Assembly (NCBI GenBank): GCA_015232315.1
Contig: JADFZZ010000032.1
Location: 796 to 32,795 of the forward strand
Length of the DNA stretch: 32,000 nt
From: SAR324 cluster bacterium
Lineage (GTDB): Bacteria; SAR324; NAC60-12
Direction of reading: 5' to 3'
This document shows, piece after piece, positions 1 to 32,000 of this stretch. The notes under the pieces are model-generated. The model had not been told where the DNA came from. It did not search any database and worked only from the letters and a program-made list of their open reading frames with translations. The position numbers and the translations under genes are program-made. How positions within the stretch are numbered: the first letter of the stretch is position 1; each line of letters starts with the position of its first letter.

Positions 1-787
1 TTGAAATTTTAATTTCATCATCACGACCATCCACGGTCGCGTCAAACAGGTCTCTTTGCAGAATAAGGCCCACGATATCCTCAGGGTCCATGTCATAAAC
101 AGGAATACGGCTATAGCCCTGGTCGGAAGCATCTTCCACAGCCTCCGCCAGATTCTTATGTGCTGACAACGAAAAAACATGATCCCTGGGAGTCATGATT
201 TCAGCGGCAATCTTGTCTTTAAGATTCAGAATATTTTTGATCACTTCTCCCTCGAACTGGTGGATTGTGCCAGCCCGTTGGCCGACATGCGTCAGAATAC
301 GGATTTCATCAGGTGTCGGACCGCGATAATCGTTGGCTGGATTGATGAAGGAAGTGATGAAGCCGCTGAGTTTCACGACCGGAGTGAGAAAAAGGACCAT
401 CCAGGAAATGGGGAACGCAACCCATACCGCCAGTTCACGGGCATAGCGCACGCCAATGGTTTTGGGGATAATTTCCGCGAAAACAAGAACACAGAAAGTA
501 AATACCGCAGAAAAATATACCAGCCATGCTTCCCCATACACTTCGGCCGCGGCAAATCCCGCAACGGCGGCACCTGCCGTGTTGGCCACGGTGTTGAGTG
601 TGAGAATGGCGGAAATAGGACGATCAATGTCCTTTCTCAGACGTTTGAGTTCAATTCCGGCTTTGTGACCTTTGCTCACCAGAGTTTCAATGTGGCTTTC
701 AGGAACAGAGTATAACACCGATTCAAACAATGAACACATGGATGACAGTGCTAAAACCAGTACTACAGATGACACCAGTAAGAACAT
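1..787 (-). CDS. CorC/HlyC-type transporter (DUF21 membrane domain plus CBS domains), C-terminus truncated by window edge
   Basis: Minus-strand frame open from ATG at 787 to the window edge: MFLLVSSVVLVLALSSMCSLFESVLYSVPESHIETL...AEIIPKTIGVRYARELAVW...EVINNILNLKDKIAAEIMTPRDHVFSLS...GYSRIPVYDMDPEDIVGLILQRDL. SLFESVLYSV, EIIPKTIG, IMTPR and SRIPVY are family hallmarks. The supplied ORF track omits it, probably because it is open-ended. Confidence 0.85.
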   Translation of the reverse strand, partial: MFLLVSSVVLVLALSSMCSLFESVLYSVPESHIETLVSKGHKAGIELKRLRKDIDRPISAILTLNTVANTAGAAVAGFAAAEVYGEAWLVYFSAVFTFCVLVFAEIIPKTIGVRYARELAVWVAFPISWMVLFLTPVVKLSGFITSFINPANDYRGPTPDEIRILTHVGQRAGTIHQFEGEVIKNILNLKDKIAAEIMTPRDHVFSLSAHKNLAEAVEDASDQGYSRIPVYDMDPEDIVGLILQRDLFDATVDGRDDEIKIS

Positions 788-802
788 GGGGATTTTATGG
801 AG

Positions 803-1666
803 TTATGTTTGAGGGAAGGATGGATGAAGCCCCTGATTGAGTGCCAGATATTCAGGATTGTCCGGTGAAATGTATCCATGACGGATCAGGAAATCGATGA
901 TGACAAGATTGCAGTTTGTTTTGAATTCTTTGGTACTGATTACCATTTCCTGAACCTGATCCAGAGACCATAAATAAAATTCAGAAACTTCGCCATCCTG
1001 GTTGTAAGGCTGAAACGACTTGGGTAATTCAAGGTCATAGTTGACGATCACATCCTGTCGAAGACCATTTTTGGTTTCCATGCAATAATTGATGGCACTC
1101 ACACCTCGTGCCTGAGAAGCCAGATCATGCGGAATGCCAGCTTCTTCTGCCGCTTCCTTGAGCATGGTTTCCCAGAGCGTCAGTTCATGGGATTTGCCAC
1201 CGCCAACGAGGTTATCCAAAAGTCCCGGATATGAAGAGCGTGTCATCTCACGCCGGGCAATCCACATATAACAACGTCCCTGTTTGTGCACGATACCATT
1301 CAGATGAATGCCGAACGCACGAATTCCAAACAGCGGAACAACGGCTCTCTCAAGCAAAAACAAGGGAGGCTGATCAGAATCAAGGGCACAGGCTGGATAC
1401 AGTTCATGATACAGGGCCGGGAGGAGGTCTTTTTGTTGAAGGTATTTGAGAACTTCCTGCATGGCGGCGGTTCGGTCCTCAAATGTTTGAATGGTAGAAT
1501 GAATCCGTACTTCATCCTTCTGTACACGAAAAATGCCGGGGAAATGACGTAAATCCGGGAGAAATGACTCCCGGACCCACCCTACATGATGAGTCCCTGC
1601 CTTGAAGGGAATAAAGCGGGTTCTATCAAAATTATTGCAGGTATGGATCCAGTAAAGATAACTCAT
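803..1666 (-). CDS. NUDIX hydrolase of the DUF4743 / thiamine-pyrophosphokinase-related type
   Basis: 287-aa ORF; GGGKSHELTLWETMLKEAAEEAGI resembles a Nudix box, with the preceding RAFGIHLNGIVHKQGRCYMWIARR typical of the DUF4743-Nudix family. Confidence 0.8.
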   Translation of the reverse strand: MSYLYWIHTCNNFDRTRFIPFKAGTHHVGWVRESFLPDLRHFPGIFRVQKDEVRIHSTIQTFEDRTAAMQEVLKYLQQKDLLPALYHELYPACALDSDQPPLFLLERAVVPLFGIRAFGIHLNGIVHKQGRCYMWIARREMTRSSYPGLLDNLVGGGKSHELTLWETMLKEAAEEAGIPHDLASQARGVSAINYCMETKNGLRQDVIVNYDLELPKSFQPYNQDGEVSEFYLWSLDQVQEMVISTKEFKTNCNLVIIDFLIRHGYISPDNPEYLALNQGLHPSFPQT

Positions 1667-1673
1667 GAAATTC

Positions 1674-3293
1674 TCATCCTCCTTGTCCGGTGATCAATCC
1701 GAGTACCGATTGTGGTACCTGATTGGCTTGTGCCAACATGGCTGTGCTGGATGAAAGCAGAATTTGATTGCCAGTCAATTGTGACATTTGCTCTGCCATG
1801 TCCGCGTCTCTGATGGTTGATTCCGCCTGTGTCAAATTTTCCTCAGCAACTTTTAAACTGTTGAGGTTGTTTTCCAGTGCGTTTTTCTGGAACGATCCAA
1901 AAACACCCCGAATTTTTGTGATTTCATCTACCGCCGCATCGACCATGTTGATGGTATCTCGTGCTCCCTGGGGGGTGGTCACATCAATATCAGACAGACT
2001 GGTGAAGCGACTTTCATTCGGAATCCCGCGAGCCATTTCTTTGGTTCGGGTATCGACCATCGACAATTTTGCCTGTTGTCCTTCCTGAGGGCCAATCTGA
2101 AAGGAAATGGAACCCTGCGAAACATGGACATAACCTTCGCTTTTAGGATTGCTGGGACTGCCAACCAGTTCATCATTGGTTTCTTCGACATAGCTGACAC
2201 CCACTTCAAAGCCATTTTCATCAAACACCGGAACTTCTTTCAAACCCAGTTCCCTGTCATATTGAATGGTCAGTCCCTGAGCTTTGGTGCCCTCAACGGC
2301 GGTTAGAAACTGTCCGTCGCCCAGTGCGATTTCACCACCTATGGTTCCTTCAATATCCTTACCGGGTTCGGCAAACATCGCAATGTTTTCTTTTTCAGAG
2401 AGAATGCCCGCGACCGAACTCGTGACAGACAATGTTGGTTCATCACCAAATTCACGATGACGCACCACCATCATACCATTAGGGTCTGTAAAAACATCAA
2501 CCTTCAAACCTGATTCTTCCACCTTTTTACGCAACTGGGTCAAAACAATGGTCCGAATATTTTGTGACGCCTCTTCTGAGGGAAATCGTTGCGGATCCTG
2601 CCGGGTGTTTTCCACAATTTTATCAATTTCCGCCTTGATTTCACCCCGCGAGGTATCAAGAACCGCTGTTTTGTTCCCTTCATTGATAATCAGATTGATT
2701 CCTTGCCCAATATTTTCTGCTGTGAGTGGCACAGTTCCAGTGGCTTTGGCCCTGGTAGCAACTTGCAAAATATCCACTTCATAGCCATTTTCAGGAGAAG
2801 CCTTGGTGTCAGTGGTCGCATTGACAAAACGAAGTCCGGGTCCAACGGTCACCCCACGGGCACCATTACTGCCATCAAGCAATTTCTTGTCACCAAAAAT
2901 GGTATTGTTGGCAATTCGGTCAATGGAACTGAGTAAATGTTCAATCTCACTTTGATCCGCTTCCACCATTGGTTTATCATTGACAGCTTCGTTGGCCGCA
3001 TGCACGGCTAATTGTCTGATGTTGATCAGCATGGAGCTGATTTCATTCAGAGAACCTTCAGCGGTCTGCACCATTGAAATTGAGAATTCAGCATTGTCCA
3101 GAGATTGTTGCATCCCGACAATCTGACCCCGGAGCCGTTCAGACGCAATCAGTGTGGCAGGTCCATCCGCGGCTTTGTTAATACTTTGTCCAGTCGTGAG
3201 TTTTTCAATATTGTTACCCACCTTGGTGAACGCATCATTGGCATGTCGCAATGAGTTAAGTGACGCGACATTATGTTTAATACTCATTCCCAT
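1674..3293 (-). CDS. fliC: Flagellin
   Basis: N-terminal MSIKHNVASLNSLRHANDAFTKVGNNIEKLTTGQSINKAADGPATLIASERLRGQI and C-terminal NNLNSLKVAEENLTQAESTIRDADMAEQMSQLTGNQILLSSSTAMLAQANQVPQSVLGLI are canonical flagellin D0/D1 domains. AAGGAG lies 6 nt before ATG 3293; the annotated ORF start at 3359 is probably too far upstream. Confidence 0.93.
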   Translation of the reverse strand: MGMSIKHNVASLNSLRHANDAFTKVGNNIEKLTTGQSINKAADGPATLIASERLRGQIVGMQQSLDNAEFSISMVQTAEGSLNEISSMLINIRQLAVHAANEAVNDKPMVEADQSEIEHLLSSIDRIANNTIFGDKKLLDGSNGARGVTVGPGLRFVNATTDTKASPENGYEVDILQVATRAKATGTVPLTAENIGQGINLIINEGNKTAVLDTSRGEIKAEIDKIVENTRQDPQRFPSEEASQNIRTIVLTQLRKKVEESGLKVDVFTDPNGMMVVRHREFGDEPTLSVTSSVAGILSEKENIAMFAEPGKDIEGTIGGEIALGDGQFLTAVEGTKAQGLTIQYDRELGLKEVPVFDENGFEVGVSYVEETNDELVGSPSNPKSEGYVHVSQGSISFQIGPQEGQQAKLSMVDTRTKEMARGIPNESRFTSLSDIDVTTPQGARDTINMVDAAVDEITKIRGVFGSFQKNALENNLNSLKVAEENLTQAESTIRDADMAEQMSQLTGNQILLSSSTAMLAQANQVPQSVLGLITGQGG

Positions 3294-3355
3294 AACAGAC
3301 TCCTTTTGTAAATTGAGGTTAATGAGCAACCCGATCAATTTTATTCTTGAGTCTA

Positions 3356-3382
3356 TCATCGGCAGGATTCAAAAAAACTTGA
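3356..3382 (-). promoter_or_regulatory. Sigma-28 (FliA)-type promoter for flagellin
   Basis: Read on the minus strand: TCAAGTTT-N11-GCCGATGA, versus enterobacterial consensus TAAAGTTT-N11-GCCGATAA; 14 of 16 consensus bases match with exact 11-nt spacing, about 60 nt upstream of the start codon. Confidence 0.82.
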
Positions 3383-3463
3383 GATCCTGTATTAAGTTTT
3401 CACCAAAAAAGTTGTTGCTGAAAATTTTCTGGTGACGGCAACCGATTCAAGCCATCGCACTGT

Positions 3464-3528
3464 GTCATTCCGTGCTTGACACGGAATCCATCGGCGCACT
3501 CCTGGATCCCCGTTTTCACGAGGATGAC
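3464..3528. repeat. Dispersed intergenic palindromic element of the CHPRE(N/S)GDPG-encoding type
   Basis: GTCATTCCGTGCTTGACACGGAATCC...CTGGATCCCCGTTTTCACGAGGATGAC. One frame gives CHPRENGDPGVRRWIPCQARNDTV, the well-known spurious peptide of this element family. Confidence 0.75.
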
Positions 3529-3624
3529 ATCGTGGCGGGCCACAGGATTTCATCACCAAATTATTTACAGCAGGAAAAAGTTTCTTTAGGAAGATCGGAC
3601 AGATCCTGCAAACCATTGAATGCT

Positions 3625-3900
3625 CTAGCCATTGAATGATTTGGGCCTCAATTGGGTTCCCAGGGGGGTGTTTACAGACAGCGCAGGCTGACCATCTTTT
3701 CTAAGAATTTCAATTTCAAGTGAATCTCCGTCAATTTCAAAATATTTTGAAATCACATCGCATAGATCTTTTTTCATTGCATCCAACTGAGTTTCAGACA
3801 AGCCGATACGTTCTTTGGCAAGAACCAGTTGGAGACGATTTTTTGCGGTACCGGCACTGTGTTGTTTGGGGCGAAACAGTTTTCCCAGGCTACTGAGCAT
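3625..3900 (-). CDS. minE: Cell division topological specificity factor MinE
   Basis: MLSSLGKLFRPKQHSAGTAKNRLQLVLAKERIGLSETQLDAMKKDLCDVISKYFEIDGDSLEIEILRKDG...; AKNRLQLVLAKER matches the MinE core. Directly downstream of minD. Longer annotated start at 4020 is unlikely because it overlaps minD. Confidence 0.9.
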   Translation of the reverse strand: MLSSLGKLFRPKQHSAGTAKNRLQLVLAKERIGLSETQLDAMKKDLCDVISKYFEIDGDSLEIEILRKDGQPALSVNTPLGTQLRPKSFNG

Positions 3901-3934
3901 ATTTCCTCTATGATGAATTGAGTGACGGATCAAA

Positions 3935-4714
3935 TTATTTACCGAACAAGCGAGCCAAAATCCCTTTTCTCTGCTCCAGCGACGGGATGGGAACATGTTC
4001 TCCCAAAATACGGCGGGCAATTCTTTTGTAAGCCTGCCCGGCCGCGGAATTTTCGTTCAATACCGCAGGAATTCCCTGATTTCCAGCAACGATGATATCA
4101 GAATCTTCAAGAACGACACCCAGCAAATCAATGGCCAGAATATCCATGACATCATCCTGACTCATCATTTCTCCAGCCTCCACCATCGAGAGTGAAAGTC
4201 GTGTGACAACCAGCGCGGAAGGGATCTGATGGTGCTGGAGCAAGCCGATGACTCTGTCAGCATCTCTCACCGACGAAACTTCAGGCGTTGTGACCACAAT
4301 CGCACGGTCAGCCCCGGCGATGGCATTTTTAAACCCCTGCTCAATGCCGGCAGGACAATCAATCAGAACATAATTGAATTCTTTTTTGAGTTCTGAACAG
4401 ATTTCACGCATTTCATCTTCATTCACCGCGTTTTTGTCATGCACTTGTGAAGAGGGCAACAGAAACAGGTTTTTGTTACGTTTATCGCGGATCAGTGCCT
4501 GACGGATGCTGCAACGTTTTTTTGCGACATCGACAAGATTATAAACAATCCGGTTTTCTAGTCCCATGATGATGTCCAGATTTCGCAAACCGATGTCACC
4601 GTCAATGGCGACCACACTTTTGCCGAAACTGGACAGGGCGGTACTCAGGTTTGCGGTGGTGGTCGTTTTTCCTACACCGCCTTTTCCTGATGTGATAACA
4701 ATAGATTCACCCAT
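3935..4714 (-). CDS. minD: Septum site-determining ATPase MinD
   Basis: 259 aa; deviant Walker A SGKGGVGKTTTTANLS, DGDIGLRNLDIIMGLENRIVYNLVDV, DCPAGIEQGF, and an amphipathic basic C-terminus (KGILARLFGK). Confidence 0.97.
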   Translation of the reverse strand: MGESIVITSGKGGVGKTTTTANLSTALSSFGKSVVAIDGDIGLRNLDIIMGLENRIVYNLVDVAKKRCSIRQALIRDKRNKNLFLLPSSQVHDKNAVNEDEMREICSELKKEFNYVLIDCPAGIEQGFKNAIAGADRAIVVTTPEVSSVRDADRVIGLLQHHQIPSALVVTRLSLSMVEAGEMMSQDDVMDILAIDLLGVVLEDSDIIVAGNQGIPAVLNENSAAGQAYKRIARRILGEHVPIPSLEQRKGILARLFGK

Positions 4715-4755
4715 GATAATCCTCTAAATTGATGAAAGATAGTGATTTGATCAAA

Positions 4756-5493
4756 TTAACGAAGTTTAGGATAGAGATCAAACAGGATCTCTCCGTTTTC
4801 TACAAACACAATTTCAGGTCCAATAAATTCCCTGAGCTGGTGATGTCCGGCAAGCAAATGGGCGATTCGGACCTGACCCGACATAAGCCGTAACCCCATG
4901 ATGGTTGATTTTTCATTTCCTTCAGATCCTGCATGGACAAGTCCACGTATGGTTCCATAAACCCAGATATTCTGCGCTGAAATAATTTCGGCTCCCGGAT
5001 TGATATCCCCCAGGAGAATCACATTACGCGAGGTCCTGATTTTTTGTCCGGAACGCAATGTTTGCCGGACAATAAGCGCATCCTCAAGCACAAGTCCCTG
5101 AGTGATTTCATCCGTGGATGGGGTTTGTTTTTCCAGCATAGTGCCTGAGATGACAGGGGTTTCCTTTTTTTCTGCTGAAGCTTGATCTTCAGACTGAAGA
5201 GGGGGCGCAACGCTGGTTTTCTGCGGTGGAATGGACAGATTGAGTTCCATTTTGCCCTCAGCACTCAGAAGATCACGCAGCATCACAAATTCTTCAGACG
5301 ACAACCGTTTTGCGTCAGACTTCAGAATGATCCTGGAACCATGCAAAAAATGCTTGGCTGATTCCTGATTAATCAAATGGCGGACATCATTCACCAGTTG
5401 ATCAAATGGCAGTGCTTCGTGAATAATCAATGCTAAATGATCCCCAATGCCCTTGATCTCAACAGCTTTTTTAATTTTTCGGGATGAACTCAT
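4756..5493 (-). CDS. minC: Septum site-determining protein MinC
   Basis: 245 aa; C-terminal RTLRSGQKIRTSRNVILLGDINPGAEIISAQNIWVYGTIRGLVHAGSEGNEKSTIMGLRLMSGQVRIAHL is a MinC C-domain; first gene of minCDE order. Confidence 0.92.
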   Translation of the reverse strand: MSSSRKIKKAVEIKGIGDHLALIIHEALPFDQLVNDVRHLINQESAKHFLHGSRIILKSDAKRLSSEEFVMLRDLLSAEGKMELNLSIPPQKTSVAPPLQSEDQASAEKKETPVISGTMLEKQTPSTDEITQGLVLEDALIVRQTLRSGQKIRTSRNVILLGDINPGAEIISAQNIWVYGTIRGLVHAGSEGNEKSTIMGLRLMSGQVRIAHLLAGHHQLREFIGPEIVFVENGEILFDLYPKLR

Positions 5494-5831
5494 GGATACA
5501 CATCAGTCAGAATGCAAAAAATTATGATTTTGCATACCGAATTCAGTCTAAAGATACAACCATTAATTTCAGGGTAAGACCCCCCGTTCAAGGATCACAG
5601 GAGGGGTAATTTTCATTTGCTCCTGAATCTGTCAACGTGGTCGGGATCCTGTGATTTACTATTTTTGCCCTTCAGAACAGGCCCCGGCCTCCATGGGCCT
5701 GTGGCGATCTCAGGATTCTTGGATATTGCTGTTTGATGTCAGCTAAAAAAAAGTTTCTTTTTTTAGCTGGTCCTGTTAAGCGAATAAATATTTGCAGAAT
5801 TATTCCGGAAGAATTCACACAGGAGTCGTGC

Positions 5832-7058
5832 ATGAGGGAAAAACTGACATCATATGATATCAATAAACTGGTGACTTATAATGTGGACAAGTTGGTGTGT
5901 GTCCGATTGATTGTCGCCATGATTCAGGCTGATGGCGTTTTAATGCCTGATGAACTGTCCTACCTGCAGAAACTGGTGTATGAATTGGAACTCTCGACAG
6001 AAGATGAATACACCATTCAATATGATTTGACGCATCCCACCCCTTTTCAGGAGTTACTCAAACAGATTCCTGTGCCGGACTCGGAAGATGTCTGTAAATT
6101 ATTGCTGGATCAAGTATGGCAGGTCGCCTGGTCCGACGGCGTTCTGGATCCAAAGGAAGAAGCGGTTTACCATCAACTGGAGCGACATTTTAAGCTCACT
6201 ATCCCACGGACCACTTCTGCTACCAACGTTGTGGAATCCGGCATGTCGAAGGAAATTCTGAAACTGCTTGAAAAAGCTGAGGAATTGCTCAACGACCAGC
6301 AGATGGAATCCGATAAGCGGAAAATCAAATTGCGGCGAACCGTCCATGATCTTGCCCTGAGCATCAAGGGCGCTGTAGCAACAGTTTTCATGCTTGCAAA
6401 TCCATCGATCGCCTATAAAATTGTGATTGAGCAAGTGCATGTCTTTGCGGATAGTTTGAAAAATGAAAAACTATCCGCCTATGGTGACGCTAATGTCTGG
6501 GCTCATGAGGAATTGCTGAAAGCCTGTCTGGAACTTGAAAAAATGATTTTCGCCAGTTCAGCCAAACGAACTCAACCAGAAAAAAATCTCAAACCGGAGA
6601 TCCAGAAATCGTCGTCAACTCCTGAAAATACCCAGCCAACACTGGACGATTTTGAACTCATCCCCTGGTATCATGTTCTGCAATCGTCTGTTGCGGATCT
6701 CAGCCCGACAGGCGAAATGTTTGCGTTCACCCGGCAATGGCTCAGGCAGTTTTATTCTGGAAAAACGGCAGAACTTGCCATGGTGCAGGTTTCTACCGAT
6801 GCCATGATACCTACGATGTCTCCCGGAGACGGAGTTGTGGTCTATCTACAGGCAAATTATCGGGGAGAAGGGATCTATCTGATTCGTTCCAATGCGAGCA
6901 TCAAAATTCGGCGAATGCAGAAACTGGTCGATGGGACGTTCCGGATTTTCAGTGACAACAACCGTTATTCTGAAGAAAAAACCTCCGGTGAATTCAATGG
7001 TGGCGTTGTGATTCTGGGACAGATTTTATGGGTAGGAAAACTCCTTGCCAGCGTCTGA
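5832..7058 (+). CDS. TerB-like domain protein with a C-terminal S24/LexA-CI-type fold (catalytically altered)
   Basis: N-terminal LIVAMIQADGVLMPDELSYLQKLV...VWQVAWSDGVLDPKEEAVYHQLERHF is TerB-like. C-terminal VQVSTDAMIPTMSPGDGVVVY...GIYLIRSNASIKIRRMQKLVDGTFRIFSDNNRYSEE...VVILGQILWVGK is S24-like. AGGAG upstream of ATG 5832 supports this start over 5733. Confidence 0.65.
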   Translation: MREKLTSYDINKLVTYNVDKLVCVRLIVAMIQADGVLMPDELSYLQKLVYELELSTEDEYTIQYDLTHPTPFQELLKQIPVPDSEDVCKLLLDQVWQVAWSDGVLDPKEEAVYHQLERHFKLTIPRTTSATNVVESGMSKEILKLLEKAEELLNDQQMESDKRKIKLRRTVHDLALSIKGAVATVFMLANPSIAYKIVIEQVHVFADSLKNEKLSAYGDANVWAHEELLKACLELEKMIFASSAKRTQPEKNLKPEIQKSSSTPENTQPTLDDFELIPWYHVLQSSVADLSPTGEMFAFTRQWLRQFYSGKTAELAMVQVSTDAMIPTMSPGDGVVVYLQANYRGEGIYLIRSNASIKIRRMQKLVDGTFRIFSDNNRYSEEKTSGEFNGGVVILGQILWVGKLLASV

Positions 7059-7080
7059 TTTCCGGCAAGGAGTAAAAAAA

Positions 7081-8496
7081 TCATTCGACTCGTTCCAGAA
7101 CGGCTGATCCTCCCAACCCTCCGGCCGCGCAAATTCCAAGAACAGCAAACTGTTTGTTCCGTTCATGAAGTTCATGAGCCAGCGTGGTCACCATTCTGGC
7201 TCCGGTGGCGCCAAAGGGATGCCCGATCGCAATGGACCCGCCATGCACATTCAAGCGGTCTATATCGACTTCTCCCGTGGCTTTTGATTTGCCCAGTTTC
7301 ACTTTGGCAAAACCATCACTTGCCATCATTTTCAGCACACTCAGCACCTGTGCGGCAAAGGCCTCATGAATATCTACCAGATCCATGTCTTTGAGTGTCA
7401 GACCGGCACGATCCAGTGATTTCGGGATGGAAATTGCCGGGCCAATCAGCAATTGGTCTGAAGGGTCCACACCGGAATAAGCCCAACTTCGAAAGCAGGC
7501 CAGCGGTTTGAAACCCATCGCACGGGCTTTCTCTTCACTCATCAACAGTACAGCCGCGGCTCCATCCGTCAGCGGACTGGAATTGCCCGCGGTCAAAGTC
7601 CCGTTTTTGGCGAATACAGGTTTGAGTTTGGAAAGTTTTTCCAGGCTGGTGTCACCACGAACAAGACCATCCGCATGAATCCAACTTCCATCTTCTGTCT
7701 GGACAGGAGTCACTTCACGATCAAACCGACCGGAGGCAATGGCCGCGGCCGCACGATGGTGGGATCTGAGTGCAAATTCATCCTGGGATTCTCTGCTGAT
7801 CTGATTGCGTTGTGCCATTTCTTCCGCGGATTCTCCCATGACCTGACCCGTGGTGCGTTCCGCGATTTCTGGTTTGCTGGGCAAAATGTCACGAAAAGGA
7901 AGCAGTTGGGGCAATACGCTCAAAATATCCGAGGGTTTTCCTTTACCAAAGGCGAAAGGCGCCAAGGCATGAACCAGTTTTTGCGGCAACCGGATTTCAG
8001 CGTTACTGGTGGAATCGGAGCCTCCGGCAATCACAATATCAGCTTCTCCCCGTTCAATCGCGGCGGCGGCAAGGGTTAGCGCCTGTAAGCCGGAAGCGCA
8101 GGCTCGTGTAACCGTCATGCCTTCAGTGTATTCAGGAAACTTCAGATCCAAGGCGATTTCCCTCGCCAGATTAGGTGCGCCAAAAGGCAGAACCACGCCA
8201 CCCCAGACAATGCTTTCCACTTCTTTTTTGGGCAGACCGGTTTGTTTCAGCAGTGCGCTTACGGCCAGATCACCCAGAGCAATCGTATCCATTTTCATGA
8301 AGGGGCCGAATGCTCTGACAAAGGGTGTTCGGACACCAGCCACAATCACAGCCCTGATTGGTTTTTTGGAACCAGAGTTTTGTGACACCTGAACCGTTGG
8401 TGCTTTTTTTTCTGTCGTTGTGCTGTGGCTGTTTGCTGTTTTCTTGACAGGTGGTTTGGTCGTGGGTGCTGTTTGTTTGGTATTATCAGTTGTCAT
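7081..8496 (-). CDS. fadI: Acetyl-CoA C-acyltransferase (FadI-like thiolase) with Thr/Lys/Pro-rich N-terminal extension
   Basis: VTRACASGLQAL (active Cys), HEAFAAQVL, NVHGGSIAIGHPFGATGARM, CAAGGLGG; MTTDNTK... start at 8496. Confidence 0.9.
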   Translation of the reverse strand: MTTDNTKQTAPTTKPPVKKTANSHSTTTEKKAPTVQVSQNSGSKKPIRAVIVAGVRTPFVRAFGPFMKMDTIALGDLAVSALLKQTGLPKKEVESIVWGGVVLPFGAPNLAREIALDLKFPEYTEGMTVTRACASGLQALTLAAAAIERGEADIVIAGGSDSTSNAEIRLPQKLVHALAPFAFGKGKPSDILSVLPQLLPFRDILPSKPEIAERTTGQVMGESAEEMAQRNQISRESQDEFALRSHHRAAAAIASGRFDREVTPVQTEDGSWIHADGLVRGDTSLEKLSKLKPVFAKNGTLTAGNSSPLTDGAAAVLLMSEEKARAMGFKPLACFRSWAYSGVDPSDQLLIGPAISIPKSLDRAGLTLKDMDLVDIHEAFAAQVLSVLKMMASDGFAKVKLGKSKATGEVDIDRLNVHGGSIAIGHPFGATGARMVTTLAHELHERNKQFAVLGICAAGGLGGSAVLERVE

Positions 8497-8648
8497 GAAA
8501 TTACTCCAATAATGTTTAGGTACGTGAACAGAATAGCATGCAAAAATTCTCCTGACAGATCTTCTGCCTGAAAATCGTAGAGACGTGCCAGAGCGTGCCT
8601 CTACAGTCCTGAAAAAGCAGTGTGGGGGAAGGATCTGCCGGAAACACC

Positions 8649-10094
8649 TCAAGCCCCCAAAATTGCACCACCACACACTCGGATCACTTCCCCGGTAACG
8701 CCCTGGGCTCCCGGTGTGGCCAGAAAAGCAATGGCCTGTCCTACGTCTTCCGGTTGGCCGCCTTGCCCCAGATTGTTCATACGGCGACCCACTTCACGGA
8801 TCGCTACCGGAATAGCCTCTGTCAGGCGAGTCTCAATGAATCCCGGTGCGATCGCGTTGACGGTGATTCCTCGATCAGCCACCAGATTGGACAAATGCCG
8901 GACGAATCCGATAATTCCCGCTTTTGAGGCAGAATAGTTGGTTTGTCCCCGATTGCCGGCAATCCCTGCAATAGAAGACAGACAAATGATCCGTCCTTCA
9001 TCTCTGAGAGTGCCTTTCAGCAATTGTTCCGTGATCCTCAGGACAGCGCCGAGATTGACATCGACAGCCTGATTCCAATATTCAGGAGTCATTCTGGCAA
9101 TGGTTTTGTCACGGGTGATGCCCGCGTTATGAACAACAATATCCACACCACCATACGTTTTTTTCAGATAATCTGAAATTTGCTGAGGCGCATCCGCTTG
9201 AGTGACATCCACCAGCAGAACATCACCATTGATTTCACGGGCAAGCTGACTGGCTGGTCCATCATCTGCCGGTCGGTCAAGACACACGACTCTTGCACCT
9301 TCCCGTGCCAGAATTTTTGCGGTGGCGGCACCAATCCCTCGGGCCGCGCCTGTCACCAGTGCGACCTTTCCATCGAGTTGTGAAGTCCAGGCGGGTTTGT
9401 CTTTGGAGGCCTTAGCCGTATTGCTGAGTGTGACAGGTTGCCCTGAGATATACGCGGATCGGGGCGACATGAAAAAACGTAAGGCGCCAGGCAGTCGTGA
9501 AACACAATCTTCGGAAACATAAATCAGTTGAGCGATGGAACCATTATTGCCGATTTCCTTGGCAATACTGCGGGTGAATCCGCTCAAGGCCCCCTGCACG
9601 GAAGCCCGTGAGATGTCGGCTTTGATGCTGGACGGATTGCATCCTACGATCACGATTCTCCCTGATTTTTCCATTTTGGTCGCAAGCGGATGAAAAAAAT
9701 CATACACCTGTTTGAATTCTTCAGGAGAAGAAATGCCGGTTGCGTCAAAAACAAGAACCTTGAATTTTTGATTTTCCGCGGGTTTTCCGGAAATATCGAG
9801 TTTCTGGATGGGTTGTCCGTAAGCTTCTGTAGGTTCGTTGAAGGCCGTCAGGCTTTTTGAGTCGCCCGCTACATGCAGGGACGCTCCGGCTTCTGCCAGC
9901 GTCGTGGCAATTTCCGAGGCGGCAAAACTTCCTGCGGCCACATAAATGCCAGCCTGCTGATTGGCCAGTATTCGAACTTTCCACGAGTCTTGATCGCGCT
10001 CAAGTGCCTGTGGCATGGGAATTGGCAGACCAAGAGATTTAATCCATTTCCGTGCTTGTGGATTTTTGCCTAGCTCAAGTAAGAAATCACTCAT
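8649..10094 (-). CDS. High-molecular-weight 3-oxoacyl-ACP/CoA reductase (FabG4-like, SDR)
   Basis: 481 aa; KVALVTGAARGIGAATAK, HNAG, SSIAGIAGNRGQTNYSASKAG and NAIAPGFIETRLTEAI in the C-terminal half, with an extra about 200-aa N-terminal domain as in HMwFabG proteins. Confidence 0.88.
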   Translation of the reverse strand: MSDFLLELGKNPQARKWIKSLGLPIPMPQALERDQDSWKVRILANQQAGIYVAAGSFAASEIATTLAEAGASLHVAGDSKSLTAFNEPTEAYGQPIQKLDISGKPAENQKFKVLVFDATGISSPEEFKQVYDFFHPLATKMEKSGRIVIVGCNPSSIKADISRASVQGALSGFTRSIAKEIGNNGSIAQLIYVSEDCVSRLPGALRFFMSPRSAYISGQPVTLSNTAKASKDKPAWTSQLDGKVALVTGAARGIGAATAKILAREGARVVCLDRPADDGPASQLAREINGDVLLVDVTQADAPQQISDYLKKTYGGVDIVVHNAGITRDKTIARMTPEYWNQAVDVNLGAVLRITEQLLKGTLRDEGRIICLSSIAGIAGNRGQTNYSASKAGIIGFVRHLSNLVADRGITVNAIAPGFIETRLTEAIPVAIREVGRRMNNLGQGGQPEDVGQAIAFLATPGAQGVTGEVIRVCGGAILGA

Positions 10095-10128
10095 GAAACT
10101 CCTTTACAGTATTCAGGTTGAGAGAAAG

Positions 10129-11022
10129 TTATTGCATTTCAAAATGACCTGTCAGATAGGCCGGTCCTCCGGGAGCATCTCCCACAAACACTTCATTTTT
10201 TTCTGTCACAAACAATCCAACTTTTGCTGGAAGCACCAACGGTCTGGTGAATTTCACATCGAACACCTTGATTTTACGACCATCGGCTCCGCAAATGCGG
10301 TTCACGCCTTCCATCGCTCTGGCCATGGTTCCAAAGCCATGCAGAATGGTGCTTTTAAATCCGGAGGCCCTGGCATAGGAAGGGATCCAGTGGATGGGGT
10401 TAAAATCGCCTGTAAGCTTGGCAAAATCGAGCCCCGCGTGGGCACTCAGTTTCCAGAATCCAATTTCCCGAACGTTTTTGGGAACCCTTGCAGGCTCGGA
10501 TTTCTTCCCGCCTTCTTCTTTTTTGTGGGGCAAGGGAACAATCGCATATAAATGAGCTGTCAGCGCGTTGGGTGTTGAAGCGGTTCCTGTAATAATTTTC
10601 TGGTGCAGAACAGCGCGTTTGCCATTGTCATTAACATCTTCAAGGCGTGCTGTGATCTGGAGGGGTTCATTGTTGGGCAGGGGGTGATTGACTTCAATCC
10701 TGCAACCGCCATTCATGACTTTCATTAACGGATAAGGGACACCGCACAGAGTTTGAGAGGCAAGTCCGAAGGCCCATTGAGGAAACAAATGGGGCGGAAG
10801 TTCTTTCTTGTACATTCCGGGATCCCCACCAACATGTCGAATGTAATCATTCACCAGATCCAGCGAGCGTGGCGGTAATGTTTTCTGGATTTCCGGCCCT
10901 GGTATAGTGATAGCAGAGCCCTGCCTGTGATCAAAACGCTGCATGAACGCGGTCAATACGGTTTTCCCCATGCCAGCGAGGACTGTCCCCTGTTTGAGTA
11001 TATGCCTGCTTGAAACACCCAT
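10129..11022 (-). CDS. MaoC-like (R)-hydratase family protein
   Basis: C-terminal FAKLTGDFNPIHWIPSYARASGFKSTILHGFGTMARAMEG is the MaoC/hydratase-2 signature. AAAGG upstream of ATG 11022; same strand and closely spaced with the FabG-like gene. Confidence 0.85.
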   Translation of the reverse strand: MGVSSRHILKQGTVLAGMGKTVLTAFMQRFDHRQGSAITIPGPEIQKTLPPRSLDLVNDYIRHVGGDPGMYKKELPPHLFPQWAFGLASQTLCGVPYPLMKVMNGGCRIEVNHPLPNNEPLQITARLEDVNDNGKRAVLHQKIITGTASTPNALTAHLYAIVPLPHKKEEGGKKSEPARVPKNVREIGFWKLSAHAGLDFAKLTGDFNPIHWIPSYARASGFKSTILHGFGTMARAMEGVNRICGADGRKIKVFDVKFTRPLVLPAKVGLFVTEKNEVFVGDAPGGPAYLTGHFEMQ

Positions 11023-11213
11023 GAACACCTTTCGAATCAGTTTTTATGTGTTTTAATAAAATTTATTAATATCAAATATATATTAATAATAATTAAGCGG
11101 ACACTTGTTCATTAGAGCAAATGTTCTACGCTGATCATCCTGAAAAATCAATGAGAAAATTTATTGAAAGTGGGGGGCTTTTCTTGTCGAAATATTGTGT
11201 TTTTATGACGGGA

Positions 11214-12080
11214 CTATTCAAAATCGATAATTCCGGTGATTTTCCACATGTGCCCACCGAGTCCGACATATTCAGCTTCGGGAGTTGTTGTGATCAATCT
11301 GCTGTGATAAAAAGGATTCCACAATACGGGATTGTTATCCAAAAGCCAGAATTCAGCGCTCAATCCCCAGCCTTGCTGACCTTTCAGGGTTAATCCCGCT
11401 CGCTGAAAGCCAATCAGGGAATCAGCCACAAAGTGATCATAGCGTTCTTCCAGATCGTCCACCGGAATTTTTGTACCATCCTCCCGAAACGCTGTATGGA
11501 GTGTGCTTTCCACATGCATGGCCCCGACTCCCGCAAATAAACGAAGGGGAGGCGGTAACAATGAGTCCTCTGCGTAAAATGAAAATGCTATATAATAATA
11601 ATGTGTCCTTAAGTGAATCATCGGGGTGGACTGGATGGGATCATTCTGGACATTTTTTGAGGTATTATCCGTAAGCCATGTGTTGGTATACCCACCTGTC
11701 CAACTCAACGCGGAGATGATTGAGGATTCCAGCGATATCAAATATTCTATAGAAAATGGTGGCAGAGAATGCGCAAGCTTCCCCCATCTGGACTCTTCAG
11801 CTTCAGTGTGCCGATCTTTTGAAAGCCCCCCGACGTTGGCCCAGGAGGCATTGAAGGAGCCGCCCCCATCCCGGAATTTTTCATTTCCTGTCATGACATA
11901 AAACGGATGTTCTGTGTATCCCTGATAGGTCATTTCCAGCAATCCAACCTGCCACCATGTTTTTGTTTCTCCTGAAGCTGTTGTCTCAGGTAATAATTCA
12001 GATGGTTCCTGGGCCAGAGCCACTGTGGTCCATGCAATCAGAATCCAGATACGCCATAACCAGTGTTTTATACGTTTCAT
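11214..12080 (-). CDS. Secreted or outer-membrane hypothetical protein
   Basis: Signal peptide-like MKRIKHWLWRIWILIAWTTVALAQEPSE followed by alternating aromatic/hydrophobic stretches (HYYYIAFSFYAEDSLLPPPLRLFAGVGAMHVESTLH...). Start 12080 chosen from the signal peptide. Confidence 0.55.
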   Translation of the reverse strand: MKRIKHWLWRIWILIAWTTVALAQEPSELLPETTASGETKTWWQVGLLEMTYQGYTEHPFYVMTGNEKFRDGGGSFNASWANVGGLSKDRHTEAEESRWGKLAHSLPPFSIEYLISLESSIISALSWTGGYTNTWLTDNTSKNVQNDPIQSTPMIHLRTHYYYIAFSFYAEDSLLPPPLRLFAGVGAMHVESTLHTAFREDGTKIPVDDLEERYDHFVADSLIGFQRAGLTLKGQQGWGLSAEFWLLDNNPVLWNPFYHSRLITTTPEAEYVGLGGHMWKITGIIDFE

Positions 12081-12260
12081 TCCCGTTTTGTCCCATGAGG
12101 TGAGTGAATGGTAACAGTTTCTGTGCAAGACTATCGCTCTGCACTGAGTTTTCCTGTTTAGCGAAAAACAGGTTTGAAGGGCATCTTCATGCCACTGATA
12201 TCCTTCCCTGATACCAATAACTCCTTTTCTGTAAAAAAATAAAATTTTTAAAAAGGGGGA

Positions 12261-12288
12261 TTGACAAGAATTTTTTATTTGATATATT
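12261..12288 (+). promoter_or_regulatory. Sigma-70-type promoter of the Hsp20 operon
   Basis: TTGACA (12261-12266), 16-nt spacer, TATATT (12283-12288), immediately upstream of and overlapping CIRCE. Confidence 0.75.
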
Positions 12289-12313
12289 AGCACTCAAGTT
12301 AAGTGAGTGCTAA
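12287..12313 (+). promoter_or_regulatory. CIRCE operator (HrcA binding site)
   Basis: Exact TTAGCACTC-N9-GAGTGCTAA (spacer AAGTTAAGT), the consensus CIRCE inverted repeat. Confidence 0.96.
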
Positions 12314-12346
12314 TAATATTAAAAACATAAACATATGGAGGTTGAT

Positions 12347-12775
12347 ATGTGGAATAATTCACTCTCAAGAACAGTCAATGCAATGCTGTCGTTACAGGAT
12401 GCGCTTGATCGGGCACATGCCAATGATTTTTTCGGAGGCCACACCACCAGTCGCGGAGTGAATCCGCCTGTAAATCTGTTTGAAAAAGATGGAGATGTGG
12501 TGCTGGTTACTGAACTTCCTGGTGTGCATAAGGAAAACATCAAGATGGAGGTGAAGGAAAATATGATCCGGCTATCCGGTGAACGGAAACTGGATTATAG
12601 CGAAAATTGCAGTTGTCATCGCATGGAGCGTGGCGCATGGAAATTTGATCGATCCATCAAATTACCCTTCCGGGTTGATAATGATAAAATCAGGGCTGAA
12701 CTCAAAAACGGCTTGCTGGTGGTTTCTCTTCCCAGAGCCGAACAGGATAAACCACGGCAAATTGCCATCAATTGA
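12347..12775 (+). CDS. Hsp20/alpha-crystallin family small heat shock protein (1)
   Basis: PPVNLFEKDGDVVLVTELPGVHKENIKMEVKENMIRLSGERK...FDRSIKLPFRVDNDKIRAELKNGLLVVSLPR; GGAGG at 12337-12341, 5 nt before ATG 12347. Confidence 0.93.
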   Translation: MWNNSLSRTVNAMLSLQDALDRAHANDFFGGHTTSRGVNPPVNLFEKDGDVVLVTELPGVHKENIKMEVKENMIRLSGERKLDYSENCSCHRMERGAWKFDRSIKLPFRVDNDKIRAELKNGLLVVSLPRAEQDKPRQIAIN

Positions 12776-12816
12776 TAAATAATTATAATCACTGAACCAA
12801 TTGATCAGGAGGTCAT

Positions 12817-13224
12817 ATGAGTATCGAAAATAAAGATCTGAATAAAACAGAGCAGAATGTCACCAAAAAGGAATCTGGTGAGGAAAAAACTGTCGCAGGT
12901 CGATTTTATAGTCCACCGACAGATATCGTTGAAACCGATAAGTCGCTGATTGTGAATATGGACATGCCGGGAGTCTTGAAGGAAAATCTTGCTATCCGTC
13001 TGGAAAACCAGGTGCTGGAAGTGGAGGGACACATTGATTTCAGCCCGTATCAGGGATTGAATCCGATTTATACGGAATACAATGTTGGTCATTACACCCG
13101 CAAATTCACTGTATCCAGTTCGATTAATACGGATAAAATTGAAGCATCTCTCAATGATGGCGTTCTGACATTGACTTTGCCCAAGGCGGAAAAAGCACAG
13201 CCAAGACAGATTCAGATCAGTTGA
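12817..13224 (+). CDS. Hsp20/alpha-crystallin family small heat shock protein (2)
   Basis: PPTDIVETDKSLIVNMDMPGVLKENLAIRLENQVLEVEG...YTRKFTVSSSINTDKIEASLNDGVLTLTLPKAEKAQPRQIQIS; SD AGGAGG. Confidence 0.93.
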   Translation: MSIENKDLNKTEQNVTKKESGEEKTVAGRFYSPPTDIVETDKSLIVNMDMPGVLKENLAIRLENQVLEVEGHIDFSPYQGLNPIYTEYNVGHYTRKFTVSSSINTDKIEASLNDGVLTLTLPKAEKAQPRQIQIS

Positions 13225-13282
13225 CCATTGATAAGCCCTGTGCCTTGGAGCATGGGGCCTTCAGGAGAACAGGAGGATCTAT

Positions 13283-13474
13283 ATGAGAAAACAGCACGAG
13301 GAAAAGCAATTGACACATGAGGAAATTCAGCAGGCCATGCAAAATTTTCTCGCAAAAGGAAAATCCATTAAAATTCTGGCCCCACAGGAAATATACCAAC
13401 ATGATTATGTCGGTGGATACAACTGGGGACCTTATGAATCAATGGATTCTCTTGATTTTAATACGTTGTCATAA
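13283..13474 (+). CDS. 63-aa uncharacterised protein inside the Hsp20 operon
   Basis: MRKQHEEKQLTHEEIQQAMQNFLAKGKSIKILAPQEIYQHDYVGGYNWGPYESMDSLDFNTLS; strong AGGAGG Shine-Dalgarno; co-directional between hsp20 genes 2 and 3. Confidence 0.65.
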   Translation: MRKQHEEKQLTHEEIQQAMQNFLAKGKSIKILAPQEIYQHDYVGGYNWGPYESMDSLDFNTLS

Positions 13475-13533
13475 CAAAGGTTTCGCCTAATATTTCGAAG
13501 TATTATTCTTTACTTTTTATGCATGGAGGTCAT

Positions 13534-14055
13534 ATGTCATGGAAAGATTTGATCACATGGAATCAAAAAAAAGATGGATATAATAATCCTGTCAAAGTTG
13601 ACACTGCGATGGATCAACACCCGATGGTGATGTTTCATCGTGAAATGGACCGGCTATTTCAGGATTTTTTCAAGGATTTCTGGTCTCCCTCCACTTTCTG
13701 GGGCCGAGAGGGCGGCAGCATGTTTTCACCGAAACTGAATGTCAGTGAGGATGAAAAACAGATTGATGTGACTCTTGAAATTCCGGGGATGGACGAAAAG
13801 GACATTCGAATTTCCCTGAAGGATGACATTCTGTCCATCAAGGGAACGAAAAATCAGGAAAAAGAAGATAAGCAAAAAGAGTATCACCATATTGAGCGTT
13901 CCTATGGTTCGTTTCAACGATCCATTCAGTTGCCTTGTGAAGTACAGGCTGACAAAGTGCAGGCTTCCTTTAAAAAGGGCGTGTTGTCTGTGACGCTTCC
14001 CAAAGTTGAGAATGCACAATCCAGAGTACGAATCATCCCTGTTCAGGGCAACTGA
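13534..14055 (+). CDS. Hsp20/alpha-crystallin family small heat shock protein (3)
   Basis: FSPKLNVSEDEKQIDVTLEIPGMDEKDIRISLKDDILSIKGTKNQEKE...YHHIERSYGSFQRSIQLPCEVQADKVQASFKKGVLSVTLPK; GGAGG before ATG 13534. Confidence 0.95.
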   Translation: MSWKDLITWNQKKDGYNNPVKVDTAMDQHPMVMFHREMDRLFQDFFKDFWSPSTFWGREGGSMFSPKLNVSEDEKQIDVTLEIPGMDEKDIRISLKDDILSIKGTKNQEKEDKQKEYHHIERSYGSFQRSIQLPCEVQADKVQASFKKGVLSVTLPKVENAQSRVRIIPVQGN

Positions 14056-14061
14056 CACTAC

Positions 14062-14088
14062 GGTGGAGGCAAAACCACGGCCTCCACC
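14062..14088 (+). terminator. Hairpin after the Hsp20 operon, possible terminator
   Basis: GGTGGAGGC-AAAACCACG-GCCTCCACC, perfect 9-bp stem 6 nt after the hsp20-3 stop; the following T-tract is weak (CTTCTCGCC), so efficiency is uncertain. Confidence 0.5.
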
Positions 14089-14155
14089 CTTCTCGCCCCC
14101 CTCTTCACCCACAAATTCAAAAAAATTCCTAAAAAATTTCATCAACCTTTCTGAA

Positions 14156-14171
14156 TGGATTATTCTTTGCA
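14156..14171 (+). promoter_or_regulatory. Weak candidate sigma-54 promoter upstream of the motor-like operon
   Basis: TGGATTATTCTTTGCA keeps GG-N10-GC spacing and TTGCA but lacks the CAC after TGG. Confidence 0.25.
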
Positions 14172-14233
14172 AGAACAAAAATCAGAATTCTGCTGACTTC
14201 AGATTTAATAATTGTCTTCAAAGAAAAGGTCGG

Positions 14234-15211
14234 ATGAAACGGTTACTCATTACATTGATGTTATTATCATGCTGCTGGCTGACAGCCATGGCGGAAGAAA
14301 CAGAAAAATCCAGTATTTTCTGGGAGGATCGGGAGATTGGTCAACTGGAAAATATGACGCCGGAATTGCTGGCCGCTGTCAAGCGCATGCATAACCGGAT
14401 TCCCTCGGTCGCAATTTCGACCACCACCATCGATGAAAATCTGAGTCCCAAATTAAGAAGGGTTCTGGTTTCCCGATTGTATGAAATATTGACCACGGAT
14501 GTGGCCTTGAAAATCGGAAAATGCGATGAATGCGGGCAGATACGCAGTGAGCTTTCCGGAAGTTTTCTCAAAATCAGTCGCGGCATCGCGGAAGATGCCT
14601 ACCGACGTTCCAAAGCACGTGAACTGAATGTCGCAGGATTTCTGGACATTTCTGTTTTCATGAGCGAACGGCAACTTTCTGTCACCTTCACCGCTTATGA
14701 TGCCCAGGATGGAAAAATTGCGTTTTCGGAGATCATCACCGGTGATCCGGGTGGACGAACAGAATATACCAATATCTATCTGGGACGATTCAACATTCCA
14801 ATTGCCATTGATGGCACATCCATTGATCATTCAGCCTATATTCTTGGAATGGAACTTTCCAAGCGCATATCGGAATCATGGTTGTTTGCAGGAAATGTGG
14901 CACTTCTGACAGACAATAACAGCAAGTTGACCACCAAATATCCTGACAGTATTTCAGGATTGATGATTGACGGCACTGCCATGTATGAGATGGTTCAGGC
15001 TCTTGGCGGTCGTGCGACAATCGCGGGTGTATTGGGCATGGGGCAATTATTGGCTCCCGCCTTGACGTCACCGTTTTATGCTAAAGTCGGAACAAAAATC
15101 GCGGTAGGTGAGAAACTCACCATTAATCTGCATTATATGTCATTCATCCCTGCCTTGACGACTCCTGAAACAACTGGTGCGACGTATATGGCTTTAGGAT
15201 GGCAGTGGTAA
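14234..15211 (+). CDS. Secreted protein, possible CsgG/FlgO-like or envelope assembly factor
   Basis: Signal peptide MKRLLITLMLLSCCWLTAMAEE; VAISTTTIDENLSPKLRRVLVSRLYEILTT...ELNVAGFLDISVFMSERQLSVTFTAYDAQDGKIAFSEII has CsgG/FlgO-like character; GKCDECG motif. Co-directional with the downstream genes (41-nt gap). Confidence 0.6.
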   Translation: MKRLLITLMLLSCCWLTAMAEETEKSSIFWEDREIGQLENMTPELLAAVKRMHNRIPSVAISTTTIDENLSPKLRRVLVSRLYEILTTDVALKIGKCDECGQIRSELSGSFLKISRGIAEDAYRRSKARELNVAGFLDISVFMSERQLSVTFTAYDAQDGKIAFSEIITGDPGGRTEYTNIYLGRFNIPIAIDGTSIDHSAYILGMELSKRISESWLFAGNVALLTDNNSKLTTKYPDSISGLMIDGTAMYEMVQALGGRATIAGVLGMGQLLAPALTSPFYAKVGTKIAVGEKLTINLHYMSFIPALTTPETTGATYMALGWQW

Positions 15212-15252
15212 TCAAACACGGATGTTAATTCATAGATTCCAGGGAAGGTAGT

Positions 15253-16578
15253 ATGCGTCAATTTCGTAAATATGCGGCATGGCTGTTATTGACAGGAGGT
15301 CTCGCAGGATGTTCCTCCTCCGCTGAAGAGGTGGAAAGTGCCCCCAAAGTATCCAGACAAACCATTTATAATCAGTTCATTGATGGTGGAAAAAGCTCAA
15401 TCAGCGTTCTGGAGGAAACCATTGGTGGTAAAAAGCAGATCCGGATTGTGCTGAAAAAAGAGGGCGTTGATTCCAGCATCACACACCCTATCGACAATCC
15501 AAATTTCGTGATCGCAGTCCCACTGCATGATCCTACCAGTGCCAGAGTCGGTATTCAGACCATTGATTTTGAAAATGAAAAACGACGTTTGATTGAAGAA
15601 TTACTGCTGAGGTATATTCCACGTGATCGTTTCAATGTTTCCATTAAACTGTTTTGGGATGAAAAACGACTGGAAGAACTCCAACTCAAGGGGGTGCCAT
15701 TTCAAGAATCAATGGGAAGCACACAACCCGTCCCAACAGCATCAACCAAAGCGCCCGATAAATTGAATTATGAACTGGAACAGGCCGTGATTCGGCAGGA
15801 AACCAGGATTATGCTGGACAACACACTGCCAGCATATCAGGAAAAATTTGTCCGACTGCTACTGCCTTCCCAAACTTTTTTTGTCAAATCACGCGGAGAC
15901 ACGGCCACCGTGGAGCGTGTGATTTTCCCCAAGGCATCACCCGAAAGTATTGCGCCTGAGGAAGAACGACTGATCCGTGAAAAAGTACAGAAAATGATTC
16001 AGGAATATCTGAGTCAGGATGATTTTGTGGTCAATGTCCGGCTCAGTATGAAAGGTGGACAAAACATTCAGAGCATCACTGGACAGGGCGATCAGATTTC
16101 TGTGGCCTCCATGTCCACTGCAACGGATCAGGTGAGTGACCGCATGAATATCAATATCAATGTTCTGCTCAATGATCTGACCTCTCCGGATACCGATGAG
16201 TTTCTCCGCAACACGATTCCCTATGCCATTCACATGGACATGGCGGATGGCGACCAGTTGACCATCACCCGCAAACGGTTTCCGGAAAAAGATTATGGTC
16301 AGATTTCGCCACAACAGGTTGCGCAACTGGAAGAATACAAACGGGAAATTCTTACCGCTTTTGAATCAGGGAATTATGCAGGTGGCCTGGATCTGGTTAA
16401 AAAGGCCATGAAGATCAGTGTAAAACGGGACGACCGCCTGAGTTTGCTAAAAATGCAGGGGTCGCTGTATTTTCTGCTTCAGGACAAACAGCGTGCTCGC
16501 GAAACATGGGAGCATTTGATCAAACTTGATCCGGAAAACGAAGAAGCAAAACAAATGCTTATGAATTTGGTGAAATGA
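15253..16578 (+). CDS. Lipoprotein with repeated FliF/YscJ-collar-like modules and C-terminal TPR-like repeats
   Basis: Lipobox LAGC in MRQFRKYAAWLLLTGGLAGCSSS; DDFVVNVRLSMKGG...ININVLLNDLTSPDTDEFLRNTIPYAIHMDMADGDQLTI; TPR-like SLYFLLQDKQRARETWEHLIKLDPENEEAKQ. Confidence 0.6.
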   Translation: MRQFRKYAAWLLLTGGLAGCSSSAEEVESAPKVSRQTIYNQFIDGGKSSISVLEETIGGKKQIRIVLKKEGVDSSITHPIDNPNFVIAVPLHDPTSARVGIQTIDFENEKRRLIEELLLRYIPRDRFNVSIKLFWDEKRLEELQLKGVPFQESMGSTQPVPTASTKAPDKLNYELEQAVIRQETRIMLDNTLPAYQEKFVRLLLPSQTFFVKSRGDTATVERVIFPKASPESIAPEEERLIREKVQKMIQEYLSQDDFVVNVRLSMKGGQNIQSITGQGDQISVASMSTATDQVSDRMNININVLLNDLTSPDTDEFLRNTIPYAIHMDMADGDQLTITRKRFPEKDYGQISPQQVAQLEEYKREILTAFESGNYAGGLDLVKKAMKISVKRDDRLSLLKMQGSLYFLLQDKQRARETWEHLIKLDPENEEAKQMLMNLVK

Positions 16579-17855
16579 CCATGAGACTGAAACGATTTGG
16601 ACTGACATTGTTATGTTTGGGACTGACCGGAATGTTTTTCGGAACATTTTACGCGGCAGAACCGGAATCCTCTGCTGTAACCGCAGAAATGCCTAGCAGA
16701 CCTTCCATTTTGCCTGATTCCGCTATGGATATTCCGGCGGAAATGCCAGTTGTGCCAGAAGCACCCGCGACGACTGCGGTGCCTGTTACATCAACCGCGC
16801 CCTCAAAGGCCGCGGACTCTACTGTTGTGCCCCCTGCGCCCGTAAAAGCAGGCAATGCTTCTGCTCCAACGATGCCAGTGCAGGAACAGCCAAGACGGCC
16901 CGAACCACGAAACACCAACGAAATTATTTCCGCGCCCTTTGAACAATTGAAAAAACTGTATGGCAAACCTGAGGGGACAACCCTGGAACAACCAGCAGAA
17001 GTGGACCAGAAACCAAAACAACCTGAAGTTGTTGAAACCAAAACGAAGTCACCGATTGAAGAAATGGATTTGCCTTCGCTTTCAGAGCAACAGGAAACGG
17101 AACGGAATCTTGAGTTCAAACTGGAAACAGCCCTGAAAGAATTATTGCTGGACAAATATGTTCAGGTCAAAGTGATTGTCCATTATCTCGTCAATACTGT
17201 TCCAATCACTGAAAGCAACAAGCAAATATCACAAATGCGGCTTCCGGGATTTAAAAATCAGGTGTGGGTGCCGATTGATCAGAAAAAAGTAACAGGCCTG
17301 GTGCATCGGTTGACACGTTACAACAGTATTTTTGTGGTGGTCAATCAGCCGGTATCACCGTTTGATCTGGAAGTCCTGCGACAAAAACTGAATGCAAAAA
17401 TCGCTGAAATTGATCTGGAAACCAATGATTTTCTTAAAGTCGCTTATGTTCCACTGGCAGAAATGCCAGGAACTGAAAAGCCAATGGCATCCCAACCGGA
17501 AACTCAGTCAGAGGCCACTGATCAGGTTGAAAAAATGCCTGAACCTGAAATAACGCCAGAACCGCCCAAACTTGTTTCAGCCAATGAACAACGCGATGTC
17601 GAAGTAAAATCAGCCAAGCAATTGCTCGAAGCACGCACCGCGTTTTTCAGGAATGACCTGAAAGAAGCGTTGGATAAAATCAATAAAGCCATTGAAATGA
17701 ATCCTGACTCCGCACAGGGCTATGCCATGCTGGGGTCGGTGTATTATCGCCTGAAATGGTATGGACAGGCAAAAAAACACTGGAAAAAATCTCTGGAACT
17801 GGAGCCTGACAATCCTTTGATTGCTCAGTATCTCGAACGATTGGAGAACGAATGA
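16575..17855 (+). CDS. Secreted or membrane-anchored protein with Pro-rich linker, collar-like domain and C-terminal TPR-like repeats
   Basis: N-terminal hydrophobic segment LTLLCLGLTGMFFGTFYAAEP; long P/A/E-rich linker; YVQVKVIVHYLVNT...MRLPGFKNQ...SIFVVVNQPVSPFDLEVLRQKLNAKIAEID; TPR SAQGYAMLGSVYYRLKWYGQAKKHWKKSLELEPDNPLIAQYLERLE. Start overlaps the upstream stop (ATGA). Confidence 0.6.
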   Translation: MTMRLKRFGLTLLCLGLTGMFFGTFYAAEPESSAVTAEMPSRPSILPDSAMDIPAEMPVVPEAPATTAVPVTSTAPSKAADSTVVPPAPVKAGNASAPTMPVQEQPRRPEPRNTNEIISAPFEQLKKLYGKPEGTTLEQPAEVDQKPKQPEVVETKTKSPIEEMDLPSLSEQQETERNLEFKLETALKELLLDKYVQVKVIVHYLVNTVPITESNKQISQMRLPGFKNQVWVPIDQKKVTGLVHRLTRYNSIFVVVNQPVSPFDLEVLRQKLNAKIAEIDLETNDFLKVAYVPLAEMPGTEKPMASQPETQSEATDQVEKMPEPEITPEPPKLVSANEQRDVEVKSAKQLLEARTAFFRNDLKEALDKINKAIEMNPDSAQGYAMLGSVYYRLKWYGQAKKHWKKSLELEPDNPLIAQYLERLENE

Positions 17856-19744
17856 TGGCACGCTATCTTAAAACAGGTTGGATCTGTCTGTTGCTGAGCC
17901 TATGCGTTTCAGGGCATGTATGGGCTGAAGAACGCATCACATCCCTGCCTGCGAAACAGTATGAAATTGAATCGGCCATTCACAACAGCCTGCGGCATTA
18001 TATGGAACCACAGGACTATGTGATCAAAGTCTGGCTGAAGGGAAAGAAAAAAACCATTGAGACCTTCCCTTTCAAAAATTTCAGTTCATCAACGGATGAA
18101 GTCCTGCCCGGATTCGGTACACCGCCCTCGCCTGTAACCAACGAAGACCCTGTCGCCGTTGAAGGCGAAACTTACTGGGTTGTGGAACAGATGCGTGTGG
18201 ATTTGATTCTTTACAAAGAAATATCTCCATCGCTGGCCACCTATATCACAGAGATCATTCCCGTCTTAAGCGGAATGAATTCTCAACGTGGCGATGTATT
18301 CAATTTTATGCCGATCAAACCCAAACCACTTGAAAGCGACAGTCCCAGACCGTTGAATCCTGATGGCAGTGCCATGGATGGTGCGTCGTCATCTTCAGAT
18401 CAGGCTGTCGCCACACCTGAACCGGAACCAACCCTTGAACAAATGCTGATTCCGCAAACACCAATGGAATGGCTACAGGCAGGGGTGAGTTTGCTGTTAT
18501 TGCTCCTGATCCTCTTTATTTTCTGGAGAATCATTAAATTACAGAAACAGCAGAAAGCCGCGCAGGCCGCCCAGGAAAAATCCGCTGTGGACATCCGGGA
18601 TCTGGTGCCTTCTCCGCAAAACGCCATCGCGACGATTCAACAGGCTCGTCAAGATCTGGTGCGCCGGCAGGATGAGCATGTTCAGGAAATATTGCTGGTT
18701 GAAGAAAACAACCGGCTTTTGCAGGAAATCATCAAACAACTGGTAGGACGTGAAGACTGGAAACAGCATCTGATTGAGGAAATGACACGGGATAAACAGT
18801 CCACCGAAGCCTTCACACGGTTGCTGGCCATGATGGGACCCCAGACGGCCCGCCGGCTGTTTTCCGAACAGTTGGGACATGAGGCCTATCTGGATCTGGA
18901 ACAACTGGCCCGGGATCTTTCGTTCACACCACAAGAGGCCAATTCGATTCTGAAGGATATCTGGACATTTTTATTCACTAAAAAGCTGACCTTGCCTGAA
19001 AAAGTAGCGACGGATCCTTTTGGTTATCTGTTGAAATTGTCTACCGGGCAAATCGCGTTTTTGCTCAAGGATGAACCGGTCAAAATCAAGGCACTGGTTG
19101 TCAGTCGCCTGAACAGTGAACAGGCAACAGAAGTGATCGGACATTTCCCGAAAGATGAACGGACTCAGGTCATGCTGCATCTGGGCAAGATGGAGGAACT
19201 TCCTCTCGAACTGGTGTCGCAGGTCGCTTATAATCTGGCTGACAAGGTACGAAGCCTGCCTGACAGCAATACTGTCGCGGTCAATGGAGTGAATCTCGTG
19301 ATTGATGTCCTGGGTGAGGTCGAACATGGAGTTCGGCAGGACATCATCAACGGCTTGCGGATTTCTGATCAGCGTTTGAGTGATATGGTGGAAAGCCGGT
19401 GTTTCATTTTTGAATCCATTCCGTTTGTACCCAAAGAAGTTTTGATGGAAGTGGTCCGTCGTTTACCGCTGGATGATGTCATTATTGCGATCTCCGGTGC
19501 GACAAAAGAAATCAAGGAAGCCGTCATCCTGTGTTTTCCTGAGCAAAACCGTCAGGCGATTGTATCTGCCTTGAAAGCAAAAACACCATCCCCGGATGAC
19601 ATTCGGGAAAAACGCAGGGTGTTTGCCCAATCCATGCGTGGCATGGCAGAAAACAACAGGGTCGATTTGAAAGAAATCAACACCGCGTGGGCCCAACAGC
19701 ACGATGCTGTTCCAGCCCTGAATTTTGAACAGCAGGAGTCATAG
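17852..19744 (+). CDS. Chimeric membrane protein: FliF-collar-like periplasmic domain, one TM, and FliG-like middle and C-terminal domains
   Basis: Signal peptide 1-25; MRVDLILYKEISPSLATYITEIIPVLSGMNSQRGDVFNF; TM about 208-226 (LQAGVSLLLLLLILFIFWRI); FliG-like DEPVKIKALVVSRLNSEQATEVIGHFPKDERTQVMLHLGKMEEL...LVIDVLGEVEHGVRQDIINGLRISDQRLSDMVESRCFIFESIPFVPKEVLMEVVRRLPLDDVIIAISGATKEIKEAVILCFPEQNRQAIVSAL. ATGA overlap with the upstream gene. Confidence 0.75.
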   Translation: MMARYLKTGWICLLLSLCVSGHVWAEERITSLPAKQYEIESAIHNSLRHYMEPQDYVIKVWLKGKKKTIETFPFKNFSSSTDEVLPGFGTPPSPVTNEDPVAVEGETYWVVEQMRVDLILYKEISPSLATYITEIIPVLSGMNSQRGDVFNFMPIKPKPLESDSPRPLNPDGSAMDGASSSSDQAVATPEPEPTLEQMLIPQTPMEWLQAGVSLLLLLLILFIFWRIIKLQKQQKAAQAAQEKSAVDIRDLVPSPQNAIATIQQARQDLVRRQDEHVQEILLVEENNRLLQEIIKQLVGREDWKQHLIEEMTRDKQSTEAFTRLLAMMGPQTARRLFSEQLGHEAYLDLEQLARDLSFTPQEANSILKDIWTFLFTKKLTLPEKVATDPFGYLLKLSTGQIAFLLKDEPVKIKALVVSRLNSEQATEVIGHFPKDERTQVMLHLGKMEELPLELVSQVAYNLADKVRSLPDSNTVAVNGVNLVIDVLGEVEHGVRQDIINGLRISDQRLSDMVESRCFIFESIPFVPKEVLMEVVRRLPLDDVIIAISGATKEIKEAVILCFPEQNRQAIVSALKAKTPSPDDIREKRRVFAQSMRGMAENNRVDLKEINTAWAQQHDAVPALNFEQQES

Positions 19745-19765
19745 AATTTTTTATAGGTCTGAGTT

Positions 19766-20725
19766 ATGAAAGACACCATTGGCACACTTCTGGGCTTTTT
19801 AATTGGTATTTCCCTCGTCTTGTTTGGAATCACCTGGCCTGATCATTTGTCCAACTATTACATGTATCAGTTGCGCGAATATGAAATGGCCACAAAGCAG
19901 ATGAAAAAAGACGGGGTGCCTCGCAACCAGATTCAGGAACTTGAACAGAAATTCTCAGAGTTTCAGGATTCATGGATCGGAACCATGTCCCGCTTTATTG
20001 ATCTCAAATCGTTTTTGATTGTGATGGGCGGCGCCTATTCCGCGATGATGGTCGCGTTTCCGTTTGACAAGGCGATGGGGGCTTTTGTGTTCATTGTCAG
20101 GGTGTTTGCGTCATCCGTGAAGAAGGAAGAATTTCTGGATGTGTATCACACCGTTCTCAAACTGGCTGAAAAACGAGTGAACAATGCCATCCTCACCGAT
20201 GAGGATATCAATGCTATTCATTCAGTGGATCTAAAACGTTGGGTTCAGGATTTCATTGTGGTCGATATCGTTGAAGAAAACATGATTGAGGAAATTGTTC
20301 GATCGGAAATTGAAATGTACAATTATCGTTCTTTTGAAGAAATTGATGTCCTCAATTTTCTTGGTGCCGCGTCTCCCGCTTTTGGAATGCTCGGTACCGT
20401 GGTTGGTCTGATTCTGATGCTGGGAAATACGGGTGGTGATGTAGCCGGTGTGATGGGGGGAATGTCCATTGCGTTGATCACGACATTGTATGGAGTGTTT
20501 CTGGCCCAGATCATGTTTTTGCCGATAGCATCCAAACGCTATCAAATGAAAGAGTCGCACATCATGTTGCTGGAAATGATCAGAGAAGGTCTGCTCTATC
20601 TCAAACGGCGTGAAATTCCTGATACGATCTCCCAGGATTTAATCATTTATCTGCCTCTCAAAATGCGTCAGAAAATCACTGAAGAAAAAATGGCGGCGAT
20701 GCGTGAGGGTAATTTGGGATTGTGA
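19766..20725 (+). CDS. MotA/ExbB-family proton-channel (stator) subunit, divergent MotA
   Basis: FIDLKSFLIVMGGAYSAMMVAFP; FLGAASPAFGMLGTVVGLILML...MSIALITTLYGVFLAQIMFLPIASK, matching MotA TM2-TM4; 319 aa. Confidence 0.9.
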   Translation: MKDTIGTLLGFLIGISLVLFGITWPDHLSNYYMYQLREYEMATKQMKKDGVPRNQIQELEQKFSEFQDSWIGTMSRFIDLKSFLIVMGGAYSAMMVAFPFDKAMGAFVFIVRVFASSVKKEEFLDVYHTVLKLAEKRVNNAILTDEDINAIHSVDLKRWVQDFIVVDIVEENMIEEIVRSEIEMYNYRSFEEIDVLNFLGAASPAFGMLGTVVGLILMLGNTGGDVAGVMGGMSIALITTLYGVFLAQIMFLPIASKRYQMKESHIMLLEMIREGLLYLKRREIPDTISQDLIIYLPLKMRQKITEEKMAAMREGNLGL

Positions 20726-20728
20726 TCT

Positions 20729-21376
20729 ATGGCCAATCGAAAAGACGCATCAACCGAAACCCCTGCATGGGTGGTTTCTTTTGCCGATCTGATGAGCTTG
20801 CTGTTCAGCTTTTTTGTGCTGCTCACCACACTTTCCACTCAGCCGAAAAATTGCGAGGGCATCCGTGAATATATGGAAAACAACAAGGCGTTTTTTAAAA
20901 ACTATGAACTTCGATCCACTAAACTGAGTTGCATTGTTTCCTTACCTCAAGATTATCTGTTCAAATCAGGACAAGGCAAAATCCAGCCTTCGGCCTTCAA
21001 AGCGCTCACTCCATTTTTTGAGAAAATCCGCGATCTGCCGGAACATCGTGAAGATCTGTTGATTGTGGAAGGTCACACCGACAATGTGCCCATCCATACC
21101 CGTGAATTTCCCAGCAATTGGGAACTCAGCTCGGCCAGAGCCACCAATATTTCCGTATTCATGATGGAAAAACTCAAATTTGCCCGCGAACGACTGTCCG
21201 TTTCGGCCTATGCGGATTCGCGTCCCAAAACCCCCTATGTAGACACTTACGGCAAACCATTAACCGGCAAGGACCTCCAGAATGCTCGACAAACCAACCG
21301 TCGAGTTGAAATCATTCTGACAACACCCCCCAAATCCCTTGAGGAAACCACCATGCTGTTTGATGGTCGGGAATAA
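20729..21376 (+). CDS. MotB-like stator subunit with OmpA/peptidoglycan-binding domain
   Basis: WVVSFADLMSLLFSFFVLL (conserved Asp TM); LFKSGQGKIQPSAFKAL...LLIVEGHTDNVPIHTREFPSNWELSSARATN; 215 aa, 3 nt after the MotA-like stop. Confidence 0.92.
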   Translation: MANRKDASTETPAWVVSFADLMSLLFSFFVLLTTLSTQPKNCEGIREYMENNKAFFKNYELRSTKLSCIVSLPQDYLFKSGQGKIQPSAFKALTPFFEKIRDLPEHREDLLIVEGHTDNVPIHTREFPSNWELSSARATNISVFMMEKLKFARERLSVSAYADSRPKTPYVDTYGKPLTGKDLQNARQTNRRVEIILTTPPKSLEETTMLFDGRE

Positions 21377-21842
21377 GGCCCTCATCTGACCTCATCAATA
21401 CTGTGTGAATTATTTTTTCACGATAATGAGGCCATATTATGCAATATTAACTCATGTGATGCAATAAACTTTTTTAAATAAAAAATATGAGTTTTCTCAT
21501 CACAACGCCGCTAACGCAGAGGGCCAATGGCTGACAGTTCGCACTCTGAATCATTTCGGATTGAGGAAACAAAAAACTTTGATTTCAGCCGGATATATTG
21601 TCAGTTACCACAAAGTGCTGTCCATTGAAAACAAGCCTGGCAGGCGTAAAGAGCATTCAAAAAAAACTCCTTGACGAAGGGCTAGTGAATACGCTACATG
21701 CATATCTAATATCTAACAAAGGCCAGGGGAGGATCTTTGTTTACAACGATTTCCCAAATCGGGGGGGATTAACCAGCCCCCTGTAAACATTGGCAATTGT
21801 GAGATATTGTTTATTTTTTTAACTAATCTCTTTGGAGGAAGT

Positions 21843-22427
21843 ATGAAAATGTTCAAACAATGGAAAAAAAGATGGGCTGGATTCAGTCTTGTAGAAATTG
21901 TAATCGCCATCGCGGTCATCGGGATCATGTCTGCGGCGTCAGTGCCCCTGATCAAAAGCACACTCGATAAATCAAAAAATTCCCGCGCAAAAAGCGAACT
22001 GGAAGAAATACGAAATGCGTCTGTGTCATTTTATGGCGATACCTTTCAGGTTCCCGGTAATATTGGATGTACCAAGACAGCCACAACCCATCTGCTGACA
22101 GATACAGCAGCGGCAAAAATTGACATGTCCAAAGCAGGGACTGTGACATCTGATGATCTGGATGCGCATTTCAATACGAACTGTACAGGTGCCAATGCCG
22201 GTAAATATACAGACAATAGCTTGGGTGGCGCCTGGAGAGGCCCATACATGGAAGCTGATCGCTATGATCCATGGCAAAAATCTTATGTATTGGTCACAAA
22301 TACATTTGGAACTACTGATACCGCATCCGGTTATGCTCTTTCCGGTGGAACCGATGAGCAGGTCAACACTGCCAAGGCTACAGCCGCAAGTACCAGTGAT
22401 GTATATATCAAAGTCAGTCTGAAATAA
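21843..22427 (+). CDS. Type IV pilin / type II secretion pseudopilin (GspG-like)
   Basis: Class III signal MKMFKQWKKRWAG|FSLVEIVIAIAVIGIMSAASVPLIKSTLDKSK, with GGAGG Shine-Dalgarno and ATG at 21843. Confidence 0.88.
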   Translation: MKMFKQWKKRWAGFSLVEIVIAIAVIGIMSAASVPLIKSTLDKSKNSRAKSELEEIRNASVSFYGDTFQVPGNIGCTKTATTHLLTDTAAAKIDMSKAGTVTSDDLDAHFNTNCTGANAGKYTDNSLGGAWRGPYMEADRYDPWQKSYVLVTNTFGTTDTASGYALSGGTDEQVNTAKATAASTSDVYIKVSLK

Positions 22428-22440
22428 TTTTTCCTCATAA

Positions 22441-22465
22441 GGCGGGTCACTCCCGCCTTTCTTTT
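22441..22465 (+). terminator. Rho-independent terminator after the pseudopilin gene
   Basis: GGCGGG-TCACT-CCCGCC followed by TTTCTTTT. Confidence 0.8.
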
Positions 22466-25341
22466 AGCTGACGATTCAGCTCTTCAAAGTGATTTCCCAT
22501 CCAACTCAACAGTTTCTTCTCATGCGGTGGAAAGCGTGTGTCAGACATGATGAATGTCTGGAAAATTTGAAGATACATGGCTTTTTCTCCGGCTTTCAGC
22601 ATTTCGACCTCCATTGCGCTCAGAAATACAGGATTGTATTTGGGCGGTGATGAATTTTGCAGGATGTTCCTGATTAAATCTTTCAGGTGATCCAACTGGT
22701 CCGTATACAGAAAATCCAGAAACAGAAATTCATCCTGAAACTTTTTTGGGGGAATATCCTTTCGGACTAGCTCACGATACAATGTGACAGCTTCCAGTTT
22801 ATCCCACATTTGTGCCATATTTCTGGGGTGCGTGATTTTTTTGAATTGATGATCAATCTCATTCCAGTTGGAATTTTTGCGGGCAATTCGCAGGGAATCT
22901 GTCAGCCATTCCAATTTTTCTGAAGGAATTGGCGGAGCATTTTTAAAATAATCTGTTTGAGCTCTGGAAAAATTTTCTGGTTCCAGAATTTCCTGATAAA
23001 ATGAAATAGCATTTATAAATGACCAGAACAAATCCACTTCCTGACTCAGAAACAACGCTTTTTCCGCACTGTTATCAACCAGAGGGAAAAAATATGAATT
23101 GGGATTCACATCTTCCAGAATAGGGCGTAGACTCTGGGTTGAAACAATAAAATTCTGAGGGCCGAACAAACGGGTATCCCCCTTGAATTTCAAAAATTCC
23201 TGAGCAATCTCTGGTTCTCGTTCAAAACGATCAATGGCATCCAGATTGAAATCAGTGTTGCCTGCAACAATCACATAATTTGCTTCACCAGCCAGATATA
23301 TTTTTGCGTAGGGAAAACGATTATCCAGAGCCTTGATAATGGTCAGCATGAGTTCTGTGTTGAAGGAATAACCATGGACCCATTGGACCAGTAAGCCTTC
23401 TGGTTTTAGAAATCGTTGGATGTGCTCGTAGAATTCTTCGGTGAACAGGCTCGAAACACCACTGACCCAAGGATTTGATGGTTCTGAAATGATAAGGTCA
23501 TATTGTCTGTTGGCCTGATAGAAATAGGTTTTGGCATCATCAAAAATAGGACGGATTTTGGGACTGTCATACACATTTCGATTATAAGGATAGAAATTTT
23601 TTGCCAATTCATACATCTGTTCTTCAATTTCGATCAAATCCAGATGTTTTAACAAGGGGTCGGATAGCAGATAGTGTGCAGACATACCACTGCCCAACCC
23701 GATCATTGCGGCGTCATAAGGCTGATTCATCGCAGCCATCGGAACAAACGCGGCAGCGGCCTGAGTATATTCATCTTCAGATATGGTGCCTTTCAATCCG
23801 ATACTCGCATCAACCTTGCCATTTGTTGCGATCATTGACCTGAATGGATTGAACGTGAATGAGATGGTTGCTGTTTTTCCATCCTTGACGAGTATTTGAT
23901 GAAAATCTCCGGCATTCAGCTTGCCACGAAAAACACCTATTGTGGTAAGATTCGGGTCAAGTTTGATATGCAATACAGGAATAAAGACCAGCACAGAAAC
24001 GCAGAGTGTCGCAATGAACTTCCATCGGGAAAGCTTATAGGCACCCAGCAGCACAAGTCCCAGACCGATATCAATCAAAGCTCCTGAGGCAATGGTGTAT
24101 TTGATCTGAAAATTCGGCAATAGCAATAACCCTCCCAGAGAGGCGCCAAGTATGGCTCCTATCGTATTCCAGCCATATACAAATCCAGTGTATTTTTCAT
24201 TGCGTGTAAAATTGATCAGATAATAAGTGATCAATGGCAGTGTCATTCCCGCAAAGAAACTGGTGGGTGCCATCATCAATAGGCAGATCAGATATTTGAA
24301 TATGGAATAGACTGGATAGGCGAGTTCTGTTTTTCTGAATACAGAATGTGAGTCGCTGATCGCGTAAAAAAACGGCTCGTAAAAATAGATGCTGCTCAAC
24401 GCAAACGCCCCCATGAGAATCTGGATGAAAGCCAACGTATGCGCGATGTTTCGTGAAGAGTCAATCAGCTTGCGGGCATAACCGCCTCCCAGGGCCAACC
24501 CCAGGATGAACGCGGAAATCATGATATCAAACGAATGGGTTGAAGATCCCAGCAACAACCCCAGAAGCCTGATCCAGCCAACTTCGTAAATGAAGGATGA
24601 AAACCCTGTCAGACCGCTGATCAACAACCATAGTCCAATGGTGCGCTGATCCGGAAGTTCATGTGAAATTTCCTTGTGAGATTCCGCACCGGAAAAAGAT
24701 TCTGTTATTTTGGGGCCAATGATTTTATCAGCTTTTTTGGCGATGAAATAAAACATCAATGCAATCAGTACATTGGAAGAACCAGCAATGGCGAGAGTTC
24801 CTATGGTTCCCATTTCCGGAATGAGCAGATAGGAAGTCGCCAGAATTCCAATGGCGGCACCCAGAGAATTGGTGAAATATAACACAGGCAGTGAAGAACG
24901 TCCTTCATCTCTGCTGACACGAATGACACCCACTGTGATGAATGGAAAAGTCATTCCAAGCAGGATCGCGGTCGGGAGCGTCATCAGCATGGAGATCAGC
25001 ACCTTGGTCAGATTGGCAAACCAGAAAGACGAAAAATATACATTGGCGGCTTCATAAAACCATTGGGTACAGACTAGATAAATTCCGTGGAAGACAAAAC
25101 CTGAAACGCCCACCAGCAACTCAATGGCAGCATAGACATAAAATGGATTCCGGATATTCCGACAGAGTCGTCCTGCCAGAAACGACCCGATGCCGAGTCC
25201 ACCCATAAAAATGGAAAGTGTCAGGATCTGACCATAAAACGAATGTCCGAGAAATAATTTAAGATACCGGGACCACAGTGATTCATAAATAAGACCAACA
25301 AATCCTGAAACAACGAACAGACCATAAATCAGGCGAACCAT
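22447..25341 (-). CDS. Fused MFS-like membrane domain and spermidine-synthase-like methyltransferase-fold protein
   Basis: Multiple TMs starting SGFVGLIYESLWSRYLKLFLGHS; C-terminal AAMIGLGSGMSAHYLLSDPLLKHLDLIEIEEQMYELAKNF...YDLIISEPSNPWVSGVSSLFTEEFYEHIQRFLKPEGLLVQW; ATG start 25341 (the ORF track uses TTG 25347). Confidence 0.85.
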   Translation of the reverse strand: MVRLIYGLFVVSGFVGLIYESLWSRYLKLFLGHSFYGQILTLSIFMGGLGIGSFLAGRLCRNIRNPFYVYAAIELLVGVSGFVFHGIYLVCTQWFYEAANVYFSSFWFANLTKVLISMLMTLPTAILLGMTFPFITVGVIRVSRDEGRSSLPVLYFTNSLGAAIGILATSYLLIPEMGTIGTLAIAGSSNVLIALMFYFIAKKADKIIGPKITESFSGAESHKEISHELPDQRTIGLWLLISGLTGFSSFIYEVGWIRLLGLLLGSSTHSFDIMISAFILGLALGGGYARKLIDSSRNIAHTLAFIQILMGAFALSSIYFYEPFFYAISDSHSVFRKTELAYPVYSIFKYLICLLMMAPTSFFAGMTLPLITYYLINFTRNEKYTGFVYGWNTIGAILGASLGGLLLLPNFQIKYTIASGALIDIGLGLVLLGAYKLSRWKFIATLCVSVLVFIPVLHIKLDPNLTTIGVFRGKLNAGDFHQILVKDGKTATISFTFNPFRSMIATNGKVDASIGLKGTISEDEYTQAAAAFVPMAAMNQPYDAAMIGLGSGMSAHYLLSDPLLKHLDLIEIEEQMYELAKNFYPYNRNVYDSPKIRPIFDDAKTYFYQANRQYDLIISEPSNPWVSGVSSLFTEEFYEHIQRFLKPEGLLVQWVHGYSFNTELMLTIIKALDNRFPYAKIYLAGEANYVIVAGNTDFNLDAIDRFEREPEIAQEFLKFKGDTRLFGPQNFIVSTQSLRPILEDVNPNSYFFPLVDNSAEKALFLSQEVDLFWSFINAISFYQEILEPENFSRAQTDYFKNAPPIPSEKLEWLTDSLRIARKNSNWNEIDHQFKKITHPRNMAQMWDKLEAVTLYRELVRKDIPPKKFQDEFLFLDFLYTDQLDHLKDLIRNILQNSSPPKYNPVFLSAMEVEMLKAGEKAMYLQIFQTFIMSDTRFPPHEKKLLSWMGNHFEELNRQLKERRE

Positions 25342-25595
25342 AGACAATTCTCAAGAGAAGAGGATATTAAAAATAAAAATGCATAGCAGATGTTATTCAT
25401 GACGGTCAAGTGCGATTCTTTTCAAACAGAATATTGCTATCCGTCGCAGAATGTATTAGTTGTTCCCTGCTGGTAATCTGGACTTTCCCTATGGGATTCT
25501 GAGCTATTTTCCCGGAGGGGTAAATGAATCATCCTTAGCGTGAAAAATTAAAATCCATTCGTGTAACGTGTTCATGTTTTATTAATCTTTATTCA

Positions 25596-27647
25596 ATGTC
25601 ACTGATGCCTGTTCACTCCGTACAACAACAGGGAATCCTCGCCAGGGTGATTGCCATTTTATGGATATTTTTTCTCACCTGGACCGTCTATTTTTCTACG
25701 CTGTTTATCCCGTTTTTTTTCGATGATCATCATATTATTGACAATGCGAGCCTTCATTCCCTGGCGATTCAGTGGCAGGAACTCCTGCATAACTGGTATA
25801 AATTCCAGAATAGCCGAATATTTCCAGACCTGACCTTTGCACTGAACTACTATGTTCATGGATTGGATGTTCCGGGATACCATGCAGTCAATATTCTGAT
25901 TCACGCTATCAATGCCTTGATTCTGATGAGGATGTTCTCATTCCTTGTCAGTATCCATACTTCCGCTGAAGAGCAGGTATCCTCACGTTCATCCATCACA
26001 TTCATTCAATATACTGTAATCTCTTTTTTCATCATTCATCCATTACTGACAGGATGTGTCAACTACACTGTTCAGCGTGCTGAACTCATGGCCATGACGT
26101 TTTATGCGCTGGGATTTTTATGCTATCTGCACTTGCGGCATCAAACGGGAACAAGGCGTCCTGTCTGGGCATTCTTGATATTGATCTGTTGGTATTTGGC
26201 TCTGAAAAGCAAGATTACGACGGTGACATTCCCAGGCATGCTGTTGGGATACGAAGTCATATTGGGCGCCAGCACGCCAGAATTTATGAAGAAATTGATG
26301 CATGCGGGTATTGCGGTATCCGGGTTGGCCTTATGTTTCATTCTGCTCCAATATGAATTTCACCTGTTCATTCCTCAGGCAACCTCTGTAGGCTTCAATG
26401 CCGGTGAACTCTGGGGGCCATGGGAGCAATTTCAGGCGCAATCCCGTGCGCTGTTTTATTACTGGCGCAATCTGTTTTTGCCATATCCAGGCTGGTTGAG
26501 TGTTGATCATGATTTCAGAATTTCGAGTCAGTTTATCGATCCTGTAGCTTTGTTGGCCTTACTGGGACATCTTTTGATTGCGGCTGGAGCGCTTTTGCTG
26601 GCTCGGCAAAAAAGAATTTATGCCGCATTAGGAATTTTTTGGTTCTATGTTGTGCAATCACCCTATATGATCACACCCATTGCCGATATTCTGGTGGATT
26701 ACAGAGTTTACAGTGTCAGTCCGGGATTTTTTCTGATCATGCTGGAAATGCTGAAATTTCTGAACCATCGCGTTTCCCCCCATGGGTTTCGGAGTTTGTT
26801 GCTTGGCCTTGGATGTCTGACATTGCTAACAGCATGGAATAGAAATCTTGATTATGACAGCAATATTACTTTGTGGGAAGATGCCTTGAATAAGGCTCCT
26901 GAAAATGCGAGAGCCTATAACAATCTCGGTGATGTATATTTCAATGAGTCTCAATGGGGAAAAGCTGAAAATGCCTTCCAAAACGCCATCAGAATTAAAC
27001 CAGATTATTTTGATGCCCGTAGAAATCTGGCAAAAGTCCATGTCTTTACTGAACGGTACTCACAAGGGTTGGAAATATACCATTCGATCCTGAAAGAAAC
27101 CCCACAGGATCCGTTATCATATTTTGGAATTGGTTATATTCACAAAAAAAGGAATGAGAATACGGAGGCAGAATCTGCGATGCGGAAGGCCATAGAAATC
27201 ATGGAGGCTCCTGACTATGAGGGGCCCTTATATTACAAATCAGACTTTGCTGCTAGTGTTTACAACAGTTTAGGTGATTTACTCATGGGCGAAGGACGGA
27301 TTGATGAAGCGCTCATTTATCTGAAAAAATCACTGCATATCGATCCTGATAACGCATTCACTCTCTATAATCTTGGAACCGCCTATATGAAAATTGAAGT
27401 ATGGGATCAGGCAATGTCCCATCTGATCAGATCAATTGAACGCAACCCAAACCATGCGGATGCCTGGAATAACCTGGGTATCGTTTTTATCCAGGTTGGC
27501 CAGAGGGAAAACGCAAAAAAAGCTTTCAGGAAAGGCTTGAGCATTGCTCCTCGAAATTCCCAACTGTTACAGAATTATAGCCGATCAATGAATTCCCCGC
27601 AATCTGGGCCACACCATAACGATCAAGCTGGATTCTTTGGAAAATAA
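25596..27647 (+). CDS. TMTC-like / glycosyltransferase-type multi-TM protein with C-terminal TPR repeats
   Basis: FFDDHHIIDN near TM1; TAWNRNLDYDSNITLWEDALNKAPENARAYNNLGDVYFNESQWGKAENAFQNAIRIKPDYFDARRNLAKV; several TPR units. Confidence 0.75.
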   Translation: MSLMPVHSVQQQGILARVIAILWIFFLTWTVYFSTLFIPFFFDDHHIIDNASLHSLAIQWQELLHNWYKFQNSRIFPDLTFALNYYVHGLDVPGYHAVNILIHAINALILMRMFSFLVSIHTSAEEQVSSRSSITFIQYTVISFFIIHPLLTGCVNYTVQRAELMAMTFYALGFLCYLHLRHQTGTRRPVWAFLILICWYLALKSKITTVTFPGMLLGYEVILGASTPEFMKKLMHAGIAVSGLALCFILLQYEFHLFIPQATSVGFNAGELWGPWEQFQAQSRALFYYWRNLFLPYPGWLSVDHDFRISSQFIDPVALLALLGHLLIAAGALLLARQKRIYAALGIFWFYVVQSPYMITPIADILVDYRVYSVSPGFFLIMLEMLKFLNHRVSPHGFRSLLLGLGCLTLLTAWNRNLDYDSNITLWEDALNKAPENARAYNNLGDVYFNESQWGKAENAFQNAIRIKPDYFDARRNLAKVHVFTERYSQGLEIYHSILKETPQDPLSYFGIGYIHKKRNENTEAESAMRKAIEIMEAPDYEGPLYYKSDFAASVYNSLGDLLMGEGRIDEALIYLKKSLHIDPDNAFTLYNLGTAYMKIEVWDQAMSHLIRSIERNPNHADAWNNLGIVFIQVGQRENAKKAFRKGLSIAPRNSQLLQNYSRSMNSPQSGPHHNDQAGFFGK

Positions 27648-27835
27648 ATAATTGTCGGGTGGAAACCTTTACGCTTGCGGTCGCCGGGGAAAAACTGATA
27701 AATCCACACGTGCCGATGTTATATTTTACAGTCACATAACGACGCAAAGCATGCCAGCAAATAAGCGGAAAGTTACAGTCCTGCGCTCTTGGTGAAGAGT
27801 GATCACACAAAACCCGTATCATCAGGAAAATGGTC

Positions 27836-28333
27836 ATGATTAAATTAAGAGATTCCATTTTTGTAATTCGCCCGGCTACACCGCAGGATGTCCCGGTGAT
27901 TTTACAACTGATCAGGGACTTGGCTGACTATGAAAAATTAAGTCAGGAAGTTTGCGCCACGGAATCCCTGTTGCACCAGGCCCTGTTTGAACAATATTCC
28001 GCAGAAGTTTTACTGGGATTTATGGATCATCAGCCTGTCGGAATGGCTGTTTTTTTTCATAGCTGTTCCACATTTCTGGGGCGTCACGGTATTTATCTGG
28101 AAGATCTTTATGTGCGACCGGAATTCAGAGGTAAAGGGTTGGGAACTTCTTTGCTGAAAGAAATTGCCCGCTTGGCTGTTGAACGGAAATGCGGCCGAAT
28201 TGAATGGGCTGTGCTCAATTGGAACACTTCCGCGATTGAGTTTTATGAAAATCTTGGCGCTTCTCCACTGAGTGGCTGGACCACGTATCGTCTTACTGGA
28301 AATGCCCTGGAAAAATTCGCGCTGAGTGATTAA
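27836..28333 (+). CDS. GNAT-family N-acetyltransferase (diamine acetyltransferase-like)
   Basis: FVIRPATPQDVPVILQLIRDLADYEKL...LYVRPEFRGKGLGTSLLKEIARLAVERKCGRIEWAVLNWNTSAIEFYENLGA. Confidence 0.9.
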   Translation: MIKLRDSIFVIRPATPQDVPVILQLIRDLADYEKLSQEVCATESLLHQALFEQYSAEVLLGFMDHQPVGMAVFFHSCSTFLGRHGIYLEDLYVRPEFRGKGLGTSLLKEIARLAVERKCGRIEWAVLNWNTSAIEFYENLGASPLSGWTTYRLTGNALEKFALSD

Positions 28334-28349
28334 CCATCATAGGAATAAT

Positions 28350-29051
28350 ATGGGATCGAAAAAAACAATTGACAAACTTGCTAAAATTTTCGGAGATGCC
28401 GCCGTCGAAGTGCTCTCCAACTCCAGTGGCGCGGATATTTATTTTGCACCCACTGTTCAGAAAGTGGATCTCATTTATCTCAAACCGGATATTGGCACGT
28501 TTGTACAGTTTCGTGGCGATTATTCAGGCCTGGTGATTGTGAATTTCACCAAGGAAGCCGCTATGGAGTATTACCGCATGTCCATGCTGAACATGGGCTT
28601 TCCAGCAGAGGAACTGGCCATTGACCATACTGCTGATGATGTGGTGGACAGTATCGGTGAAAGTGTGAATCAATTGATCGGAAAAGCCCGGCAAATGATT
28701 CAGGAAGAATATGGCCTGTCCTCCTACAACAACCAGCCCAAAGCGGTTTGTCTGATGGAATCCATCCTGCTTTCAATCAACACCATGATTCATCACAAAC
28801 CCTCAGATTGCCGCAGATTGTCCTTTCGTATTTCAGGTCGGCATACGTTTCATATTGAAATGTTCATTGAACAGACAGAGTTCATTATACTTGACCCTGA
28901 ACGTCTGAAAGCCGGCCAACAAAAAAGCAGTAACCGTGACCTTGATATTGATGCCATGATGGATGCTGAAAAAGCTGATAAAAAAGAAAAAGAAACGGTC
29001 GCGGCAACCAACAACCTTGATATTGAAGCATTATTGAATGCCAATCGTTAG
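28350..29051 (+). CDS. CheX / DUF3334-like protein
   Basis: VDLIYLKPDIGTFVQFRGDYSGLVIVNFTKEAAMEYYRMSM...DDVVDSIGESVNQLIGKARQ resembles CheX-type fold proteins; charged C-terminal tail with DLDIDAMM and NLDIEALLN. Confidence 0.6.
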   Translation: MGSKKTIDKLAKIFGDAAVEVLSNSSGADIYFAPTVQKVDLIYLKPDIGTFVQFRGDYSGLVIVNFTKEAAMEYYRMSMLNMGFPAEELAIDHTADDVVDSIGESVNQLIGKARQMIQEEYGLSSYNNQPKAVCLMESILLSINTMIHHKPSDCRRLSFRISGRHTFHIEMFIEQTEFIILDPERLKAGQQKSSNRDLDIDAMMDAEKADKKEKETVAATNNLDIEALLNANR

Positions 29052-29065
29052 TCCTGAGCTGCTTA

Positions 29066-30760
29066 ATGACTATTGAAAAATCCGCTTACAAAATATTGCT
29101 GATCAGCCAGAATAATGAAGATCGTACCCGCCTGCAAAATCATCTGGATGCCATCAAGGTTGCCACAATCCATCTGGATCAGGAAACGCTCTTTGAACAG
29201 GCCCGGGAATTGATTCTGGAGGCCAAATATGATGCCTATCTGATTGACTATGACATTCTTCCTGAATCAGCCTTGGCACTGGTGCAGAGCGTTTATGAAG
29301 ACTGCGCAAAACCACTGATCATCATCGACGAACAGGAACAGTATGAGCGGGACATTGCGGCAATGGAAGCCGGAGCAAGTTATTACCTGCCCAAAAAACA
29401 TATTGTTCCCTCCATTCTTGAACGGTTACTCCGCTACAACATCTACTATAGCTCCACCCGTGATGAGTTGCAGAATTTTCTGGAAATCCAGAATACAATC
29501 TCTGGAAATCTACTGGAAACCGCCAGTCAACTCAAAGTCGCAAAAGATGAACTGCAACAGAAAAATACTGAAATGCTGGCCAGTCATCGCAAACTGGAAG
29601 ACCTGAATCAGACCAACCAGCAGTTTTTAAATATCGCGCTCAAACTTTATAAAAACCATTTCATTCCGTTGCGCGAAAATATTGAAAACATGCTGAACTC
29701 CGTAGTCCTTGACACGAAGGAAGGCATTCGTCAGGCGGCCCGGGAAATCCACCAGATGGATGAACTCCTGCGTCCTGTAACTCTTTTGGGTACGGAACAG
29801 GCGGCCATTCACAAAAAACGGGTGCTGTTGGCTGAACTGGACCGTAAACAACAGATTGTCGCAAAAATGGCGCTGGGAGGAACAGGCATTGACTTTGATA
29901 TTGTAGCTGATTTCACTGAGGGTGAGGAACGCCTCAAAACTTCACGTTATGATATACTTTGTGTCGATCTGGGATTTATTGAACTGGCACGCATGGCCCA
30001 TGAACAATATCCGGAAACACAGATTGTGTTCATGACCTCGGCCAATGCTCCGGCTTATCTGCCGATCATCATCAAGTTGCCGTTTCTTTCCAATATTGTT
30101 TCAAGAGATAAGGAGGACCGCACCTTTACCCTGAAAAATATTCTGGTTACCATCAGCAAACTGCTCACCGATGATTTATTCGGACTGGAAAAGTATATGA
30201 GTTGGGGGGTTGAAGTGCATCAAATGGTCATTCGATCCAGTCGGGAACGCGCGGAAATGGTGGAAAACATGGAACGGATTCTGGATCAGTTCGGTGTTCA
30301 TCGTTCCGTGATCCGCAAAGCAGGAATGGTGGCGGAAGAATTGTTGATGAACGCAATTTATGACGCGCCTCACAGTGCCGATGGGAAACCTCTGTATAAC
30401 CATCTTTCACGGATAAACCCGGTGGAATTGCCACTCAATGAGCAGGGAATTTTCCGGTTTGCCTGCGACGGGATGTTGCTGGCGCTTTCTGTTCAGGATC
30501 CCTTTGGTGCTCTGGGGCGCCACACAATTCTGAATTATTTGCAAAAATCCTATCTGAATCGGAATCTGGCGGAGGATAGTCAGGAAAAAATGAATAAGGG
30601 CGGAGCCGGATTGGGACTGTTCCAGATCATGTCCGCCTCCGACCTGTTTGTGATCAATGTCAAACCGGGCGTCAGGACAGAGGTGATTGTAGTGTTCAAT
30701 ATTGATCCTGATAAACCTAAAAACACACCATCCACATCATTTCAATATTTTTGTCATTAA
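29066..30760 (+). CDS. Response-regulator-like REC, coiled coil, second REC-like region and C-terminal HATPase (RsbW/anti-sigma type)
   Basis: ILLISQNNEDR...YDAYLIDYDILPESALALVQ...EAGASYYLPKKHI (REC); RYDILCVDLGFIELARMAHEQYPETQIVFMTSANAPAYLP (REC-like); VAEELLMNAIYDAP, LSVQDPFGAL, NKGGAGLGLFQIMSASD (HATPase N, G1, G2 boxes). No obvious HisKA. Confidence 0.7.
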   Translation: MTIEKSAYKILLISQNNEDRTRLQNHLDAIKVATIHLDQETLFEQARELILEAKYDAYLIDYDILPESALALVQSVYEDCAKPLIIIDEQEQYERDIAAMEAGASYYLPKKHIVPSILERLLRYNIYYSSTRDELQNFLEIQNTISGNLLETASQLKVAKDELQQKNTEMLASHRKLEDLNQTNQQFLNIALKLYKNHFIPLRENIENMLNSVVLDTKEGIRQAAREIHQMDELLRPVTLLGTEQAAIHKKRVLLAELDRKQQIVAKMALGGTGIDFDIVADFTEGEERLKTSRYDILCVDLGFIELARMAHEQYPETQIVFMTSANAPAYLPIIIKLPFLSNIVSRDKEDRTFTLKNILVTISKLLTDDLFGLEKYMSWGVEVHQMVIRSSRERAEMVENMERILDQFGVHRSVIRKAGMVAEELLMNAIYDAPHSADGKPLYNHLSRINPVELPLNEQGIFRFACDGMLLALSVQDPFGALGRHTILNYLQKSYLNRNLAEDSQEKMNKGGAGLGLFQIMSASDLFVINVKPGVRTEVIVVFNIDPDKPKNTPSTSFQYFCH

Positions 30761-30786
30761 TTTTTTTAAGGGGGGAGAAACTATAA

Positions 30787-31395
30787 ATGAGTATTACAAT
30801 TTTTAACACACCAATTCTGAGTCCATTATTGCGTTATATCTCTCTCATCAGCATGAAATTGCTTGGCTGGAAGCATGAAGGTGAATTTCCGCCGGTTTCC
30901 AAGGCTGTGATGATTGCCGCACCGCATACAACCAATTGGGACCTGATTATCATGTTGGCGCTGTGTTTCATCTTTCGGGTCAAGATTGTCTGGCTGGGAA
31001 AAGACAAAATATTTCGCTTTCCTTTTGGCTGGTTCATGCGCTGGATGGGCGGCGTTTCAATCGACCGGAGCAAATCCAACAACGTGGTTTCTCAATCGAT
31101 CGAACAATTCAACCGTAGTGAATCACTGGTAATGACGGTTCCGCCTGAAGGCACCCGCAAGAAAGTAAAAGTCTGGAAAACCGGTTTTTATTATATCGCT
31201 CTTGGCGCCAAGGTACCGATTGTGCTGGGGTTTATCGACTTTGAACGCAAAACGGGAGGAATTCTCGGCACCTTCACGCCTACAGGAGATATTGAAAAAG
31301 ACATGGTTGCCATTCAGGGGTATTATGTGAATATAAAGGGGAAGTTTGCTGATAAAACCAGTTTACCCGAATTTGAAAATAATCCGCCTCAGTAA
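30787..31395 (+). CDS. Lysophospholipid acyltransferase family protein (PlsC-like)
   Basis: HTTNWD (HX4D) motif, FPFGWFMRWMGGVSIDRSKSNNVV, TVPPEGTRKKVKVWKTGFYYIALGAKVPIVLGFIDF. Confidence 0.82.
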   Translation: MSITIFNTPILSPLLRYISLISMKLLGWKHEGEFPPVSKAVMIAAPHTTNWDLIIMLALCFIFRVKIVWLGKDKIFRFPFGWFMRWMGGVSIDRSKSNNVVSQSIEQFNRSESLVMTVPPEGTRKKVKVWKTGFYYIALGAKVPIVLGFIDFERKTGGILGTFTPTGDIEKDMVAIQGYYVNIKGKFADKTSLPEFENNPPQ

Positions 31396-31400
31396 GTTTT

Positions 31401-31775
31401 ATGAAAGAACCACGTATGCAAGTTGAACATCAAGCAATGGAACAAATTGGGATCCTTCATGTTTCCGGTCACATTTCCCTGAGAGACATTGAATATTTCC
31501 GGGATTTTGCGCACAAAATCATTGATGATCCCCTTGTGACTCATTTTATCATGAATCTGGAAAAAGTGAGTTTTATAGATTCTTCAGGGATTGGAATTTT
31601 CATCCACTGTTGGCGGGCAATGTCGCAGAAACAGGGCTATTTTGTTCTGTGTGGTCTGAATGAAAAAAACAGACAACTGATTCAGATGACCACCCTGCCC
31701 CAGTTTATTTCAATTCATAACAACCTGGAAGAGGCAATGACCCGCCTTCAGGAAAAGGCCAAACCGCATTCATGA
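31401..31775 (+). CDS. STAS-domain anti-sigma factor antagonist-like protein
   Basis: GILHVSGHISLRDIEYFRDFAHKIIDDPLVTHFIMNLEKVSFIDSSGIGIFIHCWRAMSQKQGYFVLCGLNEKNRQLIQMT. Confidence 0.9.
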   Translation: MKEPRMQVEHQAMEQIGILHVSGHISLRDIEYFRDFAHKIIDDPLVTHFIMNLEKVSFIDSSGIGIFIHCWRAMSQKQGYFVLCGLNEKNRQLIQMTTLPQFISIHNNLEEAMTRLQEKAKPHS

Positions 31776-32000
31776 ATCCCGATGTCGAATCACATCCAGC
31801 ATCTGGTCCACTTCTGAAAACTTTTCTCTGGGTTTTCCATGTTGTTCACCCAGAGATTTTTCAGCATCATCCAGAACTTTCCAGTCTGTAAACGTGGCGA
31901 ACTCAATCTTTTTTTGGTTGAGTAGCGATTCCGCAAACCCTCTGTTGGTTTCTTCAGGATGATGCACGGGGTTTTTGAGATCTTCCAATAAATGATGCAC
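31770..32000 (-). CDS. C-terminal fragment, probably FprA-like ferredoxin/adrenodoxin NADP+ reductase
   Basis: FATFTDWKVLDDAEKSLGEQHGKPREKFSEVDQMLDVI resembles the C-terminus of FprA-like reductases (W..ID..E..LG...GRPR.K....ML); gene continues off the window. Confidence 0.55.
   Translation of the reverse strand: MHHLLEDLKNPVHHPEETNRGFAESLLNQKKIEFATFTDWKVLDDAEKSLGEQHGKPREKFSEVDQMLDVIRHRDS

Follow-up and report, generated by a model that had tools for sequence, protein, structure and literature searches.

The stretch of DNA analysed here (the window, 32,000 nucleotides from a SAR324 bacterium) contains a compact unit of six genes, which we call O, A, B, C, D and E, all on the same strand (Table 1). 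An earlier note on this DNA had described A to E as a minimal set of five genes. The five open reading frames, their strand and their coordinates were confirmed, but the count was not, since O, located 41 nt upstream of A, is a sixth gene that is kept together with A-B-C. The junctions are as first reported: A and B as well as B and C overlap in ATGA (16575-16578 and 17852-17855), and gaps of 21 nt and 3 nt separate C from D and D from E. Genes for rod, hook, export, FliM or FliN were not found in the window, again in line with the earlier note. The window does hold a flagellin gene.

Table 1 Coordinates of the features in the window
Feature	Position (nt)	Strand	Description
Flagellin gene	1674-3359	-	
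Sigma54-type promoter motif (putative)	14156..14171	+	TGGATTATTCTTTGCA, GG-N10-GC; 63 nt upstream of the O start codon
Unit O-A-B-C-D-E	14234-21376	+	six genes
O	14234..15211	+	325 aa; true start is the ATG of MKRLL, with ribosome-binding site
A	15253-16578	+	441 aa; lipoprotein
B	16575-17855	+	426 aa; secreted TPR protein
C	17852-19744	+	630 aa; FliF-FliG chimera
C, RBM3-like domain	17939-18316	+	residues 30-155
C, membrane helix	18461-18547	+	residues 204-232
C, FliG N/M/C-like region	18749-19702	+	residues 300-617
D	19766-20725	+	319 aa; flagellar-type MotA
E	20729-21376	+	215 aa; flagellar-type MotB

Unlike FliG, which is soluble and has about 330 aa, C (630 aa) starts with a signal peptide and also comprises a periplasmic domain and a membrane helix. 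The signal peptide (residues 1-25) is followed by an RBM3-like alpha-beta-beta-alpha-beta domain with a 35-aa insertion that holds an invariant LPGF motif, then by an acidic linker, the membrane helix, a long helix and a region that resembles the N, M and C domains of FliG. Pfam FliG_M and FliG_C are matched with 54 bits (cut-off 25) and 52.3 bits (cut-off 23.3), respectively, and a profile of C finds FliG in the PDB with an E of 3.7e-16. The AF2 model (pLDDT 69.8) matches full-length FliG chains in Foldseek with an E of 4e-9 over 307-339 columns, and the isolated domains reach a TM of 0.84 for FliG_C and 0.88 for FliG_M. The FliG equivalog TIGR00207 gave 74 bits, under its cut-off of 226.7. 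In the model, the periplasmic part has one domain only (about 130 aa), and this matches the RBM3/S-ring of FliF (E 3.8e-3, probability 1.0); SpoIIIAG was matched as well. Pfam finds no FliF domain in the window copy of C itself, and none of the proteins C, A and B matched RBM1-RBM2 (YscJ_FliF, PF01514), the region of FliF that houses the export gate, even with E values of up to 1 allowed. The FliF/FliG chimera read earlier from the letters was thus borne out by fold (Foldseek, AF2) and by profile.

In an HMM alignment of C to T. maritima FliG, and dependent on that alignment, KDEPxK stands opposite SEHPQT with the Glu alone kept and a residue other than Arg at the Arg position. The FliM-binding EHPQR motif is apparently not kept in C, and a CheY-controlled switch would then probably be absent. 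The torque-helix charges are not conserved in SAR324: R281, D288 and D289 of E. coli FliG correspond to Q565, S572 and A573 in what we take to be the correct mapping to E. coli numbering. E564, R567 and K575 nearby are invariant. The chimeras have kept the MFXF-like hinge (CFIF / YFxF) and the FliG_C fold in full.

A, an outer-membrane-type lipoprotein, has a classical lipobox (LAGC) with Ser at +2. Two FliF-RBM3-like domains follow in tandem, covering approximately residues 100-232 and 233-348, and residues 351-441 form a TPR domain at the C-terminus. The two repeats match each other (hhalign 99%, E 3.9e-18) and the periplasmic domain of C (79% and 96%), and 10/13 A orthologues match Pfam YscJ_FliF_C (best E 2.1e-8). 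A match of A to FliF in the PDB is weak (E 0.008), and a single-sequence AF2 model is confident for the TPR part only. This TPR tail is common to B (95.7%); in the window copy of A it is below the Pfam cut-off but confirmed by profile, whereas in B it is above the cut-off and present in 13/13 orthologues. B starts with a signal peptide and a Pro/Ala/Glu-rich linker of ~130 aa, followed by a central domain (about 165-300) with an invariant LPGF motif and the C-terminal TPR part. Its central domain is weakly similar to the periplasmic domain of distant chimeras described below (hhalign 69%, E 4.4e-5), did not match C directly in a profile comparison and is possibly RBM3-like. The periplasmic domain of C is thus common to A and, less surely, to B.

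O is secreted, has a conserved N-terminal domain with a Cys pair (C97/C100) and resembles an outer-membrane beta-barrel in its C-terminal half, the last residue being aromatic. Pfam OMP_b-brl was matched by 7/13 orthologues (best E 1.7e-5); no sequence relative of O was found in the PDB. In distant operons, the gene 3' of the chimera is a homologue of O (hhalign 97.3%, E 2.7e-11), and one of these distant homologues weakly matched Pfam FlgO (E 0.014). The N-domain of O may thus be weakly FlgO-like.

D matches Pfam MotA_ExbB with 76 bits and, among NCBIfam models, MotP with 122 bits and PomA with 106 bits; its sequence matches in the PDB are flagellar MotA/PomA only (E 1e-25 to 1e-17). The PAFGM and FxPxA motifs are conserved in the alignment, and an insertion of ~45 aa between TM1 and TM2 is specific to SAR324. 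Compared to the rotor-facing charges R88/E96 of PomA, the acidic cluster (TDED) is in place, with K and R as basic residues displaced by 1-2 positions. E carries the conserved Asp in its N-terminal membrane helix (SFADLMSLL) and matches Pfam MotB_plug (40.4 bits), the peptidoglycan-binding OmpA family (49.1 bits) and the NCBIfam MotB family (122.6 bits). Both proteins stay under every NCBIfam equivalog cut-off, those of MotP, PomA and MotB included (122 vs 394 bits, etc.). The earlier assignment of D/E as MotAB, distinct from Zorya and Tol/Exb, holds: they are of the flagellar type by every sequence test.

The arrangement O-A-B-C is complete and syntenic in 22/27 species loci of the SAR324 phylum, at protein identities of 30-50%, and is interrupted by contig ends in the other five. 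This is far beyond chance. Within 10 kb of O-A-B-C, none of the 30 annotated SAR324 loci has a flagellar gene. MotAB is located after C (O-A-B-C-D-E; window, TL4, L029), before O (D-E-O-x-A-B-C; L020, L021, L023, L028) or, in the marine clade, elsewhere near a flagellin gene, and the linkage in two different arrangements argues for selection on it. The marine orthologues of D/E are 62-65% identical and have the same insertion. Given that their genes are located away from O-A-B-C, at a distance of 2.4 kb from flagellin, and are not preceded by the sigma54 motif, they may be the flagellar stator itself or take on its role as well. SAR324 is flagellated, judging from its flagellin genes with sigma28-like promoters.

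A lone occurrence of the sigma54-type motif is not significant (5 in the window vs 4.1 expected); the significant part is its conservation across loci. In 23/23 SAR324 loci, TGG-N8-TTGC[AT] occurs in the 350 nt that precede the first gene of the module; it has at least seven divergent sequence versions, and the background is 0.026 per 350 nt.

Outside the SAR324 family, the best 150 representative protein clusters include at least 107 with the same order of signal peptide, periplasmic domain, membrane helix and FliG; LPG motifs are present in 100 and RGD-like motifs in 94 of these. Pfam YscJ_FliF_C is matched by 6/18 distant chimeras, and a profile of distant members matches residues 407-558 of Salmonella FliF (end of RBM3, TM2 and C-tail; E 0.0027) as well as full-length FliG (11-326). 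At four loci (L043, L044, L045, L046) the chimera is part of a tight five-gene operon with an O-homologue, a TPR lipoprotein, MotA and MotB, joined by 4-nt overlaps and with no flagellar gene within 10 kb. L043 is from a Fibrobacterales MAG; the cultured members of this order are not known to carry flagella. The distant chimeras have a canonical-looking torque helix, LPERKAEML.FDIEK, in which the Arg and an acidic residue are retained. Two distant loci have chimera, TPR protein and barrel without adjacent MotAB. At L035, a PilZ gene is located divergently upstream. The earlier note had named a lack of synteny beyond this strain as a point on which its proposal would fall; synteny was found throughout the SAR324 phylum, together with a homologous five-gene operon in distant lineages.

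We give a probability of roughly one half to the joint reading that O-A-B-C-D-E is a single operon with a putative sigma54-dependent promoter and that it encodes a filament-less, envelope-spanning rotor-stator complex derived from the flagellar motor. C would contribute the C-terminal half of FliF (the ring-building RBM3 domain, the second membrane helix and the cytoplasmic tail) and a whole FliG. By analogy to FliF and to engineered FliF-FliG fusions, which form rings (PMC11481574), it would build a membrane ring with a FliG ring below. From homology and linkage, D/E would be an ion-driven stator of the MotA5B2 type, anchored to peptidoglycan and pushing the FliG_C domains in the ring of C. 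A, B and O could be stacked periplasmic rings or a scaffold reaching the outer membrane, like the H/T-rings or PflAB/FlgP discs that hold the stators in some flagella. The gene set spans from the inner membrane (MotAB, chimera) to the outer membrane (lipoprotein), as first proposed. Since C lacks RBM1/RBM2 and export gate, rod and hook are missing, the complex should be unable to export or carry a filament. We infer from the sequences that it rotates; our guess is that the torque moves or remodels an outer-membrane or periplasmic assembly, which would be envelope or surface work and not swimming.

It is tempting to go one step further, to a widespread stand-alone rotary machine with a FliF(RBM3)-FliG ring, its own MotAB and TPR lipoproteins leading to an outer-membrane barrel, but without type III export, axial structure and switch. 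Such a machine would either have branched off from the flagellar motor and taken up a task other than swimming, or be a living relative of a rotor-stator module older than the flagellum; we put this stand-alone reading at slightly less than an even chance. D is 25-28% identical to the MotAs of distant chimera operons and 27-33% to bona fide flagellar MotA/PomA, which gives no sign of a dedicated stator clade and counts against the filament-less reading. Also weighed against it were the flagellin in the window, the detached D/E of marine SAR324, the non-conserved torque-helix charges of SAR324 and the distant loci without MotAB.

The first two of these points also speak for the main alternative, which we consider less likely than the filament-less reading: O, A, B and C would be lineage-specific additions to the basal body, scaffold rings plus an extra FliF/FliG-like ring, and D/E a recruited flagellar stator, comparable to Vibrio MotX/MotY/FlgO/FlgP/FlgT and Campylobacter PflA/PflB/FlgP. 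Stator scaffolds typically consist of TPR proteins and lipoproteins, as in the T/H-rings of Vibrio and the disc of Campylobacter. The flagellin found in the window and, in marine SAR324, beside the detached D/E, the flagellar type of D/E and the weakly FlgO-like domain of O and its homologues are in line with such an accessory, and sigma54 for the operon with sigma28 for flagellin fits the two-tier cascade of polar flagellates (cf. PMC3930126). On the other hand, the self-contained five-gene operon with its own MotAB occurs without flagellar neighbours at four distant loci, one of them Fibrobacterales, the SAR324 loci likewise lack flagellar genes nearby, and C has lost the FliM-binding motif. 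Moreover, we know of no flagellar motor with a second, membrane-anchored FliG ring.

The other two points, together with marine SAR324, where MotAB is also outside the neighbourhood, and the PilZ gene at L035, would suit an envelope complex that is static. In this case, the products of C, A, B and O would form a trans-envelope ring that does not rotate but serves as tether, sensor or docking platform. The FliG-like domain would be there only for binding or regulation, for example to park or sequester stators or to bind a c-di-GMP effector, and the adjacency of D/E would be a matter of co-regulation. This is improbable: the distant chimeras with canonical-looking torque helix share an operon with MotAB, hinge and FliG_C fold are conserved, and the linkage to MotAB survives rearrangement. 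That D/E are a non-flagellar 5:2 motor for defence (Zorya-like, anti-phage) or outer-membrane transport (Tol/Ton-like energiser) is effectively refuted by NCBIfam scores, PDB matches and PADLOC: E matches ZorB models via its generic MotB/OmpA part, but the TolQ/ExbB matches of D are weak (19-20 bits vs 106-122 bits for PomA/MotP), its PDB matches are flagellar stators only, TonB, TolA, TolB and Pal genes were not found in the window, and the PADLOC Zorya search gave no ZorA match for D, none for O, A, B and C, and no ZorC/D/E-like genes.

To our knowledge, torque generation by FliG and MotAB is known only inside flagella, and every other 5:2 ion motor has partners of a different kind. If the filament-less rotor-stator complex is real, the rotor-stator pair is a separable module that can be reused for another purpose, and a much simpler, experimentally tractable system for stator-rotor coupling would be at hand; it would also bear on how flagellar motor and export apparatus came together. 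If the genes are a flagellar accessory instead, they would still represent a new elaboration of the basal body with a second membrane-anchored FliG ring. The chimera operon is also relevant to annotation.

A description of an O-A-B-C-D-E machine was not found in the literature, in which the nearest precedent is the natural FliF-FliG fusion of Chlamydiaceae, a shortened FliF joined to FliG sequence where a complete flagellum is missing (Bergeron 2016, PeerJ, PMC4768692). The chlamydial protein has about 330 aa with RBM2, an RBM-like domain, a TM and a FliG_M-like region only, and no linkage to MotAB (PMC4768692). The chimeras are set apart by their architecture (about 600-700 aa, RBM3 only, complete FliG) and by their association with MotAB, a TPR lipoprotein and an outer-membrane barrel. 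With the Vibrio H-ring (FlgO/FlgP/FlgT) and T-ring (MotX/MotY) and with PflA/PflB/FlgP of Campylobacter the unit shares a weakly FlgO-like outer-membrane protein, lipoproteins and TPR proteins beside a stator, and O/A/B-type proteins could, by analogy, position MotB as these scaffolds do; unlike them, A has FliF-RBM3-like repeats, and membership by sequence amounts to the one FlgO match. ExbBD-TonB, TolQR-TolA with CpoB, AglRQS-Glt, GldLM (T9SS) and ZorAB share the concept of an inner-membrane ion motor acting through the periplasm on the outer membrane, and also TPR proteins (CpoB in Tol), lipoproteins and beta-barrels. However, they work through rods of the TonB/TolA kind or an elongated partner of the B subunit and are not known to use FliG, and D/E belong to the flagellar branch, outside the Exb/Tol/Agl/Gld/Zor branches. 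A survey of MotAB from 2025 describes no FliG-linked non-flagellar stator (PMC12505986). From the flagellar motor core the unit differs in that FliF and FliG are one polypeptide without RBM1/RBM2, that the operon has no genes for export gate, rod, hook, LP-ring or FliM/FliN, that EHPQR and torque-helix charges are missing in SAR324, and that the NCBIfam equivalog cut-offs are not reached. It shares with this core the FliF RBM3-like domain, TM2, C-tail and FliG N/M/C folds of C, and flagellar-type stators with plug, Asp, PAFGM/FxPxA and peptidoglycan-binding domain.

Protein C, the 630-aa product of the fourth operon gene, is indeed the FliF/FliG chimera that the earlier note had proposed: Foldseek, profile and Pfam matches identify the C-terminal half of FliF joined to a complete FliG. 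The window is DNA of an uncultured SAR324 cluster bacterium, and C is 100% identical to NCBI HQM11_17135, encoded on a 58.9-kb contig. In an AlphaFold model built from 11 orthologues (pLDDT 69.8), a signal peptide is followed by an alpha-beta-beta-alpha-beta domain with a 35-residue disordered insertion between its two long strands, an acidic linker, a membrane helix, a long helix and a helical region. Full-length FliG chains from the PDB (310-331 residues) match the helical region over 307-339 aligned columns with E values of 4e-9 to 1e-6, isolated FliG_C/FliG_M domains superpose on the predicted model at TM 0.84-0.88, and Pfam confirms both FliG_M and FliG_C. The periplasmic domain matches the FliF RBM3/S-ring (E 3.8e-3 and weaker, probability 1.0) and also SpoIIIAG in Foldseek. 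A profile of the distant chimera family matches Salmonella FliF 407-558 (E 0.0027), covering the end of RBM3, TM2 and the FliG-binding tail, as well as Aquifex FliG 11-326; Pfam YscJ_FliF_C is matched in 6 of 18 distant members.

RBM1 and RBM2, in which FliF accommodates the export gate, are missing from C. In an HMM alignment to T. maritima FliG, and dependent on that alignment, only the Glu of the FliM-binding motif EHPQR survives. The charge positions of the torque helix (E. coli R281, D288 and D289) are Q, S and A in C, with the invariant residues E564, R567 and K575 nearby. The torque helix of distant chimeras looks canonical (LPERKAEML.FDIEK).

ORF calls reproduced exactly the five ORFs of the earlier note on the strand given there, with two ATGA overlaps and gaps of 21 and 3 nt. 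All five genes are real; the unit, however, includes a sixth, O, located 41 nt 5' of A. The lipobox of A (LAGC, Ser at +2) is a textbook one and agrees with its assignment as a lipoprotein, and Pfam confirms the TPR assignment of the secreted protein B. The periplasmic domain of C is duplicated in tandem within A: the repeats match each other (hhalign 99%, E 4e-18), C (79% and 96%) and the distant chimeras (98%), and Pfam YscJ_FliF_C is found in 10 of 13 A orthologues (best E 2e-8). A C-terminal TPR tail is common to A and B (hhalign 95.7%); the single-sequence AF2 model of A (pLDDT 43) is usable for the TPR part alone. The central domain of B matches the C-type periplasmic domain weakly (69%) and has an invariant LPGF motif in common with the insertion in C; direct hhalign of B against C gave no match. 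O has a signal peptide, a conserved N-domain and a C-terminal half with a final aromatic residue, and 7 of 13 orthologues match Pfam OMP_b-brl. Searches of PDB sequences with O and a distant homologue returned nothing meaningful.

Features of the window and of protein C
Feature	Position	Strand	Remark
Flagellin gene	1674-3359	-	561 aa; sigma28-like promoter just upstream
minCD	3935-5493	-	
TerB/S24 gene	5733-7058	+	441 aa; TerB-like N-terminal region, C-terminal LexA-type S24 peptidase domain; adjoins minCD
Thiolase, SDR and MaoC-dehydratase cluster	7081-11028	-	G+C 0.51-0.52 vs ~0.44 elsewhere; N-terminal extensions of ~100 aa (thiolase) and ~240 aa (SDR)
Two Hsp20/alpha-crystallin small heat-shock genes	12817-13224, 13519-14055	+	directly 5' of operon
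sigma54-type motif	14156-14171		motif scan
Gene O	14234-15211	+	outer-membrane beta-barrel-like
Gene A	15253-16578	+	lipoprotein
Gene B	16575-17855	+	secreted TPR protein
Gene C	17852-19744	+	FliF/FliG chimera
Gene D	19766-20725	+	MotA-like
Gene E	20729-21376	+	MotB-like
GspG/PilA-like pseudopilin gene	21807-22427	+	prepilin N-methylation motif; ~430 nt 3' of E
Terminator	22439-22459		strong hairpin after pseudopilin gene; sole convincing one in 13400-22500 scan
Polytopic membrane protein gene	22447-25347	-	966 aa; spermidine-synthase-like domain (Pfam Spermine_synth), long C-terminal helical extension
CheX-like DUF3334 gene, then gene for 564-aa protein	28326-30760	+	weak receiver domain in 564-aa protein
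alpha-beta-beta-alpha-beta domain of C	residues 30-155		AlphaFold model
Sole membrane helix of C	residues 204-232		AlphaFold model
All-helical region of C	residues 300-617		AlphaFold model

In 23 of 23 SAR324 loci, the 350 nt preceding the first module gene contain a sigma54-type motif, TGG-N8-TTGC[AT]; at least seven divergent versions occur, and the background is 0.026 per 350 nt. The motif is missing upstream of the detached marine motAB. Scans of 13400-22500 for sigma70 promoters and terminators gave matches no more numerous than in shuffles, and RNA or tRNA features were not found in the window. Rod, hook, export, FliM and FliN genes are absent from the window, as had been noticed before, yet it holds a flagellin gene, alongside a CheX-like/response-regulator pair. 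The sigma28-like flagellin promoter reads TCAAGTTT-N11-GCCGATGA (region 3360-3400), and marine SAR324 flagellin promoters read TAAAGTTT...GTCGATGA and TAAAGAAA...GCCGATTA. Gene and promoter in the window show that the host is flagellated.

As to the flanks, no other locus mapped by tblastn and ORF calls keeps the pseudopilin gene next to the operon, and the Hsp20 pair is not kept either. The DUF3334/receiver pair is kept in the sister MAG contig L041, on which no additional flagellar genes were found.

Synteny extends well beyond this strain. A scan with one genome per GTDB species gave 27 loci, all labelled SAR324, Deltaproteobacteria, Lambdaproteobacteria or unclassified, and tblastn with ORF mapping found the order O-A-B-C in every SAR324 locus whose flanks were long enough. 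The window, strain TL4 and locus L029 have D-E after C, whereas in four loci (L020, L021, L023, L028) D-E stands immediately before O. In each of these four, O and A are separated by an additional ~0.7 kb, the size of a gene (about 6950-7690), and the A orthologues are just 23-24% identical to A of the window. In the marine clade (e.g. loci L002, L006, L010, L013, L018), C is followed by an opposite-strand ppk gene and D-E is not in the flanks; the orthologues, 62-65% identical to D/E of the window, lie by themselves as a pair, with a flagellin gene 2.4 kb away. 'Deltaproteobacteria bacterium TL4' (GCA_051382335.1; L001/L004, JBBCAX010000041.1) has the complete O-A-B-C-D-E set; its record title does not include 'MAG:', so it may be cultured or enriched and therefore offer an experimental entry point.

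When 1.84 billion representatives were searched exhaustively with a profile, 3028 matched, 64 of them below 1e-30. Among the best 150 of the 3028, 111 have at least 500 aa. An internal membrane helix falls within residues 120-400 in 107 of these 111, and of the 107, 100 have an LPG motif in the periplasmic part and 94 an RGD-like motif. Gene context was read for seven distant members. Four loci (L043, from the Fibrobacterales MAG GCA_047518385.1; L044, on a 1.36-Mb contig; L045; L046) are tight same-strand operons with 4-nt overlaps that encode the chimera, a ~360-aa protein, a TPR lipoprotein, MotA (262-270 aa) and MotB, and no flagellar genes were found within 10 kb. By hhalign (97.3%, E 2.7e-11) the ~360-aa protein is a homologue of O, and one copy weakly matches Pfam FlgO. 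Two other contexts, from three loci, have the TPR lipoprotein and chimera only, to which L035 adds a small barrel protein. Comparison of these operons and contexts identifies the chimera, the TPR lipoprotein and an outer-membrane barrel, usually with MotAB, as the core conserved across phyla; the RBM3-repeat lipoprotein A is a SAR324 addition. Divergently upstream of the TPR-chimera-barrel trio of a RIFOXYA12 deltaproteobacterial MAG (L035/L036) lies a PilZ-domain gene (8456-8797, - strand), and a c-di-GMP link is possible by analogy with YcgR, which acts on FliG/MotA. A word-indexed search with the distant-chimera profile returned 2 proteins only, a metagenome scan 4 FliG-only loci, and a plasmid tblastn canonical FliG only.

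The proposed MotAB pair was recovered by Pfam, with MotA_ExbB in D and MotB_plug and OmpA in E, and the channel Asp, plug and peptidoglycan-binding domain are all present in E. D is flagellar-type in all sequence tests run: NCBIfam MotP/PomA score 106-122 bits versus 19-20 bits for TolQ/ExbB, every curated NCBIfam equivalog cut-off being missed, and PDB sequence matches are to MotA/PomA only (E 1e-25). Between TM1 and TM2, D has a SAR324-specific insertion of ~45 residues (about 25-70), with many charged, helix-forming residues and a predicted location in the periplasm. All SAR324 orthologues have this insertion, detached marine copies included, and it was not found in MotAs of distant chimera operons or PDB MotA/PomA. 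The insertion could contact the TPR proteins.

Read parsimoniously, the operon would encode a self-contained machine that descends from the flagellar motor or is related to it. C would form a ring shaped like the S-ring of the MS-ring, with the FliG ring covalently attached; MotAB stators would contact FliG_C of this ring and act on it, the ring would rotate, and A, B and O would build a periplasmic/outer-membrane ring scaffold. With RBM1/2, the export gate, the rod and the FliM-binding motif all missing, the complex can neither build a filament nor switch one. We put the probability of a truly stand-alone machine, independent of the flagellum, at about 45%; if true, it would be of high interest.

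A serious rival, if on the unlikely side, is a flagellum-associated role, in which the operon would give the flagellum a scaffold of a new kind and a second FliG ring, this one anchored in the membrane. It stays serious because SAR324 is flagellated, the marine D/E pair adjoins flagellin, the torque-helix charges are changed in SAR324 C, and D shares no more identity with distant chimera-operon MotAs (25-28%) than with genuine flagellar stators (27-33%). A weaker rival, and an improbable one, is a static complex that does not rotate. Tol/Exb is rejected on scores and on partners absent from the window; Zorya or another defence system is rejected since PADLOC finds no ZorA or other defence component, a generic ZorB aside.

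A literature search found neither a description of the O-A-B-C-D-E operon nor a statement on the SAR324 fliF/fliG/motAB complement, and a 2025 survey of MotAB and non-flagellar relatives does not mention a FliG-linked non-flagellar stator (PMC12505986). Engineered FliF-FliG fusions form rings (PMC11481574). The one natural fusion found in the literature is a chlamydial protein of 330 aa with RBM2, an RBM-like domain and FliG_M (Bergeron 2016, PMC4768692). The chlamydial fusion is without MotAB, whereas the operon described here has MotAB genes and combines rotor and stator parts of the flagellar kind in a new trans-envelope arrangement that has no filament.

Follow-up and report, generated by a model that had tools for sequence, protein, structure and literature searches.

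Three consecutive SAR324 proteins share a FliF RBM3-type ring-building module and point to a rotor-like envelope machine

Do three consecutive genes of an uncultured ocean bacterium of the SAR324 cluster encode copies of one ring-building domain and, if so, what might they build? The window analysed here is the whole stretch of 32,000 nucleotides in which these genes (ORF1, ORF2 and ORF3) lie. An earlier note had read recurring segments in their products as the duplication and stacking of one domain, as in FliF, secretin and type III secretion ring proteins, giving concentric or stacked periplasmic rings. Every string quoted there was found in the products of the three ORFs, all on the + strand, between positions 15253 and 18310, the latter being ORF3 residue 153, at the end of its periplasmic module. 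We find four paralogous copies of one module, the RBM3/beta-collar ring-building domain of FliF, spread over the three genes (Table 1). Together with its own MotA/MotB ion motor, this three-gene SAR324 set points to an undescribed rotor-like envelope machine.

Table 1 Genes and domains of the cassette, in window coordinates
Feature	Coordinates	Strand	Description
ORF0	14231..15211	+	First gene of the cassette; secreted; conserved N-terminal periplasmic domain and C-terminal beta-barrel-like region
ORF1	15253..16578	+	441 aa lipoprotein: N-terminal domain, two RBM3-like modules, C-terminal TPR
ORF1 N-terminal beta-rich domain (aa 30-104)	15340..15564	+	Unrelated to the modules (hhalign against all modules <=1%)
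ORF1 module 1 (aa 105-232)	15565..15948	+	alpha1-beta1 (..DRFNVSIKLFWDE), insert, beta2-alpha2-beta3 (..RIMLDNTLPAYQEKFVRLLLP..SRGDTATVERVIFPK)
ORF1 module 2 (aa 233-348)	15949..16296	+	..DDFVVNVRLSMKGG.., insert, ..ININVLLNDLTSPDTDEFLRNTIPYAIHMDMADGDQLTITRKRFPE; compared with the ORF3 module by hhalign
ORF1 C-terminal TPR (aa 355-441)	16315..16575	+	Pfam TPR_2 E 1.5e-4
ORF2	16575..17855	+	426 aa: hydrophobic segment, linker, one RBM3/collar-like module, second linker, TPR
ORF2 module (aa 168-300)	17076..17474	+	alpha1, long beta-hairpin (YVQVKVIVHYLVNT...RLPGFKNQ...SIFVVVNQ), alpha2, beta3 (DFLKVAYVP)
ORF2 C-terminal TPR (aa 335-426)	17577..17852	+	Pfam TPR_2 E 3.6e-10, TPR_11, TPR_1
ORF3	17852..19744	+	630 aa: signal peptide, RBM3-like module, TM helix, helical linker, FliG middle and C-terminal domains
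ORF3 periplasmic module (aa 25-162)	17924..18337	+	..DYVIKVWLKGKKK.., loop with LPGFG, ..MRVDLILYKEISPSLATYITEIIPVLSGMNSQRGDVFNFMPI
ORF3 transmembrane helix (about aa 203-232)	18458..18547	+	Hydropathy scan; position kept in relatives
ORF3 FliG_M (aa 400-471) and FliG_C (aa 502-605)	19049..19666	+	Pfam
MotA-type stator A subunit	19766..20725	+	319 aa; Pfam MotA_ExbB E 2.7e-21
MotB-type stator B subunit	20729..21376	+	215 aa; Pfam MotB_plug E 2.2e-10, OmpA E 7.3e-13

One module in four copies

Pairwise BLASTP among the three proteins finds a single similarity, between the TPR tails of ORF1 and ORF2 (E 4e-6), so the similarity of the modules is invisible at the level of single sequences. The modules were compared by hhalign of family profiles, and a signal, the absence of which had been set beforehand as a refutation of the shared-module idea, links all three proteins and confirms the recurrence. 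Within ORF1, residues 105-232 match residues 233-348 with a probability of 99.0% (E 2.2e-18, 111 columns). ORF1 residues 233-348 match ORF3 residues 25-162 (97.7%, E 1.5e-12) in an alignment that pairs exactly the segments singled out in the earlier note, DDFVVNVRLSMKG with DYVIKVWLKGKK, and ININVLLNDLTSPDTDEFL...GDQLTI with MRVDLILYKEISPSLATYI...RGDVFNF. The first ORF1 module also matches that of ORF3 (88.7%, E 2.5e-6). ORF2 residues 168-300 against ORF3 alone give only a marginal result (32.9%, E 4.6e-4), collinear over 117 columns and with LPGF opposite LPGF. Against the broader module profile A7, which contains no ORF2 sequence, the same region reaches 92.2% (E 5.7e-7, 122 columns), and it still reaches 77% (E 2e-5) against a profile restricted to distant relatives from outside SAR324; the corresponding comparison of ORF1 module 1 with distant relatives gives 98.8% (E 6e-17). 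When modules are aligned, as negative controls, with the TPR regions or with the ORF1 N-terminal domain, every probability stays at or below 1% with E > 0.05.

The module has the architecture alpha-beta-(hairpin insert)-beta-alpha-beta and occurs twice in ORF1 and once each in ORF2 and ORF3. An LPG[FL] motif at the hairpin tip and an RGD-x-h-x-h...FP ending are shared across the family, and LPGF is invariant within the ORF2 family. Of the ORF1 segments listed earlier, DRFNVSIKLFWDE stands as the beta1 strand (aa 125-137) of module 1; the list missed the beta2-alpha2-beta3 part of this split module, which lies at aa 180-228 and contains SRGDTATVERVIFPK. With this part added, ORF1 has two complete modules and the three proteins have four. 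Duplication of one ring-building domain is supported by these tandem copies, by a SAR324-type genome (L034) with three module copies in ORF1 and by another clade in which ORF1 is split over two genes. Some distant relatives carry tandem module copies within the FliG fusion itself.

ORF1 has a lipobox (LAGC) with a cysteine, Cys20, kept in at least 90% of its relatives, and its 44 homologues are all SAR324-type. Its N-terminal domain forms a separate small lipoprotein gene with its own TPR in four other loci (L025, L026, L028 and L033). The TPR regions of ORF1 and ORF2 match each other by hhalign (97.2%, E 3.6e-11). ORF2, which starts 4 bp before the end of the ORF1 stop, has an N-terminal hydrophobic segment (aa 10-28) that is a signal peptide or a signal anchor, and a Pro/Ala/Glu-rich linker of about 130 aa before its module.

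Fold of the module and its relation to FliF

AlphaFold models of the ORF2 and ORF3 modules, the only two modelled, agree in their fold, which is alpha-beta-beta-alpha-beta with beta1 and beta2 linked through a long beta-hairpin, so the unrelated folds that would have spoken against a shared domain are not seen. The ORF2 model (m654ceb69cc71; H10-31, E36-62, turn, E71-97, H103-120, E127-132) was built from only 6 sequences and has a pLDDT of 70; in the ORF3 model (m8835148d3b35; H13-28, E37-50, disordered 51-86, E87-101, H107-120, E130-135) the core reaches 85-90. In Foldseek, the FliF S-ring heads the PDB match lists of both models, in line with the suggested likeness to FliF. All matches with E up to 1e-3 are FliF RBM3/beta-collar S-ring structures, except SpoIIIAG for ORF2, and the FliF matches at the top of the lists (E 1e-6 to 5e-4) cover the full length. 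For ORF2, FliF RBM3/collar matches have E values of 1e-6 to 3e-5 and SpoIIIAG 6.7e-5; for ORF3, FliF S-ring chains occupy ranks 1-17 and a FliF-YlxF model rank 18 (E 6e-6 to 3e-3). Behind FliF come SpoIIIAG and SctJ/PrgK, the latter with E 5e-3 to 0.4, and OsmC/Ohr folds appear at E about 0.01-0.1, 3-4 orders of magnitude worse than FliF. Model quality is moderate overall (mean pLDDT about 70), and Foldseek TM-scores are only 0.4-0.48 with a large rmsd, because the orientation of the hairpin differs.

Profile searches give the same relationship. The gathering score of Pfam PF08345 (YscJ_FliF_C) is exceeded by 9 of 11 ORF1 relatives, with the matches falling on the module 1 region. For the ORF1 of the window itself, the link to FliF rests on its family and not on its single sequence. 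Module profile A7 searched against the PDB finds nothing below E 0.8 apart from FliF; the matches are the FliF RBM3 fragment 9yh6, aligned along its full length at E 4.5e-7, and FliF of Vibrio (7.8e-5). No match to PF01514 was found, and none of secretin type was seen.

A rotor-core-like protein encoded beside MotAB-type stator genes

ORF3 is a natural single-chain equivalent of the flagellar rotor core, with a periplasmic RBM3 module, one TM helix, and FliG middle and torque domains in the cytoplasm. Its first 4 bp overlap the end of ORF2, its signal peptide is cleavable (between VWA and EE), and the NCBI protein HQM11_17135, from a MAG of a SAR324 cluster bacterium, matches it with 100% identity. 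Both FliG domains score above the Pfam cut-offs (FliG_M 54.0 bits, cut-off 25; FliG_C 52.3 bits, cut-off 23.3), and the match to T. maritima FliG (1lkv) has an E value of 1.4e-14, with the MFxF hinge kept as CFIFES. The protein falls short of the TIGR00207 equivalog (74 vs 226.7 bits), and no FliG_N domain was detected. The engineered FliF-FliG fusion in PDB 8Z4D is among the top matches for both halves of ORF3. The combination of signal peptide, RBM, TM helix and FliG is found in 104 of the 108 long representatives among the best 150 matches, and the RBM3-TM-FliG architecture extends to more than 100 distant protein clusters.

Downstream, after short gaps from ORF3 to MotA and from MotA to MotB, lie the genes of a stator of the flagellar MotA/PomA class. 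Together with the 4-bp overlaps from ORF1 to ORF3, this spacing is that of an operon. MotA matches the NCBIfam MotP/PomA/MotA families at E 1e-35 to 1e-27, all under their cut-offs, and PDB MotA 6ysf at E 1e-25. An additional periplasmic stretch of about 45 aa is inserted between its TM1 and TM2, and its C-terminal ..SGDLGL is conserved. MotB has a plug and an OmpA-like peptidoglycan-binding domain and matches the NCBIfam MotB/MotD/MotS families. Under the FliG-MotA charge pairing rule (PMC12505986), an E98-R281 type pair appears to be kept: the R281-equivalent arginine is retained in ORF3 FliG_C, and the E98-equivalent acidic cluster is conserved in the alignment of the cassette-linked MotA family. 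The torque-helix charges of ORF3 are kept only in part, the D288/D289 equivalents being Ser/Ala, and the R90 position of MotA is Val, with an Arg one residue earlier.

Upstream, ORF0 is a putative outer-membrane component that ends in an aromatic residue (GWQW). Its start at 14231 was picked by the signal peptide; the mechanical ORF begins at 14006. The window copy has no Pfam or NCBIfam match; a homologue in another locus (L001) has a faint match to PF13505 (OMP_b-brl), and ORF0 is homologous to 361- and 376-aa genes of distant systems (E 1e-10 and 1e-3).

We fetched 39 other loci (L001-L040, one of which repeats the same contig). Among 27 loci from SAR324-type genomes, all that have adequate flanks show the order ORF0-ORF1-ORF2-ORF3. 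MotA and MotB adjoin the cassette in seven distinct genome loci plus the window, in three gene arrangements, and are absent within 10 kb of it in the abundant marine SAR324 clade. Three of five distant loci sampled hold the FliG fusion (FliGx), an OMP-like protein, a TPR lipoprotein, MotA and MotB in shuffled order. This more widespread unit of RBM3-TM-FliG, TPR lipoprotein, OMP-like protein and MotAB is apparently undescribed, and the set of three module-bearing proteins in SAR324 is an elaboration specific to that lineage; we found no description of such a system in the literature searched.

We estimate a probability of roughly 60% that the cassette encodes a rotor-like envelope machine made from flagellar parts, without the flagellar export apparatus and not a flagellum. 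ORF3 would oligomerise through its RBM3 module into an inner-membrane ring whose FliG_C domains, themselves arranged in a ring, would face the MotA5B2-type stators of the cassette, and ion flow through MotAB would turn or load this ring. The modules of ORF2 and ORF1 may form further rings, coaxial with or stacked on that of ORF3, while the TPR tails of both proteins, the lipid anchor of ORF1 and ORF0 with its beta-barrel-like region could connect the assembly to the outer membrane. The product would be a basal-body-like machine without rod, export or switch, a separate rotor or force-transducing device with an output of unknown nature in the periplasm or outer membrane. The analysis demonstrates the homology of the modules, their FliF-RBM3 fold, the domain architectures, the synteny and the distribution of the cassette; ring formation, stoichiometry, stacked or concentric order, rotation and function are inferred, with no multimer model or experiment behind them.

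The cassette might instead supply accessory parts to the organism's real flagellar motor, which we regard as unlikely. ORF1 and ORF2 would then be periplasmic scaffold or disk rings, like the TPR proteins PflA/PflB and the lipoprotein FlgP in Campylobacterota, and ORF3 a FliG paralogue anchored in the membrane, whose additional ring positions or engages the stators. TPR-containing periplasmic proteins are typical stator scaffolds in Campylobacter and Helicobacter motors, the cassette MotAB belongs to the flagellar class, and the marine cassettes lack MotAB of their own nearby. A flagellin gene lies in the window (1674-3359), 12 kb upstream of the cassette, and flagellar motility genes have been reported from SAR324 genomes (PMC9031357). 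In view of these two observations, a role of the cassette within the motor of this probably flagellated organism is not excluded. However, a scan of 34 other loci (L001-L035) with the window flagellin finds no homologue, and no flagellar structural gene (export gate, rod, hook or FliM/N) lies within 8-10 kb on either side of the cassette in the 13 other loci with Pfam-annotated gene tables. In distant lineages the five-gene module recurs among housekeeping genes, and the cassette is accompanied in three gene orders by a dedicated, distinctive MotA paralogue. ORF3, with its own RBM3 ring module and TM helix, is built as a rotor core and not as a scaffold, and its FliM-binding EHPQ motif reads DEPVK.

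More doubtful still is a trans-envelope force transducer resembling Tol-Pal or TonB, static or loaded only transiently and without a continuously rotating ring, in which MotAB would pull the FliG-like domain of ORF3 and the RBM/TPR proteins would relay conformational work to ORF0 for transport, outer-membrane maintenance or the movement of surface proteins. The OMP-like partner and TPR lipoprotein conserved in SAR324 and distant systems would suit it, as would the incomplete torque-helix charge pairs and the absence of a rod or other obvious rotating axle. To our knowledge, however, FliF RBM3 and FliG occur solely as components of a rotating ring; RBM3 modules form rings, a closed FliG ring facing 5:2 stators has the geometry of rotation, and Pfam and NCBIfam reveal no extended TonB/TolA-like periplasmic transducer in the cassette. 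That the shared segments are alike merely in amphipathic pattern and in a small alpha/beta fold of a generic kind, without common ancestry or a specific relation to FliF, is very improbable: the silence of pairwise BLASTP, the marginal ORF2-ORF3 comparison and the OsmC/Ohr matches would allow it, but it is largely refuted by profile-profile probabilities of 88-99% with clean controls, the Pfam FliF model exceeded above its gathering score, a PDB profile search with FliF alone significant, the far better fold matches to FliF and the common tip and ending motifs.

Comparison with known systems

The rotor-like machine that we favour has partial counterparts in several systems. Periplasmic stator scaffolds (PflA/PflB, FlgP) likewise include TPR-containing periplasmic proteins and a lipoprotein that are encoded with MotAB stators or act on them, but lack RBM3 modules and depend on a complete flagellar basal body, and no homology to them is established beyond the TPR repeats. 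The rings of the SpoIIIAG/SpoIIIAH sporulation channel and the SctJ/SctD rings in the inner membrane of injectisomes also have RBM-type modules on several consecutive proteins, stacked or nested; SpoIIIAG has a beta insert in its RBM, as the cassette module does (the ORF2 model matches 5WC3), and SctJ, like ORF1, is a lipoprotein. Their fold matches to the cassette modules are weaker than those of FliF, and unlike the cassette they have no FliG or MotAB and no rotation.

The RBM3/beta-collar of the FliF MS-ring (S-ring; PF08345; PDB 6SD1, 7CG7, 8Z4D, 9YH6) is the same alpha-beta-(long hairpin)-beta-alpha-beta module, with a hairpin tip poorly ordered in both and detectable sequence homology that includes the RGD-x-h-x-h...F ending of beta3. 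As in FliF, where TM2 leads to a FliG-binding tail, the RBM3 module of ORF3 directly precedes a TM helix leading to FliG. Unlike FliF, ORF3 lacks RBM1, RBM2 and a second TM helix and has a cleavable signal peptide in the place of TM1. The cassette has no export gate to house, its module is duplicated and spread over three proteins, in ORF1 and ORF2 joined to TPR domains, and the LPG[FL]P motif at the hairpin tip is specific to its family and absent from FliF.

With the flagellar FliG/MotA5B2 rotor-stator the cassette shares FliG_M and FliG_C with the MFxF hinge, a flagellar-class MotA, and a MotB with plug and OmpA-like domain. It differs in having no FliM, FliN, FliF, export apparatus, rod or hook, in the lost EHPQ motif and changed D288/D289 and R90 equivalents, and in the periplasmic insert and conserved extra C-terminal tail of its MotA; none of the NCBIfam equivalog cut-offs is reached. 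In the engineered FliF-FliG fusions of Salmonella and Vibrio (e.g. PDB 8Z4D/8Z4G; PMC11481574, PMC10941966, PMC6079021), one polypeptide holds an MS-ring module and FliG, as in ORF3. Those fusions are laboratory-made and join full-length FliF to full-length FliG, whereas ORF3 is natural and much shorter, with a single RBM and a new helical linker but no detectable FliG_N, and its family comprises more than 100 clusters at 50% identity.

Four ring-building modules on three coupled envelope proteins

The cassette encodes an OMP-like protein (ORF0), a TPR lipoprotein (ORF1), a TPR protein (ORF2), a fusion of an RBM3 module, a transmembrane (TM) helix and a FliG-like part (ORF3), and MotA and MotB. 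An earlier note had claimed that similar collar-like segments recur in ORF1, ORF2 and ORF3, and had read them as a duplicated, stacked ring-building domain as in FliF, secretins and type III secretion systems. The strings it quoted were all found in the translations of the three proteins. Pairwise BLASTP matched only the TPR tails of ORF1 and ORF2 and was uninformative for the modules; family profiles were therefore built. The homologue search with ORF3 gave 283 matches, and all 120 among the matches listed are full-length fusions. The searches yielded 44 relatives of ORF1 and only five of ORF2, and further ORF1 and ORF2 sequences were taken from syntenic loci for the profiles.

Genes and other features of the window and of related loci (positions without a locus label refer to the window)
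Feature	Position	Strand	Remarks
Flagellin gene	1674-3359	-	561 aa; Flagellin_N E 5e-28, Flagellin_C E 9e-20; 12 kb upstream of the cassette, opposite strand
MinD-like and MinC gene pair	3935-5493	-	
441-aa protein	5733-7058	+	TerB-like region and S24 (LexA-type) peptidase domain
Hsp20/alpha-crystallin genes	12335-14055	+	three in tandem (E 3e-20 to 5e-25), directly upstream of ORF0
ORF0	14231-15211	+	first of six tightly packed genes
ORF1	15253-16578	+	Pfam: TPR repeats at C-terminus only
ORF2	16575-17855	+	start overlaps ORF1 stop by 4 bp; Pfam: C-terminal TPR repeats only
ORF3	17852-19744	+	start overlaps ORF2 stop by 4 bp; Pfam: FliG_M and FliG_C
MotA	19766-20725	+	Pfam: MotA_ExbB
MotB	20729-21376	+	Pfam: MotB_plug and OmpA
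GspG-like pseudopilin gene	21807-22427	+	N_methyl, T2SSG; after MotB; next to the cassette in no other locus
Terminator-like hairpin	22439-22459		sole strong one of the region; 3' of the pseudopilin gene
966-aa protein	22447-25347	-	only Pfam match a mid-protein spermine/spermidine synthase domain (aa 533-685)
DUF3334/CheX-like, 564-aa response-regulator-like, acyltransferase and STAS-domain genes	28326-31775	+	clustered downstream
789- and 693-aa proteins of TL4	L003:11296-15904		directly after MotB; CarboxypepD_reg, faint Calx-beta/LapA matches
Three-module ORF1	L034:6571-8181		three RBM3 modules
Split ORF1	L025/L026/L028/L033:~7040-9090		~215-aa lipoprotein (N-domain and TPR) and ~450-aa two-module protein
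PilZ-domain gene	L036:8456-8797	-	divergent; adjoins the TPR-FliGx pair; one locus only
1253-aa protein	L037:15221-18982		TPR and transglutaminase core
1472-aa protein	L039:3-4421		unannotated
945-aa protein	L040:3846-6683		TPR

An hhalign comparison of the family profiles links modules of all three proteins. Residues 105-232 of ORF1 match residues 233-348 of the same protein at 99.0% (E 2.2e-18). The latter match residues 25-162 of ORF3 at 97.7% (E 1.5e-12), in an alignment that pairs the segments picked out by eye in the earlier note residue for residue, and the former match ORF3 at 88.7% (E 2.5e-6). For ORF2 residues 168-300 the signal against ORF3 alone is marginal (32.9%, E 4.6e-4), with 117 collinear columns in which LPGF, invariant in both families, falls in register. 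With the early, shallow profiles of 9-24 sequences ORF2 had no support (5%), which came only once divergent loci and distant relatives were added. Against profile A7, built without any ORF2 sequence from modules of the ORF3 type, those of ORF1 and 16 distant relatives, ORF2 reaches 92.2% (E 5.7e-7, 122 columns); against the distant relatives only, it reaches 77% (E 2e-5). Controls in which modules were compared with TPR regions or the N-terminal domain of ORF1 never exceeded 1%. The signals and the clean controls therefore confirm the recurrence in three proteins. The count in ORF1 needs correction: this protein holds two complete modules, the first being split by an insert. In total, three translationally coupled envelope proteins carry four paralogous modules of the FliF RBM3 type, and we have very high confidence that these are homologous across ORF1-ORF3. 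The family signature reads [FY]-h-V-x-V in beta1, LPG[FL]P at the hairpin tip, h-x-V-x-h-L-h-D in beta2, and RGD-x-h-x-h...FP in beta3 and the end of the module.

AlphaFold2 monomer models of moderate confidence were obtained for ORF3 residues 20-170 (core pLDDT 85-90) and ORF2 residues 160-305 (pLDDT ~70, six sequences only). Both read H-E-E-H-E by DSSP and thus have the alpha-beta-beta-alpha-beta fold of ring-building motifs, with a long beta-hairpin (collar) insert between beta1 and beta2. In ORF3, strands of 14-15 residues surround a 36-residue loop of low confidence, and in ORF2 the LPGF turn joins two 27-residue strands. The ORF1 modules, for which no fold was modelled, align over their full length to the ORF3 module in hhalign, and by sequence their inserts are shorter than those of ORF2 and ORF3.

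The only strong Foldseek matches of both models in the PDB are Vibrio and Salmonella FliF RBM3/beta-collar (S-ring) chains (E 1e-6 to 5e-4, probability 1.0). They cover the whole length, with 141-166 columns aligned to chains of 144-165 residues. Differences in the loops and in how the hairpin is oriented keep the TM-scores modest (0.40-0.48). SctJ/YscJ and SpoIIIAG can be ruled out as best match (FliF E 1e-6): SpoIIIAG ranks 14th for ORF2 (E 6.7e-5) and 26th for ORF3 (E 0.1), and PrgK/SctJ are far weaker (E 5e-3 to 0.4). PF08345 (YscJ_FliF_C) is matched by nine of 11 ORF1 relatives at E up to 1. Three of these examined in detail score 28.4, 27.8 and 25.4 bits (gathering 23.8); the model matches with its C-terminal half, which aligns with beta2-alpha2-beta3 of ORF1 module 1. 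As single sequences, ORF1, ORF2 and ORF3 of the window stay below Pfam thresholds for this family. When A7 was compared with all PDB sequences, FliF alone fell below E 0.8, the FliF RBM3 fragment 9YH6 matching over its whole length (E 4.5e-7) and Vibrio FliF at E 7.8e-5; the whole-ORF1 profile was swamped by designed TPR proteins. The fold matches, PF08345 and the A7 matches therefore identify the module as a FliF RBM3 homologue with a collar-type insert, which bears out the earlier comparison with FliF.

The FliG-like part of ORF3 and the stator

NCBI protein HQM11_17135, from a SAR324 cluster bacterium MAG, has the same sequence as ORF3 (100% identity). ORF3 has a canonical signal peptide (VWA|EE), a single hydrophobic helix at about residues 203-232 and a FliG-like cytoplasmic part. 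ORF1 carries the lipobox LAGC, whose cysteine is conserved among relatives. FliG_M (PF14841) scores 54.0 bits on ORF3 (cut-off 25) and FliG_C (PF01706) 52.3 bits (cut-off 23.3). The middle and C-terminal domains of T. maritima FliG are matched at E 1.4e-14, and at the MFxF hinge CFIFES of ORF3 aligns with MFVFED. The NCBIfam FliG equivalog is not reached (TIGR00207, 74.1 bits vs a cut-off of 226.7, profile positions 106-281 only). FliG_N is the domain that binds the FliF C-terminus. A profile of ORF3 residues 262-400 found no match in the PDB, and precomputed matches to its Pfam model PF14842 are weak or faint and occur in some relatives. FliG binds FliM through its EHPQR motif; EHPQ reads DEPV in ORF3, and the motif is lost.

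MotA has the MotA_ExbB channel (PF01618, E 2.7e-21) with an extended cytoplasmic loop, and MotB the plug (PF13677, E 2.2e-10) and the OmpA-like domain (PF00691, E 7.3e-13). The best NCBIfam families for the cassette MotA are MotP, PomA and MotA, with ExbB/TolQ weaker by about 25-30 orders of magnitude, and MotA/PomA entries in the PDB are matched at E 1e-25 to 1e-22; by sequence it belongs with the flagellar MotA, PomA and MotP and is distant from ExbB/TolQ. Named flagellar stator orthology is not met, as MotA and MotB score far below the equivalog cut-offs (e.g., 122 vs 394 bits). The charge pairs between FliG and MotA are E98-R281 and R90-D288/289 (PMC12505986 and established knowledge of residue roles). 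The equivalent of R281 is R567 in ORF3, which is invariant, and the cassette MotA keeps an acidic cluster at the position of E98. S572/A573 replace D288/D289, so that the full charge set of the torque helix is not met, and the R90 position of MotA is Val, with Arg one residue before. Thus the first pair seems kept and the second lost on both sides, a tentative prediction from pairwise alignments only.

In cassette-linked MotA (window, L003, L025, L026, L028, L033 and L034) a conserved insert of ~45 periplasmic residues (WPD..SNYY.Y...) separates TM1 from TM2, and a conserved C-terminal tail ends in SGDLGL; MotA of the distant systems L037-L039 lacks both. Zorya anti-phage systems (ZorAB) comprise ZorA with a long tail, ZorB and effector genes. 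This identity was ruled out, with no PADLOC match to ZorA and only generic MotB/OmpA similarity to ZorB.

Distribution and gene context

Among GTDB species representatives, the ORF3 profile found 27 loci. Informative record names are SAR324, 'Deltaproteobacteria' or 'Ca. Lambdaproteobacteria' MAGs, and the others are generic. ORF0-ORF1-ORF2-ORF3 stand in this order in every one of the 27 loci with enough flank. MotA-MotB lie directly downstream of the cassette in the window, in Deltaproteobacteria bacterium TL4 (L003) and in L034, and directly upstream in L025, L026, L028 and L033; in the marine clade they are not within 10 kb of it. No neighbors are conserved beyond ORF0-ORF3 and MotAB. The two large proteins in TL4, possibly surface or adhesin-like cargo, are not conserved at other loci. 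In the clade with split ORF1, KLPGF occurs in both inserts of the two-module protein, a direct link between the modules of ORF1 and those of the other two proteins.

A profile search run exhaustively against 1.84 billion representatives returned 3052 matches, 792 of them below 1e-10. The best 150 of the 3052 include 108 proteins of 520-780 aa; in 104 of these a signal peptide is combined with an RBM, a TM helix and FliG, and tandem RBMs occur in some. Record names of these distant relatives are only MAG names such as Pseudomonadota, Gammaproteobacteria or Deltaproteobacteria bacterium. In three of five distant loci sampled, the RBM3-TM-FliG protein (FliGx) is encoded together with MotA, MotB, a TPR lipoprotein and an OMP-like protein of ~370 aa; the gene order is shuffled and the surroundings are housekeeping genes. 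The OMP-like gene is detectably homologous to ORF0 in two of them (L037 and L038). In the remaining two, FliGx is accompanied by a TPR lipoprotein and an OMP-like gene of small size. The TPR proteins of the distant systems lack an RBM, and a stack of modules spread over three proteins is therefore an elaboration, in SAR324, of a wider system. Very large proteins flank distant FliGx systems and may belong to the machine. The PilZ-domain gene beside one FliGx could hint at c-di-GMP control, by analogy with YcgR acting on FliG/MotA.

In the loci scanned, genes for the export gate, rod, hook and switch are absent around the cassette. The genes fliPQR, flhAB and fliE were found neither within +/-8-10 kb of it in the 13 other loci whose gene tables carry Pfam annotation nor among the scanned window ORFs of 120 aa or more.

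A proposed machine and its relation to flagellar motors

The natural RBM3-TM-FliG fusion, the dedicated stator of flagellar class and the conserved OMP-like partner are established here; the rings, their stacking and their rotation are inferred. RBM3/beta-collar domains of the FliF family form rings of about 33-35 subunits. Through its RBM3, ORF3 would form a FliF-like ring in the inner membrane, an inference made without a multimer model, and this ring would present an array of FliG_C domains to MotA5B2 units that may turn or load it. ORF2 and ORF1 might add rings on or around that of ORF3, and the TPR tails, the lipid anchor and ORF0 would tie the assembly to the outer membrane. We give this overall picture a probability of about 0.6. 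More tentatively, the cassette may be how SAR324 encodes an autonomous, non-flagellar rotary machine that is driven by MotAB and widespread in uncultured Proteobacteria-like lineages, a proposal to which we would give somewhat less than even odds. The core would then be an RBM3-TM-FliG ring without type III export gate, rod or switch, connected by TPR lipoproteins to an outer-membrane barrel.

The main rival is that the proteins are accessories of a true flagellar motor. Flagellar genes have been reported in SAR324 genomes (PMC9031357), and the window itself holds a flagellin gene, so the source organism is probably flagellated. However, scanning the 34 other cassette loci (L001-L035) with this flagellin gave no homologue, the 39 other loci show no linkage to flagellar structural genes as judged from the 13 with annotated gene tables, ORF3 is built like a rotor and a MotA paralogue is dedicated to the cassette, and we consider an accessory role unlikely. 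A non-rotating force transducer similar to Tol/TonB is the second rival, and a less likely one still. Chance resemblance of the segments is essentially excluded, given the profile signals and their clean controls.

The component parts are of known kinds, and neither the architecture nor the system was found in the literature searched. No description of the architecture came up among work on FliG paralogues and fusions, non-flagellar FliG/MotA and SAR324 FliG, which is not proof of absence, since subscription papers were not covered. The features that appear new are the natural RBM3-TM-FliG fusion, RBM3 on TPR proteins, the dedicated MotAB and the lack of type III export. Current database names for these proteins are 'tetratricopeptide repeat protein', 'FliG C-terminal domain-containing protein', 'flagellar motor switch protein FliG' or 'hypothetical', and metagenomic surveys that rely on such annotations can count too many 'flagellar motility genes'.

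If the autonomous machine is real, the core of rotor and stator known from flagella also occurs naturally as a module that stands alone. It would have been exapted from the flagellum or, with lower likelihood, go back to a pre-flagellar rotor. In the dark ocean SAR324 ranks with the most abundant bacterial lineages, and an unrecognized envelope motor in this deep-ocean group could therefore play a part in attachment to particles, movement on surfaces or the physiology of the outer membrane. The finding bears directly on the origin and modularity of the flagellar motor. With RBM3 present four times on its three translationally coupled proteins, and a copy number that differs between clades, the SAR324 cassette is a compact natural case of ring-building motifs duplicated and redistributed over several proteins.

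None of ORF1-ORF3 qualifies as a FliF orthologue, as none matches PF01514 (YscJ_FliF). FliF itself lacks the hairpin-tip motif LPG[FL]P of the cassette family. In the MS-ring protein FliF, two TM helices flank RBM1, RBM2 and RBM3, a C-terminal tail binds FliG_N, and the gene lies in an export-gate context; in ORF3, in contrast, the signal peptide is followed by a single RBM and a single TM helix.

What the first reader, a model, noticed from the sequence alone, without database searches (positions are those of the whole stretch)
17852..19744. FliF-collar-like domain, TM and FliG fused in one polypeptide
The 630-aa protein has a signal peptide, a periplasmic stretch (MRVDLILYKEISPSLATYITEIIPVLSGMNSQRGDVFNF) resembling the FliF/YscJ C-terminal periplasmic pattern ending in RGD, one TM at about residue 208-226, and an apparently complete FliG middle + C region. 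The DEPVKIKALVVSRLNSEQATEVIGHFP segment corresponds to the EHPQ..A.IL..L.pe.AaevL..LP segment of FliG, and LSDMVESRCFIFESI to LAeeIRklMFvFEdI. A membrane-tethered rotor protein that bypasses a separate FliF ring would be a different motor layout from the flagellar C-ring.
Basis: partly seen in the sequence, partly recalled or inferred. Interest (0 to 1): 0.92.

Follow-up and report, generated by a model that had tools for sequence, protein, structure and literature searches.

The report
Natural mini FliF–FliG fusion rotor module
This gene encodes one membrane protein that joins the ring-forming domain of the flagellar protein FliF to a full copy of the rotor protein FliG, and it sits in a conserved, undescribed gene module with its own MotA/MotB ion-driven stator and an outer-membrane partner; this looks like a stripped-down rotary motor built from flagellar parts without the secretion machinery.

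Summary
ORF 17852-19744 (630 aa, SAR324 MAG) has a signal peptide, a periplasmic domain, one TM helix and a cytoplasmic FliG-like region. The periplasmic domain's best matches by fold and by sequence are the FliF RBM3/collar, including the RGD motif. The cytoplasmic region covers FliG N, M and C; FliG_M and FliG_C pass Pfam thresholds.

It is not a canonical FliG or FliF:
- it scores far below the FliG equivalog cutoff;
- it lacks RBM1 and RBM2;
- only the Glu of the FliM-binding EHPQR motif is kept.

The gene always follows X1 (an OMP-like barrel), X2 (two RBM3-like domains plus TPR) and X3 (TPR). In many SAR324 lineages, including this window, a flagellar-type MotA/MotB pair is adjacent. A distant clade that includes Fibrobacterota MAGs carries FliG-like–X1–TPR–MotA–MotB in 31 of 32 loci. 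No flagellar export, rod or switch genes are linked.

Best reading (about 0.5): the rotor ring of a self-contained, MotAB-driven, envelope-spanning machine. Main rival (about 0.3): an accessory of the SAR324 flagellar motor, because marine SAR324 keep the orthologous motAB next to a flagellin gene. I found no published description. Rotation and independence from the flagellum are inferred, not shown.

The parts
14234..15211 (+). X1: secreted protein with a periplasmic N-terminal part and an outer-membrane beta-barrel-like C-terminal half. First gene of the module.
   Evidence: Signal peptide MKRLLITLMLLSCCWLTAMA; the protein ends ...GWQW. The marine ortholog hits Pfam OMP_b-brl at E=1.7e-5, 25.5 bits, just below the 28.7-bit threshold. 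Present directly upstream of X2 in 33 loci. Homologous over its full length to the ~360-aa partner of the distant clade (hhalign 97.2%, E=3e-11, 302 columns); C-termini end in F or W.
15253..16578 (+). X2: lipoprotein with two FliF-RBM3-like domains (residues ~100-229 and ~234-347) and a C-terminal TPR.
   Evidence: Lipobox ...LAGC. hhalign of the RBM3-like family profile A6 against X2: 97.2% (E=4e-11) and 95.4% (E=1.6e-8). Weak TPR hit. Adjacent to X3 and the FliG-like gene in every locus with enough flank.
16575..17855 (+). X3: secreted protein with a Pro/Ala/Glu-rich linker, a possible RBM-like domain carrying an LPGF loop (residues ~170-293), and a C-terminal TPR. Its start overlaps the X2 stop and its stop overlaps the FliG-like start.
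   Evidence: TPR_2 at 39.6 bits, above threshold. The TPR is homologous to that of X2 (hhalign 94%). The RBM-like match is weak (31% probability, E=5e-4, 119 columns, LPGF aligned). Four-base overlaps at both ends.
17852..19744 (+). The FliG-like gene of the finding: a natural mini FliF-FliG fusion of 630 aa.
17852..17926 (+). Signal peptide (residues 1-25).
   Evidence: Hydrophobic N-terminus followed by VWA|EE. A25 and E27 are invariant in the close family.
17927..18331 (+). Periplasmic FliF-RBM3/collar-like domain (residues 26-160). The LPG motif (85-87) is invariant at the tip of a long beta-hairpin, G147 and D148 are invariant, and R146 is nearly invariant (RGD, 146-148).
   Evidence: AF2 domain model, pLDDT 84. 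Top 17 Foldseek PDB hits are all FliF RBM3. Top hmmsearch hit against PDB sequences is FliF, with RGD aligned. Invariant columns across 31 diverse members.
18473..18529 (+). Single transmembrane helix (residues ~208-226), followed by a basic cytoplasmic stretch.
   Evidence: Hydrophobicity and positive-inside analysis of 31 members; helix 204-243 in the model.
18599..19027 (+). Cytoplasmic linker (residues 250-392): a long helix with the conserved LVGRxDW motif (G299, R300, D302 and W303 are invariant in the close family), then a FliG_N-like domain (LIAxxGPxTARxLF).
   Evidence: Top PDB profile hit is FliG_N in the FliF-FliG complex (5tdy_B, E=0.027). Foldseek covers all 321 residues of full-length FliG 3hjl. 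Invariant residues.
19049..19264 (+). FliG middle domain (residues 400-471). Only E408 of the EHPQR motif is conserved.
   Evidence: Pfam FliG_M, 54 bits. Residue frequencies by clade.
19355..19666 (+). FliG C-terminal domain (residues 502-605). The MFxF-like hinge is conserved (CFIFESIP). The torque-helix equivalent is FPEQNRQAIVSALK.
   Evidence: Pfam FliG_C, 52.3 bits. Alignment to T. maritima FliG. Clade-specific charges.
19766..20725 (+). MotA: a flagellar-type stator A subunit with a conserved periplasmic insertion of about 50 residues between TM1 and TM2 (WPDHLSNYY...FQDSW).
   Evidence: Pfam MotA_ExbB, 76 bits. Best NCBIfam matches are MotP/PomA/MotA, all below their cutoffs. PDB flagellar MotA 6ysf/8ucs at E~1e-25, aligned from residue 72 onward. 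The insertion is conserved in SAR324 orthologs. Genomic linkage.
20729..21376 (+). MotB: stator B subunit with a plug, the channel Asp (SFADLM) and an OmpA-type peptidoglycan-binding domain.
   Evidence: Pfam MotB_plug at 40.4 bits and OmpA at 49.1 bits. PDB MotB/PomB hits, with the TM segment aligned to C. sporogenes MotB.
21807..22427 (+). Pseudopilin-like gene downstream. Its membership in the module is doubtful.
   Evidence: N_methyl and T2SSG hits; GspG-like N-terminus. The only strong terminator-like hairpin lies after it (22439-22459), and none follows motB. It is not found downstream of motB in strain TL4.

Best explanation
The 630-aa protein is a natural, shortened FliF-FliG fusion. 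After signal-peptide cleavage, one FliF-RBM3/collar-like domain sits in the periplasm. A single TM helix crosses the inner membrane. A complete FliG-like N-M-C unit sits in the cytoplasm.

Proposed mechanism:
1. Subunits oligomerise through the RBM3-like domain into a membrane-embedded ring. This ring is an MS-ring and FliG-ring in one polypeptide.
2. The ring is turned by the co-encoded flagellar-type MotA5B2 stator units, which are anchored to peptidoglycan and use ion flow through the conserved MotB Asp.
3. Motion or force passes through the periplasmic RBM3-like/TPR proteins X2 and X3 to the outer-membrane barrel protein X1.

The module has no type III export gate and no rod, hook or FliM/FliN switch. 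I therefore read it as a self-contained, envelope-spanning rotary or force-transducing machine that is distinct from the cell's canonical flagellum. Its output is unknown.

Shown: the domain architecture, the topology, the homologies and the gene linkage.
Inferred: ring formation, rotation, contact between the FliG-like domain and MotA, coupling to X1-X3, and independence from the flagellum.
For: Architecture and homology:
- FliG_M and FliG_C pass Pfam thresholds.
- PDB FliG sequence hits.
- Full-length FliG by Foldseek.
- FliG_N is the top PDB hit for the linker.
- FliF RBM3 fills the top 17 fold hits for the isolated domain.
- FliF is the top PDB sequence hit, with RGD aligned.
- Topology follows the positive-inside rule.

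Stator competence:
- MotA matches flagellar stators, not ExbB/TolQ.
- MotB has a plug, the channel Asp and a peptidoglycan-binding domain.

Linkage:
- In this window the six genes are tightly packed, with 4-base overlaps at X2/X3 and X3/FliG-like.
- X1-X2-X3-FliG-like is found in every SAR324/Lambdaproteobacteria locus with enough flank.
- motAB is adjacent in two different gene orders in 13 further distinct loci.
- In a distant clade (FliG-like proteins 30-40% identical to the query P0175, host GC 34-65%), 31 of 32 loci carry FliG-like-X1-TPR-MotA-MotB.
- X1 is homologous across the two clades.

Self-containment:
- Only these families recur near the gene.
- Recurrent neighbours are housekeeping genes, none flagellar.
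- No flagellin occurs in any of the roughly 90 loci fetched around a FliG-like gene.

Rotor-stator interface:
- The distant clade keeps canonical-like charges. Rotor R at the R281 position in 29/29 and E at the D289 position in 18/29. Stator K/R at the R90 position in 18/28 and D/E at the E98 position in 14/28.
- SAR324 changes both partners together. The rotor position two residues after the D289 position is K/R in 31/32. The stator R90 position is neutral, with an invariant D145 plus an E/D patch.

Not a canonical FliG: TIGR00207 scores 74 against a cutoff of 226.7, and EHPQR is lost.
Against: - No experiment or structure of the assembly exists. Ring formation and rotation are inferred only from homology.
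- In the marine SAR324 clade motAB is not next to the module. The orthologous motAB pair lies about 2.4 kb from a flagellin gene, which fits this MotAB being the flagellar stator.
- SAR324 genomes are reported to carry flagellar motility genes (PMC9031357), so independence from the flagellum cannot be shown by a non-flagellated carrier.
- I could not count motAB paralogs or confirm canonical fliF/fliG in any carrier genome.
- The charge co-variation rests on one split between two clades and tolerates a one-residue alignment shift (R137 could be the R90 equivalent).
- The sequence-level FliF and FliG_N matches are marginal (E=0.055 and 0.027) and rely on agreement with the fold results.
- The full-length model has low global confidence (pLDDT 68, pTM 0.30).
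- The X3 RBM-like assignment is weak.
Confidence: 0.5

Rival explanations
1. Accessory of the flagellar motor. The MotAB encoded here is the normal flagellar stator of these bacteria. X1, X2, X3 and the FliG-like protein form extra rings or scaffolds around the canonical basal body, and they recruit, position or gear the stators. This would resemble the periplasmic TPR/ARM-like scaffolds of other complex motors.
For: - Marine SAR324 keep the orthologous motAB (61-65% identity, same insertion) as a free-standing pair about 2.4 kb from a flagellin gene.
- The window itself has a flagellin gene about 11 kb upstream of the module (1674-3359).
- All SAR324 genomes in one survey carry flagellar motility genes (PMC9031357).
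- Known complex motors use TPR proteins (PflA, PflB, MotC, MotK, FlcA/B) and FliG/MgtE_N-like ARM rings (FlgY, FlbB, MotE) to hold stators (PMC13023049).
- MotA and MotB are of the flagellar type, with a plug.
Against: - No known stator scaffold contains a FliF RBM3 domain or a complete cytoplasmic FliG. The known ARM-like rings are periplasmic, whereas here the FliG-like part is cytoplasmic.
- The module is never embedded in flagellar gene clusters in any of the loci examined.
- In the distant clade motAB is strictly operonic with the FliG-like gene (31 of 32 loci), which suggests the stator belongs to this rotor.
- NCBI's annotation names this MotA only as a MotA/TolQ/ExbB family protein, and it is below all flagellar stator equivalog cutoffs.
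- A second FliG ring engaging the same stators has no precedent.
Confidence: 0.3
2. Non-rotating anchor or regulator. The FliG-like domains bind MotA without being driven round. The protein could be a docking platform or reservoir for stator units, a brake or clutch, or a sensor that couples stator activity or ion flow to the envelope through X1-X3.
For: - The canonical torque-helix charges are altered in SAR324, and the FliM interface is lost.
- A PilZ gene lies beside a third-clade member (L005). This recalls c-di-GMP brakes that act at the MotA-FliG interface, which is a point from my own knowledge.
- Nothing in the data demonstrates rotation.
Against: - The RBM3/collar fold is known from ring-forming proteins (FliF, SpoIIIAG).
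- The whole FliG N-M-C unit and the MFxF hinge are conserved.
- The distant clade keeps canonical-like rotor and stator charge residues.
- A regulator would not be expected to need an outer-membrane partner and TPR lipoprotein conserved across phyla.
Confidence: 0.12
3. It is simply the organism's flagellar MS-ring and FliG, rearranged into one gene. In that case it would be the only fliF/fliG in the genome.
For: - Engineered FliF-FliG fusions form rings (PDB 8z4d/8z4g; PMC10941966 and PMC6079021).
- Flagellin genes are present.
- I could not inspect whole genomes for canonical fliF/fliG.
Against: - It lacks RBM1 and RBM2. The periplasmic part is only about 130 structured residues, and no YscJ_FliF Pfam hit appears.
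- The EHPQR FliM-binding motif is lost.
- It scores far below the FliG equivalog cutoff.
- No fliM, fliN, fliE, flhA or fliPQR was seen nearby in any locus whose genes were annotated.
- It is always partnered with an OMP and TPR proteins instead.
Confidence: 0.03
4. A Zorya-like anti-phage defence system, which also uses MotAB-like proteins.
For: MotB hits ZorB models in PADLOC (E=1e-20), through the shared MotB/OmpA homology.
Against: - MotA does not hit ZorA, and no ZorC/D/E-like genes are present. The other five module proteins have no PADLOC hit.
- MotA and MotB are flagellar-type, with a plug.
- The module sits among housekeeping genes with stable synteny.
Confidence: 0.01

Closest known systems
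Flagellar MS-ring/C-ring core: FliF plus FliG driven by MotAB (including engineered FliF-FliG fusion proteins, e.g. PDB 8z4d/8z4g)
   Same: - The periplasmic domain has the FliF RBM3/collar fold and FliF's RGD motif.
- A TM helix precedes a FliG N-M-C unit, in the same order and topology as FliF followed by FliG.
- The MFxF hinge is conserved.
- The partner is a flagellar-type MotA/MotB with a plug, the channel Asp and a peptidoglycan-binding domain.
   Different: - One polypeptide instead of two.
- No RBM1 or RBM2.
- A cleavable signal peptide in place of FliF's first TM.
- EHPQR reduced to a single Glu.
- Torque-helix charges altered in SAR324.
- Far below the FliG equivalog score.
- No linked export-gate, rod, hook or FliM/FliN genes.
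- Obligate partners are an OMP-like barrel and TPR (lipo)proteins.
- MotA has a periplasmic insertion of about 50 residues.
Flagellar stator scaffolds and E-rings: PflA/PflB/FlgY (Campylobacterota), FlbB/FlcA/FlcB (spirochaetes), MotE/MotC/MotK (Alphaproteobacteria)
   Same: Periplasmic TPR proteins and FliG/MgtE_N-like ARM domains act together with MotAB. The genes lie outside the main flagellar clusters (PMC13023049).
   Different: In those systems the ARM-like heads are periplasmic, and none has an RBM3 domain, a full FliG, or an OMP partner. Here the FliG-like region is cytoplasmic, and motAB is part of the operon.
Other ring-building-motif proteins: SpoIIIAG (sporulation channel), SctJ/SctD (injectisome inner-membrane rings)
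   Same: The same alpha-beta-beta-alpha-beta ring-building fold. SpoIIIAG, like FliF RBM3, has a beta-hairpin insertion. Both appear as weaker fold hits (5wc3 E=0.07; 6rwx E=0.19).
   Different: These hits are much weaker than FliF RBM3. Those proteins have no FliG fusion and no stator partner, and they serve secretion or feeding channels.
Non-flagellar 5:2 ion-driven motors that energise the outer envelope: GldLM/PorLM (T9SS/gliding), TolQR-TolA-Pal-CpoB, ExbBD-TonB, AglRQS-Glt, ZorAB
   Same: An inner-membrane MotAB-family motor is genetically coupled to periplasmic (often TPR) proteins and an outer-membrane component, which suggests energy transfer across the envelope.
   Different: Those systems pass force through a periplasmic arm of the B-type subunit or its partner and have no FliG-like cytoplasmic rotor. 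Here the stator is of the flagellar type, with a torque-generating interface and a plug (classification framework from PMC12505986). PADLOC excludes Zorya.

Membership tests
FliG (flagellar motor switch protein; TIGR00207, Pfam FliG_N/M/C) | FliG middle and C-terminal domains | tested here: met
   PF14841 at 54 bits (threshold 25) and PF01706 at 52.3 bits (threshold 23.3). PDB FliG middle+C at E=3e-14.
FliG (flagellar motor switch protein; TIGR00207, Pfam FliG_N/M/C) | FliG N-terminal (FliF-binding) domain | tested here: inconclusive
   Pfam FliG_N hits only the M region (18.5 bits, below threshold). However, Foldseek aligns all 321 residues of 3hjl, and the top PDB profile hit for residues 250-392 is FliG_N (5tdy_B, E=0.027).
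FliG (flagellar motor switch protein; TIGR00207, Pfam FliG_N/M/C) | Whole-protein equivalog score (orthology to flagellar FliG) | tested here: not met
   TIGR00207 scores 74.1 bits against a cutoff of 226.7. NF004260 scores 32.6 against 550.
FliG (flagellar motor switch protein; TIGR00207, Pfam FliG_N/M/C) | EHPQR motif that binds FliM | tested here: not met
   Only E408 is conserved (32/32 and 29/29). The H position is P or S. The P and Q positions vary. The R position is E/Q in SAR324 and mostly K in the distant clade.
FliG (flagellar motor switch protein; TIGR00207, Pfam FliG_N/M/C) | Torque-helix charged residues (E. coli R281, D288, D289) | tested here: inconclusive
   Distant clade: R in 29/29 at the R281 position and E in 18/29 at the D289 position. 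SAR324 clade: K/Q at the R281 position, S at D288, S/A/T at D289, and K/R two residues after the D289 position. Positions are mapped through the T. maritima alignment and my recollection of E. coli numbering.
FliG (flagellar motor switch protein; TIGR00207, Pfam FliG_N/M/C) | Soluble cytoplasmic protein of about 330 aa encoded with fliF/fliM in flagellar clusters | tested here: not met
   The protein is 630 aa with a signal peptide and a TM helix. No flagellar genes occur within 8-10 kb in the loci examined.
FliF (MS-ring protein; Pfam YscJ_FliF + YscJ_FliF_C) | RBM3 domain with beta-collar insertion and C-terminal RGD | tested here: met
   The top 17 Foldseek PDB hits are FliF RBM3/S-ring (E down to 3.9e-6, TM about 0.5). 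FliF is the top hmmsearch PDB hit, with RGD aligned (E=0.055, marginal).
FliF (MS-ring protein; Pfam YscJ_FliF + YscJ_FliF_C) | RBM1 and RBM2 domains (YscJ_FliF Pfam region) | tested here: not met
   No YscJ_FliF hit at E<=1. The model shows a single alpha-beta-beta-alpha-beta domain between the signal peptide and the TM helix.
FliF (MS-ring protein; Pfam YscJ_FliF + YscJ_FliF_C) | Two TM helices flanking the periplasmic region | tested here: inconclusive
   The C-terminal TM is clear. The N-terminal hydrophobic segment looks like a cleavable signal peptide (A|QE), not a retained TM. Cleavage was not tested.
FliF (MS-ring protein; Pfam YscJ_FliF + YscJ_FliF_C) | Assembly into a ring of about 33-34 subunits | not testable with these tools
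   No multimer prediction or experiment was available.
Flagellar-type stator MotA/MotB (the 'FIT' class of PMC12505986) | MotA_ExbB channel domain with the conserved prolines, closest to MotA/PomA/MotP rather than ExbB/TolQ | tested here: met
   PF01618 at 76 bits. NCBIfam MotP 122, PomA 106 and MotA 102 bits, against ExbB 20 and TolQ 19. PDB MotA at E~1e-25. The SPAFG and FLPIA prolines are aligned.
Flagellar-type stator MotA/MotB (the 'FIT' class of PMC12505986) | MotB plug, channel Asp and OmpA-like peptidoglycan-binding domain | tested here: met
   MotB_plug at 40.4 bits and OmpA at 49.1 bits. SFADLM aligns to the MotB TM segment.
Flagellar-type stator MotA/MotB (the 'FIT' class of PMC12505986) | Equivalog-level match to a characterised flagellar stator | tested here: not met
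   All NCBIfam stator models score below their cutoffs; the best is 122 against 394.
Flagellar-type stator MotA/MotB (the 'FIT' class of PMC12505986) | MotA R90/E98 rotor-contact charges | tested here: inconclusive
   SAR324: the R90 position is V/N/A/Y, R occupies the preceding position in 17/18, and the acidic patch D145 (18/18), E146, D147 lies around the E98 position. Distant clade: K/R in 18/28 at the R90 position and D/E in 14/28 at the E98 position.
Zorya anti-phage system | ZorA plus ZorB with ZorC/D (or E) effector genes | tested here: not met
   Only MotB hits ZorB. No ZorA hit and no other PADLOC hits.

The most novel reading that the evidence does not exclude
The module (FliF-RBM3/FliG fusion, OMP, TPR proteins, MotAB) is a flagellum-independent rotary motor without an export apparatus. 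It is built from the same rotor and stator parts as the flagellum, spans both membranes, and drives an as yet unknown outer-membrane or surface process. Such a 'rotor without secretion system' would be either a derived offshoot or a relative of a pre-flagellar stage. Either way it would give a living test case for how the flagellar rotor-stator pair could work, and evolve, apart from type III secretion.
Probability: 0.42. Interest if true: 0.95.

Novelty: new variant of a known kind. Interest (0 to 1): 0.85.

Why it matters
All well-studied FliG rotors sit beneath a FliF ring that also houses a type III export gate, so rotation and secretion always come together. This protein family carries only the RBM3 ring domain and FliG, fused in one chain. 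It is co-inherited with its own flagellar-type stator and with periplasmic and outer-membrane partners, and it has no export, rod, hook or switch genes.

If it is a working motor, it shows that the FliF/FliG/MotAB torque unit can be used as a stand-alone module. That would open a new class of envelope-spanning machines and bear directly on the long-standing question of how the flagellar motor arose. It may also offer a minimal five-gene rotor-stator system for reconstitution.

If it is instead a flagellar accessory, it would be the first known motor with a second, membrane-anchored FliG-like ring, which would also be new. SAR324 is one of the most abundant bacterial lineages in the deep ocean, so the module is ecologically widespread. 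At present it is mislabelled as 'FliG' or 'hypothetical' in databases.

Tried and rejected
- **Pfam YscJ_FliF on the whole protein:** no hit at E<=1. The FliF relationship appeared only with an isolated-domain model and a family profile.
- **Extending beyond the window to find canonical flagellar genes:** four exact-protein look-ups of edge genes failed, probably because the called start codons differ.
- **Literature:** nine full-text searches found no description of a TM-anchored FliG or an RBM3-FliG fusion family.
- **SAR324 genome papers:** their held supplements do not list fliF, fliG or motA.
- **Fibrobacter succinogenes lead:** the MotA/TolQ/ExbB, TPR and OmpA proteins in its cellulose proteome are ExbB/TolQ-type with TonB and ExbD, and no FliG is mentioned. 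Dropped.
- **Zorya or another defence system:** rejected.
- **Short soluble FliG-like proteins of about 310 aa from the deep search:** I considered them as the hosts' canonical FliG, but all are below the equivalog cutoff.
- **An error of mine:** X1 was first translated from 14235, which is the wrong frame, so the X1 column is invalid. It was redone from 14234.
- **A simple charge-swap reading based on two distant MotA sequences:** softened after looking at 28 sequences.
- **The broad alignment A4:** too diverse for the genome scan, so the SAR324-range alignment A5 was used.

Full report
**Observation**

An identical protein is deposited as a hypothetical protein of a SAR324 cluster MAG.

Pfam finds FliG_M at residues 400-471 (54 bits, threshold 25) and FliG_C at residues 502-605 (52.3 bits, threshold 23.3). 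phmmer against all PDB chains returns only FliG structures, with 1lkv at E=3e-14 over residues 388-572.

An AlphaFold2 model built on 16 family members has low global confidence (pLDDT 68, pTM 0.30) but clear elements:
- an N-terminal hydrophobic helix;
- an alpha-beta-beta-alpha-beta domain, with a low-confidence loop between its two beta strands;
- a disordered acidic linker;
- a TM helix from residue 204;
- a long cytoplasmic helix;
- three helical domains.

Foldseek aligns the model to full-length FliG (3hjl, 321 of 321 columns, E=9.5e-9) and, in a second tier, to FliF RBM3/S-ring structures.

**The FliF-like domain**

I modelled residues 26-160 alone with a 22-sequence alignment that reaches down to 13% identity. 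The model is confident (pLDDT 84, with 86 residues at or above 90) and has two 13-14-residue strands flanking a flexible hairpin.

Its top 17 Foldseek hits in the PDB are all FliF RBM3/S-ring/collar structures from Vibrio and Salmonella (E=3.9e-6 to 7.6e-4, TM about 0.5). OsmC-like folds, SpoIIIAG and the Shigella injectisome inner ring come far behind.

Independently, a profile of the same alignment searched against PDB sequences has FliF as its best hit (9yh6, E=0.055). The match covers nearly the whole domain and places the family's RGD on FliF's ENRGDLLNVLSMPF. That E-value is marginal alone but agrees with the fold result.

Across 31 members at 16-51% identity the invariant periplasmic residues are L85-P86-G87, at the hairpin tip, and G147-D148, with R146 nearly invariant.

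Pfam YscJ_FliF gives nothing, and there is room for only one such domain. RBM1 and RBM2 of FliF are therefore absent.

**Topology and the rest of the protein**

In 31 members the 15 residues before the main TM have a mean net charge of -1.2 and the 15 after it +2.5. The N-termini end in signal-peptidase-like A|QE sites. So the RBM3-like domain is periplasmic and the FliG-like region is cytoplasmic, as in FliF followed by FliG.

For the segment between the TM helix and FliG_M (residues 250-392), the best PDB sequence hit is the FliG N-domain of the FliF-FliG complex (5tdy_B, E=0.027; LIAvlGPetARklF on LLVALGPEKAAQVM). This agrees with the full-length Foldseek alignment.

The protein is therefore, in order: signal peptide, RBM3/collar, TM, helix, FliG N-M-C. 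It is a natural, shortened FliF-FliG fusion.

**It is not a canonical FliG or FliF**

- TIGR00207 scores 74 bits against a cutoff of 226.7.
- Of the FliM-binding EHPQR motif only the Glu (E408) is conserved, and it is invariant in both clades.
- The MFxF-type hinge is kept.

**Gene neighbourhood in the window**

Six + strand genes are tightly packed:
- X1, 14234-15211: signal peptide; the protein ends GWQW.
- X2, 15253-16578: lipobox LAGC; C-terminal TPR.
- X3, 16575-17855: signal peptide; C-terminal TPR. It overlaps X2 and the FliG-like gene by four bases each.
- The FliG-like gene, 17852-19744.
- MotA, 19766-20725.
- MotB, 20729-21376.

MotA is closest to MotP/PomA/MotA and far from ExbB/TolQ. 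It matches solved flagellar stators at E~1e-25, including the FliG-bound stator 8ucs. MotB has the plug, the channel Asp (SFADLM) and an OmpA-type domain. MotA carries a periplasmic insertion of about 50 residues between TM1 and TM2, and this insertion is conserved in all SAR324 orthologs.

X2 contains two copies of the same RBM3-like domain (hhalign 97.2% and 95.4%, E=4e-11 and 1.6e-8). X3 gives a weak full-domain match that includes an LPGF loop (31%, E=5e-4).

The marine ortholog of X1 hits the OMP beta-barrel family over its C-terminal half (E=1.7e-5, just below threshold).

PADLOC finds only generic MotB/ZorB similarity.

**Conservation in SAR324**

Close homologs (44-52% identity, 609-660 aa) are abundant in marine metagenomes. 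A scan of species-representative genomes gave 41 loci, all from SAR324, 'Lambdaproteobacteria' or unclassified MAGs.

X2, X3 and the FliG-like gene are adjacent in every locus with enough flank. After I corrected a frame error of mine, X1 was found directly upstream in 33 loci.

MotA and MotB (45-67% identity over the full length) are adjacent in 13 further distinct loci, in two different orders: downstream as here, or upstream of X1.

In the marine clade motAB is not within 10 kb. These organisms keep a full-length ortholog (61-65% identity) elsewhere as a free-standing motA-motB pair, about 2.4 kb from a flagellin gene.

Clustering all neighbouring ORFs shows that nothing else recurs across deep clades. 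The recurrent neighbours are housekeeping genes such as a heptosyltransferase, TldD/PmbA, Lon and RF3.

**A wider superfamily**

A profile search of 1.84 billion representative proteins found 3083 hits at E<=0.001. The best 150 are mostly 580-720 aa. More than 100 of them share the same layout, usually with RGD about 40-60 residues before the TM helix. Named members are Fibrobacterota/Fibrobacterales MAG proteins ('FliG-like protein', 'hypothetical'), a Pseudomonadota MAG and a 'Deltaproteobacteria' MAG.

Two contexts from this distant clade read FliG-like, a ~360-aa protein, a TPR lipoprotein, MotA, MotB. The ~360-aa protein is homologous to X1 over its full length (hhalign 97.2%, E=3e-11), and both families end in F or W.

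A metagenome scan with a profile of this clade gave 45 more loci. Of 32 loci with at least 5 kb downstream, 31 carry FliG-like-X1-TPR-MotA-MotB in that order, and none has flagellin. Only these five families recur (25-29 of 30 loci, with the next family in 8), while host GC content ranges from 34% to 65%.

MotAB is therefore an integral, co-inherited part of the module.

**Rotor-stator interface**

- **Distant clade.** It keeps canonical-like charges. The rotor has R in 29/29 at the R281 position and E in 18/29 at the D289 position. The stator has K/R in 18/28 at the R90 position and D/E in 14/28 at the E98 position.
- **SAR324.** Both partners differ. The rotor has K/Q at the R281 position, no acid at the D288/D289 positions, and K/R in 31/32 two residues further on. 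The stator is neutral at the R90 position (R in 17/18 one residue earlier) and has an invariant D145 followed by E/A and D/E.

This is what co-evolution of a contact surface would look like. However, it rests on a single split between two clades and is sensitive to a one-residue alignment shift.

**Interpretation**

The shown facts are the architecture, the topology, the homologies and the linkage. From them I infer three steps:
1. The protein oligomerises through its RBM3-like domain into a ring that is MS-ring and FliG-ring in one.
2. The co-encoded MotA5B2 units drive it.
3. It is connected through X2 and X3 to the outer-membrane protein X1.

Because no export gate, rod, hook or FliM/FliN genes are linked, and the FliM interface is lost, I favour a self-contained machine distinct from the flagellum (confidence about 0.5). 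Its output is unknown.

**Main rival (about 0.3): a flagellar accessory**

In this reading the module serves the SAR324 flagellar motor. In favour:
- marine SAR324 keep the orthologous motAB beside flagellin;
- the window has a flagellin gene at 1674-3359;
- flagellar motility genes are reported in all SAR324 genomes (PMC9031357);
- many complex motors use TPR proteins and FliG/MgtE_N-like ARM rings to hold stators (PMC13023049).

Against:
- those ARM rings are periplasmic;
- none contains RBM3 or a whole FliG;
- the module is never embedded in flagellar clusters;
- in the distant clade motAB belongs to this operon.

**Lesser rivals**

- A non-rotating stator dock or brake (about 0.12).
- The genuine flagellar rotor, rearranged (about 0.03). 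It lacks RBM1/2 and the FliM motif.
- A Zorya-like defence system (about 0.01).

**What I could not do**

- I could not inspect whole genomes for canonical fliF/fliG or for motAB copy number.
- No multimer prediction was possible.

**Novelty**

Nine full-text searches found no description of this architecture or module. Databases label members 'FliG C-terminal domain-containing', 'flagellar motor switch protein FliG' or 'hypothetical'.

I rate it a new variant of a known kind: a flagellar-type rotor-stator unit in a new architecture and a new gene module. There is roughly a 0.4 chance that it is a distinct, flagellum-independent machine.

Noticed in passing
window 19766-20725 (MotA residues ~25-75): SAR324 MotA orthologs carry a conserved periplasmic insertion of about 50 residues between TM1 and TM2 (WPDHLSNYYMYQ...FQDSW). 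It is absent from E. coli MotA, from solved stators and from the distant-clade MotA. It may contact X2, X3 or the RBM3 ring.
   Followed up: partly
window 12335-14055 (+): Three HSP20/alpha-crystallin genes lie in tandem (146, 135 and 178 aa) directly upstream of the module.
   Followed up: no
window 1674-3359 (-): A flagellin gene (Flagellin_N and Flagellin_C) lies about 11 kb upstream of the module, on the opposite strand. Its true start is probably MGMSIKHN, 22 codons inside the mechanical ORF. Marine SAR324 also have a flagellin, about 2.4 kb from their motAB ortholog (L049-L051).
   Followed up: partly
window 5733-7058 (+): A 441-aa protein combines TerB-like N-terminal segments with a C-terminal Peptidase_S24 (LexA/UmuD-like) domain. 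This is an unusual fusion.
   Followed up: no
window 7081-11028 (-): Three genes in a row are a thiolase with an N-terminal extension of about 100 aa, an SDR/enoyl-ACP-reductase-type protein with an N-terminal extension of about 240 aa, and a MaoC-like dehydratase.
   Followed up: no
window 22447-25347 (-): A 966-aa protein has a central spermidine/spermine synthase domain (residues 532-684) and long unassigned flanks.
   Followed up: no
window 21807-22427 (+) and 22439-22459: A GspG/pilin-like gene with a prepilin N-methylation motif follows motB after a 430-bp gap. The only strong terminator-like hairpin of the region lies just after it. It is not conserved downstream of motB in strain TL4.
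   Followed up: partly
L005 8456-8797 (-), next to a third-clade FliG-like gene (P0158): A PilZ-domain gene sits divergently upstream of a TPR-FliG-like-217-aa cluster that has no motAB within 10 kb. This may hint at c-di-GMP control. In this third clade the partners look different.
   Followed up: no
proteins P0161, P0178, P0259 (about 310 aa) and P0208, P0209, P0237 (about 400-445 aa): These are soluble FliG-like proteins without a TM helix. They match the family profile at 94-135 bits but also fall below the FliG equivalog cutoff (TIGR00207 scores 66-158 against 226.7). They form another set of non-canonical FliG paralogs.
   Followed up: partly
L001 11296-15904 (strain TL4, downstream of motB): Two large proteins (789 and 693 aa) with CarboxypepD_reg and Calx-beta-like domains directly follow motB in TL4. 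They may be surface or cargo proteins of the module in that lineage.
   Followed up: no
L006 15221-18982: In one distant-clade genome a 1253-aa TPR plus transglutaminase-core protein follows motB.
   Followed up: no
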